IMG/VR virus record: IMGVR_UViG_3300005588_000719 | Coordinates: 1-54,756 of that record | Length of the DNA stretch: 54,756 nt | Origin: a virus | Taxonomy: Duplodnaviria; Caudoviricetes | Reading direction: 5' to 3' (one strand) | Shown: positions 1 through 54,756 of the stretch, one piece after another | Numbering within the stretch: the first letter of the stretch is position 1 | Layout: every line of letters begins with the position of its first letter | The notes under the pieces: generated by a model | What the model was told of the DNA's origin: nothing | Seen by the model: the letters and a program-made list of their open reading frames with translations, nothing else | Databases searched by the model: none | Program-made: the position numbers and the translations under genes

Positions 1-3000
1 CAGCTTTTCTCCCTCTGCTCTTTGACTTATCTCTAATAATCTTCTTTGATGTTCTTCTGCTCTTTTTTCTTTGTCAATCATTTGCTGATTTTCTAAGTCT
101 TTCAATTTTGCGTTGTACTCTGCCTCTGTTAATAGTTCGAATTCTTTTTGGGTTTCTAATGCAGTTTTCTTTTTATTAAAATAGTCGTCTGAATTTTTTT
201 CTAAATTTTGATACTCTCTTTCAGATTGTCTCTCTAAAGATTGATTTCTAAGGTCTGAAATCTTTAAACTGAAATTTTTCTCAGTCTCTAATTCCTTATC
301 TTTTAGGTCTTTTAAAACATTATATTTCTTTTGATGTGCTTCAATTTGTTTATCAATTAATTCTGTATTTAGTTTAGTGATTTTATCATTAATTTTCTTG
401 TTGCTTTCATAGTATTTATCTTGAGTAATAGATAGTTCATTTAAAGAAAGCTCTAATTGTGCAATTTGATTTTTAATTTTTTCTTTTTCTTCCTTAGTTT
501 CTGTTTTACTCAATAGCTCTTTTTGTTTATTGATTTCTTTGATAGTAGAAATAATTTTATTTTCAACCTTTAAAGAATTTTCCTCAATCTTATTTAATTC
601 AATCTCGTAAGTAGCAGTTAAGTTTGAATATAATTCTGGTAAATCATTTGTATTTGCTACTTCTATATCTGCTTCAATCTTAATCCGTTCTTGTTTTAAT
701 TTCAAATCCTCAATACTTCCTAACTCCAATTCAACTTTTGAAGAGATACTACTTACATTATTTTTTTGTTTGGATAATTCTAAGTTTAAATCTTCAATCA
801 TATCTAATACTTCGCTCTTTTCAGTTTTTTTCAAACTAACACCGAATTCAACATTTCCATCTTCATTTTGAACTATCTTGAAAGTTTCAAATAATGCTTT
901 TTTCTGCTTCTCTAAACTTTCATATTTTTCTTTCTGTAATATTAAATCATCTGCGGAATTTTTATTCCTTTTTTCATCAATAATTTTACTCTCTTGGCTG
1001 ATTTCAAACCTTTCTAATCCTATATCTATTAATTTTTTTTCTTTTTCATATACATTTTTCAAAATATCTATTCTTGATTTGGTACTTTTATTACTCTTTT
1101 CTGTACTAAGCCCTAACTCTTTAGCTACTGTTTTTTCAATCTCTGCTTGTGATTTTGATTCTTTTGCTATGGACTTTATAAGTCTTAATTGAGCATTATA
1201 TTCTTTAGTTCCTGCTTTGCCGTCAGCCCTTAATTGTGCAAGAATTTCTTTACCTTTTGTTAAGGCTTCACTTGTGGATTTTTTTGCCGTTTTCCATTGT
1301 TCAGAATAATCCACTACTTCATTCCCTGCTAATACCGTAGCCGTTTTTGCTGAATTAATCATTTTTTCAAGTTCTTTTACTTCTTCTGTTGAATACCCCC
1401 AAGTTTTAGCCATCTCTTCAACATTTTCGGATACAATGCCTATTTCCTGTCCTTTAATTACAGCTTCACCCATTTCAACCTGAGTTTGATTTACCTTTGT
1501 TTTTAACTCTTCATACTTTTTCAATAAAGGTTCTACATCTTCTCCTGCTTTTCTTTGCTTCTTTATCTCCGCATTCATTTTAAATAAATTTTCTTTTGAC
1601 TCTCTGTATGATTCAATTTGATTTCTTAATCCGCTTTGATATTGCTTTTGTTTAGATAATAATTCAGATGAATAAACTCCATCTTGTTTCTTTATAAAAC
1701 TTTCAATTTCATTTGCATTTATTTGATAAACAGATTTTATTTTTCCAGTAGTCTCATCTACTACTGTATCAATTTCAGACATTGACTCTGGTACTTGACT
1801 TGCAATTTTTTCAGCAAGCTCTTCTTTTTCAATTTTAGAAGTTGCGTTTTTATATTTATTGACTAATTCTCCTATTCTATCATTTTCATCCAAATTATTT
1901 TTAATCTTGAAAGACTCTTCGAATATATTTTTCTGTGCTTCATTTAGTTTGATTTCAGCAGTTGCTTTTTTTACTAATGCAATTTGTTCTTTAGTAAATC
2001 CGAATGATTTACCTAAAGAATTTACTTCATCTGTAATAAGTCCCATACTTTGACCTTTTTTTACAGTTTCTGTGATTGCATCTCTTGTTCCTTTTAACTC
2101 TTCTTTCAGTTCATTGTATTCTTGAAGCATAGGTCTTATATCTCCACCTGCTTCTTGTTGCTCTTTCATTGCAATTTCTAATTTTGCTAATTCTTTTTGA
2201 TTAATTTCAAATAGTCCTGCTTGGTCTTTCAACAATTTCATATATTCTTGTTGCCCTGTTCCTAATTGAGTATTTGATAACTCAACCTGTTTTGCAGTAT
2301 AACTCTTAGCTTTTTCAAGAGAAATATCATAAACTGTTGAAATTTCTCCAGTCGCTTCATCAACAACTGTTTTAACTTCTGTAAGAGCTTCAGGAACTTG
2401 ACTTGCTATTTTCTTAGCTAATCTTTGTCTTTCTATTTCTGATGTAGCGTTTTCAAATTTCTCAACTAGTTCATTGATTTTATTTGCTTTGTCTAAATCA
2501 TCAGAAATTTGTAATTGTTCATTAAAAAGTTTGTTTAATCTCCCTTGTGCTAATTTCCCTTCTGCTTCTTTTACTCCATCATCGAAGATATCATTCATTT
2601 CTGACATTGATTCTTTAATTCCACTAATATCTAATGTAAAAAATGATATAATTAATTTTCCAATATTTTTAAAAATATCAACTGCTCTTTTCCCAAATGA
2701 AACTATATATTCTGTTATTGAATCAATAATATCTTTTCCTGCTTCCATTTGAGTAAAGAAATAAATTAATGCAGCAATTACTGCTCCTATACCTAATGTT
2801 GCAGCTGCCCAAAATGTTGTTGCGGATACAGTCATTGCTCCAAACGAAACTGTTCCACTAGCCCCAACAGCTCCTAATGAAGGTATTAATTGTAATATAT
2901 TTGCTTTAGCTAACAACATTACTTTATTAAATAAACTTCCTGCAATAGCACTAGTTTTCAATGCTTGTGGAATTAATGATAATGAAGAAACCAATGGTAA

Positions 3001-4545
3001 AATCTGACCAGAGATATTTAAGGCTCCAGTAAATGTATCTCCTAAAGTAGTAAATGCTGAATTAAAACCTGCTTGGATATTATTTAATAATATTTTATTT
3101 TTTACTTCAATACCTTCAGAAGCAATATCAAATGCTTGGTCTGTTGTTCCAACTGTATCTCTAACAAATTTCCAATCTTTTGCAGCTCCAATTGCATTTT
3201 TTCCAGAAAGTGCCATTACAGCCCCAGCTGCTTCAACTGAACTGAAAACTTGAGTGGCTGATAAACCAAGTCCACCCATTTCATCTCCAATTTTGGCTAA
3301 GGAAACTTGCAACCCTTCTTTCCTTAAAGATTCCAACGAAACTCCGGCTTGCTCCATAATCGGTTTTAATGCAGCACCCGGTTTTGCTAACTCTACAAGT
3401 ACAGCCCTTAATTGTGTAGTTGCTTGAGCAGTCTGAACACCTTGTTTGGTCATTGTAGCAATTGCACCACCGACTTGGTCAAAACTCACTCCAAAAGCAG
3501 AAGCTGTTGGAACTACATTTGACATACTTGTATTTAATTTTTCAATAGATGTAACACCACTATTAACTATGTTGAACATATAGTCAGAATATTTGCCTGC
3601 TTCCGTCACATCTTCGCCGTATGCGTTTAGATTCGCTCCAAGACCAACAACTGCACTATCTATATCAGTTAAGCCTGCTACGGCTAATTTTGAAGCAGTT
3701 TCAATGAAGTTCATACCTTCACCTATATCTGCCATTCCGTCTGTTACTTTTATTGAACCACCAGAAATAGCATTATACAAAGCTCCTGCAATTTTATCAG
3801 CAGAATCTGGAAATGCTTGTGATGTTTTTATAGCTTCATCAGTAAATTCTCTGAAGTTTTTAACTCCTAAAGTTCCAATGTTTCTAATATTTTTATCTAA
3901 TGCTACAAACGGCTCTGTATATTGTTGAACTGTATTACTTACTTGCTGAATTAATTGTAATCCTGCTTGCATTTCTACAAAAGAACCTTTTAAAGATGTA
4001 CCATAAGTTTTTGCACTTGAATTTAGTTTTTCTTGTGAGTCTTTTGCTGATTTTATCACTCCTTGTAATTGTTTTAAGGTTGATACAGTCTTTTTATATT
4101 CTTCTGTATTATCTTTCCCTTTTTCTTTTAATTTGGTTGCTATTTTTAATTGATTTTTAAATGATACTTCGGCATTTTTGCCTATCAATTCAAAGTTCTT
4201 TGCTGAGTTTTTTAATCCTGCAGTAAATTTTTCTGTATCAAAATCAATTTCAGTTTCAAATGAAGCACCTTTTGAAAACTCTTTAGCTTTTTCATTTAGA
4301 AGTTTTAATTTTTGTAATGCTTCAGATGTATCTCCATCTACTTTGAATTTTGCTTCTTTTTTTAATTTAGCAAATTGGCTTTCGAATTGTTTTAATGCTT
4401 TTTTTGTCTCTTCTGTATCAATAATATTAGAAATTTTCTGCACTTTTTTAAGTTCAGATTCAAATTGTTTAATTCCACTCTTTAATTTGTTGTTATCAAA
4501 CTTAGGAGTGAAATTAATACCAAACTCTATTCCAGAAAAATCCAT
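1..4545 (-). CDS. Tail tape measure protein (TP901-like), truncated at the window edge; absent from the ORF track
   Basis: ATG at 4545 (MDFSGIEFGINFTPK) overlaps the upstream stop (TAATG); frame appears open to the edge; Ala/Gly-rich TMP core near 3100-3900 (TMTKQGVQTAQATTQLRAVL); follows the chaperone pair. Confidence 0.92.
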   Translation of the reverse strand, partial: MDFSGIEFGINFTPKFDNNKLKSGIKQFESELKKVQKISNIIDTEETKKALKQFESQFAKLKKEAKFKVDGDTSEALQKLKLLNEKAKEFSKGASFETEIDFDTEKFTAGLKNSAKNFELIGKNAEVSFKNQLKIATKLKEKGKDNTEEYKKTVSTLKQLQGVIKSAKDSQEKLNSSAKTYGTSLKGSFVEMQAGLQLIQQVSNTVQQYTEPFVALDKNIRNIGTLGVKNFREFTDEAIKTSQAFPDSADKIAGALYNAISGGSIKVTDGMADIGEGMNFIETASKLAVAGLTDIDSAVVGLGANLNAYGEDVTEAGKYSDYMFNIVNSGVTSIEKLNTSMSNVVPTASAFGVSFDQVGGAIATMTKQGVQTAQATTQLRAVLVELAKPGAALKPIMEQAGVSLESLRKEGLQVSLAKIGDEMGGLGLSATQVFSSVEAAGAVMALSGKNAIGAAKDWKFVRDTVGTTDQAFDIASEGIEVKNKILLNNIQAGFNSAFTTLGDTFTGALNISGQILPLVSSLSLIPQALKTSAIAGSLFNKVMLLAKANILQLIPSLGAVGASGTVSFGAMTVSATTFWAAATLGIGAVIAALIYFFTQMEAGKDIIDSITEYIVSFGKRAVDIFKNIGKLIISFFTLDISGIKESMSEMNDIFDDGVKEAEGKLAQGRLNKLFNEQLQISDDLDKANKINELVEKFENATSEIERQRLAKKIASQVPEALTEVKTVVDEATGEISTVYDISLEKAKSYTAKQVELSNTQLGTGQQEYMKLLKDQAGLFEINQKELAKLEIAMKEQQEAGGDIRPMLQEYNELKEELKGTRDAITETVKKGQSMGLITDEVNSLGKSFGFTKEQIALVKKATAEIKLNEAQKNIFEESFKIKNNLDENDRIGELVNKYKNATSKIEKEELAEKIASQVPESMSEIDTVVDETTGKIKSVYQINANEIESFIKKQDGVYSSELLSKQKQYQSGLRNQIESYRESKENLFKMNAEIKKQRKAGEDVEPLLKKYEELKTKVNQTQVEMGEAVIKGQEIGIVSENVEEMAKTWGYSTEEVKELEKMINSAKTATVLAGNEVVDYSEQWKTAKKSTSEALTKGKEILAQLRADGKAGTKEYNAQLRLIKSIAKESKSQAEIEKTVAKELGLSTEKSNKSTKSRIDILKNVYEKEKKLIDIGLERFEISQESKIIDEKRNKNSADDLILQKEKYESLEKQKKALFETFKIVQNEDGNVEFGVSLKKTEKSEVLDMIEDLNLELSKQKNNVSSISSKVELELGSIEDLKLKQERIKIEADIEVANTNDLPELYSNLTATYEIELNKIEENSLKVENKIISTIKEINKQKELLSKTETKEEKEKIKNQIAQLELSLNELSITQDKYYESNKKINDKITKLNTELIDKQIEAHQKKYNVLKDLKDKELETEKNFSLKISDLRNQSLERQSEREYQNLEKNSDDYFNKKKTALETQKEFELLTEAEYNAKLKDLENQQMIDKEKRAEEHQRRLLEISQRAEGEKL

Positions 4546-4880
4546 TATGCTTTTTTATGATTGTTGAGAAAATCTATTCTTTGTTCTAATTTGTATTTTA
4601 GAGAGTCAAATACAAACATCCATGATGTATTTTGCATTTGTTCCATTTTTGTTGGGTCTCCTTCGCAAAGATTTATAAGTAATTCTAATCGTATATTATT
4701 TTGTAATCTATAAATCAGTTCGTCTCTTCTGAATAAGGTAACATTTCTTTCATATTCATTGAGTTCGGATTTCCTAAAAACATTTTCATCAAGCTCAATG
4801 TGGTCGGATTGTTCAATGGACTTAATTCTTTTGACCAAACTGATAATAGTTTTTGACTTAAATCCATGAAAGTAAAAAAA
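4545..4880 (-). CDS. Tail assembly chaperone GT extension (-1 frame)
   Basis: -1 frame opens right after a TGA at 4883-4881, exactly at the T7 run, and stays open to TAA at 4547-4545. Confidence 0.8.
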   Translation of the reverse strand, partial: FFYFHGFKSKTIISLVKRIKSIEQSDHIELDENVFRKSELNEYERNVTLFRRDELIYRLQNNIRLELLINLCEGDPTKMEQMQNTSWMFVFDSLKYKLEQRIDFLNNHKKA

Positions 4881-5260
4881 TCAACGACTACCTCTTTCAT
4901 TAATTTATAATTTTTAATATCAAGATTTTGTAAGAATTTATATGCTTCTATCTCTGTTATGCCCGGTTTAAATGCTTCTATGAAACCATCATTATTTTTC
5001 TTCCTAATTAAATAAGAAGCAATTTTCATCATTGCTTCGGCTCCGCCTGACTCTTGAACACTTGTGAAACTTGTAGCTTTATCTTGGCTTTGTGATATTT
5101 TAAAATCTAAAATTTCTTCAGACATTAAAGCACTAAAAGCAGATACTTTGTCAATAGAATAAATCCATTCTTCATTCTTGCTTTTTAGCACAATAGATTT
5201 AGATGTTTTTGCTTGTTCAGAATTTTCTACATCTTGTAAAACTTGTTTTTCGTTTTCCAT
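4715..5260 (-). CDS. Tail assembly chaperone (gpG-like)
   Basis: 181 aa directly upstream of the TMP, overlapping the next ORF in the -1 frame; AAGGA RBS. Confidence 0.8.
   Translation of the reverse strand: MENEKQVLQDVENSEQAKTSKSIVLKSKNEEWIYSIDKVSAFSALMSEEILDFKISQSQDKATSFTSVQESGGAEAMMKIASYLIRKKNNDGFIEAFKPGITEIEAYKFLQNLDIKNYKLMKEVVVDFFTFMDLSQKLLSVWSKELSPLNNPTTLSLMKMFLGNPNSMNMKEMLPYSEETN
4874..4880 (-). promoter_or_regulatory. -1 ribosomal slippery site T TTT TTT
   Basis: GAT TTT TTT ACT in frame; fits X XXY YYZ. Confidence 0.75.
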
Positions 5261-5270
5261 ATTTTTATCC

Positions 5271-5810
5271 TTAAGAATATTTTAAAGCTCCACTTTCTAA
5301 CTCCCTGTTAGTAGCAAAGCCTTTAATTGTAATTTTATAAAACAATCTTTTTTCGTTATTAAATTGATTCCAGACCATTCTCATTTTGTTTTCGCATTTA
5401 ATAAGTAAGCTATCTTTTGCTACACTCATTACTTTATTATTAAATATAATTGTAAGAGTATTCAATTGAGGTGAACTTTGTATTTTTTCTAATAAATCTA
5501 ACCACTTTAAACTTTCTCCGCCCTGATTATCTACATTTCTAAAAACTCCAGGATTTGCTATTGGTATTACTTCCAACTTTAAATTGTAACCGATAATTAT
5601 TTCATTCCCAAAATGATTTTTTTCTATAACTGGTATTGCTTCCCACAAAGAACCATTTTCAACAGAATCTATTAACAAATAATAAGTATCATCTAATTCA
5701 TCAATAATTGATAACTGTACACTATCAATAAATTGAAATGTGATTTGATTTGACCATAAACTTGGGTTTAAGTTTGGGTCTCCTAATTTTGCTATTATAG
5801 TTTCTGACAT
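5271..5810 (-). CDS. Hypothetical tail-region protein
   Basis: 179 aa, tightly packed in the virion operon. Confidence 0.6.
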   Translation of the reverse strand: MSETIIAKLGDPNLNPSLWSNQITFQFIDSVQLSIIDELDDTYYLLIDSVENGSLWEAIPVIEKNHFGNEIIIGYNLKLEVIPIANPGVFRNVDNQGGESLKWLDLLEKIQSSPQLNTLTIIFNNKVMSVAKDSLLIKCENKMRMVWNQFNNEKRLFYKITIKGFATNRELESGALKYS

Positions 5811-5811
5811 A

Positions 5812-6234
5812 TTATATTAAACTATTTTTCATTTTAAATTCAAAATCTATATTCTCTAAATCAATAATGTTATTCACAAAGTTACTCTCTAGTTTATCTC
5901 TTTCCCATTCAATAGGTATATATTCACTACCAACATTATCTTTAAATATTTTCAAGTTGAAATTAGAACCAAATAGAAACGCTCTCACTAAGTATGATTT
6001 ATTTGTTTTTACTGAACTTACTGGTAACTTCACTTTCCAAGAGAAACGACTATCCAAAATGTGAGAATATTTTACTGACCTAAGCGATGCAACACTTTTC
6101 AAGTTTGTTTCTGGAGTGCAAAAAAGTGATAAAACCTCTATTCCAAACAATTCTACATTAGTTTCAGAATCATTGTCATAATATTTAAAATCAATTTTTA
6201 AATCTTTATATGTTGTATAATCAATAAATGCCAT
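5812..6234 (-). CDS. Hypothetical tail-region protein (possibly distal-tail-like)
   Basis: 140 aa, beta-rich, operon position only. Confidence 0.55.
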   Translation of the reverse strand: MAFIDYTTYKDLKIDFKYYDNDSETNVELFGIEVLSLFCTPETNLKSVASLRSVKYSHILDSRFSWKVKLPVSSVKTNKSYLVRAFLFGSNFNLKIFKDNVGSEYIPIEWERDKLESNFVNNIIDLENIDFEFKMKNSLI

Positions 6235-6236
6235 AA

Positions 6237-8954
6237 TTAAGAAATATTCCTTGCTCCTATTCTTAATAAAATATTGTTGTTTTGATTGTTCTGTTTACCA
6301 ACAACTTTTGTTAATTTCATTGTGCCAATAATATCACCAGAAGTTCCTACATTCGCAGGTATTACAGCATTTTCATTTCTTTTTATGGAAAACAATCTAA
6401 TAGTTTGATTATCAATGATTTCAGCCCAAACAAATAATGAAGTATTATAATCATCTTTATCAACTGCTGATATATCCACCTTCAAACTTTCATTTTCAAT
6501 TAATTTTAAACCGTGTGTAATATCTTTATAATAAAGTGTCCCTATTTCGTAACCGTCTTCATTGAATTTTGTCCCAGTAACTATTGTATTATCAATGTCA
6601 TCATTCCAGTTTTCAGTTAGTTCAAAGTCAATAATCACTTCATTTAATAATTCATTAATTACTGGAGGCGGTGTATAAAATCCTGATTGAAATGATCCGT
6701 CATTTTTAATTGAACCATGAAATGGAAATCTATCTTTTAATTGTAATCTTATTGTTGTTTCTGGGTAAGAGAATTTTCTTTTTATCCCAATAACTAAATA
6801 TTCAAATACTTCAGTAGTAGTAATTCCTGTTGCCGGATTAGTTCGGTCTTCTTTGGTTTTAAATTTCGAACCGATTTCTAAATTCTTGAATACTTCAGTC
6901 TCATCTAACGGACTATCTCCATTTATAGATTTTTTGAAACCATTTAAAAAAGGAACTGTTAGGGTATATTCTGTTTGATAATATTCCTCGTCATGTGCCT
7001 TATAGTATTCATTCATCATTTCAGCTATTGACCAAAACCTCGTTCCTTGACCTGTACCATTTTTATCGAGTTCTGGGTTATCTATACTGATTACTGGTTC
7101 GTAATAATCCCTCTCTTTTGAAATACCATTAAGATTTTTGTTTTCAGTCCTTTTCAAATAAATCAAATTATTAGCATACCAACCTAATTTTTCTTCATAA
7201 TCCCAATATTGAGTATCTAAAAATCCACCATCTAATATTCTTGTTGGAAATGATTCATCTGTTGTAGGCAAACCTCTTACAAGCATTGCATTGAAAGGTA
7301 AATATTTTTGGAAACCGTAATGCTTGCCGTTTTGGTCTATTCCTCCATTTCCAGAATAAATATTCCCTGTTCCTGCTTCAAAATAATGCGTATTTGGGTC
7401 TCCGTCACTTTCAGCCCAATCATATATTGTAGCACAATCTCCATATAAGTTTTCAGGTTTGAGCAATGGTAAACCTATTGTTAATAATGTTTTATTAGCC
7501 CCTTTCTCTGAAACAAATTTGTTGCTTTCAGTAGTTTCTGATGGAACAAATTCTCTAAATCTATCTTCAATTAATGATTGTTTAACTGTTGTTATTTCAA
7601 AGCTCGATAAATTATTTTTTACAGTCGGTTTTTCTGCTAAAGCTTGGTTAGTCTGACCATAAAAAGTTTGTTTTTCTTTCCTTAAAAATTTACTTTCTGT
7701 ATTTATTGCAGCCTTTTCAACATCTCTTATCATTACATAGTCTTTAGAAATTATTTGTCTATTAGAAAACTTAATATGTAACTTCCCATCATTGCTATAA
7801 TAAAATCTTGCATATAGTCCAAAGCATGCAGCTATCCAAGTAATAATTGAACTCAAGGTTCCTTTTTGTTGAAATGAATAATTCTCATCTCCTTCTTTTG
7901 GGTCAAAATTTGTCCAACTAATAAAAAAGCTGTCTTCACCACTTCCAAATTTAATGGGTAATGTAGTATTATTTGTTTCCATTTCTGCACCATCCCAATA
8001 CATGTGCTGAGCTTTAACATAATATCCTTTTTGATTTGCTTCTCCATTAGCTTTTTCAATAATTTGGCCTCTTACACCTACTGTATTAAAATTTTGAGTG
8101 CAAGAAGTATTATCTATAACAATATCTAATCCTGTTAATTGTTTTCTTTCAATTACTGAACGACATATCTCTAATAAACAATCTTGAAAATTGCATAAAT
8201 GCAAGTATCTGACTTCTGAAAATTTTCTACCTTCACTATCAGGATAAAGTCCAACAATGCTGTCATCTTCGTAATAATAAAATTCTTGGTCATATAACGA
8301 ATATCCCAATCTATCTTTTACATTTTCATTATACCATTCTATAAAATTAGCATATGCTGTGTTAGTAGTCCAATCACGTCCATACTGACCATCTCCATTA
8401 GTTCCTACTCCGTTACTTAACTCATCACCTCTATTTACAAAAAAATCAATCTGTTCTTTTAACTCAACATCAAATACTTCTGTCGTAAAATCAAATGACT
8501 TTAACTTCCAATTCCTATCAGGATTAATATAATTCCCATAAGCTAAATCATACCATCTAAAATCTTCTGCCGACATTTTTGTATTTATCTGTCCCATAAA
8601 TACAACATTATCAGATTTTAAAGTTGTTCCATTTACTTCAAAAGTTGGTTCTATAAAAACTGCTATATTTCTTTTGTTATTTTTATTTTGACTTTCCAAA
8701 GTAAAATAATAGGCTTTCTTATCTATATCACTTGTTTTTGTTGGTATGTAAAGTAAATCAAAAGAAAATTCATCTTTGGCAAATTCTCCACTCCCAACAT
8801 CTAAATCTACATTAGCTTCTTTCATATCAAAACAATGAACTTCATTACCTTCAGATAAATCAAAAAGTCCTTCAAGAGAATCAGAGACGGCTAAAAGGAA
8901 AGTTACCTTTCCTTTTCCGTCTTCAACCATTGTTTTATATTGATAAAAAGTCAT
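6237..8954 (-). CDS. Large structural tail protein (tail tip/hub candidate)
   Basis: 905 aa, aromatic/Gly/Asp-rich, in the tail operon; function inferred from size and position. Confidence 0.55.
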   Translation of the reverse strand: MTFYQYKTMVEDGKGKVTFLLAVSDSLEGLFDLSEGNEVHCFDMKEANVDLDVGSGEFAKDEFSFDLLYIPTKTSDIDKKAYYFTLESQNKNNKRNIAVFIEPTFEVNGTTLKSDNVVFMGQINTKMSAEDFRWYDLAYGNYINPDRNWKLKSFDFTTEVFDVELKEQIDFFVNRGDELSNGVGTNGDGQYGRDWTTNTAYANFIEWYNENVKDRLGYSLYDQEFYYYEDDSIVGLYPDSEGRKFSEVRYLHLCNFQDCLLEICRSVIERKQLTGLDIVIDNTSCTQNFNTVGVRGQIIEKANGEANQKGYYVKAQHMYWDGAEMETNNTTLPIKFGSGEDSFFISWTNFDPKEGDENYSFQQKGTLSSIITWIAACFGLYARFYYSNDGKLHIKFSNRQIISKDYVMIRDVEKAAINTESKFLRKEKQTFYGQTNQALAEKPTVKNNLSSFEITTVKQSLIEDRFREFVPSETTESNKFVSEKGANKTLLTIGLPLLKPENLYGDCATIYDWAESDGDPNTHYFEAGTGNIYSGNGGIDQNGKHYGFQKYLPFNAMLVRGLPTTDESFPTRILDGGFLDTQYWDYEEKLGWYANNLIYLKRTENKNLNGISKERDYYEPVISIDNPELDKNGTGQGTRFWSIAEMMNEYYKAHDEEYYQTEYTLTVPFLNGFKKSINGDSPLDETEVFKNLEIGSKFKTKEDRTNPATGITTTEVFEYLVIGIKRKFSYPETTIRLQLKDRFPFHGSIKNDGSFQSGFYTPPPVINELLNEVIIDFELTENWNDDIDNTIVTGTKFNEDGYEIGTLYYKDITHGLKLIENESLKVDISAVDKDDYNTSLFVWAEIIDNQTIRLFSIKRNENAVIPANVGTSGDIIGTMKLTKVVGKQNNQNNNILLRIGARNIS

Positions 8955-8955
8955 T

Positions 8956-9924
8956 TTATTTTATCACCATTCTTCCTGCAATTAATTTATTGCCGTCTGC
9001 TGTTGTTAATGCAGGTGGAGTAATAGAAGAACCTGTAAAGTTAGTTCCGTCGTTAGCAGATGGTAAAACAATTGCATCAAGTTGTATGGCATCAAAATCA
9101 CTTCCGCTTGCTCCTGAAATTTCTTTTGAATCAAATTGAAGTGAAACGCTTTTAACTTCATATCCGCCTGCTCCTATCGTTACATCTGAAGAAATTTCTC
9201 CTACCATGAAAGCAAAAACAGCTGCATTCGTACTTCCCGTAGCCTTATATTTCTTGTCTCCTGAAAAACCTAAGGGCAAACAAATTAAAAATTTAGAACC
9301 GATAAGTCTTTCTAATTTTTCAGCAAATGCAGCATAATTACTTGAATCCATATCTGCAGAATTAACAGATATTTTAAGTTTTCCTTTTTTTCCGCCTGTA
9401 CTATCACTGCCTCCTGAAACAATCTCACCAGTATCAATTTTCATAACTAAGTTTTCTTTAACTGCTTCAAATACTGTTCCGTCTGCTCTTTCAATCGAGA
9501 TTTTTTCTTCTTCCGATGAAGTCGAACTCTCAGACAATGAAATAGTAACGTCTTGGTCTGTTCCGCAGTTATTAAATAGCATTCTGTTTGTTGAGTCTCC
9601 AGAAGCATAAAATATTGATGTTGAACTTGACTGACAAGTTAAGGAAACAGAGCTTGCTGTAGCTGTTGCACTTGCAGATAAAGTAATTTCAGTTGCAGAA
9701 TCTACTGACTGAATTGTTGTACTGTCAGGAATTCCTGCTCCAGTAATTGACATTCCGGCTTTCAAATTGCCAGTATCATTGATATTTGATACAGTCGCAC
9801 TAGAATCAGTTGTATCTCCTGAAACTATAATGTCGGTATTTGCTGGGATTAATTTACATAACCAAGCTACACCAACTCCACGCATAAGCATGAGTTTTTG
9901 ATAAGCATCTTTTGTCATTGCCAT
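8956..9924 (-). CDS. Probable major tail tube protein with an inserted Ser/Thr-rich beta domain
   Basis: 322 aa, acidic and Ser/Thr/Gly-rich, GAGGA RBS; insert GNLKAGMSITGAGIPDSTTIQSVDSATEITLSASAT. Confidence 0.55.
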   Translation of the reverse strand: MAMTKDAYQKLMLMRGVGVAWLCKLIPANTDIIVSGDTTDSSATVSNINDTGNLKAGMSITGAGIPDSTTIQSVDSATEITLSASATATASSVSLTCQSSSTSIFYASGDSTNRMLFNNCGTDQDVTISLSESSTSSEEEKISIERADGTVFEAVKENLVMKIDTGEIVSGGSDSTGGKKGKLKISVNSADMDSSNYAAFAEKLERLIGSKFLICLPLGFSGDKKYKATGSTNAAVFAFMVGEISSDVTIGAGGYEVKSVSLQFDSKEISGASGSDFDAIQLDAIVLPSANDGTNFTGSSITPPALTTADGNKLIAGRMVIK

Positions 9925-9958
9925 GATGTTATCCTCTTTGTATTATTGAATAAATATT

Positions 9959-10468
9959 TTAAAATAATTTTTTATTTTTTCTTATCTCATAAATTATTGG
10001 AACTCTATATAATTTGTATTTGACAAGTTCCTTGCTATATAAAAGTTCAATTGTAAAACCTTGACTGTTGTATATTTTTAGCTCTGGTTTATTTAGCCCT
10101 TGATATTCCACTATTCCTTTTTTCGCTATTGAAATTTTAATTGTTTCTTTAGGCTTAATTATGGTATCTCCGAAATCAAGATTATTTATTGATACAGAGT
10201 AATTGATTTCTGAATTACTTTCATTTTTCTTTAATATAAATGCTCCTTTTTTTATTTCACTATTTTGGTCTTTCTTGAATATGTTCCAAGTCTCAAATGG
10301 ATTTGGTGTCTCTTCTTGCCAATAAGTTGTATCAAAAGTTACTCTAGTCTTTTCATAAACTATTTCTCCATTTTGATATTCTTTAATAGCTTCTTTAGTG
10401 AAATTTACTAACTCAGTTGTAGAACAAGAGAATAAAAGAATTGTGATTATTATTATGATTTTTTTCAT
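9959..10468 (-). CDS. Lipoprotein next to the endolysin (spanin-like candidate)
   Basis: Signal peptide and lipobox MKKIIIIITILLFS-C. Confidence 0.6.
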   Translation of the reverse strand: MKKIIIIITILLFSCSTTELVNFTKEAIKEYQNGEIVYEKTRVTFDTTYWQEETPNPFETWNIFKKDQNSEIKKGAFILKKNESNSEINYSVSINNLDFGDTIIKPKETIKISIAKKGIVEYQGLNKPELKIYNSQGFTIELLYSKELVKYKLYRVPIIYEIRKNKKLF

Positions 10469-10473
10469 TTTGT

Positions 10474-11481
10474 TTACCTAATTTCTTGTATAAAAACTTT
10501 TGCTATTCCTTTGTTCAAAATGCCGATAGAGTCAGCGGAAGCCTTGCTCATATCAATAATTCTATCGTATTTATCAAAACCGCCTTTATCATTAACCCTT
10601 ACAATTACTGACTTTTTATTTTCTGGATTGAATACAATTAATTTTGTTCCAAATTTATATTTGTTACTTGCAACTGTTAGTTTACTTTGAGAAAATATTT
10701 CTCCATTCGCTGTTTTCATACCTTCATATTTATCTGAATAATAGCTTGCAATACCTATTTGAAAATCTTTCAACCTTAAATCTTTATTATTTGAATATGT
10801 CTTTGTAAACCGAGTATAACCAAACCTATTTGTTAATGATAATTTTACATTTCTTTGAATTCGAACAGAATCTCCGCAGTTACCAGAAATCACATCAATT
10901 GTTCTATTTTCTTTATCATATTTCAATATTACTGAAACATGGTTCCCCCCTACCCTATCCTTAATTGCGAACCAACCTTCTTCTAAATCTACATTTCCAG
11001 ATAGCACTTGTTTTATAGTGTAGCTTTCTGAATTTGCATAATCAATTGCCCTCGCTGAGTATGGATTGGGAGCTATATTATTTTCTTTTGCTCTTTGCCC
11101 AATATATGTTCCGCACCAAGGAATAGAGTCTCTTCCATAAATATTTTTATTCATTTTTGTAATATCCTTGTTATCAGAGTTTGAGCTGTTTATTTCTCCT
11201 ACATCCCCTACATCATTAATTAAAGAATTTATAAAACTATTACTCTTCTTTGTACTCAATAGGTTCAATTGAGTAATTGCTTGTATCTTTGCTTGTGTCT
11301 CCTTCAAAGAGCAAATTAATTTCTGGTTTTTGAATGGTACTCTGATTGTTATTTGTGAACGTGATTGTTCCGGCTCCTGCAATAATTGAAGCAGAGATAA
11401 TGATAGAAGTAGAAATAAGCCAAAGGCTCTTTGCTCTAGGACTATCTTTAAAACCTTTAAAAGTGTTAAATTCTGGTGCAT
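10474..11481 (-). CDS. Endolysin: CHAP-like peptidase + RlpA-like DPBB lytic transglycosylase; start uncertain
   Basis: PWCG, GNHVSVI and SGN (CHAP); GIASYY, TANGE, VRVNDKG and RIIDMS (RlpA). Confidence 0.85.
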   Translation of the reverse strand: MHQNLTLLKVLKIVLEQRAFGLFLLLSLSLLQLLQEPEQSRSQITIRVPFKNQKLICSLKETQAKIQAITQLNLLSTKKSNSFINSLINDVGDVGEINSSNSDNKDITKMNKNIYGRDSIPWCGTYIGQRAKENNIAPNPYSARAIDYANSESYTIKQVLSGNVDLEEGWFAIKDRVGGNHVSVILKYDKENRTIDVISGNCGDSVRIQRNVKLSLTNRFGYTRFTKTYSNNKDLRLKDFQIGIASYYSDKYEGMKTANGEIFSQSKLTVASNKYKFGTKLIVFNPENKKSVIVRVNDKGGFDKYDRIIDMSKASADSIGILNKGIAKVFIQEIR

Positions 11482-11794
11482 AATATTTGTCCCTTAAAAA
11501 TTGAATTGTATCTGCTGTTGCTACTATTAAAATGATGAATGCGAAAATTGAATAATCAATAAATAATTGATAATTCTTAGTAAGAATATTTAGACTTAAT
11601 CCTATTACCCATATAAAAATCAAATAATTAATCCTTACTCTATCATAATGTTTTTCAGATTTTTCAGGTTCTAATTTTGGTTCTTGCTTTACTAATAAAT
11701 TCACTACCCAGTCTTTGTTTTCCAAGATGAAACTTTTAAATAATTTTAAAATTTGTTCTTTCTCAAATGAATTAAACACTTTCATTTCTTGCAC
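11240..11794 (-). CDS. Membrane protein with about 3 TM segments, holin candidate
   Basis: Hydrophobic YLIFIWVIGLSLNIL, IFAFIILIVATA and LWLISTSIIISASIIAGAG; overlaps the endolysin ORF. Confidence 0.6.
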   Translation of the reverse strand: MQEMKVFNSFEKEQILKLFKSFILENKDWVVNLLVKQEPKLEPEKSEKHYDRVRINYLIFIWVIGLSLNILTKNYQLFIDYSIFAFIILIVATADTIQFLRDKYYAPEFNTFKGFKDSPRAKSLWLISTSIIISASIIAGAGTITFTNNNQSTIQKPEINLLFEGDTSKDTSNYSIEPIEYKEE

Positions 11795-12280
11795 CTATTT
11801 ATTTTCATATTTTGCTAATTTAATTTTCATATCAGTAAGTTCTTTTTCTCTTACCATTCCTACCTTGATACCCTTAACTGTTTCTGTTAGCGTACTTAAA
11901 CCTTGTTCTAAATTGTGAATAGATTTAATCCCTTCTTCACAAAAATTGCGTAATATTTTATTTTCAGTTTCTCTGCTTTCTAAGAATTCTAATCTTCTAT
12001 TGTGCTTGTCTTCTAGAGTATGAATTGATTTCTCAATCTCTTCAATTTTATCATCTCTTTTACCATTAGAACCCTTTTCTACTTCTAATTCTTTCTTTAA
12101 ATTTTTAAAAGAGTTATTCATATCTGCTTGTTCTTTAGCTTCTTTTTTTGTGTTTTTAAGGGTGTGTTTAATCTTATCTTTAAACCATACAATTATGAAT
12201 AGAGACACAGTTACAACTTCATTTTTATATTCTTTTATTATCTCAATCATATTAATTCTTTCGATTTTTGGCTGAACCAT
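11795..12280 (-). CDS. Single-TM coiled-coil lysis-module protein
   Basis: TM VVTVSLFIIVWF then a long charged coiled coil; probable start at MIEIIKE. Confidence 0.55.
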   Translation of the reverse strand: MVQPKIERINMIEIIKEYKNEVVTVSLFIIVWFKDKIKHTLKNTKKEAKEQADMNNSFKNLKKELEVEKGSNGKRDDKIEEIEKSIHTLEDKHNRRLEFLESRETENKILRNFCEEGIKSIHNLEQGLSTLTETVKGIKVGMVREKELTDMKIKLAKYENK

Positions 12281-12657
12281 GAATTAGACTCCATATAATA
12301 ATTTTCTAAAATGATTAATGAACTTGGCATTGTATCAGAAATAGTAATTAATTGTTTTTTCAATAACTTTGTTAATATTGAATTGTATTCATTAATATTA
12401 ATTTCTGGTTCAATGTATTTTAAAAAAGGATATAATTCTGAATTGACATTTCTTTGTATAAAAAATAATTCCTCAGTAATTATTAAAGCACCTTTATTAT
12501 TTTCTGGGTGTAATATCCAACCAATGTTATACTCTTTGTCTTGTAATGACTTAGTAAATAGTGAAAACAAACGGCTTGCTTCAATACATCTATCTTCAGA
12601 AGGTATTCCGTTCTTTTCTTCTAATATTAAATATCCTATGGCGTTTTTAGTATTCAT
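12247..12657 (-). CDS. Hypothetical protein
   Basis: 136 aa, start/stop overlaps with both neighbours. Confidence 0.6.
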   Translation of the reverse strand: MNTKNAIGYLILEEKNGIPSEDRCIEASRLFSLFTKSLQDKEYNIGWILHPENNKGALIITEELFFIQRNVNSELYPFLKYIEPEININEYNSILTKLLKKQLITISDTMPSSLIILENYYMESNSWFSQKSKELI

Positions 12658-13184
12658 GTTGAAATTAAATTCAATTCTTGTTCATTATTTGCTAATTCAA
12701 TACTGTTTCTTTTGTTCTTATACTCAAAAATTATTGATGTTAGTGTTTTTCCATACAAAGAACCAAAACTTATAAATTCTGAATATGTGAAATTTATCTG
12801 AATATTTTGAATAGATGTTAGCTTGATTACTTGCTCTTCTTCCGTTTCACCATTTGCTATATTAAAATCCAATGCACCTTTTAATTGTGCAATATCGGTT
12901 GCTTTATTTTTGCTTAATTCAAATTCATTACCATTAAAAGTAAAGTTGTTAGATAATTGTGTTTTAAACCAATTTTCTAATAATATTCGTTTGTCAGCTT
13001 TAAGTTCATTAAATGATTTTTCTGGAAGAACATACTCATTATTTACAAATACAGCTTGAGGGTATGATTTTTTGAAATTGTAACTTGCCTCATTTATTTC
13101 CTTGAAATCTGGGTACTTGCTTAAATCATAATCATTTGCAAATTTAGTAACTGAATTGTTTTTTATATTTCTGTAATATTTCAT
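12654..13184 (-). CDS. DUF4376-like tail fibre-associated protein
   Basis: ELKADK, FTFNGNEF and C-terminal IELANNEQELNLI pattern; follows fibre-like genes. Confidence 0.6.
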   Translation of the reverse strand: MKYYRNIKNNSVTKFANDYDLSKYPDFKEINEASYNFKKSYPQAVFVNNEYVLPEKSFNELKADKRILLENWFKTQLSNNFTFNGNEFELSKNKATDIAQLKGALDFNIANGETEEEQVIKLTSIQNIQINFTYSEFISFGSLYGKTLTSIIFEYKNKRNSIELANNEQELNLIST

Positions 13185-13838
13185 TTATGCCTCTAATAAT
13201 TGAGAATTTAAACGCCAAATTTGATATTCGGCTTCCGTAACCGCTCTTTGATAAAGTAATACTTCTGTGATTTTATCTGTATAAGTTGGATTGTTATTCC
13301 AATAAGCAATTCTAACAACGGAGTTGCTTACATCATATCTCGTTGTAGTTCCAACAAACAAACCATTCAAATAAATTGATATTACATCTCCTTTGCATGA
13401 TAATGCAAGCGTATTCCATCCAGTTAAAAAACTTCCATTTGTATTGGTACTTCCGCTTCCAGAATCTCCGCTACTTGATATATATAATTTTCCAGAATAA
13501 GTAGGGTTCCAAGATTCTAAAACTGCAATCCCTTTATTATTAGAAGTGTTCCTAATATTAATAATTTGTCGAGTATCTCCTATATGACCTGAATAACTAA
13601 ACCTCACTAATATCGAATAATCAGAGTTCAAGTTTATTAAATTATTTGTGTCATTTTTTATATACTGATTATTTGAAAATGTATATCCTTCATTTGCTCT
13701 TTCATATTCATCAGAGATGAGTGTTGGAGTTCCTACTATTGTAAAATCATTTCCATTACCGGAACAGTCGTTGGCGTTGCCATTCATTAATAATTTTGCA
13801 ACTAATCCTGAAGTATTTAGAGAAACGCCTAACATCAA
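13185..13838 (-). CDS. LamG/concanavalin A-like lectin domain protein
   Basis: GLVAKLLMNGNANDCSGNGND, WNTLAL, SIYLNG, ITEVLLYQRAVTEAE. Confidence 0.85.
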   Translation of the reverse strand: MMLGVSLNTSGLVAKLLMNGNANDCSGNGNDFTIVGTPTLISDEYERANEGYTFSNNQYIKNDTNNLINLNSDYSILVRFSYSGHIGDTRQIINIRNTSNNKGIAVLESWNPTYSGKLYISSSGDSGSGSTNTNGSFLTGWNTLALSCKGDVISIYLNGLFVGTTTRYDVSNSVVRIAYWNNNPTYTDKITEVLLYQRAVTEAEYQIWRLNSQLLEA

Positions 13839-14266
13839 ACAGCCTCAACGATTGCATGAGACCATATTAATTTACTATTCATTTTCACTACTTCTAAACG
13901 TAGAATTTTATTCGGCAAAATAACTATTGGACTTTGACCTGCAATTTCCCCAGATTGAAAAGTAAATTCAAAATTATCCACTCCAACATTTTCTATTGTT
14001 AATTCTTCATTATAACCAACGACTGCATTTAAGAATACATCTGATGTAAGATTTCCTGAAGCTCCATTTCTTTTAATGAATACATGCCGACCATTTGCAA
14101 AGTCTATTTTATTTGTAGTGTTATTAATAGTTGCATTTTCGTCAAATATTTGGACTGTTTCTGGTGTTGCCGGAAAAGTGGAGGGCTTCCCTGTAATATC
14201 TGACCATGTAGAAGAACCACCACCTCCACCGCCACCACTTGAACTTTTATAAGAATAATACTTCAT
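13835..14266 (-). CDS. Tail fibre-related protein
   Basis: Poly-Gly linker then the WSDITGKPSTFP fibre repeat motif. Confidence 0.6.
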   Translation of the reverse strand: MKYYSYKSSSGGGGGGGSSTWSDITGKPSTFPATPETVQIFDENATINNTTNKIDFANGRHVFIKRNGASGNLTSDVFLNAVVGYNEELTIENVGVDNFEFTFQSGEIAGQSPIVILPNKILRLEVVKMNSKLIWSHAIVEAV

Positions 14267-14268
14267 AA

Positions 14269-14706
14269 TTACCTTAATACATTTATTGAATAATTATTTG
14301 TATTTGCAGTTACTTCTATAATATAATACAAGCCCGGAATTATCATATCAACTGCTATTGTTTCGGACTTTGGTGCTTCGCTTGTTCCACCAGAAAGAGA
14401 AAATGATATAGCTCCATTTGGATATTCTTCTAAATTCAATCCTGAATTCGAACTTATTTTTATTGTTCCATCTACGGCACCTTCTGACAATATTTGTATT
14501 CCTATAATACTTTCATTCAAACATTGAACTTTGAATTTTCCAGTTGTATTATATTTATATAATATATCCTTTTTACTATTTGTAATTATACTAATAGGAC
14601 TTTCTACATCTGCGTTTTCAAAGTCGTTATCCGTAAGAATTTTTTCCATTTTTAATGGTTGCCATTTTGGACTTGCTACATTTATTATTTTTGTTGGAAT
14701 TCCCAT
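14269..14706 (-). CDS. Hypothetical structural protein
   Basis: 145 aa, beta-rich, in the virion operon. Confidence 0.55.
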   Translation of the reverse strand: MGIPTKIINVASPKWQPLKMEKILTDNDFENADVESPISIITNSKKDILYKYNTTGKFKVQCLNESIIGIQILSEGAVDGTIKISSNSGLNLEEYPNGAISFSLSGGTSEAPKSETIAVDMIIPGLYYIIEVTANTNNYSINVLR

Positions 14707-14708
14707 AT

Positions 14709-16124
14709 TTATCCTATATCAAATGTTGTTTCTTCTGTACCTAAATATTTAATATTCATATATCCGTGATTAACCTTGTTATTCAATCCAACTGGCATAT
14801 AAACTTTTGCTTTAATATTTCTACCACTACCTTCATCTTCAGCTTTTATAATTCTTGAACCTTGCAAGCTAAAAACTAACATATCATGTATATTAGTCAT
14901 TGGTGTATGAATATTAGAAACATCACAAACAGAATACAAATCACTATTAGATTCGATTGTTAATGTTCTTGCTTGAGTTTGATTCAGATTAGTAGCACCT
15001 GTAATTTCTTTTTCTTCACACGCTACAAAAACATCAACTTTATAATATCCATCAAAAGGTAAATCTGATGAAGTATAAGTGAATGTATCTCCTAATCCAA
15101 TTGTTTCAGGAATATCAAAAGTTTTGAAATATTTTGTTTTACATATCTTAAAAATTTCAGTCTCTAATTCAAATCTATCATGGTTTTGAATTGCTGAATG
15201 TTGTATTTGTGCAGATTGAATATTATTGTGCGAATAAATTGGAGCAACTATTAAATCATCTTCTGTATATGCAATAAATTCAGAATCAACTTCTATATAA
15301 TCACCACTATCATAAGCATTGTGCTTTGCTTCAGAATAAGTCCAAGGGTCTCCTATAAATTTCTTAGACAATAAGAAAACAAACAAACCAGTAGCAGAAT
15401 AATCCCAACTAGCAGAATTATCTAATATATGTTTTGAGAATTTTCCTTTTACTGTTACTTTATAGAAATGTTGCTTATCTGCTTCTAATATTATTTCTTC
15501 ATTCGGGTCATGTGTCTTTAATGGAATACTTGCAGTAGATTTCTTACCCCAAGTTTCCCATAAGTATAAAGAGCAACCGTCTCTATTTAATTTTTCATAA
15601 TTAACTAATTTCCAAACTAAATTTTCGTTTAAAACAAAGGTTGCAGATACAACTTCCTTTATATCTTTTTTGTCTGTTTCGATTTTTTTAGAATTACTTG
15701 GTATAGTAGAGTAATTATTAATCAATGAAAACCAAGAGCCTTTTGTTGAAATTACTGTAAAACAACGACCTTTTATTTTATCAAAATTAATAGTGGTATT
15801 AGAACCTAAACTAACTATCTCTCCTAAGTCTTTGCTTGCATTATTTGAAGCCTCTAATACAATTCTTGCATTTGTTTTTTCATTATGCAGAAATGCACTT
15901 TCTATATTCAGTTTAGTTTTATGTGAAGTTAAATAAGATATTACAACAGTTTCATCTGATGTATTTACTTGTTCCAAACTAAATATTATTTTTCTTTTGA
16001 GTGAATCCCAAGAAACAGACAAACCATCTCCAACATCTAATTGTGAGCGATTTATAGCATGGTTCAAATCTGTACCTTGCGAAATACCTAATTGTGAAAA
16101 TATGTCTATTTTAGTATTATCCAT
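14709..16124 (-). CDS. Hypothetical structural protein
   Basis: 471 aa ORF in the virion operon. Confidence 0.55.
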   Translation of the reverse strand: MDNTKIDIFSQLGISQGTDLNHAINRSQLDVGDGLSVSWDSLKRKIIFSLEQVNTSDETVVISYLTSHKTKLNIESAFLHNEKTNARIVLEASNNASKDLGEIVSLGSNTTINFDKIKGRCFTVISTKGSWFSLINNYSTIPSNSKKIETDKKDIKEVVSATFVLNENLVWKLVNYEKLNRDGCSLYLWETWGKKSTASIPLKTHDPNEEIILEADKQHFYKVTVKGKFSKHILDNSASWDYSATGLFVFLLSKKFIGDPWTYSEAKHNAYDSGDYIEVDSEFIAYTEDDLIVAPIYSHNNIQSAQIQHSAIQNHDRFELETEIFKICKTKYFKTFDIPETIGLGDTFTYTSSDLPFDGYYKVDVFVACEEKEITGATNLNQTQARTLTIESNSDLYSVCDVSNIHTPMTNIHDMLVFSLQGSRIIKAEDEGSGRNIKAKVYMPVGLNNKVNHGYMNIKYLGTEETTFDIG

Positions 16125-16125
16125 T

Positions 16126-16755
16126 CTATAAAATATTTAATATTAGTTCTATGATTTTGGCTCCTAATTCAATCCATTCTTCTTTTGTCATATCATTAAG
16201 TTCATCAATAACATCACTCATTTTTGAATATATAGGTTGAAAAATATTAATCAATGACAGCATTAAATCAGTTGTAATACCATCTTCTGTAAACAATCCT
16301 TTTACAGTTGGAGTTTCTTTAATAAATGTCTCTACTAATTTTACAGAGTTATCAATGCCTCTTTTATTCTCTGTTCTTTCTATATTTACAAATAAACTTG
16401 CAATTAAAAATACGGTGGAGCCAAACCTTTTACCAATTTTAATAATTTCATGTTCTTGCAAATCATTTAACTCTTTTTTAATTCTTTCTTTTTCTAATAT
16501 GATTTTAGAAATCGAGTTGATTGTATTATATCCATGAATAACATCTAACCAATTGACTTTATTATCTCCCAGAGCTTTCTTAACCGAAATAATACTATTG
16601 TCTAAATTATCTAATGCTCTGTATAAAGCAGTTATACCATAGATTGATAATTCTTTTGTATTTAATACTATATCTTCGGCTTTCACAGTTCGTATTTTTG
16701 ATAGTTCAAGTGGTGAATTTTTTAAATTGTTTAATGCAAATAATGTTGAATTCAT
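16126..16755 (-). CDS. Hypothetical helical protein with an internal duplication
   Basis: ELNDLQEHEIIKIG and ELNDMTKEEWIELG. Confidence 0.55.
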   Translation of the reverse strand: MNSTLFALNNLKNSPLELSKIRTVKAEDIVLNTKELSIYGITALYRALDNLDNSIISVKKALGDNKVNWLDVIHGYNTINSISKIILEKERIKKELNDLQEHEIIKIGKRFGSTVFLIASLFVNIERTENKRGIDNSVKLVETFIKETPTVKGLFTEDGITTDLMLSLINIFQPIYSKMSDVIDELNDMTKEEWIELGAKIIELILNIL

Positions 16756-17216
16756 TATCTTATTCCTTTTATTAAAACGTCATTTACTACTAATTTTACT
16801 TTCCAAATGTAAGCTTGCAATTCTCCGTCATATCCTTCTGGTTCAGAGTATGAAAGTGTTACTAATCCAATATTTTCTAATTGAACATTATGTAAAAACT
16901 TTTCTATATAATTTGACAAATTGTTAATTGAATTAATATTTTCACTTCTTCTATATTTAGAGTATAGAGTAATCTCTCCATAATGGTCAACTGCAGTCAT
17001 AACTCCATTTTTCTTCTTATACTGTTTGCTTGCTATGAATACTAATATTTCTGCATCACTCGATAAAGAATATTCAGCAATGTCTTCTGGATATGGAATA
17101 ACATTCAAGTCAGTATTTGCTTTCAAAATATCAATAATTAAATCCTCGATTAATTCATTTTGAGGTTTTTCAATCAATACTTGTTCTTTTTCTTCTGTTG
17201 AATATGTTATGCTCAT
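16755..17216 (-). CDS. Mu gp37-like tail terminator/completion protein
   Basis: VIPYPEDIAEY and AEILV pattern; follows the gp36-like gene. Confidence 0.6.
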   Translation of the reverse strand: MSITYSTEEKEQVLIEKPQNELIEDLIIDILKANTDLNVIPYPEDIAEYSLSSDAEILVFIASKQYKKKNGVMTAVDHYGEITLYSKYRRSENINSINNLSNYIEKFLHNVQLENIGLVTLSYSEPEGYDGELQAYIWKVKLVVNDVLIKGIR

Positions 17217-17668
17217 GTTTTCCTAAGTGCTTTTAAATTCTCTTTTGTAAAATCAAATGGCTGTTTTGTTACTTTTATCAATGAAGGTGATTCACTTGAA
17301 CTTTCAGTTAATTTAATCTTTCCTGTCATTAATTTGTTTAGTGTTGCCTTGACTTCGTTGTATCTAATATTTAAAGAAGAGTTTTGCTTTATTGCATGAA
17401 CTCTCCTTTGTAATTTCACCATTGTTAAAACAACACAAACATCATTAAGAATAGCAGACTTTTCATAAAGTGGGAAATCATACGAACCTTTTAATTTTGA
17501 TATGATTTCCTCACTTGCTTTTTCAATATATCTATAAACTAAATCTTCATTTAATACTGGTGTTTCTCTTCTATCAGTTGCTTCAATATCCGATAAACGA
17601 GTTATTTCTTTTGTGCCGAACTCATCTTTCAAGTCCGACACTGAACAAAATATTTCCAGAGCTGACAT
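17213..17668 (-). CDS. Mu gp36/DUF1320-like head-tail adaptor
   Basis: FCSVSDLKDEFG, ASEEIISKLKGSYDFPL, RYNEVKATLNKLMTGKIKL. Confidence 0.8.
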   Translation of the reverse strand: MSALEIFCSVSDLKDEFGTKEITRLSDIEATDRRETPVLNEDLVYRYIEKASEEIISKLKGSYDFPLYEKSAILNDVCVVLTMVKLQRRVHAIKQNSSLNIRYNEVKATLNKLMTGKIKLTESSSESPSLIKVTKQPFDFTKENLKALRKT

Positions 17669-17673
17669 AATTA

Positions 17674-18432
17674 TTATAGATTAACACGGAGAAAATCACC
17701 ACTTGAGACAGTCTCTTCAGCAATTACAGAATTCATTGTAAATAATCCCTCTGGATTTGCTTCTACTTTTGAACCCTCTAATATCTTTATCCCTGAAGCA
17801 TCGCTTGAGTTTTGAGCCCATTGCAAAGCAACTTCCCCTGAAGTCGTACTATTTGTTATTACCGCTTCAATAACAATATCTTTCTTTTGTGTTGTAGTTA
17901 ATGATACAGTTGCAGGAGTTGAAAAGTCAATTTGGGAAGCTCCATCTACAGAAGCTAATACAGTTGCTCCGTCTGGTGTATTTAAGTTCAATTTAATTGA
18001 TTGAGTACCGGCTTTCAAATTCTCTACGGCTAATACAAATCTTGCAGTTACTGTTTCATTTTCTTTTATAGAAAATTTCAAATCAGTATCGTCTGCCAAA
18101 GTATCATCCGAAGCCTTTGTCTCATCGGTTGGCTTAATTACATTGTTTTTCCATTCCGCATTTCCAATTGATATTGCTTCTCCGTCTGCGTTAGAGATTA
18201 CTCTATCTCCTTTTACAATTGCTCCTGCAGATTTTACAATACAAGAACCCAAATTTACAACACTAAATTCATTGCCTAATTCGGCATTATCTTCTGGAAT
18301 ACCTGCAATGTTCCCACCTAATTTTGATAACTTCCCATCATATCCGACAAATCTCCAAGATGTTATTTCATCCCCTGCAATCAAGGTTTTGTGAGATAAT
18401 GGTATGTATGTTTTTGAATGATTATTACTCAT
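17674..18432 (-). CDS. DUF2190-like capsid cement/decoration protein with an inserted domain
   Basis: RFVGYDG, GAIVKGDRVISNADGEAI and terminal GDFLRVNL, separated by a ~145 aa insert; follows the capsid gene. Confidence 0.7.
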   Translation of the reverse strand: MSNNHSKTYIPLSHKTLIAGDEITSWRFVGYDGKLSKLGGNIAGIPEDNAELGNEFSVVNLGSCIVKSAGAIVKGDRVISNADGEAISIGNAEWKNNVIKPTDETKASDDTLADDTDLKFSIKENETVTARFVLAVENLKAGTQSIKLNLNTPDGATVLASVDGASQIDFSTPATVSLTTTQKKDIVIEAVITNSTTSGEVALQWAQNSSDASGIKILEGSKVEANPEGLFTMNSVIAEETVSSGDFLRVNL

Positions 18433-18445
18433 TTTAGTTTTCCTA

Positions 18446-19438
18446 TTATAATGTTAAACAATTACGAATTAAAGCACCTGCAATCAATTTAGGATTTGAT
18501 GAATTTATATCATCTACGGCTACGTGCTTAATAGCATATTTATGCGTATTCCTAATTAGCGTAGTCTTTCCACCATTCTCATCATATTGGTCAACATAAG
18601 GATATTTATCATGTTCAAAAGTGTATCCATAAGAAACTCTTCTTGAATCTTGAGTTTCACCACCAGCCAATTCTGGAACGTAAGCCATCACTATATCAGA
18701 TTTTCCCCATAAGTAATCAAATTCATTAGTTTCAGCATTCGGAACATATAAAGATCCACCTTCAACAATTTTAGTAATTCCAAATAGTTTTTGCAAATCC
18801 TCAATTGTTGTCAATCTCTTAGTAACTGGGTCTGAAATATAATCCCTAATTTGTTTATTCATTAATAACTGTTCAAGTATCAATGTAGGGATTACACAGA
18901 TATTTGGTTTTTTAACAATGAATTTTTTTACAGCATTTACAGCGTCTCTAAATACATCAATTGGAGTTGATGTATCTTTGTCAAATTTATCTCCTGCACC
19001 AGAAACATCTATTTTCAAATCTGAATGATACAAACTTGACTCAAGAGCTAAATCTGCATACTCTTTTTCTCTTTTAAGAAGTAATTTACCTTGCGTTTGC
19101 TCAGCTGCAATTTCTTCTTCTTTATAAATGTCATTCTCTTCTTCCATTTCCTGAATATCAATTGGATATTCTAAATCTCTTTCTTTCAATCTGAAATCAT
19201 CCAAATCATAAAACTCTTTTGATATTCTATTTGAAGGAGCATTTGCAGCTCTGACAGTTTGGTCTGGCAATCTGAATGCAGATTTACCAAAGATTGGTAT
19301 TTGTCCTTTTACCTTACTAACCTTAACAGTAGGAAAAAGGTTCTCACCAACAAGTTCATTATTTGAATAGCCTTGAGCTAATTCTCTTAGCAAAGGTCTT
19401 TCAATAGCATTCATTTTGTCTATTCTTGACTGTGGCAT
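18446..19438 (-). CDS. Major capsid protein
   Basis: 330 aa after the protease; LAQGYSN, LFPTVKV, WGKSDIVMAYV and SYGYTF motifs. Confidence 0.88.
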   Translation of the reverse strand: MPQSRIDKMNAIERPLLRELAQGYSNNELVGENLFPTVKVSKVKGQIPIFGKSAFRLPDQTVRAANAPSNRISKEFYDLDDFRLKERDLEYPIDIQEMEEENDIYKEEEIAAEQTQGKLLLKREKEYADLALESSLYHSDLKIDVSGAGDKFDKDTSTPIDVFRDAVNAVKKFIVKKPNICVIPTLILEQLLMNKQIRDYISDPVTKRLTTIEDLQKLFGITKIVEGGSLYVPNAETNEFDYLWGKSDIVMAYVPELAGGETQDSRRVSYGYTFEHDKYPYVDQYDENGGKTTLIRNTHKYAIKHVAVDDINSSNPKLIAGALIRNCLTL

Positions 19439-19448
19439 TTTTCTAACC

Positions 19449-20873
19449 TTATTTATTAATATTTTCTTTTTCTTTAAATTGTTTGTATGCTTCTCTAAAA
19501 CTCAATTTGTTTTCATCTGCGTATTGTTTTACTTTTTGAGTAAATTCATATTCACCTTCTAATCTATTCTCAATAGTTGGCATGTTAGTACCTTCTGTAA
19601 ATTCTTGACCTTCTGATAATCTTGAACCAAATGATTCAGTATATTCTAAAAGCATTTTATTAACAGTCGCTTCTGAATTTGTTCCACCTTTTGAAAATTT
19701 ATAAACTGGAAGCGTATGTGTAGCATTCAACAAGTTAAACAAGGACTCTTTTTGCTTAGGCTCTAAAATTCCTTTTGAAACTAAGGAATTAATATTTTCA
19801 TTAAATCCTGCAATTCTATCTTTTGTTTCAAGCTCTTCAATTCGTTTTTGCATTCTTTCGAATTCAGGATTGTTTGAGTTTGAAAATCCATTTTGATTAA
19901 CAGCACTATTTGAATTAGCTGAAACATCTTCTGGTTTTTCTGTTCCATCTTCTGTTGAAGCAGAAATAATTTTAGCAATGTAATTTTCTTTGACTTCAGA
20001 AAACTTACTTGAGAACTGTGTCGCTACTTCTGGACTAAATGTCTCTTCAGACCATGTAGTAAGTTCTTCTTGCAATTCGGTAAATAGTTGAGCTAATTTC
20101 TCTTCCATTGAACCTTCCTCATATTGTTTATTTGAAATATTATCTTTTTTATTTTCATATCCATTAGCGCCTTCTAAAGTTTTTATTAGCTGGTCTTTAG
20201 TTAAATCTTTTATAGGGACATTCACAGCGTAATTCCATTTCTCAATATAATTCTTAGAAAAATATTTTTCTGATGGTTTACTCTTAGAGTAGAACCTATC
20301 ATTAGGATAGTAATTGATACTTATACCATGAATATTTAATAACTCAAGAAAATCAGAAAGAGTGATATTTTTTATTGTTGGTATTAACTCTTTCTTAGTA
20401 TCTTTAAATTTACTTTTTGAACTCTTAACCTTATCAGTAAACTCACACTTTTTAAAGTTCATACTTTCAACTGTATCTTCTTTTGAAAGAGTAAAAGGTT
20501 CTAAATCTGTTACAGCTGGGTCTTCTGCCCCTAATACTGCTAAATGTCGGAACGTATCTCCCTCATTAATAGCGATAGAAACTGCATCAAACTCTCCGTT
20601 ACGAACATCTTTTATAAACTCTTCATTTGACGATTGAACCAAAGCGTACATAGTATCATCTATTCTTTTTAATTCTAATACTTCACCAAATTTCGGTTGC
20701 CCTGTTTCTTCATGTCCTTTAATAACTGGAGCTTTCCTTTCTGTTTCCGGTCTCGCATTGTATTCGTCAATAATACTATCTAATATCTCTTCGGTAAAAT
20801 CTCTTGACCTACCTAATGAATCGGTTTGAGTTCCTACTTTAAATACTTCTACCCAATTTTCTACTACTGGCAT
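19449..20873 (-). CDS. Mu gpI-like prohead protease + scaffold
   Basis: WVEVFKVGTQTD, APVIKGH, VSIAI and RHLAVLGAEDPAVTDL; coiled-coil C-terminal half. Confidence 0.85.
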   Translation of the reverse strand: MPVVENWVEVFKVGTQTDSLGRSRDFTEEILDSIIDEYNARPETERKAPVIKGHEETGQPKFGEVLELKRIDDTMYALVQSSNEEFIKDVRNGEFDAVSIAINEGDTFRHLAVLGAEDPAVTDLEPFTLSKEDTVESMNFKKCEFTDKVKSSKSKFKDTKKELIPTIKNITLSDFLELLNIHGISINYYPNDRFYSKSKPSEKYFSKNYIEKWNYAVNVPIKDLTKDQLIKTLEGANGYENKKDNISNKQYEEGSMEEKLAQLFTELQEELTTWSEETFSPEVATQFSSKFSEVKENYIAKIISASTEDGTEKPEDVSANSNSAVNQNGFSNSNNPEFERMQKRIEELETKDRIAGFNENINSLVSKGILEPKQKESLFNLLNATHTLPVYKFSKGGTNSEATVNKMLLEYTESFGSRLSEGQEFTEGTNMPTIENRLEGEYEFTQKVKQYADENKLSFREAYKQFKEKENINK

Positions 20874-21147
20874 AATAATTTTATTTTAAGTGAAAAAATA
20901 TAATGCAAATATTGATATTAAACAAAGGAACTTCTAAAGCGACTTCCTCCCTTTGTTTTGACTTGGTTTTCATATTCAGTTTTAAAATCTTCTAAAACCC
21001 TTGCTATACCATTACTTTATATTTTAAATAAAAAAATAAAATTGGCTTACCCACTAAAAACCGTTAAAAACTATTTGAAAAAAGAAACTCACACTTTTGC
21101 ATTTTTAGTTTTCTGTTCTCTATTTTGCATTTGAATTAATTCTCAAA

Positions 21148-21220
21148 GCGGAGTTATCATAACAGGTTAATGAGCAATCTATCCAAGATTGATAATAGGG
21201 TTCAAGTCCTTAACTCCGCT
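21148..21220 (+). tRNA. tRNA-Gly (TCC), non-canonical (A33, A15:A48, no encoded CCA)
   Basis: GCGGAGT TA TCAT AACAGGTTA ATGA G CAATC TATCCAA GATTG ATAA TAGGG TTCAAGT CCTTA ACTCCGC T; all four stems pair. Confidence 0.88.
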
Positions 21221-21241
21221 CTTTCTATTTAGGATAAAAAT

Positions 21242-21976
21242 ATGGCTGACAATCAAAAAAAAGTAAAAGAAATCAATGCTATTTTAAAGAGTTTAGGCTT
21301 ACCAGAAATTGTAATCTTAGATCCAAATTCCTTAATTGCACAGAAAAAGAATGCTCGCTATTTTAAACCAGAGAAATTTCAAACACTAGTAAATAATATT
21401 AAAAACGAGGGTTCATTAAAGTCTGCTCCTTTAGTTTATTATGATGAAGATGTAAAGAAATATAGAATAATAGATGGTTCGCACAGAGTACAAGGGGCAA
21501 AAGACGCAGGTCTAAAAGCAATTATGTGTTTCTTAGACAATCCAAATTCAAACGATGAAAAAATATCAAAACAATTATCTTTTAACGCTTTAACAGGCGA
21601 AGACGATAAATTAATATTAGCTGAGTTATTCAAATCAATCAAAGATATAGAACTTAAATTTGCAACAGGATTAGATGACGAATTACACAAAATAGAATAT
21701 TCATCTCTAAACTTTATGATTGGAGCTTCGAAGCAATTAACAGTTTTATTCTTGCCTGAGGATATTGCAGAATATGATAAAGGAATGGAGAAAATTGCAC
21801 AAGACCTTTCAATCAAACCATCGGACGAAATAAGAACAACAAGTGTTGAATATTGGGACAAATTCGTTCAAGCTATTTTAAAAGTTAAAAAGAATGAAAA
21901 CATCAAATCAAATGGTAGTGCAATATTGCGAATGATTGAACTCGCTAATGAACAGTTGAATAATAAGGACGATTGA
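21242..21976 (+). CDS. ParB/Srx-like N-terminal domain protein
   Basis: KNARY, LVNNIKNEG, PLV and YRIIDGSHRVQGA. Confidence 0.85.
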   Translation: MADNQKKVKEINAILKSLGLPEIVILDPNSLIAQKKNARYFKPEKFQTLVNNIKNEGSLKSAPLVYYDEDVKKYRIIDGSHRVQGAKDAGLKAIMCFLDNPNSNDEKISKQLSFNALTGEDDKLILAELFKSIKDIELKFATGLDDELHKIEYSSLNFMIGASKQLTVLFLPEDIAEYDKGMEKIAQDLSIKPSDEIRTTSVEYWDKFVQAILKVKKNENIKSNGSAILRMIELANEQLNNKDD

Positions 21977-21977
21977 A

Positions 21978-23333
21978 ATGTTTTTAGGAACAATCCCAAA
22001 ACTACTCTTAGAATATTTAATTGGTGAAATTAAAAGAATTAAACCAAAACGTATTTTTCTATTATTCTCTGGTAATTTTGGAGTTGAAAAAGCTATATCC
22101 AATATTTGTCCAGATATAGAAATTATTTCTACTGATATTTCATTATACTCAAGAGCAATTGGTTTTGGTTTGATAAATAAAAAATTTCAAGTTGAATATA
22201 GACCAGAGTTATTAGAACAATTTCCATTCTTTAAAGATAAGACTACTCCAATTGATTATGCCGTAGCAGTAATTTTCTTTTTAGAAGTTGCAAATAATTT
22301 AGAAAAAAATCATCACAGATATTATCGAAGTCTAAATAATGAAGCAGTTAATAATACTGAAATGTACTATAATCAAATAAAGAGCAAATTATTGAGTTTT
22401 GCAAGTACGCTTGGAAAATTAGATTTCAGAGGGATTGATGCAATTAAATTGATTGAGGAATGTGGAAAAGGTGATTTTGTATTTTTTGACCCTCCATACT
22501 GGGCGGATGGATATGATAAAATGTTCGAACAATTAGAAAAATACTTTGATTTTGATACACCAGAATTCACAGTTATTGACGAAGAGAAAACCCTTAATTC
22601 TTTAGCCTTATTACATGAAAAAGAGTGCATAGTTTATTACAGATCTATAGATGAACTTCAACTTCCGAATTACAAAATAGTATTTAAACATAATAACAAA
22701 ATTAACTCTTCCCTATTAACATACTCTAATTATAAAGAATCCACAATATCAGTTTCAAGAAAATTTCAATTCCCAACTGAACAGCCTAAATACGAACTTT
22801 TTAAATTCGAAGATGTTATCACTATAAATTCTAAGATTGTATTGAAAGAAATAGAACGAAAACACGCTAATCATTACAGGTTACTCTGGGTAAAAAAAGC
22901 TGATGCAACAAAAGGTGGTATTCCATATTTAATTTTCATAGATGGAAAAGTAATAGGTCTAATTCAAGTTGAAACTTCGCTTGGTTTTAAATATCATGAT
23001 GATATAGCAAGAATATTTGCAGACCCTTGTGTTCCTACAAGCAGATATAAAAGATTGAGCAAGCTAATATTAGCATTATGCTTAACAGAAACTTTTCTTA
23101 AACAATATAACGAAGATACTCTGTGGTATAACACGGGGTTTAAGACGGCAGTATTTACAAACGCCCATACTTCCATGAAATATAGGAACTTATTTAAACT
23201 TACAAATAGAATGCCTTTAAATAACGGCAAATACAAATACAAACTGTTGTATCAAAATAAAAAACTGTTCAAAGACTACAAATCTGCTTTGGCTTACTGG
23301 TTAAAAAAAGACGGTAAAATATTAAATGCTTAA
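21978..23333 (+). CDS. Dam-like adenine methyltransferase fused to a GNAT/Mom-like domain (putative antirestriction DNA modification enzyme)
   Basis: LFSGNF (motif I-like), STDISLYS and FFDPPY (motif IV); C-terminal ANHY, YLIFIDGKVIG, RLSKL and SMKYR. Confidence 0.72.
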   Translation: MFLGTIPKLLLEYLIGEIKRIKPKRIFLLFSGNFGVEKAISNICPDIEIISTDISLYSRAIGFGLINKKFQVEYRPELLEQFPFFKDKTTPIDYAVAVIFFLEVANNLEKNHHRYYRSLNNEAVNNTEMYYNQIKSKLLSFASTLGKLDFRGIDAIKLIEECGKGDFVFFDPPYWADGYDKMFEQLEKYFDFDTPEFTVIDEEKTLNSLALLHEKECIVYYRSIDELQLPNYKIVFKHNNKINSSLLTYSNYKESTISVSRKFQFPTEQPKYELFKFEDVITINSKIVLKEIERKHANHYRLLWVKKADATKGGIPYLIFIDGKVIGLIQVETSLGFKYHDDIARIFADPCVPTSRYKRLSKLILALCLTETFLKQYNEDTLWYNTGFKTAVFTNAHTSMKYRNLFKLTNRMPLNNGKYKYKLLYQNKKLFKDYKSALAYWLKKDGKILNA

Positions 23334-23713
23334 AACAATGATAATAGTTCTTTCTTCATTTTCGCAAGTTCTTTTATATCTAAATCTAATTCGGCATTTA
23401 ACCATTCTGCAACTAAATGCCTATGACAAAAGTCGTTAGGTTTTTCATAACAAAGTAATACTACATCTTTACCGTCTGAAAGACTTTGCAAGATTGAATA
23501 TATTTCTTTCGCTTCTAATTGCTTCAATTGTTCCTTAAAAGATAAAGTATATTCAAACTCATCTTTTAAAATAAAAGTATGGTACGTTGGAGCAATTGCT
23601 TTTAAGTTTTGCCCTTCAAACCAATAAGGTGGCTTTAAGCAAATTGCAATAGGATTATATTTTGTGGTATCTATATTCTTCAAGTTACCAAAATATGACG
23701 TGAATATTTTCAT
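23330..23713 (-). CDS. DUF488 family protein
   Basis: IFTSYF, IAPT and VVLLCYEKPNDFCHRHLVAEWL. Confidence 0.88.
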   Translation of the reverse strand: MKIFTSYFGNLKNIDTTKYNPIAICLKPPYWFEGQNLKAIAPTYHTFILKDEFEYTLSFKEQLKQLEAKEIYSILQSLSDGKDVVLLCYEKPNDFCHRHLVAEWLNAELDLDIKELAKMKKELLSLF

Positions 23714-23746
23714 AAGTTATTCCTTATCAATGTGTTACAATAGTTT

Positions 23747-23775
23747 AATATAAGATTTTTTTAGATAATATACAA
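23747..23775 (-). promoter_or_regulatory. Promoter for the DUF488 gene
   Basis: TTGTAT-17 nt-TATATT. Confidence 0.55.
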
Positions 23776-23793
23776 GTAGAAAAATTAAAAAAA

Positions 23794-24252
23794 ATGTCCA
23801 GAACCAAAAAGTATTCAAAGAAAAAATTTGCTGAAGCAATTGTATTGAATGACGGTTATATTTCAGAGATAGCAAAACACTTAGATTGTTCTTGTCAGAC
23901 CGTTAAAAATTACTTAGCAGAATATGAAGATTTGGCAGAGCTTAAAGAATCAATTGATATTAAAGTTCTGGATTTGGCAGAAAGCGTAATAAGAGAATCA
24001 TTGTCAAACGGAGACTTAGAGACTGCAAAATGGGTTCTTTTAAAGAAAGGTGGAAATCGAGGTTACTCAAATAAACCTTTAGTCAATATCAATAATAATT
24101 ATGATAACAAGAAAACAGAAAATAATCTTTATTTGCAACAACAAAATAATCAAAATTTACAGCTTGCATTAAACGAAATGAGTTTAGAAGAAAAGGCGAT
24201 ACTTAAAAAATTTCTCGGTAAAACAAAAGAATTGAATGAAGCAAATTCTTGA
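23794..24252 (+). CDS. terS: Terminase small subunit (HTH)
   Basis: ISEIAKHLDCSCQTVKNY HTH; AKWVLLKKGGNRGY; overlaps terL. Confidence 0.75.
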   Translation: MSRTKKYSKKKFAEAIVLNDGYISEIAKHLDCSCQTVKNYLAEYEDLAELKESIDIKVLDLAESVIRESLSNGDLETAKWVLLKKGGNRGYSNKPLVNINNNYDNKKTENNLYLQQQNNQNLQLALNEMSLEEKAILKKFLGKTKELNEANS

Positions 24253-25768
24253 CATATTACTTACAGACAAACAAGCTGAAATAGAACTTGATAGGTCAAT
24301 GCACCAAGAATCTTATTACCATTTTTTCTTAGATTATTGGAACGTAGTAGAACCAGATATAAAATTAGTAGATAATTGGCATATAAAATATTTGTGTGAG
24401 AAATTACAGGACATATTATTTAAAGTATCTAAGCGAGAAGACAAAGAGAAAGACTTAGTAATAAATATTCCACCCGGAACAACAAAGAGTACAATCGTTT
24501 CAATAATCTTTCCTGTATGGTGTTGGGTAATTAATCCGCAATTAAAGATTATCACAGTATCAGAAGCCCAACCCTTAGCTAATAAATTTAGTGCAAGGTC
24601 AAGAGACTTAATACAATCTGAAAAATTCAAAGAACAATATCCCGAATTTAGGATAAAACAAGATAGGAATAGAATAAATGATTATGCACTAACACAAGGC
24701 GGATATAGATATGCAGTAGGTGTAGGCAGTACGATTATAGGAAATCACGGAGATATAATAATAATAGATGACCCATTATCAGTAGAAAATGCTTTTTCTA
24801 AAATAGCGAGGTTTAGAGCTAATAGATATATAGAACAAACATTGCCAACAAGGGTAACAGATAAGAAAAACTCTGCGTTCATTTTAGTTATGCAAAGATT
24901 ACATCAACAAGACCCAACTTCAATATTTATAGAAAGAGACAATGTAAATCATATCTGTTTACCTGCTGAGTTAAGCGAAGCAGTAAAACCACCAGAATTA
25001 AAAGAACATTATAAAAAGCAAGGTGGATTGTTAGACCCTATACGATTAGATAAAAAAGTTCTTAAAGGTCTTTTTGATACATTGAAATTATACGGATATA
25101 ATGCACAAATAAAGCAAACACCTATTACATTAGAAGGAAACCTGTTTAAGAAAAAATCATTTCGATATTATAACGAAAATGATAAGATGTATATATTGAA
25201 TAAAAAGACTGAAATAGTTAGATATCCTAAAGAAAATTGCCTTGTATTTGCTTCGGTTGATTTGGCAATATCACAAACAGAAACAGCAGATTTTACAGTT
25301 GTACAAATTTGGGCGTTTACTCCTAAGGCAGAATTATTATTAATAGACCAAATAAGAGAAAAGTTTTCTGGAGCTGAACATTTACCTGCATTAAAAAAAG
25401 CAAAAGATTTATATGGAGTTCAATTTTTTGCTATAGAAAATGTACAATTTCAACAATCTTTAGTGGATCAAGTAAACGCTTCTGGAATGACAGCAACGCC
25501 TATACCAGCAAATGGTGATAAAGTAATCCGTTCTTTACCTTTTGTAATGGCAATAGAAAATGAACAATGTTTCTTTCCAGAAAATAAATCATTTATGACT
25601 GAATATGAAGAAGAGCTGTTAGGGTTTCCAGATTCGACACACAAAGACCAAGTTGATGCCGGTTCAATTGCGTTCATAGTAAAAAATAAGGGAATGATTG
25701 GAAGTAATAAGAATTTAATAAGAACAAGTTCAAGATTGAAATCAAATTCATTAATTAAAAAAAGGTAA
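24236..25768 (+). CDS. terL: Terminase large subunit
   Basis: INIPPGTTKS Walker A, IIIIDDP Walker B, VMQRLH; nuclease SVDLA and HKDQVDA. Confidence 0.95.
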   Translation: MKQILDILLTDKQAEIELDRSMHQESYYHFFLDYWNVVEPDIKLVDNWHIKYLCEKLQDILFKVSKREDKEKDLVINIPPGTTKSTIVSIIFPVWCWVINPQLKIITVSEAQPLANKFSARSRDLIQSEKFKEQYPEFRIKQDRNRINDYALTQGGYRYAVGVGSTIIGNHGDIIIIDDPLSVENAFSKIARFRANRYIEQTLPTRVTDKKNSAFILVMQRLHQQDPTSIFIERDNVNHICLPAELSEAVKPPELKEHYKKQGGLLDPIRLDKKVLKGLFDTLKLYGYNAQIKQTPITLEGNLFKKKSFRYYNENDKMYILNKKTEIVRYPKENCLVFASVDLAISQTETADFTVVQIWAFTPKAELLLIDQIREKFSGAEHLPALKKAKDLYGVQFFAIENVQFQQSLVDQVNASGMTATPIPANGDKVIRSLPFVMAIENEQCFFPENKSFMTEYEEELLGFPDSTHKDQVDAGSIAFIVKNKGMIGSNKNLIRTSSRLKSNSLIKKR

Positions 25769-25774
25769 AGTAAA

Positions 25775-27301
25775 ATGTTACGAAATTTATTCAAACGTAA
25801 TATTGGATTAAACAAAGTAGTTAATTCAATAGCAGAGAAACGATTATTGAAATCATTGAAAACTGTTAAAAGTGATTTTGATAGGTTTAAAAATTTAACA
25901 AAGAATAATGATTATTCAGACCAAATATTAAGAGAATTAAACGGAGATTACACGAAGCTGTCTAGGTTACTAGATGATTCTCATGTACATGCAACAGTAC
26001 AAGCAAGAAAATCTGCTTCGTTATCAATGAATTATCAATTATTAATGAATGGAGTTAGACCTGAAATAGCTGAATTTATTAATAAAGTATTTAAAGAATA
26101 TGATATTGCAAATGAAAATGAAAAAATAATAGACTGTATTTTATACGGTTGGGTTCCAATTGAATTAGTATGGAAAATTACATCTGATTATTGGACAATA
26201 ACAGATTATATTCAACATCCTCATTCATGGTTTGAAATTGATAAAGACGGTTTAGTTTACCATAGAACAAAATCATTTAGTAAAGATAAGAAATTAGTTA
26301 GTCCAGATAAGTTAATAATAGTGTCAAACGGAAATACTTCTTTAGGCAAAGCATTACTTTCAAAATGTTATTATCCTGTGAAATTTAAAGATGCTGCATT
26401 TGAGTACTGGATTAAATTTGCGGAAAAATTTGGTTCTCCGTTGTGGCATGCTGAAGTAGGGAATGCAATAGATGACGATACCTTAGATGATATTGAAAGT
26501 GAATTAATTTCTGCAAGAGAAAGCGGAGTATTGATAACAAAAGAACAAATGAAAATTAATTTGATAAATGGAGCAAACCAATCTACAATTAATGTATATA
26601 ATAATTTAATCGGAGTTAGTAATATTGAAATATCTAAAGCAATATTATCACAAACACTAACTACTGAAATAGGTAACGTCGGTTCTTATGCAGCAAGCCA
26701 AACACATTTGCAAATAATGGACTTCCTTGTAAAAAGTGATATAAGAATAATTGAAAAGTTTTGGAACAACATAATCAAATTATTAGTAAAGAAAAACTTT
26801 ATTGTAGAAAACCAAGATACATTGCCTAAATTGGAAATGTTCCCTGAACCTAAGGCAACTATCGAAGAAGCTAATAAAACTTCAATCTTGGCTAATACTG
26901 GCGTAAAATTCAATAAGAAATATTATGAAAATAACTTTCATTTACAGCAAGACGAGTTTGATATAGTCGATGTTGTTCAAAACGCACCACAACAAATAAT
27001 GAATGCTCCTGAAAATGATATTGAATTTAAAGAGAAAGTAAAAATTAATAATGCTTTCGAAGAAATTCAAGATGTAATAGACTCTTGGGACGGCAAAACA
27101 GAAATTAATGATTTAATTGATGACATGATTAACGGAGTTCAAAACCTTATAAAGTCTGGTAAGTCCTTCAAATCAATTCAAAATGAAATAATTAAATATA
27201 TAGATGACGATACTTTAGCAGATACTTTTGCAAGCAAATTAGAAAATCTATATTTTAATACTTTCCTTCATGGTGTTGTAAATGGAGAAAAAAAGATATG
27301 A
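25775..27301 (+). CDS. Portal protein (Mu gp29/DUF935-like)
   Basis: WIKFAEKFGSP and EISKAILSQTLTTEIGNVGSYAASQTH. Confidence 0.92.
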   Translation: MLRNLFKRNIGLNKVVNSIAEKRLLKSLKTVKSDFDRFKNLTKNNDYSDQILRELNGDYTKLSRLLDDSHVHATVQARKSASLSMNYQLLMNGVRPEIAEFINKVFKEYDIANENEKIIDCILYGWVPIELVWKITSDYWTITDYIQHPHSWFEIDKDGLVYHRTKSFSKDKKLVSPDKLIIVSNGNTSLGKALLSKCYYPVKFKDAAFEYWIKFAEKFGSPLWHAEVGNAIDDDTLDDIESELISARESGVLITKEQMKINLINGANQSTINVYNNLIGVSNIEISKAILSQTLTTEIGNVGSYAASQTHLQIMDFLVKSDIRIIEKFWNNIIKLLVKKNFIVENQDTLPKLEMFPEPKATIEEANKTSILANTGVKFNKKYYENNFHLQQDEFDIVDVVQNAPQQIMNAPENDIEFKEKVKINNAFEEIQDVIDSWDGKTEINDLIDDMINGVQNLIKSGKSFKSIQNEIIKYIDDDTLADTFASKLENLYFNTFLHGVVNGEKKI

Positions 27302-28305
27302 AAAAAGAATTAATTAATTTAGGGTTTTTAAATTATAATGATAATTTGTTTCTAATTCCTTGTAAATTTAAAAATGAAATTCCACAAGATACCTTGCTTT
27401 ATGATATTCACAATAACAAAGTATATTATAATCAATCAAATTATGATAGTTATAATAACGAATATTTACCATTAGGAATAAAAGTATCAAGTTCTGAAAC
27501 AGTCCTTAGTTTTAAAGAGCCTTTTGATTCTAACTTGAAAGATATTTTTGATACACCTCCACCAATGGCATTAGAATATTGGGAAAAGAAAACAGACTTG
27601 AAAATTACTTGGAGTTGGGAAGAGTGGCAATATATAGCCCTTGAAATGCACTCTAGAATGTTTACTGTTGCTAAAGTTGTTCAAGCCGATATATTACAAA
27701 TTATTTATGACGGAGTTCAAAAAGGTATCGATGAAGGTATGACCAAAAAACAAGTTGGGATTTATCTTGAACAAAAATTAGCTGACAATGGTTGGTCTGG
27801 AGAAAAAACTGTAACTGACCCTAAAACTGGAAAAACAAGTAAACTTAAACTGGATAGAAGCAGATTAGAATTTATCTATCAAGAGAATATGACCAGAGCA
27901 TTAACTTCAGGTCGGTATCAAAGACAAAAATCATTAGCTTCAGTATTAAACATTTGGGAATATGAAGTAATCGAAGATAGTAGGACAACAACAATATGTA
28001 ACTCACTTAAAAATATAGTGGCAGAAGCAAGCAATCCAATTTGGAATGCAATCTATCCACCAAATCATTTTGGTTGCAGAGCCTATGTAAATACATATAC
28101 AGAGAAACAAGCTAAGAAGAATAATATAAAACTAAGTTCAAACAAGGATATTAAGGATATGGAAAAACCGGCAAAAGGTTTTGATGTTGAACCTGACGAA
28201 ATATGGAATCCAGATACTTCCAAATATACAAAAGGATTAAAAAAACGTTTAGAAAAATCATTAAAGAAAAACAAATCAAACGGAAGTTTAGATATTCCTA
28301 TCTAA
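27298..28305 (+). CDS. Mu gpF/SPP1 gp7-like head morphogenesis protein
   Basis: MFTVAKV, RLEFIYQEN, DSRTT and IYPPNHFGCR. Confidence 0.9.
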   Translation: MKKELINLGFLNYNDNLFLIPCKFKNEIPQDTLLYDIHNNKVYYNQSNYDSYNNEYLPLGIKVSSSETVLSFKEPFDSNLKDIFDTPPPMALEYWEKKTDLKITWSWEEWQYIALEMHSRMFTVAKVVQADILQIIYDGVQKGIDEGMTKKQVGIYLEQKLADNGWSGEKTVTDPKTGKTSKLKLDRSRLEFIYQENMTRALTSGRYQRQKSLASVLNIWEYEVIEDSRTTTICNSLKNIVAEASNPIWNAIYPPNHFGCRAYVNTYTEKQAKKNNIKLSSNKDIKDMEKPAKGFDVEPDEIWNPDTSKYTKGLKKRLEKSLKKNKSNGSLDIPI

Positions 28306-28337
28306 AAAAAAAGAGCATATAATAATATACTCTTTTT
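28304..28337. terminator. Bidirectional intrinsic terminator
   Basis: AAAAAGAGCATAT-AATA-ATATACTCTTTTT between convergent units. Confidence 0.75.
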
Positions 28338-28478
28338 AAATTTATGCAACTAACATTGCAAAGGTTCTCCACTTTTAAAGACTGCTGACGACCTTGAAGC
28401 ATTCGTCTTGACTTAAAACGTTTTTTTTGATTGTCTGTTTTGAATAATAATATTATTAATTGCTTATAAACATAGTAT

Positions 28479-28507
28479 AATATAAGTATTATTTTTTATA
28501 TATGCAA
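28479..28507 (-). promoter_or_regulatory. Promoter with no downstream ORF
   Basis: TTGCAT-17 nt-TATATT, same architecture as 42470 and 54084. Confidence 0.6.
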
Positions 28508-28549
28508 GTGTTAATTTCTTTATTTTCAATGTGTTATAGCGTTTTATTG

Positions 28550-29389
28550 TCAAGTGTTTTTATCGACAGACTGTTCAGAATCTAAACACGCTTTTTTGAA
28601 TTCAGTAGTTAATGCAGGATAAGTCCAATTATTTTTGTAGCTTTTATTGTATTTTGTTATAAATTCTTCCCTATTAATGAAATCTTTTAATTTGTTACTA
28701 ATTTCCTTTTCTATAAGCCCTTTTATTGATATTTCGTTAAACTTTTTATTGTAGAAATAAAAAATATTTTTAGCAAATTCAGCAATTAAAGTTATATGTT
28801 CCTCAGTATACCGGTTGAAATAATACGCAAGATATGGGTAGTTTAGTTGCTGAGGTTTTGTCGATATTTCTAATTCAATTAAATTATTTATTAGAGGCCG
28901 TAAATAATTTATTATGTCTTCATCAGATAAATTATCGCTCAAATCTTCTATATGGTATAATCCACGAGAATATTTTAATAGCTTTTTACGATACTCTCGT
29001 AAAGGATAGCTTTCTGTGTATTGTATTTTTACTGTTTCTCGTAATATAGATATGATATTTTGATTAGAAGTTAGTTTTGTATTTAATTGTGATAGCTTGA
29101 TGTTCTTCACAGCAATTAAATATTTATTGTACCCCAAAAATGATGTTACAGCAATACCTAATGCTCCTAATAGCTTGAAAGGTGTAATTAGTTCTGATAA
29201 AAATAGTTTATTTAATCTAAATAAAGATAAGTTATTATCCAAACTATACTCATTATAAATTACATTTATTCCTTCACATGTAAAATTTAATAATGTTAAA
29301 GATATAATTAGAATAGATGTTATAATTATAGTTTTTAATAACTTTTCAGTAAGTTTCTTTTGTTTCCACCAAAAACTCAATTTTCTCAT
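28550..29389 (-). CDS. Hypothetical membrane protein (moron-like)
   Basis: Two N-terminal hydrophobic segments; very AT-rich. Confidence 0.65.
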   Translation of the reverse strand: MRKLSFWWKQKKLTEKLLKTIIITSILIISLTLLNFTCEGINVIYNEYSLDNNLSLFRLNKLFLSELITPFKLLGALGIAVTSFLGYNKYLIAVKNIKLSQLNTKLTSNQNIISILRETVKIQYTESYPLREYRKKLLKYSRGLYHIEDLSDNLSDEDIINYLRPLINNLIELEISTKPQQLNYPYLAYYFNRYTEEHITLIAEFAKNIFYFYNKKFNEISIKGLIEKEISNKLKDFINREEFITKYNKSYKNNWTYPALTTEFKKACLDSEQSVDKNT

Positions 29390-29450
29390 AATAACTTTTT
29401 AATTTAGTTAAACAAAAACAAATATAATAAATTCTCGATTAATATTCTAT

Positions 29451-29705
29451 TCAAGAATATTCCAGAACTTTTTCAATATCCAAATCATTAAGAGCCTTTT
29501 CTAAAATATTATCTATTGTTGGAGATAAGTTTAAAATACATTCTCTAATTTCTTTCAGAGCCGGTTTAACAGATTTATATAATAAATATTCATCTGGTTC
29601 AATATTTAGTCCTTTGTTTATTTTTTGTTCTAAGTCAAAATAATATGTTAAATATTTAATATTTGCTGATTGGATTTGAACTATTAAGTTTTGTTTATGT
29701 TTCAT
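29451..29705 (-). CDS. Hypothetical protein
   Basis: 84 aa with AAGGA RBS. Confidence 0.6.
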   Translation of the reverse strand: MKHKQNLIVQIQSANIKYLTYYFDLEQKINKGLNIEPDEYLLYKSVKPALKEIRECILNLSPTIDNILEKALNDLDIEKVLEYS

Positions 29706-29725
29706 GTTATTTTCCTTGTAATCTA

Positions 29726-30181
29726 TTAAACTAATTTCTGATGCAATATTATTACTTCATTAACTGTTTCTAACTCAATGAATGTTTTGCCCTCAATTCC
29801 GTATATCTTTTTTAAATTTTGGATTTCTGCAATTTGGCTATCGTTTTTAAATACAATACCCTCAAGACTATCAAATAAGCCTTTATTCAAATTATCTGTT
29901 AAGTCTGGTTTTGTGAATTTCCTTAGCTCTATTCTCTTTGTCATTACGGCGTTTCTTTGCCTTGCATTATGGGACTTCAAATAAGGGAACACATAGATTA
30001 ATTTGTTTACTCTTATTGGCTCTGTTATCATATCAAAGCCTTTCGGCAGTTGATTAAGTACTTGAGCTTTTACATTTAATTCATTGTCTTTTATCTTTTT
30101 TGGCTTGTAGAAGTTCCCCTTGCAATGCCTTACAGATTGCTTAGGAAATGGAGTGCCTTTGATAGTTAAGTTAAGTTTCAT
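29726..30181 (-). CDS. rusA: RusA family Holliday junction resolvase
   Basis: PFPKQSVR and KPDLTDNLNKGLFDSLEGIVFKNDSQI. Confidence 0.9.
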   Translation of the reverse strand: MKLNLTIKGTPFPKQSVRHCKGNFYKPKKIKDNELNVKAQVLNQLPKGFDMITEPIRVNKLIYVFPYLKSHNARQRNAVMTKRIELRKFTKPDLTDNLNKGLFDSLEGIVFKNDSQIAEIQNLKKIYGIEGKTFIELETVNEVIILHQKLV

Positions 30182-30240
30182 TTTTATTTATCCTTTTACT
30201 ATTATTTCTTTTATTAAATAACTTCCAAACAATCCGATAG

Positions 30241-30438
30241 TTAAACATATTCTACTTTATCAACTACAGATATTTTACCGCACTTTCTACAAGTGGATTT
30301 TTCTCCAATAGCATTCATTGGGTCAATAACTCTACCTGTACATTCGATAAAATTAGGATAATCACAATTATAACACTTAACTTTATAATGGATTATGTTT
30401 ATTCCGGCTTGTAATATTACTTTGTTTTTATTTTTCAT
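30241..30438 (-). CDS. Small Zn-ribbon protein
   Basis: CYNC and CRKC. Confidence 0.6.
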   Translation of the reverse strand: MKNKNKVILQAGINIIHYKVKCYNCDYPNFIECTGRVIDPMNAIGEKSTCRKCGKISVVDKVEYV

Positions 30439-30494
30439 TTTGCTTTCCTTTTATTTGAGTTACTCTAATTTTTCGAGTAACTGGAATTTTCAGT

Positions 30495-30698
30495 TTAAAA
30501 TATTACTTCTTGACCGTAAGGCTTAATCTGACCTCGACGATATTTATTTATTAACTCTTCTTGCCGTTTACTTTTGGATTCAAACTTTTTACAGTCATCA
30601 ATCAAACTTTCAATTTCTTTTTTATTAGCGTGATTGTGCAATCTTGCTATAAACCGTAGTTTGGCTTCTCTTTCTTTATTCATTTTGAACCCCCCCAA
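30495..30698 (-). CDS. Hypothetical protein
   Basis: Probable start at MNKERE, overlapping the upstream stop. Confidence 0.5.
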   Translation of the reverse strand: MGGFKMNKEREAKLRFIARLHNHANKKEIESLIDDCKKFESKSKRQEELINKYRRGQIKPYGQEVIF

Positions 30699-31417
30699 TC
30701 CGTATTTTCAATTATACCCATAATATGTTTTTTGTTCTTCTTCCACCATTTGCCAGCTCCGCCATCGAGCTTTTCGGCTTCTCTTGGTGTAAGCCCTTTA
30801 AAATATTTGTAATTATCTTGAACGCAACCGATTGCAATAACATCTTTTGTATATGTAACGTGGTATCCTTTAGTTAATATATTACATATATAAGTGCCAT
30901 CACCTATGCACCATCTCAGATTTGTTTTGCTCAAATCAGCAAAGCTCAAATCAGCAAAGCTCAAATTAGCATGTTTCAAATTCGCATATCTCAAATTAGC
31001 TTGTCTCAAATAAGTGCCTCTCAAATTCGCATATCTCAAATTCGCATCGCTCAAATTAGCATTTATCAAATTAGCACGTTTCAAATCAGCATCTCTTAAA
31101 TTAGCATTTTTCAAATCAGTATCGCTCAAATTAGTATCGCTCAAATTAGCACCTCTTAAATCAGCATGTCTCAAATTAGCATGTCTCAAATTAACATGTC
31201 TCAAATAAGCAAAGCTCAAATTAACACCTCTTAAATTCGCATAGCTCAAATAAGCAAAGCTCAAATTAGCACCTCTTAAACTTAAATTCGCATAGTTCAA
31301 ATCAGCATGGCTCAAATCAGCATGTTTGCCTTTATTATTACTTCTTAACCATAATTCATGGTCATCAATAATTTTATCTAACTGTTCTTGTGTGTATTTA
31401 ATTTTATTCATCTTCAA
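30680..31417 (-). CDS. Pentapeptide repeat protein
   Basis: Long run of A(D/N)Lxx repeats; HELWL N-cap; IAIGC/WW C-terminal domain. Confidence 0.95.
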   Translation of the reverse strand: MKMNKIKYTQEQLDKIIDDHELWLRSNNKGKHADLSHADLNYANLSLRGANLSFAYLSYANLRGVNLSFAYLRHVNLRHANLRHADLRGANLSDTNLSDTDLKNANLRDADLKRANLINANLSDANLRYANLRGTYLRQANLRYANLKHANLSFADLSFADLSKTNLRWCIGDGTYICNILTKGYHVTYTKDVIAIGCVQDNYKYFKGLTPREAEKLDGGAGKWWKKNKKHIMGIIENTDWGGSK

Positions 31418-31613
31418 TATCCTTTAATTCCATTCCAAAATATTTTGCAAATAAACGAAGTCTTTCTACATCCATTAATAACTCATTGTCATATATGTAC
31501 ATATCTAATAAATCATCATACGCTTTTATTCTTACATTCTCCAAATCATCAGATAAATGTTTTTTAAGCTCTTTTAATACTTCTTGTTGTTTTTGGGTTG
31601 GTTTATTCATCAT
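31404..31613 (-). CDS. Hypothetical protein
   Basis: Coupled small ORF in the early operon. Confidence 0.55.
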   Translation of the reverse strand: MMNKPTQKQQEVLKELKKHLSDDLENVRIKAYDDLLDMYIYDNELLMDVERLRLFAKYFGMELKDIEDE

Positions 31614-31956
31614 AAAACCTTCTTTGTCTAAAATCCCAATCTTTACAGTCTAATCTCATCAGCTCCGTATTTTTTACCTTTTTGCCTATGTATGAGTTAG
31701 GTCTCATCATTTTAATTGAATGTAGCTCTATCTTGAGCTTATTACAATAATGATTTGACTTAAAGCCCTCATAAAAGAATTGATTTTTATATTCGTAGAA
31801 CTTGCACCTATAACATAAATAATCATTCTTTGGATTCTTGTTACAGTATAATTCGTGCCTTATTGCGAAGCCTTTTATTTTGTAATATTTACCGCAATAC
31901 TCACACTCGTATAAATCTATATTTTTAGATATTTTCATTTCAATAATTCTCTTCAA
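31603..31956 (-). CDS. Zn-finger protein
   Basis: CEYC, HELYC and CYRC. Confidence 0.65.
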   Translation of the reverse strand: MKRIIEMKISKNIDLYECEYCGKYYKIKGFAIRHELYCNKNPKNDYLCYRCKFYEYKNQFFYEGFKSNHYCNKLKIELHSIKMMRPNSYIGKKVKNTELMRLDCKDWDFRQRRFYDE

Positions 31957-32194
31957 TCACTATTCTAAATCTTTCTATCTGTGATAGATTATTAAGCCTA
32001 ATATCTTTTGCTTTCAATATATCTAACACATTCCTAATTGATGACAAATATATATAATCGTCTTCCTCCTTAAATAAAGAGCTGTATATATCTTCTCCGT
32101 TTAAATCGTGGATTAAATCACACTCACAAACTGGACACATTAATTCTACTTTCACGTAATTATTTACTTCTGGTAGTGTTTTTTCTTCAATCAT
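31940..32194 (-). CDS. Hypothetical protein (CxxC)
   Basis: AGGAG RBS; CPVC. Confidence 0.55.
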   Translation of the reverse strand: MIEEKTLPEVNNYVKVELMCPVCECDLIHDLNGEDIYSSLFKEEDDYIYLSSIRNVLDILKAKDIRLNNLSQIERFRIVIEENY

Positions 32195-32294
32195 TTCTCC
32201 TACTCCTTAAATTTTTTTGATATTTTCATTTGTAATCCTTTGTTATTATTGTTAATATCATTTGATTTGCGTTGTCATTTGTTGTAAATCATTG

Positions 32295-33779
32295 TCAAAA
32301 TACGGCTTCTTCTTTTTCATAATAATTCTTAAATCCATTTGGCATTGGAGCTGGTTCAAAGTTGTATTTATTATTAGTATCCGTGTCAAATTCTAATAGT
32401 GAATGAGTTCTATCATTTGATTTACACCAAATCGAACCTACGGTTGAACCTTGCCTATTCTTCTCTAATAATAATTCAGTCATTCCGTCGGAGTTATACT
32501 CTACACCTTTAATATTTACATTGTTGAATTTGTAATATTTAGGGCGGTATAGCATAATAATTGTGTCTGCATCTTCTTCAATTCTTCCACTATCTCTAAG
32601 ATGTGATAAGTTTGGTCTTTTATCTTTGGTCAGCGAAACACTTCTATTTAACTGTACTAATGGAAATACTGGTATATCTAACTCTAATGCCGTTGCTTTC
32701 ATTAATGCAGATATTTTGGCTATTTCTTGCTCTCTATTTTGAGCTTTCCCTGAATATTGCATTAAGCCTATATGATCGATAAACAATGCTTGGATATTAA
32801 GCTCTTTTTTCATTCTCCTTGCGGTCGATACAAATTCACGTGTGGTCATACCCGGTTTAGTTTCTATATATAATTTTGAGCTTGCAAATTTCTTTGCAAA
32901 TTCTTTAATTGTATTTCTTTCATTTGATGTTAAATATTTTCCTACTCTTACTTTTTCTGGTGCAATTCCCTCCTGTAATTGTAATTGTCTCATAAAATTT
33001 TGCTCTTCTGCCATTTCAAGCGAAAATAGACCTACTGGAAGTTTTTTATTAAATGTAAAATCTCTAATAATATCATGTGCAAATTGAGTTTTGCCCATTG
33101 ATGTTGAACCTGCAATTACGATAACATCTCCGCCGTGAGCACCACCAGTATATTTATTTAATTTAGGTATAAAATAACTTATTGAGTGGTATTCTCCGTT
33201 AATCTTCTTCTGCAAATTATCTAAAAAGTTTTTAGCAATATCCTTAGGCGTTTTGTAAGTATTTGAAAATCTGGCTTCTCCTAATTTGAATATCTTTTGT
33301 TCAACCTCATCAATATAATCAAGTATATCAATTTCATCTTTGTAAGCATTGTTTAGCAAATCTCCAGAAGTTGTAATTACTTCACGTCTGATATATTTCT
33401 CTAAAACGATAATTGCATGATGTTCAATATTTGCTGAGGAAATTGTATTTAAAGTTATTTCAGTAAGATAAAATGAACCACCTATTTTTTCTAAATCACC
33501 TTTCTTTTTTAAATATTCAGTTAGTGTCAATAGGTCAATTTCTTTATTCTCATCATACATTTCAACTATTGAACTGTATATTATTTTATGTTTTTCATTA
33601 TAGAAATTATTTTCATTATTTAAAATATCTAAAACTTTGCTGATAGTTCCTTTTGGATTAAGTATCATTCCACCAATTACAGAAATCTCTGCATCTTTTG
33701 AATGAGGGTGTGCTTTATTGCCTTCTTCTTTAATAATTGGTTCATTCAGATAAGGTGGAGGGGTTTGGTCATAAGACAT
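32295..33779 (-). CDS. dnaB: Replicative DNA helicase
   Basis: PHSKDAE N-domain, AGSTSMGKT, FSLEM, IDHIGLM, QLNR and LRDSGRIEEDAD. Confidence 0.96.
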   Translation of the reverse strand: MSYDQTPPPYLNEPIIKEEGNKAHPHSKDAEISVIGGMILNPKGTISKVLDILNNENNFYNEKHKIIYSSIVEMYDENKEIDLLTLTEYLKKKGDLEKIGGSFYLTEITLNTISSANIEHHAIIVLEKYIRREVITTSGDLLNNAYKDEIDILDYIDEVEQKIFKLGEARFSNTYKTPKDIAKNFLDNLQKKINGEYHSISYFIPKLNKYTGGAHGGDVIVIAGSTSMGKTQFAHDIIRDFTFNKKLPVGLFSLEMAEEQNFMRQLQLQEGIAPEKVRVGKYLTSNERNTIKEFAKKFASSKLYIETKPGMTTREFVSTARRMKKELNIQALFIDHIGLMQYSGKAQNREQEIAKISALMKATALELDIPVFPLVQLNRSVSLTKDKRPNLSHLRDSGRIEEDADTIIMLYRPKYYKFNNVNIKGVEYNSDGMTELLLEKNRQGSTVGSIWCKSNDRTHSLLEFDTDTNNKYNFEPAPMPNGFKNYYEKEEAVF

Positions 33780-34722
33780 TTACAGCCTCCACAACTTGAG
33801 TTTCATCTTTCTTTTTATCCTCTAATTTTGAGACTAAAACATCAAAATACAAGTAACCGTCTTTGTCTTTACGTAATAATTTAGATGCAGAGTTTATCTG
33901 TTTAGCCCAAAATTCATCATTTTTAGCCCATTCACAAACTTTTGCAATTTGCTTAGGTGGTTTATTCTTTTTCTCTACCAAAATAACGTAATCTGTGACC
34001 CAATTCTGAATTTGTTTTTTAGTGGGAGTAAGCCTATCACTGATTATTTTATCCCTAAACCATAAAGAAAATTTTATAGCTTGTTCTAAATTCTTTGAAT
34101 TTTGAACAAAAGGTTTCCAATTAGCCGAAGTAAATATTTTTTTATCGGTTTCAGAAATTTTTAAATTTTCAGGAATATATATATATTTATTAATTACTTT
34201 ATTACTTACTTTCTTTTGTGTACTTTTTTCCGAATTAATCGAGGTTATTTCGGAATTAATAGGGGTTTCTTCCGAATTAACTCCAGTTTCTTCTGAATTA
34301 ACTATGGTTTTTGGGGAATTAACCCTTGAGCTTTTTTTCAACATAAACTCACTTTTTATTTTAATATTTGTTCTTTTCAGTAAGCTCATTGTAGCCAAAT
34401 ACCGTTCTTGAATGCCTGTTGAAGTCAATATTTTATACTTGTCATATAAACATCTGTTAAATAAATCTAAATCTAAAAATGTATCGACGGCTTTTAATAC
34501 TTCTTTTTCAGTCATTCCAAAATATTCAGAAATATCAAACAGATAACATTCGTCGAATTCAATATAATATCCCTCATTATCATAGATTAAGCATAATAAG
34601 AAATCATATATTACTATACCTAATGGACCGTAATTCCTTTTGAGTTTCTTTATCTTTATATCAGAATAAAAATTAGTATCTTTCGAAAAATACTCTAATC
34701 TCTTTTTAAGTGGTCTCGCCAT
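33769..34722 (-). CDS. Phage replication initiator (DUF4373/Lin1244-like N-terminus)
   Basis: MARPLKKRLEYFSKD and ILTSTGIQERY; C-terminal DEFWAKQINSASKL; upstream of dnaB. Confidence 0.85.
   Translation of the reverse strand: MARPLKKRLEYFSKDTNFYSDIKIKKLKRNYGPLGIVIYDFLLCLIYDNEGYYIEFDECYLFDISEYFGMTEKEVLKAVDTFLDLDLFNRCLYDKYKILTSTGIQERYLATMSLLKRTNIKIKSEFMLKKSSRVNSPKTIVNSEETGVNSEETPINSEITSINSEKSTQKKVSNKVINKYIYIPENLKISETDKKIFTSANWKPFVQNSKNLEQAIKFSLWFRDKIISDRLTPTKKQIQNWVTDYVILVEKKNKPPKQIAKVCEWAKNDEFWAKQINSASKLLRKDKDGYLYFDVLVSKLEDKKKDETQVVEAVNVL
34232..34322. repeat. Five 21-bp-period iterons (GAATTAA core), probable replication origin
   Basis: Cores start at 34232, 34253, 34274, 34295 and 34316; AT-rich tract at about 34175-34230. 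Confidence 0.8.
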
Positions 34723-36113
34723 TATTTTATTAATCCAAATTTACGTTGTTGATGTTTTGCCCAACCTATCTTATACCCTGCAATTCTTTCAAAACTCTTG
34801 CATTCTTCAGCAGTTGGTATTTTATATTTATCTAAGAAACAGTGCCAAGCCCAACCAATTTTAAACTTCTTATACCTTGACACACTGATTAGCTTATGAA
34901 GGTATTTAATCCTAGCATCATTAGCAGTTACTTCTACTAATTCAAAATCTGTAAGATGTTCAGGAAGTTGGTTTCGCTCGAATATTTTCCCTGTTCTTTT
35001 GTCTCTAATTTTATACTGTGGTTTCTCGTTTTTCTTTATTTTCTTTCCTTTTAAAGTCCATTTGCGGTCTTGCTCTGGAAATCCATGCGAAAAAACGTTA
35101 TCAGCATGGTCAAGAATAATGCAAGCCTCTTTACCTTGAGCGGGTCTAAGACCTCTTCCGACCATCTGTAGATACAAACTAAGCGAAGTCGTTGGTTTTG
35201 TTAATTGAACGCATTCAATTTCAGGGACATCAAAGCCCTCTGTTACAATTCCAACATTTGAAAGGATCGTTGTTTTACCAGTAGCAAAATTCTTTAATGT
35301 TTGCTTTCTCTGTTCTTTTGGGGTTGTGCCGTCAATATGTTCAGCCGGATAGCCTGCTTTATTATATAGCTCCACAATTTTCTGAGAATGTTCAACATCA
35401 TTTGCAAATACTACTGTTTTTAATCCTTTTGCTTTAAGCTCCCAAGTTCTAACATAATCTCCAAAAGTGATGTTTTTATTAATAGCTTCTGAAAGCTCTT
35501 TAGCATTAAATTCTCCTGCTGTGAGTTTGATTGTTTTCAAATCAAAGCTTAATGGATTTGCAATAACTTTTGGCTTTACTAAATGTCCTATTTTTATTAA
35601 ATCACTTACTGAAGTTCCTACAACTAAATCATTGAATATATCTTCAAACCCTTCACCGTTCGTTCTGCATGGAGTAGCAGACACCCCTAATAATTGAGCT
35701 GTATTGTAATATTCATAAATCTTTCTGTAAGAATTGGCTGTTGAGTGGTGTGCTTCATCACAGATAATTAAATCTATGTCTTTTGGTAGCATTCTGCCCT
35801 TACTAATTCTACTTGCTAAGGTGGGAACAGATGCAACATGAACCTTAGCATAGTGTTTGTACAAGAAATCTCTTTGTATCACCGAACATTGCATATTAAA
35901 TCTAAATAGCTTATCAATAGTTTGTTCAATTAGCTCTTTTCTGTGAACTAATATCATTACCTTTTTGTTCCACTTTAAATAATCCCTTGTAATATCTACA
36001 AATGTTATAGTTTTCCCTGCTCCAGTTGGTAACTGTAACATGGTTCTGCTATGTTTTTTTAGGGATTTGTAAGTCCAACGCTTAGCTTCTATTTGATAAG
36101 GTCTTAATTGCAT
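34722..36113 (-). CDS. SF2 DEAD/DEAH-box helicase (RadD-like)
   Basis: LRPYQ, PTGAGKT, DEAHH, SATP, TEGFD and QMVGRGLR. Confidence 0.95.
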   Translation of the reverse strand: MQLRPYQIEAKRWTYKSLKKHSRTMLQLPTGAGKTITFVDITRDYLKWNKKVMILVHRKELIEQTIDKLFRFNMQCSVIQRDFLYKHYAKVHVASVPTLASRISKGRMLPKDIDLIICDEAHHSTANSYRKIYEYYNTAQLLGVSATPCRTNGEGFEDIFNDLVVGTSVSDLIKIGHLVKPKVIANPLSFDLKTIKLTAGEFNAKELSEAINKNITFGDYVRTWELKAKGLKTVVFANDVEHSQKIVELYNKAGYPAEHIDGTTPKEQRKQTLKNFATGKTTILSNVGIVTEGFDVPEIECVQLTKPTTSLSLYLQMVGRGLRPAQGKEACIILDHADNVFSHGFPEQDRKWTLKGKKIKKNEKPQYKIRDKRTGKIFERNQLPEHLTDFELVEVTANDARIKYLHKLISVSRYKKFKIGWAWHCFLDKYKIPTAEECKSFERIAGYKIGWAKHQQRKFGLIK

Positions 36114-36481
36114 TGTGATTGAGTTTGAGTTGTTCTTATCGATTGTAAAATTTCATCAAATTTCTTTTGATATGGTTTATTGTATTTAATTAAATCGTCA
36201 TGTGCTTTTAAGCTACTTATTATTGTTGCATGATTACGATTTGATAAATACCTTCCAAGTGCAGATTTACTAAATCTGTGAGTAGAAAAAGATAATTTTA
36301 TAAAGGTATGCCGAGCAAATGGTAAAGGGTCATATCTTCTTTTACTAATCAATTCATCTACATTGATATTATATATTTTACATATATGTTCTGCCATTAA
36401 ATATAATTCTACATTAGGATTTTCCTTGAATAGCTGAATATGTTCTTCATTGCAATCTGATAATATTATATTTTCATTCAT
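36104..36481 (-). CDS. DnaA C-terminal (domain IV)-like HTH protein
   Basis: LISKRR, ARH and LGRYLSNRNHATIISS. Confidence 0.8.
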   Translation of the reverse strand: MNENIILSDCNEEHIQLFKENPNVELYLMAEHICKIYNINVDELISKRRYDPLPFARHTFIKLSFSTHRFSKSALGRYLSNRNHATIISSLKAHDDLIKYNKPYQKKFDEILQSIRTTQTQSQCN

Positions 36482-36510
36482 GTTAATTCTTTTGTAGTGG
36501 TTTAACTTAG

Positions 36511-36586
36511 TGCCGTAGCTGGGGCTTGAACCCAGAAGTTGTAGTTGTTTAATAAATCCTGTCGCTTCTCCAAGCTGTTCTACGGC
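36511..36586 (-). ncRNA. tRNA-like element: intact acceptor and T arms, no anticodon arm
   Basis: GCCGTAG-44 nt-CTGGG TTCAAGC CCCAG CTACGGC A. Confidence 0.7.
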
Positions 36587-36592
36587 TATTTT

Positions 36593-37045
36593 TTATGAGA
36601 ATATTTCTTCTTCTTCCATTTCATAAATAGTTGATTGGAAGTCTTCTTCTTGCATATCTTCTCTCGCTAATTCTTCACCGCTGAAGTAATCATAATAGAT
36701 TATTACTTTATTTTCGTAATCTTTGACTTTTTTACATGCCTTAGTAAGCAATCTCTTTCCGCCTTTTAACTCATTTGATAATTCAGTTAATTGCTCATGC
36801 TTGACCTTAATTTGAGATGTGTAAGAAGCGTTGGAGCTTTTTTTTGCTGACTCTAATTCATTGATTTCAGAAACCAATTCAGTCATTGCATTGCCCATGT
36901 CGATTTTCTCTTTATCTGAAAATTCTACTTCAACATCTCTTGGTACTGCTCCTGTTGGCATATCTTCATTTTCAACTTGCTCATATTCAGCTTCTTCGAT
37001 TTCATCGATTACTGCTAATTCAGTTGATGTATTTTCTTGTTCCAT
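36593..37045 (-). CDS. Acidic hypothetical protein
   Basis: 150 aa, AAGGA RBS, coiled coil. Confidence 0.7.
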   Translation of the reverse strand: MEQENTSTELAVIDEIEEAEYEQVENEDMPTGAVPRDVEVEFSDKEKIDMGNAMTELVSEINELESAKKSSNASYTSQIKVKHEQLTELSNELKGGKRLLTKACKKVKDYENKVIIYYDYFSGEELAREDMQEEDFQSTIYEMEEEEIFS

Positions 37046-37090
37046 TTTTTTATTCCTTTATTGATTAATAATTGGTTAGGGTTTTTTAAT

Positions 37091-37139
37091 TAAAAAATAC
37101 AAGCCCGCTTGGGATTTAATTGGGGGGAAAGCGAGCTTG
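37091..37139 (-). terminator. Intrinsic terminator
   Basis: Minus strand CAAGCTCGCTT / AAGCGGGCTTG stem followed by TATTTTTT. Confidence 0.65.
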
Positions 37140-37151
37140 CACTTGAGGAAC

Positions 37152-39065
37152 TCATGCACTCACAAGTTCATTATCATTAATTACTTTGAAATCTTTATCT
37201 GTTACTTTTGTAACAAACATTTGTAAATCACTTTCTTCAGCTTTTGTTTTAAATTCTAATAATGTTTCGTTATCAAAGACTTCTAATCCATCTACACAGA
37301 TTAACTTTAAATCTCCTACTCTAATCTTTGCTATTTCAATTGCTATATCTACTTTTTTAGCTGTGTTTAATCGGTCAAATGGGACATTGTCAAAGTAAAT
37401 TTCTCCGTCTTTTACTTCTAAGCCGTCAATAGGGAGTTCTTTCAACAAGCTACTTTTATACTCATCTAATTTCTTGAGGGCTTCCGATAATGAAGAGCTA
37501 TCTGCATTTAATAATTCTAACTGCCTTTTATTTTGCTCTACAATTCTTCTCATTGAGTCAAACTCTGCATAACTGTTAAACTTTGCTTCCAAGTTCGCTT
37601 TTTCTGTTAATTTTCCGTTTAAATTCTCGTTGAATTTATCGTTTAAATTTTGGCGTTGGAGTTCATATTTTTTTCTGACATTTTCTATTTCTTCGGCTTC
37701 TTTATTTCTTATTGATTGCAAATAATCATCTTTCTTATTTCTCGCTTCATCTATGCTATTTTCAATCTCCCTTAATTGTTCTTTTAAATCGTCTATTGAT
37801 ATATTCAACGGTATTTCATCAATAGTCATATCCTTAATTGTAGCAGTCTTTTCTTTGATTTGTCTATTAATCAATGTCCTTTCATTAAATATGTTTAAGT
37901 GAGCGTAATCTATTACTTGCAGTCCGTGTTGATTAAAGTCATTAATATTTGCTATTTCCATAGTTCCATTTAAAACATTCTTTAATTCATTTTCTCCTAC
38001 TTTGATTGGCACGGCATCTAACATTAATTGAGTTCGTTCTTTTGGCTTTGCTGTAATAAATTCTATTGGATTTGTTGAAAGAACGTCTGTTAAATCATTT
38101 AAAATTGACTGAGGTTTTTTAATTAATTCTCCTCGATTATCATAAAGTTCTAATTTTGACTTTGAACCTTTGAATGTTCTTTTTAATGATGTACCTTCGT
38201 CAAATACTAATACTACTTCTCCTTGTTCGCTTCCATTCTTTACTATGGTTGCATCTTTGCTACCTTTAATTGCAAGTTTAATTGCTTCAAGGAATGATGT
38301 TTTTCCACTCCCATTTTTCCCCTCGATTGAGTTAAATTTGCCTGCTTCAAAGCTAAATTCACTTATGCCTAAAACATTTTGTATATGTATTTTATTGATT
38401 TTCATTTTGATTTCCGTTTCTTTTATTTTAAAATAATTTTCTAAATTGTTATTATAAATGAAGTGTACTAATTCTTTCAGAACTTCATGGTTTCGACTTA
38501 TCACATCTTCATTTATATATTCTCTAAATGTATGTATATCAATTAATTTTAATTCTCCGGCTGTTTCTTTCATCTCAAATATATTATATTGGAGTGTCTT
38601 TAATCCGAACATCTCAAGGTAAAATCCCCATTGGCAAGATTTTGAATATTTTTCGTAATCGTATAGCCCCCAACAAGTTTTATTTTCAACTATCATTGAG
38701 CCTGCCAATTGGTCAACTCTTCCACTTAGCAATACATCATATCCGTCTATCTTGTACTCTTTTTTAATTGGCACTTCAAAAGGAAATCTATAATCTAATA
38801 CCTCAAATGATGGCATTACATTTTCTGGAGTGAATACTATTCCGTCATGTTCAAATATATTATGTTGCTGATTATATGTTTCTTCAGGAGCTTCTAAGAT
38901 TTTATGATATGCAGAGCCTAATTCCGCAAATTTGCTATGCTTATACTCGCCTTTTATCATATCAATAATATCTTCAGTAGTAAATTTTACTTCTCCTTGA
39001 TAGTTGGGAACATTATATAAATATTCCCTGAATGTATTTATAAATGATACTGATATTTTAATCAT
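37152..39065 (-). CDS. Fusion of a PD-(D/E)XK-like nuclease and an SMC/Rad50-like ATPase
   Basis: N-terminal LGSAYH, FE, GRVD, ENKT and QWGFY; from 38405 GKNGSGKTS, coiled coil, LNTAKK and LICVDGLE. Confidence 0.8.
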   Translation of the reverse strand: MIKISVSFINTFREYLYNVPNYQGEVKFTTEDIIDMIKGEYKHSKFAELGSAYHKILEAPEETYNQQHNIFEHDGIVFTPENVMPSFEVLDYRFPFEVPIKKEYKIDGYDVLLSGRVDQLAGSMIVENKTCWGLYDYEKYSKSCQWGFYLEMFGLKTLQYNIFEMKETAGELKLIDIHTFREYINEDVISRNHEVLKELVHFIYNNNLENYFKIKETEIKMKINKIHIQNVLGISEFSFEAGKFNSIEGKNGSGKTSFLEAIKLAIKGSKDATIVKNGSEQGEVVLVFDEGTSLKRTFKGSKSKLELYDNRGELIKKPQSILNDLTDVLSTNPIEFITAKPKERTQLMLDAVPIKVGENELKNVLNGTMEIANINDFNQHGLQVIDYAHLNIFNERTLINRQIKEKTATIKDMTIDEIPLNISIDDLKEQLREIENSIDEARNKKDDYLQSIRNKEAEEIENVRKKYELQRQNLNDKFNENLNGKLTEKANLEAKFNSYAEFDSMRRIVEQNKRQLELLNADSSSLSEALKKLDEYKSSLLKELPIDGLEVKDGEIYFDNVPFDRLNTAKKVDIAIEIAKIRVGDLKLICVDGLEVFDNETLLEFKTKAEESDLQMFVTKVTDKDFKVINDNELVSA

Positions 39066-40081
39066 TAGAATTCAAATGCCTCCGCAGGTTCTTCTACTTC
39101 AAACGGCTTTAACTCTTCGGCTTCTTTTTCTCCTGTCATATTAGAATAATCTGGTTCAGTTTCTACTTTTGGCTCTGGTTCTTTATTTACTGCTTCATAT
39201 ACATTTTTATCTTTGTTATATGTAAACCCTAATTCAATTACTCTTTCTTTGAATATTTGTCTTACTTGAATTTTTACAGCTTGGCTTAGGTCTTTCAATT
39301 CATCAACTAATGAATTACATTCTTCAGGAGTTTCTATTCTATCAATCTTGTTTCTGAACTTTTGTATTAAATCGACTGTTTCTTTTTGCACGTTTGAAAT
39401 ATTACCTAAACTTGCTTTGATTTCTTTTAGTTTTGTTTGGAAGAAATCAGGTTCATCTGTGAAATTTGGTAAAATTATAGTTGGAAAATTCATTGAATTT
39501 TTACCTATAAAATACTCACTTGGATTAAAGTCTAAAGTTCTATTTTTATCTATATTCTGCATATATCCGATAAAGTCTGAATTATCTGCAATTAAGCTGT
39601 AAGATGAACCTGTAATAGCAGGTCTTTTGATGGTCATATCTCCTTCAGTATGCTCTTTCACTTGAGCAATCATAATCAAATCTTTCCCTTGATTACGTAA
39701 AATGTTAGTGAAGTCTTTAAATTCGTTCTTTAATTGTCCGTACATTTGGAGCTTATTTCTTTTGAATTTTGGATTTTTCTCAATTAGATTTACTTCAATA
39801 CTTTCCATACATTTTGAAATCGTATCTACTATAATTACATCATATTTTTTAATCAATTCAATGAAACCTTTTGTATCATTTGATATATCTGTCCATGATG
39901 ATATTTGTACAACATCTTTCCTATATGCTGACCTATGAACACCGTTATCAAAATCTAAGGTTAAACAATTTCCTGATGTATTTGCAAGACTGGTTTTTCC
40001 TGAACTCGGATAACCGTATATTAAACCAAATGTAGTTTCAATATTTATCTTGTCTTCTTTTTTTATTAGATTAAATCCCAT
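39065..40081 (-). CDS. Sak4-like (AAA_24) ssDNA annealing ATPase
   Basis: IYGYPSSGKTSL, LDFDNG, IIVDT and SDFIGYM. Confidence 0.88.
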   Translation of the reverse strand: MGFNLIKKEDKINIETTFGLIYGYPSSGKTSLANTSGNCLTLDFDNGVHRSAYRKDVVQISSWTDISNDTKGFIELIKKYDVIIVDTISKCMESIEVNLIEKNPKFKRNKLQMYGQLKNEFKDFTNILRNQGKDLIMIAQVKEHTEGDMTIKRPAITGSSYSLIADNSDFIGYMQNIDKNRTLDFNPSEYFIGKNSMNFPTIILPNFTDEPDFFQTKLKEIKASLGNISNVQKETVDLIQKFRNKIDRIETPEECNSLVDELKDLSQAVKIQVRQIFKERVIELGFTYNKDKNVYEAVNKEPEPKVETEPDYSNMTGEKEAEELKPFEVEEPAEAFEF

Positions 40082-40093
40082 TTTATTATCCCT

Positions 40094-40252
40094 TTAAATA
40101 TTTTTAAAAATTTGTATGATTATTAATACCATTAATACTGTGATTATACCGTATTTCTTGAGCAGTTTTGCTAACATGAAATACATTTTATCAATAGTTC
40201 TTGTTCTTGTGAATTTCCCTATTGAAATAGGTTTAAAAGATGTACTATTCAT
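40094..40252 (-). CDS. 52-aa small membrane protein (below the ORF-track cutoff)
   Basis: MNSTSFK...YGIITVLMVLIIIQIFKNI; GAGGA RBS; fills the gap. Confidence 0.5.
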   Translation of the reverse strand: MNSTSFKPISIGKFTRTRTIDKMYFMLAKLLKKYGIITVLMVLIIIQIFKNI

Positions 40253-40469
40253 TTTTTTCCTCATGTTCTAACTCAAAATTGAATGGATTGTAAATACCCT
40301 TTTTTATTCCTTTATTTTCCAAAGCTTCTATTGTTCCTAAAACAAAGTCCAAATCAGTATTTTTGTTTAATTCTACTGGTCTAAATATAGTTGCAGTTGT
40401 TTCAAAAAAATCTTCTTTTGGCTGAGAAAATCTTTGCTCTTCAGAATTCCATTTATATTTTGCATTCAT
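40245..40469 (-). CDS. Hypothetical protein
   Basis: TAATG-coupled to the upstream ORF. Confidence 0.6.
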   Translation of the reverse strand: MNAKYKWNSEEQRFSQPKEDFFETTATIFRPVELNKNTDLDFVLGTIEALENKGIKKGIYNPFNFELEHEEKNE

Positions 40470-40819
40470 TATACTGCCTCCAAATCAACTCTGTATTTGG
40501 AAGCGTCGATATCATCTCCTTCTTCATTCCAATCACTCAAGAAGTTTAAATCGTCATCCAGATAATTCAATATGAAATTTGCTATATCTTGGTTCTTCAT
40601 ATCATAAGAATATTCACCATTTGTAAATTGTGCTTCTTTCAATGTCTTTATAAAAGCAATATAGATTTCAGTCAAATCCTTTTGAGCTTTTTGTTTTGTT
40701 CTCATAAAAAAATACTGATTAATGTTCGCTTCTTGCTCATATTTCTCTGTATTGCCTTTATAGTCAGTCGCACAAATACTGACTGTTACTTTTCTGATGT
40801 CTCCTAATTTCATTTCCAT
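40469..40819 (-). CDS. Hypothetical protein
   Basis: GAGGTGG RBS; coupled ORF. Confidence 0.6.
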   Translation of the reverse strand: MEMKLGDIRKVTVSICATDYKGNTEKYEQEANINQYFFMRTKQKAQKDLTEIYIAFIKTLKEAQFTNGEYSYDMKNQDIANFILNYLDDDLNFLSDWNEEGDDIDASKYRVDLEAV

Positions 40820-41022
40820 TTTACCACCTCTGAACTTTCTAATTCTGCAATTCGTTTGTTAAGTTTATCTATAAGATTGTTTCTCTCAAAAAGCAAATCT
40901 TCTAAAAATGCTTTATTGCTTTGAAGGATTAGTACCTTGCCTTCTAATTCTTTTATTAGAGCTTCGTTTATTTTATTTAATTCGTAGTTACTCATCTTAC
41001 CCTCCATAACATATCTGTACAA
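40810..41022 (-). CDS. Small coiled-coil protein
   Basis: Probable start at MSNYEL after GGAGG. Confidence 0.55.
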   Translation of the reverse strand: MYRYVMEGKMSNYELNKINEALIKELEGKVLILQSNKAFLEDLLFERNNLIDKLNKRIAELESSEVVKWK

Positions 41023-41192
41023 GTTTGCTGTAATAAGTCTGATAGCTCTTCATCTGTTCGGTCTATCATTCTTTCTATAACATCTTTGCTGATTTCAGTA
41101 TTTCTCTTTTCAAGTTCTGATAAGAGATATACTATTTTGTGAGATAGTCTCGCTATCTCTTCAACTGTTCTTCTTTTTTCTTTGGAAATCAT
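40992..41192 (-). CDS. Small hypothetical protein (start revised to MISKEKRR)
   Basis: AAGGA RBS before the ATG at 41192; the longer version runs through a terminator hairpin. Confidence 0.55.
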   Translation of the reverse strand: MISKEKRRTVEEIARLSHKIVYLLSELEKRNTEISKDVIERMIDRTDEELSDLLQQTCTDMLWRVR

Positions 41193-41608
41193 TTTGATTT
41201 TCCTTATATTTGTTTGTAAATACATCCAAATTAGAACCCTCAGTAGTCCCTTATCTATGAGGGTTCTTTTTTTTCTTTTTGTGTCAATCATTTAATTTTT
41301 TATATTTGCATAGTTAAAGAATATGAGTCCTGGTCTTTGTGTATTTTAGGCTGGGATTCTTTTTTTTTATGTGAATGAACTCTTAATTATTTTGTAAATC
41401 AAAATATTTATTTTATATTTGTTAGTGGATAATTAGTTAAGGAACTCTGGTCACCGTGCAAAATGACCGGAGTTCTTTTGCTTTAATAGTAATTGTAATA
41501 TTTATATCTTTGTTTATCATAATAATTTTTCTATATTTGCTCATGAACAAGAGAATGTTTTGTTCTTTCTACAACCTTAGCCTACGTAATCCTTGGCTAA
41601 GGTTTTTT
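41181..41608 (+). ncRNA. Array of four promoter + hairpin/U-tract small-RNA units
   Basis: TTTG-19/20 nt-TATATTTG with -7 boxes at 41205, 41301, 41414 and 41532; hairpins at 41233-41267, 41325-41359, 41441-41476 and 41573-41604. Confidence 0.65.
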
Positions 41609-41912
41609 AATTTCTACTAAAAAATTTTACTTTATCTTCGTGCGAACCAAATAGCTCTACTACTTTAGCTCTTTTGTTTACTTCAACATTTTTAGGAAAT
41701 GTTTTGTGAGTTAATTGCCTTAATAAATTAAGCAATGATGGAACATATATTTTATTTCTCCTATCTGTATCTATCAACTTATATTTAAGAGCGTCAGCAA
41801 TTACAACTATACTAATATTAGCAATTTGCGCTGCCTTTCTTTGAGATACAAATAACTCTTTGTTTGCTTCAAAGTATGCTTTTTCATAATTATATGTAGA
41901 AGTTTCTGCCAT
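41607..41912 (-). CDS. HTH DNA-binding protein (excisionase-like)
   Basis: VSQRKAAQIANISIVVIADAL and IYVPSL. Confidence 0.55.
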   Translation of the reverse strand: MAETSTYNYEKAYFEANKELFVSQRKAAQIANISIVVIADALKYKLIDTDRRNKIYVPSLLNLLRQLTHKTFPKNVEVNKRAKVVELFGSHEDKVKFFSRN

Positions 41913-41918
41913 CGTTTT

Positions 41919-42098
41919 TTAATTTACTTTTTCTATATTTTGGTCGTAAACTTTGTTGATTATTAATTCTAATACTTTTGTATTATCTGAATTAATTTTT
42001 TTTGCAAGAATATTTAAACGTTCTTTGGTCTCTTTATTTAATCTAAATGATACTGCTTCTTTTTTTGAAGCTTTGTCTAAACTTATATTTACATTCAT
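41919..42098 (-). CDS. 59-aa ribbon-helix-helix protein (below the ORF-track cutoff)
   Basis: MNVNISLDKASKKEAVSFRLNKETKERLNILAKKINSDNTKVLELIINKVYDQNIEKVN. Confidence 0.75.
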   Translation of the reverse strand: MNVNISLDKASKKEAVSFRLNKETKERLNILAKKINSDNTKVLELIINKVYDQNIEKVN

Positions 42099-42135
42099 TA
42101 GTGGGCTTTGTTTAGTGGGTGAAAATATATTTTTG

Positions 42136-42207
42136 TTTGCATTTCTAAAACATTTATGTATATTTGTATATACAAATGTATATTTGTAATATACATTTAT
42201 ATATTTG
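42136..42207. promoter_or_regulatory. Operator/overlapping-promoter region
   Basis: Perfect palindrome ATTTGTATATACAAAT (42162-42177); three TATATTTG at about 20 nt spacing on +; TACATTTG on -. Confidence 0.55.
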
Positions 42208-42226
42208 GTAGAATTTGTAAGAGATT

Positions 42227-42397
42227 TTATTCGGTTATTAACTTGAATTCTTTTTCAGAATTTACAAAGCGAGATAGAGTTATTTCAGCAAATCGTTTTC
42301 TGGTTTGATGAATTTTGTCTGCTTTTTTTGTTAAAAGTTTGTAATCATTTTCTTCCAATTCTACTTGGATTTTATATTTTTTACTTGTCTTACTCAT
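42227..42397 (-). CDS. 56-aa probable ribbon-helix-helix protein in the Cro position (below the ORF-track cutoff)
   Basis: MSKTSKKYKIQVELEENDYKLLTKKADKIHQTRKRFAEITLSRFVNSEKEFKLITE; first ORF after the early promoter. Confidence 0.65.
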   Translation of the reverse strand: MSKTSKKYKIQVELEENDYKLLTKKADKIHQTRKRFAEITLSRFVNSEKEFKLITE

Positions 42398-42439
42398 TAT
42401 CTATATATAGTTATAAGATGTTTGCGATACTTTATAAGA

Positions 42440-42470
42440 CAAATATAAGATATTTGTATGATATATGCAA
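42440..42470 (-). promoter_or_regulatory. Early leftward promoter, divergent from the repressor
   Basis: TTGCAT-17 nt-TATATTTG. Confidence 0.7.
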
Positions 42471-42528
42471 GAATTATTTTATTTTTTTTTACATTAATTT
42501 ACTTCATCGTAACACGAAAGGCTTTTAA

Positions 42529-43149
42529 GTGTCTGAAACTTGGCAAGATAGATTGACTTTGTCCGCTAAAAAAAAATATAACTCTGTACGTAATTTATGT
42601 ATTGAGAATAATATTAGCGATCAATATTTCGTAAGATATATGAGAGACAACTCGCTAACACCTCGTGTTTTAAACACATTAGAAAAAGCAGGAATTAATC
42701 CAGAATACATAAAAAATGGCACACTCCCAATGTTTATTGAGGGAGAAAAACAAAATAAATCTGGAATACCACTTTATGAAATAGGTGCGACAGGTGGAGA
42801 TGTTCACTTGTTCAACGACCATAACGAAAAACCAGTTAGCTATATAAATATGCCTGGATTAGATGGTAAAGCCGCTATTATTGTACACGGCGACTCAATG
42901 CACCCTGTGTATTCTGACGGTGACATAATTACAATCGATGAGCCAAGTAATTTAATTATATATGGAAAAGCACATTTAATTATTTGCGAAAATCAAAGAA
43001 TGATAAAATATCTTTTACCATCAGAGAGTGAAGGTAAGGTTATATGCAAATCTGAGAACCCAGTAGGCAACCCACAGTTTGAAATATTTGAGAAAGATAT
43101 AATTAAGCTGTTCTTGATTAAAAATTGTGTAAAGAAATTTAAGAGTTAA
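42529..43149 (+). CDS. CI-like repressor with an S24 peptidase domain
   Basis: N-terminal HTH-like region ending INPEYIKNG; IPLY, ATGG, VHGDSMHP and MIKYL. Confidence 0.88.
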   Translation: MSETWQDRLTLSAKKKYNSVRNLCIENNISDQYFVRYMRDNSLTPRVLNTLEKAGINPEYIKNGTLPMFIEGEKQNKSGIPLYEIGATGGDVHLFNDHNEKPVSYINMPGLDGKAAIIVHGDSMHPVYSDGDIITIDEPSNLIIYGKAHLIICENQRMIKYLLPSESEGKVICKSENPVGNPQFEIFEKDIIKLFLIKNCVKKFKS

Positions 43150-43172
43150 TTGTTTAGAATAGGAGACAGGAG

Positions 43173-44570
43173 ATGGAAACACTTATTAAAAATGAGCGTG
43201 GTAGAGAAGCATTATTTTTTACTGAAATCCAACCAACACAAAAAGAATTCGATTCAATTATAAATGCTGAATTATGGAGTGATAGTCCTGCAACTATTAA
43301 AAAGATATATAAAACATTTTATAAAATTGGGCTTCGTTCTGTTAAAATTGATACTATAATCAATAACCTAGAAAAAGAATATCATCTTCTCAGAAAAGAA
43401 ATAAAATCTTCGAATGAATACAAGGAAATGACTGAACCAGAAAAAATAGACTCCTTAAAAAGAGTTATGAAAGAGATGTACGAACGTTTTAATTATAGCA
43501 TTAGACTAACTGGCGGAATATTGTTAGAAGACATTTTTACTAATAAACAAATTGACTTATCTCCAATATTGGAAAAGTATCAATTAGACATATTAAATTT
43601 ATATGTTGATCATATTGATAAAATTGATAAAGCTATTAAAGCACCAGGAAATAATGAATTTAGAACATTGTTTGAAAAAGCACATAAATTAGGATTAGTA
43701 AAAAGAGGAGCAGAAGTAGATCTCGAAATACTTTCAAATGCTATCACTATAAAAGAAGCAAATTTAGCCTTTGCAGATGTTATGGAAAAAAAGATAACCC
43801 GTAAAAGTCAAATAGCGGAACATATTTTAAAATATGAAAATTCTTTTGAGTTATTAAGCCAACATATTGCTATGAACAGTATATTCCAGTTCAAACCTTT
43901 AAAATTAAATGGGGAGTTAATTGACCTTGTTAATTTGAAATATAATCTTAAATGGGTTCGATCATATATTTTTATGTTACAAGATATTTATAGAGAAGGA
44001 GACGATTATTATGACGATTACGGAAAATTCAACAATGAATATTACCAAACATTAGGTTATGATGGTATAATCTCTGAGGAAGATAGACAGAGTGAATTTA
44101 TAGAAACATTTGAATATAGTATAGAAGATATAGAAGAAGTTGATGAAAGAAAAAAAGAAATAGAACCACCAGTATTTACTAAACAAATAAAGTCTATTGA
44201 ATCAGAAAATAAAATTGGTGTAATCAAACTTTTCTTAGGGAAACTATATTCACCACAAATAGATAAATTCATAAGAAATTTAGATGAAAAACATTTTGAA
44301 GAGATTTCAAATTTAAAATTTAAAACCCCACTTGTAACTCTTATCCTATGCTTCTTCTTTTTAGATAGATTTTATTTAGGAGCTTGGAAACTCGGAATTC
44401 TAAAAATCATTACATTTGGTGGGCTATATCTTTGGTACATAGCTGATATATTTTTATTTCATAGTAATACTTGCAAAGCCAATAAAAAAATATTAGAAAA
44501 ATATATATTTGATAATGATTTGACTAAGCAATATTTTGATATAGTAGCTTCTGATTTGAAGTTAGAATAA
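43173..44570 (+). CDS. Large protein with a C-terminal TM2 domain
   Basis: FFLDRFYLG and GILKIITFGGLYLWYIADIF. Confidence 0.75.
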   Translation: METLIKNERGREALFFTEIQPTQKEFDSIINAELWSDSPATIKKIYKTFYKIGLRSVKIDTIINNLEKEYHLLRKEIKSSNEYKEMTEPEKIDSLKRVMKEMYERFNYSIRLTGGILLEDIFTNKQIDLSPILEKYQLDILNLYVDHIDKIDKAIKAPGNNEFRTLFEKAHKLGLVKRGAEVDLEILSNAITIKEANLAFADVMEKKITRKSQIAEHILKYENSFELLSQHIAMNSIFQFKPLKLNGELIDLVNLKYNLKWVRSYIFMLQDIYREGDDYYDDYGKFNNEYYQTLGYDGIISEEDRQSEFIETFEYSIEDIEEVDERKKEIEPPVFTKQIKSIESENKIGVIKLFLGKLYSPQIDKFIRNLDEKHFEEISNLKFKTPLVTLILCFFFLDRFYLGAWKLGILKIITFGGLYLWYIADIFLFHSNTCKANKKILEKYIFDNDLTKQYFDIVASDLKLE

Positions 44571-44574
44571 TATT

Positions 44575-44608
44575 TTAATAGAAACTTGTATAAAAGTTGT
44601 AAAGTATT
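44575..44608 (+). repeat. 34-bp direct repeat, copy 1
   Basis: TTAATAGAAACTTGTATAAAAGTTGTAAAGTATT. Confidence 0.9.
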
Positions 44609-44669
44609 GAGTTTTTTATTAAATTGTAACCGCAAGTTTTTAATTTTGTTTGCGAACAAGAGAAAACCT

Positions 44670-45176
44670 ATGAGATATAGAAACCAGATAAATAATATTT
44701 TAATACTTTGTATTTTAGTATTCGGTTGTGAACCAACAGTGGATTCAGATGGATTTACATATTTAGGAAAGTGTAATTACAATGGAGAATTTAGAGTAGA
44801 TGGTCTATATATTGGCGAGTTTCCATACCAATCAGAATATTTCCCCATAGCGTATTACTGGGAGGATGGAACTACAATTAGTATGTCAGTTTCTAAAGAT
44901 AAAATCAACAAACTAGGATCTTTTGAATGCTTTCCTCTCAATAAGCTAACTTATGATAATATAGCTAGCTGGGGAGCTTATATTATCGATGGAAATGAAA
45001 TTAAAAAACAGCAATTCTATAATCGAAATGGAACATATAAAGTTAGTAATTCTACTATTTCTATTATTTCAAAAACTGAACTTAAAGTAATCACTAGTAT
45101 TGGTGATATAATTTATTATAAATTTCATCCATGTACAAATAAACCTGATTCTGCAAATAAGACTTGGAATTATTGA
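44670..45176 (+). CDS. Lipoprotein (start revised to MRYRNQ)
   Basis: ILILCILVFG-C lipobox. Confidence 0.7.
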   Translation: MRYRNQINNILILCILVFGCEPTVDSDGFTYLGKCNYNGEFRVDGLYIGEFPYQSEYFPIAYYWEDGTTISMSVSKDKINKLGSFECFPLNKLTYDNIASWGAYIIDGNEIKKQQFYNRNGTYKVSNSTISIISKTELKVITSIGDIIYYKFHPCTNKPDSANKTWNY

Positions 45177-45290
45177 TTAAGGAGCATATTTAGAAAGATA
45201 TTCTGAAACACTTCTTGATAAAGAGCTGTTTGAAGAATATAATTAGTTAGTTATTATATTATAATTTTAGTAATTTATCCGAATAAAAAT

Positions 45291-46064
45291 ATGAAAGCAA
45301 TATTATTATTTATATTATTTTTTTACTCTTCATTACTTTCAAAAGATAGTACTAGTGTAAGTATTTCTGAAACATATAAAAATTTTCATAAAATAGATTC
45401 TAACATGATTGTAGAATATGATTCTATGTTTTTTTTACTAGGAACTTTAAGTGATTATATGGGTCGTTTTAATTATTCTGATATGAATGATCAAATTGAT
45501 TCTTATTACCCATTCGAAAAACCAATGGTCGACTATCTTACTAGTTTTATTAATGTAACATTTGATACTAATGTTGATACAACTTTTGCTGAAAGTGGTC
45601 ACAGCGAAATGTATTCAAGTGATGTGGCTGAAGAATTAAATGATTTCTATGAGTTAATAGATGTAGAATACGATGGTGTATCATATAAAAGAGAACAATT
45701 AATTGAAAGTGAGTTTAAAAATTCAAAACATATAAATTCATTTTTATCTGGTATTTATTATAGATATGGAGAAAAAATCGCTCCTTATTTTTATAAATTC
45801 ACATTCTATAACTCTAGTAAATATTCTATTTGTTATAAATTTCTTGATAGAATTGGATGTGATAATATTTATTTGAAATCCTACAACAATTCGATTCCTG
45901 TTGGTAAAGTAATATATTTCAAAGCAACCTTTGAGCTTAAAAAATATTTTGATTTAATTGAAAACGAAAAACAAATCTTATTAGATTCATATTTTGAAAT
46001 TTTTGGAAGAAATAAAAATCGTCATGATTTTGATTTGAAAATTATAAAAGTTATGGATTATTAA
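45291..46064 (+). CDS. Secreted hypothetical protein
   Basis: MKAILLFILFFYSSLLS signal peptide. Confidence 0.7.
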   Translation: MKAILLFILFFYSSLLSKDSTSVSISETYKNFHKIDSNMIVEYDSMFFLLGTLSDYMGRFNYSDMNDQIDSYYPFEKPMVDYLTSFINVTFDTNVDTTFAESGHSEMYSSDVAEELNDFYELIDVEYDGVSYKREQLIESEFKNSKHINSFLSGIYYRYGEKIAPYFYKFTFYNSSKYSICYKFLDRIGCDNIYLKSYNNSIPVGKVIYFKATFELKKYFDLIENEKQILLDSYFEIFGRNKNRHDFDLKIIKVMDY

Positions 46065-46158
46065 ATAATAAGATGAGGGAATGGACGTTTAACATTCAGA
46101 AAACAAACTCGGAAATCCAGACTTTGAGTTAAATAAAAGTGATATACTAAAATTATTC

Positions 46159-46192
46159 TTAATAGAAACTTGTATAAAAGTTGTAAAGTATT
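46159..46192 (+). repeat. 34-bp direct repeat, copy 2
   Basis: Identical to 44575-44608. Confidence 0.9.
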
Positions 46193-46313
46193 AGAAAATT
46201 TATTATAATGTAATTATGAAAATGTTATTTTCATTTGAAAAAAATTGAGAAACAACATTTAATTAAAGAATTAAAGGAAATGTAAAATATATATATTTCA
46301 TTCTGAGGAATTT

Positions 46314-47213
46314 TTGTCAGTAAAAAATCTACAATATGATGGAAAAAATAAAAGCGAATTTTATCGTATTAGGGATTCTATTCATAATTTTATAGATATT
46401 ATACTTGACAATTACTGGGATTTTTTATTTTGGATAACTACAATAGTGTTTGGTCTTATAATGGGAGATATACTTATTTTAACTTATGAATGTGAAGACT
46501 ATAAACATGCATCTCTTTTAGTAATTTTTTTAAGTTCTGCTTTTTTAAAATTTAAGCAATATAATAAAAATAAAAGCTTGCGTGAAATACAAGAAGAGAA
46601 TAATGAATTGAATAATGAAATTAATGATTTATCCTATTATAATTATAATTTAATGTTTGAGAATTGGAATGTCTTAAAAACATTGTGCAATGAGAAATTA
46701 AAAAAACTAGTTAATGATTTAAATTATGAGTCTGAGGTAAGAGCAAGTTTATATCTTTATGACGATACAGTTAAAGCATTCCATACACCTGGTCGATATG
46801 CACAAGATCCAGAATTAAATAAACAAGGTAGGTTTCTATATCCCTCTGATGTAGGAATTATTGGAGTTGCTTGGAAAAATAAGGATAACGAATATGAGGA
46901 AAACTTTTCTAACCATAATTATGGGACTAAGCAGTACCTAAAAATTTTAGAGATGAAATATAATTTAAATGTTGAAGATATCAAGGAATTCAGAATGGAG
47001 AGCGTGCATTTCATAACTATAAAAATAAAAAATAATGGTTATAATATTGGGATCATATTATTTGAAAGTGAAAAATCAGGAATAATGCAATTAGATAAAG
47101 TGGAAACTGAATTAGAAAAAGAGAAAAATAATTTATCATTAATATTGTCAATATTAAAAAATAATAGTTCATTTGTGAACACAAATCATAGAGTTATATA
47201 TGAAAAATCTTGA
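46314..47213 (+). CDS. 2-TM membrane protein with a coiled coil and a GAF-like C-terminal domain
   Basis: Two TM segments; VRASLY, GIIGVAW and IGIILFES. Confidence 0.6.
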   Translation: MSVKNLQYDGKNKSEFYRIRDSIHNFIDIILDNYWDFLFWITTIVFGLIMGDILILTYECEDYKHASLLVIFLSSAFLKFKQYNKNKSLREIQEENNELNNEINDLSYYNYNLMFENWNVLKTLCNEKLKKLVNDLNYESEVRASLYLYDDTVKAFHTPGRYAQDPELNKQGRFLYPSDVGIIGVAWKNKDNEYEENFSNHNYGTKQYLKILEMKYNLNVEDIKEFRMESVHFITIKIKNNGYNIGIILFESEKSGIMQLDKVETELEKEKNNLSLILSILKNNSSFVNTNHRVIYEKS

Positions 47214-47697
47214 AAAAACATTGTTAGCATTTTGTCAGTTATTTCCTAACAAACACCTACTGTCTAAAGCAAGATTAACTAAAATGGTTTACCTTGCAGA
47301 TTGGGAATATGCTAAAAAATATAAAAAACAAATTACAGATATACAGTGGTATTTTCATAACTATGGTCCTTTCGTTGATGATGTGTTTGAAGCGGCTTTA
47401 AATTCAAGTTACTTAAATATTATTAATTCAATTAATATGTATGGGGACGAAAAAACTATTATTAATCTTAGCGGTAAACCTTTTAATATACAAATTGAAG
47501 ATAACATTTATAATATTATTGAGGATGTTATTTATAGTACAAAAGATTTAAACTGGAATGAATTTATTGGATATGTGTACGATACGTTTCCAATCAAACA
47601 ACAAGATAGATACATTGATTTAGATTTAATTGAGTTAGCTAACCAATATGAAGAAAGTCTTAAAGATAATTATCCTTTAGATTTATTAGGAATATAA
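47200..47697 (+). CDS. Panacea (DUF4065/SocA-like) domain protein
   Basis: RLTKMVYLADW and ITDIQWYFHNYGPF. Confidence 0.85.
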   Translation: MKNLEKTLLAFCQLFPNKHLLSKARLTKMVYLADWEYAKKYKKQITDIQWYFHNYGPFVDDVFEAALNSSYLNIINSINMYGDEKTIINLSGKPFNIQIEDNIYNIIEDVIYSTKDLNWNEFIGYVYDTFPIKQQDRYIDLDLIELANQYEESLKDNYPLDLLGI

Positions 47698-47791
47698 TGA
47701 ATACAAAAAACAATCCCTTCTACCAAAAATGGTGGTTCATTCCAATCTATTTATTATTGGTTGTTGCTATTTATTTTGGAATGGGGTGAGT

Positions 47792-48199
47792 TTATTTGTC
47801 TTCTAAGAATTTTAAAATGTTTTCTTGAGTTATTGGGAAAAGATGTTTTATTATATGAACGACCATGATAGAAGTATGTGTGAATACAGCCGTAAAAAAT
47901 ATATTTATTGTCCATTCTTCAAGCTCAATAATTTTTACCCCCATTAAAATAAGTAATATCATCGAAACCCCTATTTCTCCCCCAAATATCCATAATAATT
48001 TAGAACCATATTTCTTTTTTAATTCATTTTCTAATTTATTCTTATCCTTCCATGCGTATATTATATGATATTGTTTATCTTCTTTAAGCATTTGATTACT
48101 TAAGTCTATTTTATCTTTGGGAGTGAGAGTGACGTCATCATTTTCTGATATATCCGACCATGCGTCAATTTCATTACCAAACATATCTTGCATTTTCAT
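47792..48199 (-). CDS. 2-TM membrane protein, partner of the ImmA-like gene
   Basis: Two C-terminal TM segments ending IIKHLFP. Confidence 0.7.
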   Translation of the reverse strand: MKMQDMFGNEIDAWSDISENDDVTLTPKDKIDLSNQMLKEDKQYHIIYAWKDKNKLENELKKKYGSKLLWIFGGEIGVSMILLILMGVKIIELEEWTINIFFTAVFTHTSIMVVHIIKHLFPITQENILKFLEDK

Positions 48200-48227
48200 A
48201 ATACCAAGACCATTACTATAATATTTA

Positions 48228-48743
48228 TCAATCTGTTTCTATTTGTGAAAGTCTTCTGTTTATAATATCGTCACTTAATTCAAAATGTTTTCCTAATTGA
48301 TTACTACCAAGTAGATTTATTGCTTTTTCGACCAATTCTGATGGAACAAGAAACGCATCAGCGAACATATTTGCTTCTGTTTCTTCTCTATATGTATTAT
48401 AATCGTCCTTTTTCAAACCTCTTAGTAAGTCAACCTCAGAGATTAATTTACTTACTTCTTCTTTATCTTTATTATGCAAATAGTATGTACCTAAAAGATG
48501 TGCTAATATATATCTTTTTTGTTCTAATTCTTCTTTGTCGTTTATGTAAAATGAAACAACTTTATTCTTAATTGATAATCCACCAAAAATGTTTGGCTTA
48601 TTAAATGAAACTAAATATACTTTAAAACCTGATAGCTTTGTCAGCGTCATTGGATTAATTGGGATTTTGAACATATAATTATCTTTAAGTAATTTTTCAG
48701 CTAAAATCTCAATTTCTTCTCTTCTTTGTTCTAATTCACTCAT
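48228..48743 (-). CDS. ImmA/IrrE (DUF955)-like protein with a degenerate HEXXH motif
   Basis: IPINP, RYILAHLLGTYYLH and ETEANMFADAFLVP. Confidence 0.82.
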   Translation of the reverse strand: MSELEQRREEIEILAEKLLKDNYMFKIPINPMTLTKLSGFKVYLVSFNKPNIFGGLSIKNKVVSFYINDKEELEQKRYILAHLLGTYYLHNKDKEEVSKLISEVDLLRGLKKDDYNTYREETEANMFADAFLVPSELVEKAINLLGSNQLGKHFELSDDIINRRLSQIETD

Positions 48744-49116
48744 AATATTTTTTTCCTTTTGAGGCTCTTAAAAAAAACGGACTATACAAAATATTTTCTT
48801 ATTTCTAAGCATTCCGTTATAAACTTTTTTTTAACATTCACATAATACTTCCAAACAAAAATAGAAAATAATTCAATAACACGACTATTCTTTTTCTAAA
48901 TAATTATCACTGGGAACGATATAGTGCGATTTATGACAAGGTTTCTCTATATTCATCGACACTTTTATTATAAACTTATTGCAATATTTTTCAACAGAAT
49001 TGTTTAAATATTGTTGAAAATAATTTGTATATTGGAATTCTGATTTGTCAAGAAAATTATTTAATTAAAGTTTTGAAAGAATAATAAAATATATTTGTTT
49101 AATTTTTATAGGTATT

Positions 49117-49611
49117 ATGATGAGAGATGCACAGGAAAAATACAAAATTTTATTTATCTTAGCATTGTTCTTTGGAATAATTGGTGCGGATAAATTTTAC
49201 ACTGGTAAATATTTAATAGGAATATTGAAACTTATTACATTAGGCGGATATGGTATTTGGTGGCTAATTGACATTATATTGATTAGTAATAATAAAGAGA
49301 AATGGCTGGATTATTTTTGTTCTTTAGGTCATCCTTATAAAAATCCAACAAGAGAAGAGCAAAGAAGATTACAATTAATGGAAAAATATAAAGACGAAGA
49401 CTTGGTTAATAAAATAATTGCTGGTACTATATCACAAGGGTATTCTTCTGAAATGCTGATAGATACCTTGGGTAAGCCAGTTAAAATTGATGAAAAAGTA
49501 ACTAAGAAAAAAACAACCCATACATATAAGTATGGTCAAATTAATAACAGGTCTTTTAAATTAGCTGTGACCTTAGAAGATGATATAGTCGTAGGTTGGG
49601 ACCAAAAATGA
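49117..49611 (+). CDS. TM2 domain protein
   Basis: GIIGADKFYTG and GILKLITLGGYGIWWLIDII. Confidence 0.85.
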   Translation: MMRDAQEKYKILFILALFFGIIGADKFYTGKYLIGILKLITLGGYGIWWLIDIILISNNKEKWLDYFCSLGHPYKNPTREEQRRLQLMEKYKDEDLVNKIIAGTISQGYSSEMLIDTLGKPVKIDEKVTKKKTTHTYKYGQINNRSFKLAVTLEDDIVVGWDQK

Positions 49612-50462
49612 AAAACCTAATCTCAATTACTATAATAATATTTTCTCTTATTTCTTGCAGTAGCTCTACATCAAACGAAAAGAAAGCCACGCCAATATTA
49701 AAAACTGATACTCTTTCAATAGCTTCATTTAATATTGAAATATTCGGTCAATCCAAAATGGGAAAACCTGAAGCAATGGCTCATATAGTAGATATTTGCA
49801 ATGATTATGATATAGTCGGAATACAAGAAATCCGAAGCAAAGAACAAAATGTAATCCCTACATTAATTGAACTATTAGAACAAGACGGTTCAAATTGGGA
49901 TTTTGTAATTTCTACTCGATTAGGACGGACTTCTTCAAAAGAACAATATGCTTTCGTATATAGAGAAAACATTGTAACATTAGTTGATACTGTTCAATAT
50001 GTTGAAACTGGTGGAGACTCCCTACACAGAGAACCATTTGTTGCTACTTTCCGAAGTTCAGGAAATCACGATATTGTACTTGGTCTTATTCACACAGACC
50101 CAGACGAAATAGATATTGAAATTCCAAAACTAAGTAGAGTATTTGACGAATTAACTTATCACATGGAAATGTCATATTACTTTGACTTTTTCCTGATGGG
50201 AGACTTTAACGCAAGTCCTGACTTCATGGACGATTGGTTTACAACTCAATCATTCGGTATTGCTGAAGGTGTTTTTACCAATGTTGCCGATAATAAAACT
50301 TATGATAATATTATTTATAATAACAATATCAATATTTTAAATTCAGGAGTGTTTAATTTCAAAACCGAATACAACTTATCCAGAGAAGAAGCTGAGGAAG
50401 TTAGCGACCATTATCCAGTTTGGTTTCAGATTGAAGTTGTAAATCAAATTCTTGATGACTAA
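49608..50462 (+). CDS. DNase I-like (EEP family) nuclease lipoprotein
   Basis: Lipobox FSLIS-C; SFNI, IQEIR, RLGRTSSKEQY, REPF, GDFNA, YDNI and SDHYPV. Confidence 0.9.
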   Translation: MKNLISITIIIFSLISCSSSTSNEKKATPILKTDTLSIASFNIEIFGQSKMGKPEAMAHIVDICNDYDIVGIQEIRSKEQNVIPTLIELLEQDGSNWDFVISTRLGRTSSKEQYAFVYRENIVTLVDTVQYVETGGDSLHREPFVATFRSSGNHDIVLGLIHTDPDEIDIEIPKLSRVFDELTYHMEMSYYFDFFLMGDFNASPDFMDDWFTTQSFGIAEGVFTNVADNKTYDNIIYNNNINILNSGVFNFKTEYNLSREEAEEVSDHYPVWFQIEVVNQILDD

Positions 50463-50510
50463 TTGAATATTAAATATTAATTCTTAAAATTATAGAAGAA
50501 ACTTATAATA

Positions 50511-51899
50511 CTAATTTGAGATTAGCTCTCCATTTTGAATAACGTACTTTATGTCTAGGGTATTTTTAATATTCAATAATGGGTTTGAATTTAGAATTAT
50601 AAGATCAGCAATTTTTAATTCCTCAACAGATCCTCTTTCGTTTTCTTCATTCAATGCTAATGCACCGTTATATGTGGCAATTTTGATTACTTCATTTTCT
50701 GAAATGCCTGCTTCGACTAATAACTGCATCTCTTGATGTATGGAATATCCTGGAATCACCCAAGGGTTTGGAGTATCACTTCCTGTTGTTAATATTATTT
50801 TATTATCATAAATCTTTTTACAAAGGGCTAATAATTTCGACCATAAAGTTTGAGCCAAAATAAAATCATTGCTATCCCAATCTTTTACATATGAACCAGT
50901 TTCCCACATATTTACTATCACAGGATGCATTAATCTAATCAAATTATTATGAATATGTAATTTGTTATTACCCCAGAACTTAGTGTGAAATACAATAAGA
51001 GTTGGATCAAATATCACTTTACTTTTACGCATACTATATATCATATTATTAATGAGCTTACCATCTAAATCAATATTTTCTAACCAGTAAAGTCTTCCTT
51101 TCATACTAGGATTATAATTTTGTTGATATTCCTTACTTAAATGATTTACATTCCAATCAGCTGCATGTGTTATAAAATCTATACCCAATTTACTAGCCTC
51201 AGTCCAACTTGTATTTTGAAGATGTCCAATAACTTTAACATTGTGCATATGAGCCTCATCAATTGCTATCTTAATTTGTTTGGGATTTAATGAAGAATAA
51301 ACCTTAATAAAATCAACTCCAGAATTTATTTGTTTCTTTATCTCTTTACGTATTTCGCCTTCTGTACTTGTCTTTATAAAAGGACCACCTGAAAATGTAT
51401 TTAATGCGTAACCTGTACAGAATATTCTTGGTGAAATTATTTTGGAGTTTTTCTTAATTGTTTCTCTTAACTTTATTGACTCAATTGTAGGTCCTGCTAC
51501 ACTTCTTATAGTAGTAACTCCATATTTAATAAAATATTTTAGAGAATGAAAGCTTGCTTCAAAATTGACTTCATCACTATGTCCATTTATTGAATCATAA
51601 TTTAATATAGTTGCATGAGTATGAGTATCATATAAACCTGGAATTACAAATTTGTTAGTACAATCTATTATTTTTGATTTATAATCAAATGAAGAATTAT
51701 CGTTTTCAATTATTTTAAATATTTTATTATTTTGGATAATAATTGATTTATTACTTTGAATAGGTGTACCTTTTCCATCTATAATAGATATATTTTTAAG
51801 TTGTAAATATTCCTTTTCAATATTTTCTTCTTTTATTTCTTTAGTAGAGCATGATAAAGTAAAATATACAATAACAAATATTAGTTTTTTTATTTTCAT
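50511..51899 (-). CDS. Amidohydrolase family lipoprotein
   Basis: Lipobox TLS-C; IPGLYDTHTH, GVTTIR, VIGH, GSD and ADLIILNSNPL. Confidence 0.9.
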   Translation of the reverse strand: MKIKKLIFVIVYFTLSCSTKEIKEENIEKEYLQLKNISIIDGKGTPIQSNKSIIIQNNKIFKIIENDNSSFDYKSKIIDCTNKFVIPGLYDTHTHATILNYDSINGHSDEVNFEASFHSLKYFIKYGVTTIRSVAGPTIESIKLRETIKKNSKIISPRIFCTGYALNTFSGGPFIKTSTEGEIRKEIKKQINSGVDFIKVYSSLNPKQIKIAIDEAHMHNVKVIGHLQNTSWTEASKLGIDFITHAADWNVNHLSKEYQQNYNPSMKGRLYWLENIDLDGKLINNMIYSMRKSKVIFDPTLIVFHTKFWGNNKLHIHNNLIRLMHPVIVNMWETGSYVKDWDSNDFILAQTLWSKLLALCKKIYDNKIILTTGSDTPNPWVIPGYSIHQEMQLLVEAGISENEVIKIATYNGALALNEENERGSVEELKIADLIILNSNPLLNIKNTLDIKYVIQNGELISN

Positions 51900-51979
51900 T
51901 AACTTCTTTTATTCCATATATATTTTAAAATCAACTATATTAACTAGAGCTTTATGTGTTACCTTCCAATCATTAAATA

Positions 51980-52207
51980 TCATTCACCTTTTTCAACAAA
52001 CCTACTTTTAAAATAATACAGCCTACCATCTTCCCAAATATAATCTACATTTTCTTTTAAGGTGGGTTTGACTTTATATACTTTTATAGTACCATCTTTA
52101 GCTTTTTTTTTGCTTACAGTTTCGTTTCTACGTCCTAAAAGGGCTTGCCTTGTAACTCCTAACAACTCTGCAAGTTCTTTTTCTGTTATCAAATCTTCCC
52201 TATTCAT
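51980..52207 (-). CDS. HTH DNA-binding protein (start revised to MNREDL)
   Basis: LITEKELAELLGVTRQAL; paralog of 52627-52869. Confidence 0.75.
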   Translation of the reverse strand: MNREDLITEKELAELLGVTRQALLGRRNETVSKKKAKDGTIKVYKVKPTLKENVDYIWEDGRLYYFKSRFVEKGE

Positions 52208-52550
52208 AATCATCCTCAAAATCGTCATCAAATTCATCATATAGGTCTTCTAAATGTTCATAGTAGGCATCTCCTATCTCACTCATTATCTTAGCCATTT
52301 TATCTGCGAAACTTTGAGACAATTCTACCTTTTCCCAAAATTCATAAACAGAAATTAAATATTCAACACCTTCAAATGAATTTGTCAATGAATGGAATTG
52401 TGTTGAATTTTGATTATTCCTTAACTCCTCTGCCAATTCTTCTGTATATTCATTTACAACCGCAATAAAACGTGGGGACTGAGTATGAATAATGTAATCG
52501 TCTTCAATAGCTTCCGGGTCTATGGAAAATAAATATTTTGGTACACTCAT
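52200..52550 (-). CDS. Acidic hypothetical protein
   Basis: 116 aa; YIIHTQSPRF motif. Confidence 0.65.
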   Translation of the reverse strand: MSVPKYLFSIDPEAIEDDYIIHTQSPRFIAVVNEYTEELAEELRNNQNSTQFHSLTNSFEGVEYLISVYEFWEKVELSQSFADKMAKIMSEIGDAYYEHLEDLYDEFDDDFEDDYE

Positions 52551-52626
52551 TTTATTTATAGTTTAAATTAATAAAATTTACTTATTGACAAATATACTAA
52601 ATGTTTCACAAATAGAAATACTCCTT

Positions 52627-52869
52627 CTATTTTTCTTCATAGTCTTTTAAAGTTTTCAATGCTTGCTCTTTGTAATAACACACTCTTCGCTTATCCCAAA
52701 TATAGTCTATATTTTTCTTGAATATTGGCTGATAGATATATTCTTTAATTGTTCCATCTTTCATTTTCTTTTTAGCTTTACGTTCTTTTCTATACATAGT
52801 TAATAGAGTTACTGATTTTCCAGTTAGAGCTGATAACTCTGATTCTGTAATTAATTCTTTTTCTTTCAT
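52627..52869 (-). CDS. HTH DNA-binding protein (start revised to MKEKEL)
   Basis: LITESELSALTGKS, KKKMKDGTIK and DYIW. Confidence 0.72.
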   Translation of the reverse strand: MKEKELITESELSALTGKSVTLLTMYRKERKAKKKMKDGTIKEYIYQPIFKKNIDYIWDKRRVCYYKEQALKTLKDYEEK

Positions 52870-52874
52870 TTTTA

Positions 52875-53489
52875 TTAATCCCATATCGTAAACATTGAAC
52901 ATTTATTTTCTAATATCTTTAAATTCATAGGTAGAGATTTCAGGTTATTATTAACTATATCAAGTATTTTAAAATTATCTAAGTTTACAATGCTCTCAGG
53001 TATCACTTCTAAATTATTATTTTCTGCTGTAATCATCTCAAGTTTTTTCATTTCTCCTATATCAATAGGAAGCTCCATAATATGATTATCATTAATAACT
53101 AATTCTTCTAAATTCTTTAACTTAGTAATACTATTTGGCAAACTAAATAATTCATTATTGGCAATATTCAATACTACTAAGTTATACAAATCTCCAATGT
53201 TTTCTGGTAAACTTATCAACTTATTATTGTTTATTCCCAATATTTCAAGGTTTGCTAATTTACATATACTATCTGGAAGTTTAGTTAGCATAGTCCCACC
53301 AATATACATTTTTTTTAGATTTGTTAAATCACCAATATTTTCAGGGAGTGATGTTATGTAATTATTTCTTATATCTAATCTTCTTAATAGTTTTAATTCA
53401 CTCAAACTAATCCCTACTAATTCAGCTAAATCTTGAAGAGTTTTTAATTCACTTGTTTTTGTTTCCATTATTAATTCTTTTTCTCTCAT
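52875..53489 (-). CDS. Leucine-rich repeat protein
   Basis: About seven 23-aa LxxLxIxxNxLxxLPxxI repeats. Confidence 0.95.
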   Translation of the reverse strand: MREKELIMETKTSELKTLQDLAELVGISLSELKLLRRLDIRNNYITSLPENIGDLTNLKKMYIGGTMLTKLPDSICKLANLEILGINNNKLISLPENIGDLYNLVVLNIANNELFSLPNSITKLKNLEELVINDNHIMELPIDIGEMKKLEMITAENNNLEVIPESIVNLDNFKILDIVNNNLKSLPMNLKILENKCSMFTIWD

Positions 53490-53491
53490 TA

Positions 53492-54007
53492 TTAGTTCTC
53501 CGAAATTTTATTTAATGCCTCTATTAAAAAAGGTATGTCTTCCTTGTTTATCCATGCAGTTTCTTTTGGGTTTGATTGAATTGATAATTCATCATTATAG
53601 GGTGTCACTATTAATCTACTTTTTCTAAATACTGCATTAGTCGTTTTAGAAATATCTTCTTTCAATTTAAAGTCTTTTATATTATTTCCAATGAAATACC
53701 ATTTATAGAAGTTTGTATCAAAATAATCAATTTCAGCACGGCTATTATCATAATGATATAAATTTAAAAAATCATCCACAGCTTTAAAAACTTCTAATCC
53801 CTTTTCTGTTAGTTTTTTATTATTCCGTAAAGAACCAATACTACAAAAAGTATCACCATTCACTACTGGGTTAAATGGTGCTTCCATTAACGAAACATCA
53901 ATTTCTCCTCTTGAAGACCGTATAGAAAATTTACAATCTTTAAATTTATTTTTTAATTCTTTTCTAAGCTCTTTTGCTATTTCTGTTGTTGATGAATATT
54001 TATCCAT
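53492..54007 (-). CDS. LPD29-like (large polyvalent protein-associated) domain protein
   Basis: IAKELRKELKNKFKDCKFSIRS and YDNSRAEIDYFDTNFY. Confidence 0.7.
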   Translation of the reverse strand: MDKYSSTTEIAKELRKELKNKFKDCKFSIRSSRGEIDVSLMEAPFNPVVNGDTFCSIGSLRNNKKLTEKGLEVFKAVDDFLNLYHYDNSRAEIDYFDTNFYKWYFIGNNIKDFKLKEDISKTTNAVFRKSRLIVTPYNDELSIQSNPKETAWINKEDIPFLIEALNKISEN

Positions 54008-54055
54008 TATAATAATCCTTTTTTAAATATTTATTTTGTCTTAATTTCTATTTAT

Positions 54056-54084
54056 AATATAATAAATTGTTTTTATATATGCAA
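54056..54084 (-). promoter_or_regulatory. Promoter for the LPD29-LRR-HTH unit
   Basis: TTGCAT-17 nt-TATATT. Confidence 0.65.
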
Positions 54085-54108
54085 GAGAAATTTATATTTC
54101 TTGAATTT

Positions 54109-54756
54109 TTAACTAATTAACTTATCTACTTCTTTTCTCAAGTATTTAGGCATTCTTTTATATTCTTCTTCTCCGAACAAACCTGTATATCCAAATTTGT
54201 CATGATACTCATTGTAACTTGCACATGAAATCGACTTTTTCCCACTCACTTCGCAAGTAGTTATTGCGAATAATCCTTTTGAGAATGTATTTAATACTTC
54301 TTTATATTTTCTTGCACCAAAATATTCACAACCGAAATGAGTTTTTAAACCTTTATAATCTTTTTTGCTGAGTAATAATTTTAAATTTTTAATGTTTAAA
54401 AGATGGTTTTTAAGCATTCTTTTGCATTTTTCGAAATCACTTTTTATAACGTGCTTAGGCTTTGTTTCTGCGTTCATAAATCCTTGCATGAATTTATAAG
54501 TTTTTGAAGCCTTGTCGTACTTCGCCATTATCCAGTCATATTTATTTGCAATTTGTTCATCTATCCTACAATGAAGCTCTCCTTGGCTTTCAAAATTCCA
54601 ATGATTAGCAACTCTAATAGTATTTGGCTTTGTATATTCCCAAGTTTTATCAGAGTTATTATAATAAGAGCAAGAATAAGGAGATTTGTATTTAATATTT
54701 TTTCTTTTCATTATATCAAATAGTTCGTCTGGAATTGTTCGGTAAGCGTTGCTCAT
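54109..54756 (-). CDS. Hypothetical protein (5' end may extend beyond the window)
   Basis: Basic ORF with KSPYS and IRVANHWNF; ATG at the last base of the window. Confidence 0.65.
   Translation of the reverse strand: MSNAYRTIPDELFDIMKRKNIKYKSPYSCSYYNNSDKTWEYTKPNTIRVANHWNFESQGELHCRIDEQIANKYDWIMAKYDKASKTYKFMQGFMNAETKPKHVIKSDFEKCKRMLKNHLLNIKNLKLLLSKKDYKGLKTHFGCEYFGARKYKEVLNTFSKGLFAITTCEVSGKKSISCASYNEYHDKFGYTGLFGEEEYKRMPKYLRKEVDKLIS

What the first reader, a model, noticed from the sequence alone, without database searches (positions are those of the whole stretch)
21148..23333. Non-canonical tRNA-Gly heading a ParB + Dam-like/GNAT operon: candidate dedicated glycyl-tRNA donor for DNA hypermodification
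Seen: a perfect cloverleaf ends 21 nt before the ParB ATG. It keeps the GlyRS identity set (G1-C72, C2-G71, G3-C70, U73, C35, C36) but has A33 instead of the near-invariant U33, A15:A48, and a weak T-stem (U49-A65, A50-U64, G51-U63). The next genes encode ParB and a DPPY methyltransferase fused to a GNAT/Mom-like domain, upstream of terminase. Known: T-stem pairs 49-65, 50-64 and 51-63 tune EF-Tu affinity; staphylococcal non-proteinogenic tRNA-Gly species evade EF-Tu and supply the GNAT-fold FemXAB enzymes; Mu Mom is a GNAT-fold enzyme that carbamoylmethylates adenine and, as I recall (verify), was recently reported to use Gly-tRNA. Inference: the phage encodes a chargeable but translation-poor tRNA-Gly as a private substrate for adenine modification linked to packaging.
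Basis: partly seen in the sequence, partly recalled or inferred. Interest (0 to 1): 0.92.

Follow-up and report, generated by a model that had tools for sequence, protein, structure and literature searches.

The report
Phage tRNA-Gly look-alike beside DNA-modifying enzyme
A phage carries an odd glycine tRNA next to a fused Dam-like/GNAT enzyme, and the same pairing recurs in many distant phages, which suggests a private glycine carrier for chemically modifying the phage's own DNA.

Summary
Window 21148-21220 (+) is a complete cloverleaf with the GlyRS identity set and A33. It is the only default ARAGORN call in the window, and Rfam's tRNA model does not detect it. It heads ParB (21242-21976) and a Dam-like + GNAT fusion (21978-23333), followed by DUF488 on the minus strand and the terminase genes.

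New here: the pairing recurs. A covariance model found a tRNA-Gly-like gene in 41 of 84 homologous loci (22 of 49 clusters at 60% identity; 41 of 71 loci with adequate flanks). These include phages of Mycobacterium and Gordonia, where two copies are unannotated.

All 30 distinct sequences keep G1-C72, C2-G71, G3-C70, U73, C35 and C36. Positions 33, 34 and 32/38 vary freely; loop size, T-loop and D-arm vary in some. This pattern fits selection for charging, not decoding.

The C-domain folds as a GNAT. Mu Mom, which uses Gly-tRNA, is its nominal best structural match but is tied with ordinary GNATs, and there is no sequence relation.

Best reading (about 0.55): a dedicated, non-decoding glycyl carrier for a Mom-like DNA modification. 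The chemistry, charging and expression are untested. The tRNA is absent from many relatives.

The parts
21148..21220 (+). Non-canonical tRNA-Gly(UCC)-like gene. It has the GlyRS identity set (G1-C72, C2-G71, G3-C70, U73, C35, C36), A33, A15/A48 and a G51-U63 wobble. CCA is not encoded; the next base is C.
   Evidence: ARAGORN. Sequence. Covariance model R1 gives 67.7 bits. RF00005 finds nothing.
21242..21976 (+). ParB/Srx-superfamily protein (244 aa). Across relatives a G..HR motif is invariant (G79, H81, R82).
   Evidence: Pfam ParB_N 2.5e-6, 27.9 bits against a cut-off of 26.3. phrog_7405 5.3e-48. phmmer finds a homolog in 82 of 84 loci, next to the Dam-like/GNAT gene in the loci whose gene order was listed. 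Invariant columns.
21978..22787 (+). Dam-like domain (residues 1-270) of the 451-aa fusion protein. DPPY lies at residues 171-174.
   Evidence: PF22555 2.9e-33. AF2 model pLDDT 90.2. VIA matches: E. coli Dam 2g1p_B Z 15.1, rmsd 4.3, 196 aligned; DpnM Z 14.9; T4 Dam Z 14.1. Motif counts.
22812..23333 (+). GNAT-fold domain (residues 279-451) of the fusion protein. Invariant motifs are ..YKRLSKL.. and PVSMKYRG.
   Evidence: PF22559 1.8e-26. Domain model pLDDT 93.8. Foldseek returns generic GNATs. VIA wide rank 1 is Mu Mom 8bv8_B (Z 11.2, rmsd 3.4, 143 aligned), tied with other GNATs. Alignment A4.
23330..23713 (-). DUF488-N3a protein (127 aa), convergent with the fusion gene and overlapping its end. 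It is the fourth recurrent component of the module.
   Evidence: PF22751 1.2e-11 and PF04343 7.8e-6. phmmer finds a homolog in 55 of 84 loci.
23794..25768 (+). Context: an HTH/small-terminase-like ORF (23794-24252) and the large terminase (24236-25768). The portal follows at 25775-27301.
   Evidence: Weak HTH hits and phrog_38 8.4e-87. Portal phrog_113 4e-64.

Best explanation
The window is a temperate tailed-phage provirus. Its packaging/late operon starts with a four-part module: a tRNA-Gly-derived RNA, a ParB-fold protein, a Dam-like/GNAT fusion enzyme, and a DUF488 protein.

Proposed mechanism:
1. The RNA is transcribed, matured and given CCA by host enzymes.
2. Host GlyRS glycylates it, because it keeps all known GlyRS determinants.
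3. Its defective anticodon loop (A33 here; 5- or 6-nt loops, non-U33 or A34 in relatives) keeps it out of ribosomal decoding.
4. The GNAT domain takes the glycyl group from its 3' end and transfers it to a base in phage DNA. The target is most likely the N6 of an adenine presented by the fused Dam-like domain, as Mu Mom does with host Gly-tRNAGly.
5. ParB and DUF488 are accessory, perhaps for DNA loading and for processing nucleic-acid ends.

What is shown: the RNA's structure, its conserved identity set, its recurrent linkage to the enzyme, and the two folds.

What is inferred: charging, exclusion from translation, donor role, DNA target, product, and the accessory roles.
For: Linkage.
- With default ARAGORN on the window plus 83 homologous loci, 28 tRNA calls were made. 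Ten are Gly. Twelve are '???' with anticodon 'tc' (one near-identical group). Two are 'Trp' but carry a Gly-type acceptor end. Three are Phe and one is Lys.
- Model R1 finds a family member in 41 of 84 loci and 22 of 49 clusters at 60% identity. Of these, 39 of 41 lie on the enzyme's strand.
- Gene order varies while the linkage holds. DUF488>tRNA>enzyme>ParB occurs in 21 loci; the tRNA also sits before ParB, before DUF488, or after ParB.
- Hosts are distant. Mycobacterium phage Megabear has the tRNA annotated. Gordonia phages Clawz and Soos have it unannotated.

Structure. On the MAFFT alignment A2, 93.8% of cells pair against 62.8% in shuffles. 17 of 21 pairs show changes on both sides. The covariation score is 0.827 against 0.222 (0 of 500 shuffles reach it). 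Slid controls pair 38-49%.

Selection pattern.
- Invariant in A2: G1, C2, G3, C35, C36, C70, G71, C72 and U73. All 41 family rows keep the GCG...CGCU ends and the central CC. These are the GlyRS determinants listed in PMC7826273 (passage).
- Among 30 distinct sequences (28 with ungapped loops): position 33 is U15/G6/A5/C2; position 34 is U14/A10/C3/G1; positions 32 and 38 can form a C-G pair in 13. CCA is encoded in 17 of 30.
- Only 5 of 19 representative loci reach the RF00005 gathering score.

Enzyme.
- The C-domain has a GNAT fold. Mu Mom ranks first among 48,161 chains.
- The position of the acetyl-CoA pyrophosphate loop reads RYKRLSK, without glycines (the canonical motif is recalled).
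- The N-domain is Dam-fold, but motif IV keeps D in only 10 of 36 and Y in 4 of 36. This points to a non-methylating, DNA-handling role in most members.

Precedent. Mom transfers Gly from Gly-tRNAGly to N6-adenine in dsDNA (PMC13219725).

Context. No aaRS or CCA-adding enzyme was matched among the 68 window ORFs scanned, so host enzymes would do the charging.
Against: - The tRNA is absent within about 3 kb in 30 of 71 loci with adequate flanks. These include the window's nearest relatives L004/5, L006, L008, L010 and L012, and 6 of 6 MAG loci.
- 13 virus records whose loci had no hit were searched in full (12 IMG/VR records and phage FP_Brigit). Two had a family member elsewhere: 4.3 kb away and at least 12 kb away. 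A provirus rated 100% complete had none. The enzyme therefore does not need a private tRNA.
- tRNA identity does not track enzyme identity (Mantel r = -0.03; 1255 of 2000 permutations as high).
- There is no sequence relation to Mom (hhalign probability 0.8%). Mom's structural lead is within 1 Z of acetyl-CoA GNATs.
- The window's own loop has 7 nt with A33 as its only loop defect, so weak decoding is not excluded. L051, L064 and L070 have canonical loops.
- The window protein keeps DPPY and could simply be an m6A methylase.
- There is no evidence on expression, charging or modification.
Confidence: 0.55

Rival explanations
1. The tRNA-like RNA is the target or a regulator of the enzyme, not its donor. 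For example, the Dam-like domain might methylate it, or the GNAT domain might acylate its aminoacyl group as the TacT/AtaT toxins do. It could also act as a decoy or antidote.
For: GNAT toxins that act on Gly-tRNAGly are known (cited in PMC13219725 sections 10 and 13). The linkage seen shows only that the RNA and the enzyme work together, not in which direction.
Against: The loop that binds acetyl-CoA pyrophosphate in typical GNATs has no glycines here (the motif is recalled). A ParB-fold DNA protein accompanies the enzyme in 82 of 84 loci. The module sits beside the terminase genes in the window and in FP_Brigit, with a small-terminase gene upstream in Soos. Both points suggest DNA is the object.
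Confidence: 0.15
2. It is an ordinary phage tRNA, either supplementing GGA/GGG decoding or replacing host tRNA-Gly destroyed by a defence nuclease. On this view its position beside the enzyme is inherited synteny without functional coupling.
For: Phages often carry tRNAs. The window tRNA has a full elbow (G18, G19, T54-C56, A58) and a 7-nt loop. L051, L064 and L070 have canonical loops, and 5 of 19 loci pass RF00005. The tRNA is dispensable in many relatives.
Against: Of 28 default ARAGORN calls, 24 are Gly-type and 4 are other. Positions 33 and 34 vary freely. Several members have 5- or 6-nt loops, A34, a deviant T-loop (Clawz), or apparently no D arm (two candidates from the pattern scan only). 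Such RNAs are poor decoders, yet the GlyRS set is invariant. The linkage survives gene-order changes and spans hosts from Actinobacteria to a 29% GC phage.
Confidence: 0.15
3. It acts in cis rather than as a charged carrier. It might be an RNase P/Z processing signal that frees or stabilises the operon's mRNA, or a remnant of an attachment site in a host tRNA-Gly gene.
For: The tRNA heads the operon 21 nt before ParB, and no terminator-like site lies between them. L064 and L070 carry a canonical tRNA-Gly on the opposite strand near the contig start, as expected of a host att tRNA.
Against: A processing signal would not need invariant C35, C36 and U73, nor an encoded CCA (17 of 30). In several loci the element lies after ParB or kilobases away. 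Whole cloverleaves with compensatory changes are not what att remnants look like.
Confidence: 0.07

Closest known systems
Phage Mu Mom (Pfam PF25680, PDB 8bv8): Gly-tRNAGly-dependent N6-adenine carbamoylmethylation
   Same: Both are phage-encoded, single-domain GNAT folds. Mom is the nominal best structural match of the C-domain (Z 11.2, rmsd 3.4, 143 aligned). Mu mom is a late gene, and this module heads the packaging operon. A glycine-specific tRNA is implicated in both.
   Different: There is no detectable sequence relation. Per the paper, Mom binds DNA through an HTH-like insertion, whereas here a Dam-like domain is fused. Mom works alone with any host tRNAGly isoacceptor. This module adds ParB, DUF488 and, in about half of the loci, its own deviant tRNA.
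Staphylococcal non-proteogenic tRNAGly isoacceptors feeding FmhB/FemA/FemB
   Same: Both are extra tRNA-Gly species that keep the GlyRS determinants but are diverted from translation to a tRNA-dependent transferase (PMC7826273; abstract and passages).
   Different: Those are cellular, serve peptidoglycan synthesis, keep normal anticodon loops, and are separated from translation by D/T-arm determinants and EF-Tu affinity. The RNAs here are viral, sit next to a DNA-type enzyme, and deviate mainly in the anticodon loop. EF-Tu affinity was not assessed.
Dam-family N6-adenine DNA methyltransferases (E. coli Dam, DpnM, T4 Dam)
   Same: The N-domain has the same fold (Z 14.1-15.1). G32 and D53 are conserved (35 of 36 each), and the window protein has DPPY.
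   Different: Across the family, motif IV is mostly FPPT, YPPF or DPPV. D is kept in 10 of 36 and Y in 4 of 36. Among the best 150 matches most are 425-485 aa with the GNAT domain at about 270-450, that is, fused.
Pfam families DAM-like-phage1 (PF22555), GNAT-phage-like (PF22559) and DUF488-N3a (PF22751)
   Same: The window proteins are members above the curated cut-offs.
   Different: These are computational families without a tested function. I recall, but could not read, Burroughs & Aravind 2023 (NAR Genom Bioinform lqad029), which predicts DUF488-containing phage nucleic-acid-modifying systems. The paper is not held, so I cannot say whether it mentions the tRNA.

Membership tests
Canonical elongator tRNA (Rfam RF00005) | Reaches the family's gathering score (29 bits) | tested here: not met
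   No RF00005 match in the window at gathering score, at E<=1 or at E<=10. Of 19 related loci that carry the element, 5 reach the score.
Canonical elongator tRNA (Rfam RF00005) | Cloverleaf with four helices | tested here: met
   21 of 21 pairs form in the window sequence. Covariation across 17 sequences gives 93.8% of cells paired, with 0 of 500 shuffles as high.
Canonical elongator tRNA (Rfam RF00005) | U33 and a 7-nt anticodon loop without a 32-38 Watson-Crick pair | tested here: not met
   The window has A33. In the family, position 33 is U in 15 of 28 loops, 32-38 can form a C-G pair in 13 of 28, and some members have 5- or 6-nt loops.
Substrate of bacterial GlyRS (tRNA-Gly identity) | G1-C72, C2-G71, G3-C70, U73, C35, C36 | tested here: met
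   All are present in the window. All are invariant in alignment A2, and the GCG...CGCU ends and central CC are kept in all 41 family hits. The list of determinants comes from PMC7826273 (passage) and from recall. Actual charging is not testable here.
Mom family (PF25680) | Sequence match to the Mom profile | tested here: not met
   The Pfam scan of the 451-aa protein lists no Mom hit. Mu Mom itself scores 2.4e-75. hhalign of A1 against Mom gives probability 0.8%.
Mom family (PF25680) | GNAT fold resembling Mom's | tested here: met
   8bv8_B ranks first of 48,161 chains (Z 11.2, rmsd 3.4, 143 aligned). It is tied within 1 Z with 1y9k, 5isv and others.
Mom family (PF25680) | Uses Gly-tRNAGly as acyl donor and dsDNA adenine as acceptor | not testable with these tools
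   This needs biochemistry. The only support is the genetic linkage to a tRNA-Gly-like gene.
Active Dam-type m6A methyltransferase | Dam fold plus motif IV (D/N)PP(Y/F/W) | tested here: met
   Fold Z 15.1 against 2g1p_B. The window has DPPY at residues 171-174. The family as a whole does not keep the motif: D in 10 of 36, Y in 4 of 36.
Active Dam-type m6A methyltransferase | Motif I FxGxG SAM loop | tested here: inconclusive
   The window reads F-S-G-N-F-G. G32 is kept in 35 of 36, N33 in 27 of 36, and the acidic D53 in 35 of 36. SAM binding cannot be judged from this.
PF22555 + PF22559 phage Dam-like/GNAT fusion | Both Pfam models above the curated cut-off (27 bits each) | tested here: met
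   115.7 and 93.4 bits. All 45 homologs carry both domains.
Fem-type aminoacyl-tRNA transferases | Tandem GNAT-like domains; structural match to FemX/FemA | tested here: inconclusive
   No Fem entry appears among the 50 rows shown. Absence from the lists does not exclude similarity.
ParB/Srx superfamily | ParB_N domain above cut-off | tested here: met
   27.9 bits against 26.3. G79, H81 and R82 are invariant in 34 sequences.

The most novel reading that the evidence does not exclude
A widespread class of phage DNA-hypermodification systems uses a virus-encoded, non-decoding tRNA-Gly derivative as a dedicated aminoacyl carrier. Only the GlyRS handle (three acceptor pairs, U73, C35, C36) and the 3' end are under selection. 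The rest shrinks, in some members possibly to forms without a D arm. A Dam-derived domain that has lost its methyl-transfer motif serves as the base-flipping half of a GNAT aminoacyl-transferase. ParB and DUF488 are partners. If so, this would be the first viral non-proteinogenic tRNA and the second, independent, tRNA-dependent DNA-modifying enzyme family.
Probability: 0.45. Interest if true: 0.92.

Novelty: new variant of a known kind. Interest (0 to 1): 0.86.

Why it matters
Until Mom, no DNA modification was known to draw on charged tRNA. Mom uses the host's translation pool. A phage that brings its own glycyl carrier, one that can be charged but is unfit for the ribosome, would show three things.
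- tRNA-dependent DNA chemistry is not a Mu oddity. It would be a broad strategy: 1210 cluster representatives at 50% identity carry this GNAT domain.
- Viruses evolve non-proteinogenic tRNAs, as staphylococci do for their cell wall.
- Some 'odd' or unannotated phage tRNAs are enzyme cofactors rather than translation aids.

It also yields a natural series of minimal GlyRS substrates. And it gives cultured, tractable test cases: Mycobacterium phage Megabear in M. smegmatis, Gordonia phages Clawz and Soos, and Faecalibacterium phage FP_Brigit.

Tried and rejected
- Single-protein scan of viral contigs: no relatives found. An alignment query worked instead.
- PDB sequence search with the family profile: 0 hits.
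- Whole-protein VIA list: filled by the methylase domain, so the GNAT domain was folded on its own.
- Loose acceptor-stem pattern scan: too noisy. A stricter scan recovered known members and gave 63-nt candidates without a D arm (L055/L057 1868-1930, L058 1708-1770). The covariance models do not confirm these, so they are not counted.
- Second-iteration model R2: nothing new in 49 loci except the Brigit tRNA-Lys.
- Promoter/terminator scan: 21 promoter-like sites against 18.6 expected and no terminators; uninformative.
- Sequencing runs: no RNA holder listed. The DNA holders are marine-sediment metagenomes that may be the source.
- Complex prediction, enzyme + ParB: 'no answer' (score 0.22, mark 0.32). 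This is neither for nor against binding.
- DUF488 against PDB sequences: nothing significant.
- Mom or Fem in Foldseek's top 50 for the GNAT domain: not listed.
- Literature searches for a phage tRNA-Gly tied to a GNAT/Dam-like/ParB/DUF488 module: nothing found.
- Burroughs & Aravind 2023: not held.
- Supplements of PMC13219725: not consulted.
Full report
**The object.** The window is a 54,756-base IMG/VR provirus record, 71% complete by CheckV and 29% G+C. A PHROG scan of 68 further ORFs shows a temperate tailed phage:
- head, tail and protease genes on the minus strand (about 4.7-20.9 kb);
- portal and minor head protein after the terminase genes on the plus strand;
- replication genes;
- a CI-like repressor.

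No aminoacyl-tRNA synthetase or CCA-adding enzyme was matched.

ARAGORN finds a single tRNA in the window, tRNA-Gly(tcc) at 21148-21221. Read, it is a cloverleaf in which all 21 pairs form. It has G1-C72, C2-G71, G3-C70 and U73. The anticodon loop is UAUCCAA, so position 33 is A. It also has A15 and A48, T-stem pairs U49-A65, A50-U64 and G51-U63, and a normal T loop. U73 lies 21 nt before the ParB start codon.

The RNA is unusual enough that Rfam's tRNA model does not report it at any threshold tried. On its own the sequence folds better than shuffles (z -3.68), but the MFE structure is not the cloverleaf. The cloverleaf evaluates at -17.5 kcal/mol against an MFE of -20.5.

**The genes behind it**:
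- ParB_N protein, 21242-21976.
- A 451-aa protein, 21978-23333, made of PF22555 'DAM-like-phage1' and PF22559 'GNAT-phage-like'.
- A convergent DUF488-N3a gene, 23330-23713, minus strand.
- An HTH/small-terminase-like ORF and the large terminase.

An AlphaFold2 model of the fusion protein has pLDDT 90.2. Residues 1-254 match Dam-family methylases: E. coli Dam Z 15.1, DpnM 14.9, T4 Dam 14.1.

The C-domain was folded alone (pLDDT 93.8). It is a GNAT. Foldseek lists ordinary acetyltransferases. An exhaustive VIA search of 48,161 chains puts phage Mu Mom (8bv8_B) first, at Z 11.2, rmsd 3.4 and 143 aligned residues. Several acetyl-CoA GNATs lie within one Z unit of it.

By sequence the domain is not a Mom relative. 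There is no PF25680 hit, hhalign gives probability 0.8%, and Mu Mom itself scores 2.4e-75 on PF25680.

**What the literature says.** Silva et al. (Nat Commun 2026, PMC13219725; bioRxiv 2023) show that Mom transfers glycine from Gly-tRNAGly to N6 of adenine in dsDNA, followed by an on-base rearrangement. I read the abstract and sections 10, 13, 14 and 38. All three E. coli tRNAGly isoacceptors serve. Mom binds DNA through an HTH-like insertion.

For staphylococci, Rietmeyer et al. (PMC7826273; abstract and passages) list the GlyRS determinants as G1-C72, C2-G70 as printed, U73, C35 and C36. They show that non-proteogenic tRNAGly are preferred by FmhB, while EF-Tu sequesters the proteogenic ones.

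**The comparative test.** tblastn found the fusion protein in 17 GenBank phage records: 10 Mycobacterium, 5 Gordonia and 2 Faecalibacterium. I looked at four of them.
- Megabear has an annotated tRNA-Gly(tcc) abutting the gene.
- Clawz and Soos have an unannotated tRNA-Gly-like element in the gap upstream.
- FP_Brigit has a tRNA-Lys(ctt) there.

An alignment of 45 homologs retrieved 251 relatives from IMG/VR, of which the best 80 loci were kept.

Default ARAGORN on the window plus 83 loci made 28 calls: 10 Gly, 12 '???' with a 2-nt 'tc' anticodon (one near-identical group), 2 'Trp' with a Gly-type acceptor end, 3 Phe and 1 Lys.

A covariance model built from 17 of these sequences found 45 matches at E<=1. 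Of these, 41 are family members, one per locus; the others are the 3 Phe and the Lys. That is 41 of 84 loci and 22 of 49 clusters at 60% protein identity. Of the 43 loci without a match, 30 have at least 1000 bases upstream and 1500 downstream, and 13 do not.

Filters-off and second-iteration searches added nothing. Six loci from MAG contigs, the window's closer relatives, have none.

I then searched in full 13 virus records whose loci lacked a match: 12 IMG/VR records and phage FP_Brigit.
- One member lies 4.3 kb upstream of the gene, in a provirus rated 99% complete.
- One member lies at least 12 kb away and has a 6-nt loop, ACACCA.
- Three records gave only weak, non-family matches (two Val-like tRNAs and the Brigit tRNA-Lys).
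- The other eight have no match, one of them a provirus rated 100% complete.

One further record was not held.

**What is conserved in the RNA.** On the MAFFT alignment of 17 sequences the cloverleaf is strongly supported. 93.8% of cells pair against 62.8% in shuffles. 17 of 21 pairs change on both sides. The covariation score is 0.827 against 0.222, and 0 of 500 shuffles reach it. Slid controls pair 38-49%. The larger, model-fitted alignment agrees, though it leans towards the model.

The invariant columns are G1, C2, G3, C35, C36, G53, C56, C61, C70, G71, C72 and U73. These are the GlyRS identity set plus the T-loop core.

By contrast, among the 30 distinct sequences (28 with ungapped loops):
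- position 33 is U15/G6/A5/C2;
- position 34 is U14/A10/C3/G1 (A34 is not used by bacterial tRNAGly; recalled);
- positions 32 and 38 can form a C-G pair in 13, which would shrink the loop to five bases, NNCCA;
- CCA is encoded in 17 of 30.

Some members have 6-nt loops. Clawz has a deviant 8-nt T-loop. Only 5 of 19 representative loci pass the RF00005 gathering score.

Between Clawz and Soos the anticodon stem changes by compensating substitutions. Positions 33 and 34 change (UU to CC) while C35 and C36 stay.

This is the signature expected of an RNA selected to be glycylated but not to decode. It is shared by L007, L033/L042, L034 and L036, but it is not itself the conserved trait.

**The module.** phmmer finds a homolog of the window's ParB in 82 of 84 loci and a DUF488 homolog in 55 of 84. 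In the loci whose order was listed, ParB lies next to the enzyme gene. The commonest order is DUF488 > tRNA > enzyme > ParB, in 21 loci. The tRNA can also lie before DUF488, before ParB (the window), or after ParB. Of the 41 elements, 39 are on the enzyme's strand. The two exceptions, L064 and L070, are canonical tRNA-Gly genes near contig starts and may be host att-site tRNAs.

The module sits next to the terminase genes in the window and in FP_Brigit. In Soos a small-terminase gene lies upstream, and in Clawz the portal gene lies downstream.

The GNAT domain family has 1210 representatives at 50% identity with E<=0.001. Most of the best 150 are 425-485 aa with the domain at about 270-450, so the fusion is the norm.

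**Reading the enzyme.** Across 36 representatives the Dam-like domain keeps G32 and D53 (35 of 36 each) and P173 (36 of 36). The catalytic tetrapeptide is mostly lost: D171 in 10 of 36 and Y174 in 4 of 36. DPPY survives only in the window, L008, L012 and L017. In most members this domain is therefore unlikely to methylate. It more plausibly binds DNA and flips the base, the job that Mom's HTH-like insertion is thought to assist. In the window's own subclade, methylation cannot be excluded.

In the GNAT domain the invariant residues are D71, L85, T112, S121, K123, Y124, R125, Y147 and W163 in domain numbering (add 278 for the full protein). They lie in the motifs SDF/DP, YKRLSKL and PVSMKYRG. 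The stretch at the position of the acetyl-CoA pyrophosphate loop (Q/RxxGxG/A, recalled) is RYKRLSK, with no glycine. That argues against a CoA donor and would suit a nucleic-acid phosphate backbone. This last point is inference.

**Against the favoured reading.**
- The tRNA is dispensable in many lineages, including the window's nearest relatives.
- Pairwise tRNA identity does not follow enzyme identity (Mantel r = -0.03). This fits repeated capture or host-driven convergence rather than long co-descent.
- The structural link to Mom is a tie, not a distinct hit.
- No RNA data exist for this phage.
- The window's own RNA is among the milder deviants.
- The complex prediction for enzyme + ParB gave no answer.

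I put 0.55 on a dedicated, non-decoding glycyl carrier feeding a Mom-like DNA modification. I put about 0.85 on the weaker claim that the RNA and the enzyme are functionally coupled in some way. Rivals: the RNA as target or regulator, 0.15; an ordinary translation or anti-defence tRNA, 0.15; a cis element or att remnant, 0.07.

I found no report of such a module with its tRNA in eight full-text searches. One likely relevant paper, Burroughs & Aravind 2023, could not be read.

Noticed in passing
L002:4732-4808 (Faecalibacterium phage FP_Brigit, MG711465.1) and L002:1963-3141: In FP_Brigit the slot upstream of the Dam-like/GNAT gene holds a tRNA-Lys(CUU) with a normal anticodon loop but a C1-G72 first pair and an encoded CCA, not a Gly-type RNA. 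An S-adenosylmethionine synthetase gene lies 1.8 kb upstream. A lysyl donor, or a role for SAM, is conceivable.
   Followed up: partly
L001:4823-4896 (Gordonia phage Clawz) and L092:2321-2392 (Gordonia phage Soos): Both GenBank records have tRNA-Gly-like genes that are not annotated; ARAGORN, run on Clawz only, misses it. Clawz has an 8-nt T-loop. The loops read CUUCCGG in Clawz and CCCCCGG in Soos, with compensatory stem changes between the two phages.
   Followed up: yes
L055:1868-1930, L057:1868-1930, L058:1708-1770: These are 63-nt GCG...CGCUCCA elements with a long anticodon-like hairpin (pentaloops CACCA and GUCCA) and a T-arm, but apparently no D arm. They lie about 1.1-1.3 kb upstream of the enzyme gene. 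Only my pattern scan found them; the covariance models did not.
   Followed up: partly
window 36510-36586 (minus strand): With ARAGORN's threshold relaxed (-ps90), a weak 'tRNA-Leu(taa)' call appears among the replication genes. The default run does not call it.
   Followed up: no
L064:1230-1301 and L070:150-222 (minus strand): A canonical tRNA-Gly(UCC) (RF00005 65.3 bits in L064) lies about 50 nt upstream of the enzyme gene on the opposite strand, near the start of each contig. It may be a host tRNA at a prophage border rather than a module component.
   Followed up: no
L094:1501-1594 (record of L006): A tRNA-like gene called Val(gac) has a 39-nt insertion in the anticodon region and an A73 end. 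It may be an intron-bearing phage tRNA. It is not a member of the Gly-like family.
   Followed up: no
L030:313-382 and L031:313-382: ARAGORN calls 'tRNA-Trp(cca)', yet the acceptor end is Gly-type (GCG...CGCUCCA) and the loop reads UUCCAAA, one base out of register with the family's UUCCA. This is an example of how such RNAs get mislabelled.
   Followed up: partly
window 23330-23333: The Dam-like/GNAT gene and the DUF488 gene converge and overlap by four bases at their stop codons. The same ParB > enzyme > DUF488(minus) order recurs in L004/5, L008 and L012.
   Followed up: partly

Follow-up and report, generated by a model that had tools for sequence, protein, structure and literature searches.

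Four consecutive miniature transcription units, each with a predicted promoter, a hairpin and a T-tract, fill the 414-bp gap (41193-41606) that separates two leftward early genes of a temperate phage, and these units probably make small antisense RNAs which help in gating the early operon. The phage is represented by a temperate-phage provirus record whose source is a marine sediment metagenome, and the window referred to throughout is the whole stretch of 54,756 nucleotides that was analysed. ORFs cover ~92% of the window, leaving ~8% as non-ORF sequence. A tRNA/tmRNA search of the window gave a single find, a tRNA-Gly at 21148, and no further copies of the array were detected within the record, the best other match being 26 nt long (E 0.02).

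The array is surrounded by the following features:

40992..41192, - strand: 66-aa ORF with its ATG at 41192, the first gene downstream (leftward) of the array
41607..41912, - strand: 101-aa ORF, the last gene of the leftward operon upstream of the array
41919..42397, - strand: small ORFs of 59 aa and 56 aa, with which the early operon opens
42099-42226: operator-rich spacer between the 59-aa and 56-aa ORFs
42440..42447, - strand: TATATTTG as -7 box of what is likely the early promoter for leftward transcription (TTG-N20-TATATTTG), 43 nt before the 56-aa ORF
42529..43149, + strand: CI-like repressor with an S24 peptidase domain (PHROG 4, 2.3e-12; PHROG 6201; PF00717, 1.2e-8)

The 59-aa ORF weakly matches PHROG 876, a transcriptional repressor (E 2e-4), and a PDB sequence search with its protein gave nothing useful. 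No match was obtained for the 66-aa ORF in Pfam or PHROG, or for the 101-aa ORF in Pfam, PHROG or a PDB sequence search; judged by eye only, the latter has the look of a helix-turn-helix protein. The array was observed to lie at the exact border between the small regulator-like genes (56, 59 and 101 aa) and the recombination/replication genes, the delayed-early genes beyond it comprising the 66-aa ORF, Sak4-like and SbcC-like genes, helicases, DnaB and RusA. All four units are on the strand of the S24 CI-like repressor and opposite in orientation to the leftward early operon, so that their preliminary description as antisense to the early operon of a temperate phage was borne out. In our ORF survey the nearest upstream ORF on the + strand ends at 28305, and the distance from the array to the following + strand ORF is at least 990 nt.

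Each unit has the layout TTTG-N20/19/19/19-TATATTTG(Y), with a hairpin and T-tract 54-63 nt downstream. The predicted promoters are:

41181..41212, + strand: unit 1 (TTTG at 41181, N20, TATATTTG at 41205-41212, then T)
41278..41308, + strand: unit 2 (TTTG at 41278, N19, TATATTTG at 41301-41308, then C)
41391..41421, + strand: unit 3 (TTTG at 41391, N19, TATATTTG at 41414-41421, then T)
41509..41539, + strand: unit 4 (TTTG at 41509, N19, TATATTTG at 41532-41539, then C)

The optimal spacing between the -33 and -7 elements is about 19 nt, and the spacers between the -33 TTTG and the -7 box are 20, 19, 19 and 19 nt here. In the available text of PMC12632263 the extended Bacteroidota -7 consensus is given as TANNTTTGY, and the boxes of all four units fit it, in agreement with the Bacteroidota-type motif recognised earlier. 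Thirteen of the 20 TATATTTG boxes lie outside ORFs, i.e. in roughly 8% of the window, and six of these stand 20-136 nt upstream of same-strand ORFs, the likely early promoter included. Because of this placement outside ORFs and upstream of same-strand ORFs, TATATTTG appears, on sequence grounds, to behave as a genuine promoter element in this genome. The promoter segments can be aligned with one another and have AATCA/TATCA after the TTTG in common, and units 3 and 4 are 74% identical over 38 nt, indicating that the promoter modules are paralogous.

Other indications as to the host were mixed. Among the clusters shown, the nearest Atlas clusters of the DnaB-like helicase by features include two bacterial ones, commonest in Bacteroidota, and by structure one commonest in Verrucomicrobiota and one in Bacteroidota. 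An AAGGA-like ribosome site precedes 33 of the 63 phage ORFs, a frequency that is unusual for Bacteroidota.

With start points inferred from the positions of the -7 boxes, the RNAs predicted for the four units are:

41216..41274, + strand: unit 1, ~56 nt; leader, hairpin GAACCCTCA/TGAGGGTTC, 15-nt loop, T8 (hairpin and T-tract at 41234-41274)
41312..41368, + strand: unit 2, ~55 nt; 12-bp stem with four G-U pairs, 11-nt loop, T9 (hairpin and T-tract at 41325-41368)
41425..41482, + strand: unit 3, ~55 nt; 13-15 bp stem, 10-nt loop, tail TTTTGCTTT (hairpin and T-tract at 41442-41479)
41543..41608, + strand: unit 4, ~65 nt; small 5' hairpin, 10-bp terminator stem, 12-nt loop, T6 (hairpin and T-tract at 41575-41608)

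In all four units a GC-containing stem is followed directly by a T-tract on the strand predicted to be transcribed, as in an intrinsic terminator; the bare hairpins have stems of 10-13 bp, energies of -11.8 to -17.1 kcal/mol and tails of T8, T9, TTTTGCTTT and T6. The T6 tract of unit 4 abuts the stop codon of the 101-aa ORF (41607). On folding both strands with RNAfold, the + strand RNA was the more stable form for each of the four hairpins, at -18.7 against -17.6 kcal/mol for the reverse complement in unit 1, -20.7 against -17.1 in unit 3 and -22.0 against -19.9 in unit 4. The bias is strongest in unit 2 (-19.1 against -5.8, 13 kcal/mol apart), whose stem contains the G-U pairs 41327-41357, 41331-41353, 41332-41352 and 41334-41350, and the T-tracts lie 3' of the hairpins only on the + strand. 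The loops, at 10-15 nt, are longer than a plain terminator requires, which hints at a sequence-specific role. TAGTTAA and CTGGTC are common to units 2 and 3. The four RNA bodies all differ and do not align with one another.

The non-coding spacer holds all of the predicted RNAs (41216-41608), which overlap neither a coding sequence nor a ribosome site. It is the promoter of unit 1 that reaches into the start of the leftward 66-aa ORF, overlapping both its ATG (41192) and its AAGGA ribosome site, while the RNA of this unit is predicted to begin ~25 nt upstream of that ATG and to head away from it. These findings bear out in full, at 41181-41608, the sequence observations of the preliminary description: the fourfold succession of TTTG, 20- or 19-nt spacer, TATATTTG, stem and T-tract, the four G-U pairs of unit 2 that are specific to the + strand, the motifs shared by units 2 and 3 beside four differing loops, and the overlap of the first promoter with the ribosome site of the ORF at 41192. 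Small peptides were also considered as products. A peptide from unit 1 was ruled out, there being no ATG upstream of its hairpin, and those from units 2 and 3 would reach only 7-8 aa. The 25-codon frame of unit 4 passes its own terminator to a stop at 41618-41620, and its translation is therefore unlikely.

The complete promoter-plus-terminator anatomy of each unit is far beyond chance. The motif TTTG.{18,20}TATATTTG occurs five times on the + strand of the window and never on the - strand, and four of the five occurrences are in the gap. In 100 first-order Markov simulations of the window the expected count of this strict motif on both strands was 0.19 (sd 0.44, maximum 2), and 3000 simulations with the composition of the gap gave 0.003 per 440 nt (maximum 1); by itself TAnnTTTG shows no enrichment, with 98 occurrences against 98.5 expected. 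A custom terminator screen of the 54.7 kb found eight sites on the + strand and two on the - strand, and the array hairpins make up four of the former eight. The sole array call of a stock terminator scanner was the inner stem of unit 1 (41248-41263); it missed the other hairpins because it permits loops of 3-8 nt only.

A single distant relative was found, in viral contigs, with a Sak4 aa identity of 74%. The Sak4 search gave this one locus in viral contigs, none in genome contigs and the same contig again in metagenome contigs, and the 32-nt pattern of the promoter and ORF start was likewise found, in viral contigs, on the relative's contig only. Of the 34 records returned by a tblastn search with Sak4, none reached 60% identity, and a blastn search of 50,697 phage records was without a match. 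The relative has one unit, in the same place and orientation as in the window and with a loop of 17 nt. The comparison of copy number across related phages proposed earlier thus gave one unit against four, with an unrelated RNA body. The block best conserved between the two phages is:

41154..41217, unstranded: conserved island of 64 nt, 89% identical to the relative

Codons 1 to 13 of the 66-aa ORF fall within this island together with the entire unit 1 promoter. The island ends 5 nt past the -7 box, and it is the best-conserved block of the region, the homologous blocks that flank it being 66-73% identical. The RNA bodies of the window and of the relative cannot be aligned, and the relative keeps none of the four RNAs. 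Its 64-aa ORF shares 39% aa identity with the 66-aa ORF, the N-terminus MISKEKR being identical. A 99-aa extended form of the 66-aa ORF (start 41291) was rejected, because the ORF of the relative begins with the homologous MISKEKR and the homology sets in at 41154. The 101-aa ORF is absent from the relative, and a search of viral contigs with its protein retrieved no relatives. A near-identical variant from a different study (run X3) keeps all four units; its substitution 41350 G>A changes a U-G pair of unit 2 to U-A, and four of the seven listed substitutions fall in leaders, this being a very small sample. A possible replaced cassette was also noticed in X3. Among the four sequencing runs listed with this DNA, none was of RNA.

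Taken over one distant relative and one near-identical variant, i.e. very few sequences, the conservation of the promoter but not of the RNA fits a cis-acting, sequence-independent role better than four specific trans regulators. Since cis-antisense action or interference needs just a promoter and a terminator, complementarity being automatic, the RNA behind a conserved promoter could drift freely. We tentatively read the array as four independent cis-antisense units of 55-65 nt, resembling OOP and sar, that gate the delayed-early genes via convergent transcription and RNA pairing. The housekeeping sigma factor of a Bacteroidota-type host would read the four units independently, and each RNA would terminate at its own intrinsic terminator. 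As the units face the leftward early operon, each RNA would be complementary to an untranslated spacer of the early mRNA. In a lysogen, or at low activity of the early promoter, polymerases from the four convergent promoters would collide with or block the leftward polymerases, and the antisense RNAs would form duplexes of 55-65 bp with read-through mRNA, open to RNase III-type cleavage; leaky downstream expression would therefore be suppressed. After induction, strong leftward transcription would occlude the four promoters. In this way the array would work as a threshold gate, a fourfold counterpart of lambda OOP or P22 sar. Consistent with gating, there is no upstream + strand gene which these terminators could serve.

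Lambda OOP is described in the available text of a review (PMC12197685) as a 77-nt cis-antisense RNA made from the promoter pO in reverse orientation within the early rightward operon, whose pairing with the early mRNA leads to RNase III-dependent decay. The array units resemble it in being short, in a similar size class (55-65 nt predicted), and in having their own predicted promoter and intrinsic terminator reversed within the early operon of a temperate phage. They differ from it in that OOP is single and overlaps the 3' end of cII, whereas here four tandem units with Bacteroidota -33/-7 promoters lie in a non-coding spacer. In P22 the arc-ant operon begins with a small repressor gene, and the sar promoter lies in the intercistronic gap. 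The sar RNA itself is an antisense RNA of 68/69 nt from the arc-ant operon of immI, according to the same source (PMC12197685). The likeness here is that of a promoter placed in a gap, against the operon, after small regulator-like ORFs, one of which has the weak repressor PHROG match. However, sar is single and covers the ribosome site of ant, while it is the promoter of unit 1, and not the transcript, that overlaps the start of the next gene; in this the array departs from both OOP and sar, whose transcripts extend over coding sequence (OOP) or the ribosome site (sar) of the gene they target. At the gathering score, Rfam gave no sequence or structure homology to either RNA. In the text available from PMC12197685, P1/P7 c4, P4 CI and BTP1 STnc6030 are prophage RNAs which, through base pairing, block the lytic genes of their own phage or of incoming ones. 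The first two are processed from longer transcripts and have defined repeated target sites, no matching sites having been found in this phage, and STnc6030 is antisense to a tailspike gene, unlike the array.

An antitoxin role, which had also been proposed, found no support, as there is neither an adjacent toxin gene nor an antitoxin array of identical repeats. ToxI consists of near-identical 36-nt repeats behind one promoter, directly upstream of the toxin gene. The array shares with it the tandem arrangement of small-RNA units in a mobile element, but its four RNAs are different, each has its own predicted promoter and terminator, and no same-strand gene is adjacent, so that the organisation of a type III toxin-antitoxin system is lacking.

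Other arrays were found in gene gaps of viral contigs from putative Bacteroidota phages (L115, L120 and L143). They have two to four units, each with a TATATTTG-type promoter, a body of 70-115 nt and a hairpin with a T-tract, and their sequences are unrelated to the array of the window. L115 has three near-identical paralogous units with variable 5' segments, in contrast to the four differing bodies here. Neighbours of the L115 array include an Arc-like repressor and a protein of PHROG 1281, and the L120 array follows an endolysin. A scan for triple promoters retrieved 29 viral stretches, nearly all of them short coding repeats or promoter triplets without terminators, and none resembles the array. 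The double-promoter pattern in genome contigs gave 40 records, 23 of them Bacteroidota-named, the others being mostly short coding repeats. Rfam searches of L115, L120 and L010 at E up to 1 returned nothing relevant, with two chance matches to miRNAs.

The units could alternatively be trans-acting sRNA morons, additional genes that bring their own promoter and terminator, whose leaders or loops pair with transcripts of the host or of competing or superinfecting phages, their antisense position being incidental. We take this for the main rival reading, possible but doubtful. It requires the same promoter-terminator anatomy as the gate, and it would accommodate the unusually large loops (10-15 nt, and 17 nt in the relative), the four different RNA bodies and a varying cassette content (one unrelated unit against four, and the possible replacement in X3), as expected in an arms race. 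The L115 and L120 arrays occupy accessory-gene positions, and since they are co-directional with their neighbours, the antisense position is not general to such arrays. Examples would be P22 sar, P1 c4 and BTP1 STnc6030 for superinfection immunity and DicF for host reprogramming. Prophage sRNAs with roles of this kind are documented in the available text of PMC12197685. However, no trans target stands out inside the phage, either by exact complements or by duplex energies. Exact complementarity to the leaders and loops extends over 9-12 nt at most, a length to be expected in 110 kb of AT-rich sequence, and against the 63 phage translation-start regions none of the duplex energies beat the minima of 60 shuffles, the lone exception being, trivially, unit 1 through its overlap in cis. 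Between units, z did not fall below -1.5 for any pair of leader and loop. The complementarity to phage mRNAs that the preliminary description proposed to look for did not rise above shuffled controls at translation starts. Its proposal of four independent RNA units agrees with the promoter-to-terminator anatomy, the predicted size being ~55-65 nt. It also speaks against morons that the X3 substitutions fall, in four of seven cases (a very small sample), in the leaders, where seeds would lie, and that none of the four RNAs is conserved in the relative.

It is improbable that the elements act instead on the leftward mRNA or on DNA, the hairpins serving in processing, stability or pausing and the boxes being protein-binding sites or remnants of duplication, any + strand RNAs being inconsequential. 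On the - strand, three hairpins out of four do fold well (-17.6, -17.1 and -19.9 kcal/mol), and the aligned promoter segments with AATCA/TATCA suggest a duplication that included the ORF start region. At the predicted start of unit 1 there is TGTAAATACA, one mismatch from the switch-region palindrome TGTATATACA. The operator idea was nevertheless rejected, since the 7 occurrences of TGTATATACA with up to one mismatch do not significantly exceed the 3.77 +/- 2.02 expected, a count of 7 being attained in 10 of 100 shuffles. The hairpin of unit 2 is nearly lost on the - strand (-5.8 kcal/mol), its G-U pairs being specific to the + strand, and T-tracts follow the hairpins on the + strand only. An action on the leftward mRNA or DNA would moreover leave unexplained the four full-consensus promoters at a fixed distance upstream of terminators.

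We consider it very unlikely that the array is a neutral by-product, i.e. a tandem-duplicated promoter-terminator module which is transcribed without a selected function. The paralogy of the promoter modules (units 3 and 4, as above), the unconserved RNA bodies and the rarity of the array, with none of the 29 triple-promoter loci in viral contigs alike, would agree with it. Against it, all four units have a perfect -33/-7 consensus and an intact terminator despite their diverged bodies, a spacer of 414 bp is kept in a genome that is ~92% ORF, conservation in the region is highest at the first promoter, and the variant from another study retains all four units.

RNA anti-CRISPRs (Racr, solitary repeat units) are, in the available text of PMC10651486, promoter-proximal small hairpin RNAs of prophages, strongly expressed and about the size of a CRISPR repeat. 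The predicted promoters of the array do lie within 250 bp upstream of its hairpins, but Racr are defined by likeness to the CRISPR repeats of the host, and the array hairpins are canonical terminators with T-tracts. That the hairpins are decoys against host defence, mimicking CRISPR repeats or other RNA ligands of defence proteins, is most unlikely, as their size of 28-35 nt, which approximates that of a CRISPR repeat, and their being four different hairpins are set against GC-rich stems running directly into T-tracts, so that terminator function explains them fully, the lack of matches in Rfam, which covers CRISPR-repeat families, a neighbourhood in which no acr or aca genes were recognised, and a location in an early-operon spacer outside any recognisable anti-defence island. 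The Rfam scan that had been suggested earlier returned no match over the whole window (Rfam 15, gathering threshold), and in the 1-kb region at E up to 10 it gave nine chance-level matches far below the gathering score (best E-values 1.3-9.9).

Going beyond the gate on the early operon, one may speculate, though we think it rather unlikely, that the array adds to the lysis-lysogeny switch a layer of RNA control which is modular and evolves fast. At the start of the first delayed-early gene, a conserved constitutive promoter would be followed by one to four antisense mini-genes in an exchangeable cassette; the number and sequence of the mini-genes would set the read-through threshold and the specificity of RNA immunity against close relatives.

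What is known of regulatory RNAs in temperate phages comes, to our knowledge, almost entirely from enterobacterial models such as OOP, sar, c4 and CI. The words 'tandem' and 'Bacteroid' do not occur in the available text of a 2025 review of phage sRNAs (PMC12197685). If transcribed as predicted, the array would be the first multi-copy antisense gate within an early operon, and it would give an initial view of how a temperate phage of a Bacteroidota-type host is controlled at the RNA level. Its simple design, a consensus promoter, 55-65 nt and a terminator, four times over, may provide a compact module for transcription interference. The exchange of cassettes behind a conserved promoter, of which we see a hint, would tie RNA regulators to the mosaic evolution of immunity regions. 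Should the modular RNA layer prove true, it would constitute a new class of heteroimmunity determinant in Bacteroidota phages, and the arrays L115, L120 and L143 would belong with it to a family of phage sRNA cassettes that has gone unrecognised.

The IMG/VR provirus record (54,756 bp, G+C 29%) carries the four-unit array on its + strand (41181-41608), opposite to a long leftward early block. The features that frame the array are given below.

1-20873, leftward: structural genes
21148: tRNA-Gly
Rightward: packaging block, including a Mu-type portal and F protein
~42397 down to 28550, leftward: long early block
40992-41192: 66-aa ORF flanking the gap
41607-41912: 101-aa ORF flanking the gap
42529-43149, rightward: CI-like repressor with an S24 peptidase domain

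The array is housed in the single large gap of the leftward block without credible ORFs (41193-41606), at the border between three small regulator-like genes and the recombination/replication genes. Products of the early block include RusA, DnaB, a Lin1244-type protein, an SNF2-type helicase, an SbcC-like ATPase and a Sak4-like protein. A 59-aa ORF has a weak PHROG match to a repressor, and the ribbon-helix-helix or helix-turn-helix appearance of the small ORFs near the array is a judgement by eye only. Elsewhere, the products of rightward genes behind the repressor include two proteins with TM2 domains (43173-44570 and 49117-49611) and one with a SocA/Panacea domain (47200-47697). The early block also encodes a pentapeptide-repeat protein (30680-31417), and a DUF488 protein maps to 23330-23713. 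The right end of the window (50511-54756) encodes an amidohydrolase, a leucine-rich-repeat protein and an LPD29-domain protein, which may be cargo or the host flank of the provirus call.

The preliminary description had proposed four tandem promoter-hairpin units, and this anatomy was borne out in the window sequence: four + strand copies of TTTG-N20/19/19/19-TATATTTG are present, each followed by a 10-13 bp stem (loop 10-15 nt) and a T-tract, and the four G-U pairs reported for the stem of unit 2 were confirmed. In all four units the T-tract starts 51-63 nt past the -7 box, immediately behind the stem. A pyrimidine directly follows TATATTTG in every unit, agreeing with the Bacteroidota -7 consensus TANNTTTGY (PMC12632263). 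Hairpin energies on the + strand and its complement were -18.7/-17.6, -19.1/-5.8, -20.7/-17.1 and -22.0/-19.9 kcal/mol for units 1 to 4, the + strand form being the more stable in each case.

The strict two-box motif occurs five times on the + strand of the window and never on the - strand, against a mean of 0.19 for both strands combined in 100 simulations; with the gap's own T-rich composition, the simulated expectation falls to 0.003 per 440 nt. TAnnTTTG by itself showed no enrichment over simulations in the window. A terminator screen of the whole window returned just 10 sites, four of which are the array hairpins; a stock scanner caught one inner stem only, because its loop limit is 8 nt. 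What stands out is the complete promoter with both boxes, in combination with a terminator. Judging from this anatomy, it is probable that the array comprises four independent mini-genes yielding predicted RNAs of 55-65 nt.

Searches of the window and the region gave no match between the array and any Rfam family, and a tRNA or tmRNA identity of the units was rejected by search. The array sequence is not repeated elsewhere in the record, complements of leaders and loops within the phage did not exceed chance, and no leader-loop pairing between units was found. A ToxI-like antitoxin RNA array was rejected, as the bodies are unalignable, every unit comes with a separate promoter and terminator, and the array is not followed by a gene on the same strand. 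Terminators serving an upstream gene were likewise rejected, the nearest + strand ORF ending 13 kb to the left.

Of the 20 TATATTTG boxes in the window, 13 fall outside ORFs, though the non-ORF part is only ~8% of it. Beyond the array and switch region there are six such non-ORF boxes, and each precedes the start of an ORF on its own strand by 20-136 nt; TTG-N20-TATATTTG at 42447, which belongs to these six, is the likely early promoter. The switch region (42099-42226 and 42398-42528) is divided by a 56-aa leftward ORF. Its inner spacer contains the perfect palindrome TTTGTATATACAAA, more inverted repeats and three + strand TATATTTG boxes (42159, 42179 and 42200), which face the CI gene through the 56-aa ORF in a likeness to a P_RE-type arrangement; in the outer spacer, the likely leftward early promoter sits inside the inverted repeat CAAATATAAGATATTTG.

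In one-genome-per-species bacterial contigs, two strict promoters 55-85 nt apart matched 40 stretches, 23 Bacteroidota-named, 15 from other phyla and 2 unnamed, the phylum of some genera being presumed; the non-Bacteroidota matches are mostly short coding repeats. For the DnaB-like helicase, the two bacterial Atlas clusters shown as nearest by features are both commonest in Bacteroidota; of those nearest by structure, one occurs most often in Verrucomicrobiota and another in Bacteroidota. This is a weak indication of a Bacteroidota-type host. Against this reading counts an AAGGA-type ribosome site in 33 of 63 ORFs (an AAGG, AGGA, GGAG or GAGG word within 17 nt before the start; often TAAGGA ~8-12 nt upstream), where a rough estimate by hand, made with no tool, expects such words in ~11% by chance. 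Sites of this type are unusual for Bacteroidota, yet here they accompany promoters of the Bacteroidota type. AAGGA 8-13 nt before ATG also occurs in several of the viral contigs that share this kind of promoter. Indirect indications that the motif would act as a promoter in this phage are mostly positive.

The phage is nearly alone among the collections searched. Its sole relative, a 17,942-bp contig (retrieved as L009, L010 and L011; Sak4 identity 74% in amino acids), has one unit in the homologous place and the same orientation. The promoter is the same and lies over the start of a homologous 64-aa ORF; the 5' hairpin differs, and the terminator loop is 17 nt long. This unit directly abuts the stop of an upstream gene unlike that of the window. 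BLAST of the window against the relative gave blocks at 36539-40409 (73% identity) and 41920-43151 (66%), and between them a 64-nt island at 41154-41217 (89%). The island covers 13 codons from the start of the ORF together with the whole unit 1 promoter and stops 5 nt past the -7 box; in BLAST of both regions the RNA bodies and the 101-aa ORF had no counterpart in the relative. The promoter is therefore conserved better than any other part of the region, and the RNA is open to replacement. Within the unit 1 promoter spacer lies an imperfect inverted repeat, GGAAATCATTTTGATTTTCC (41185-41204), whose predicted stem on the leftward mRNA would include the ribosome site as well as codons 2-3, leaving the AUG in the loop; the relative retains it, an A-to-G change preserving pairing as G-U.

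A 506-nt contig from X3, a sequencing run of another study, spans 41166-41671 and keeps all four units with 11 substitutions. Among the seven listed, 41350 G>A replaces a U-G pair in unit 2 by U-A, two others in unit 2 fall in the T-tract and just ahead of the stem, and four lie in leaders or just past boxes. Another X3 contig joins 41213 to 41603 (just past the unit 1 box to the unit 4 T-tract); the shorter side has 48 matching letters and the ends may enclose other sequence, and this weak evidence may reflect a replaced cassette.

Such arrays are rare in IMG/VR. The double-promoter pattern (55-85 nt apart) matched 37 viral stretches. In eight of these, one or more promoters were flagged as leading into a hairpin and T-tract; two complete units are present in L143 alone, where the second was recognised by eye. 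None of 29 triple-promoter stretches resembled the window's array. Loci with three TATATTTG boxes numbered at least 124, and among the matches listed only two have at least three boxes each with a terminator.

IMGVR_UViG_3300050002_000026, 8215-9050, minus strand: L115 array (context in L136)
IMGVR_UViG_3300037782_000016, a 36.5-kb record with direct terminal repeats: L120 array (context in L137)

The L115 array, with no Rfam match, has one unit and then three near-identical tandem units (promoter ...TTATATTTG) in an ORF-free gap of 923 nt, co-directional with its neighbours; an Arc-like repressor ORF and a gene for a PHROG 1281 protein lie nearby. Its RNAs (~85-105 nt) have a variable 5' segment and a conserved terminator, and units two and three also share a conserved hairpin in the middle; by eye, the 5' segment of the third unit appears complementary to the loop region of the second unit's terminator. 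In the L120 array, the three TATATTTG-promoter units differ from one another, and TTG-N19 precedes the box in two of them. Each comprises an RNA of ~75-100 nt plus a terminator, and the array runs in the same direction as the genes on either side, an endolysin-like gene and the one after it.

Prevotellaceae genome contigs (L184, L185, L197, L200-L202, L204, L207, L210, L214) carry, upstream of genes, 2-3 tandem copies of a ~90-nt module: promoter TTTGC...CACTATATTTG, a -7-box-complementary segment (GCGAATATAGG) and an A-rich stretch. This recurrent promoter/leader repeat is apparently undescribed. Viral contigs L138-L142, L144, L153-L155, L157-L159, L162, L164-L167, L169 and L170 form a phage family with 2-4 tandem TTTGATCTTA-N-TATATTTG promoters ~95 nt apart, the last driving a gene; a conserved leader of the form GTAAGATGATGAACAACCAA follows most promoters, and a terminator-like hairpin follows only one, in L138 and L170.

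Since the units face the early operon and occupy its spacer, they are cis-antisense by construction. The four promoters would fire convergently and interfere with leftward early transcription, and their RNAs would pair automatically, as antisense, with read-through early mRNA, giving a threshold gate on delayed-early expression in four copies. Such a role would need only firing and termination, and so predicts exactly the fixed promoter and free RNA body that the comparisons suggest; this pattern and the spacer position lead us to favour the gate as the putative function. Three points count against it: the array RNAs overlap no coding sequence or ribosome site, the loops exceed the needs of a terminator, and two unrelated viral contigs have comparable arrays that run in the same direction as the genes next to them. 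These points make the main rival a set of sRNA morons acting in trans, or else an immunity cassette of RNAs, whose targets would lie in the host or in competing phages. A decoy role of the hairpins as in RNA anti-CRISPRs (Racr; PMC10651486) is less likely, because terminator function accounts for the hairpins.

Short antisense RNAs within temperate-phage early operons are already a known kind. In the literature searched we found no description of a tandem set of four such RNAs, of four full-consensus Bacteroidota-type promoters in such a set, or of such a set in a non-coding spacer with its first promoter seated on the next gene's start. The array is real and unusual, and the favoured threshold gate would resemble lambda OOP (77 nt, acting in cis) and P22 sar (68/69 nt; both in PMC12197685), here in four copies.
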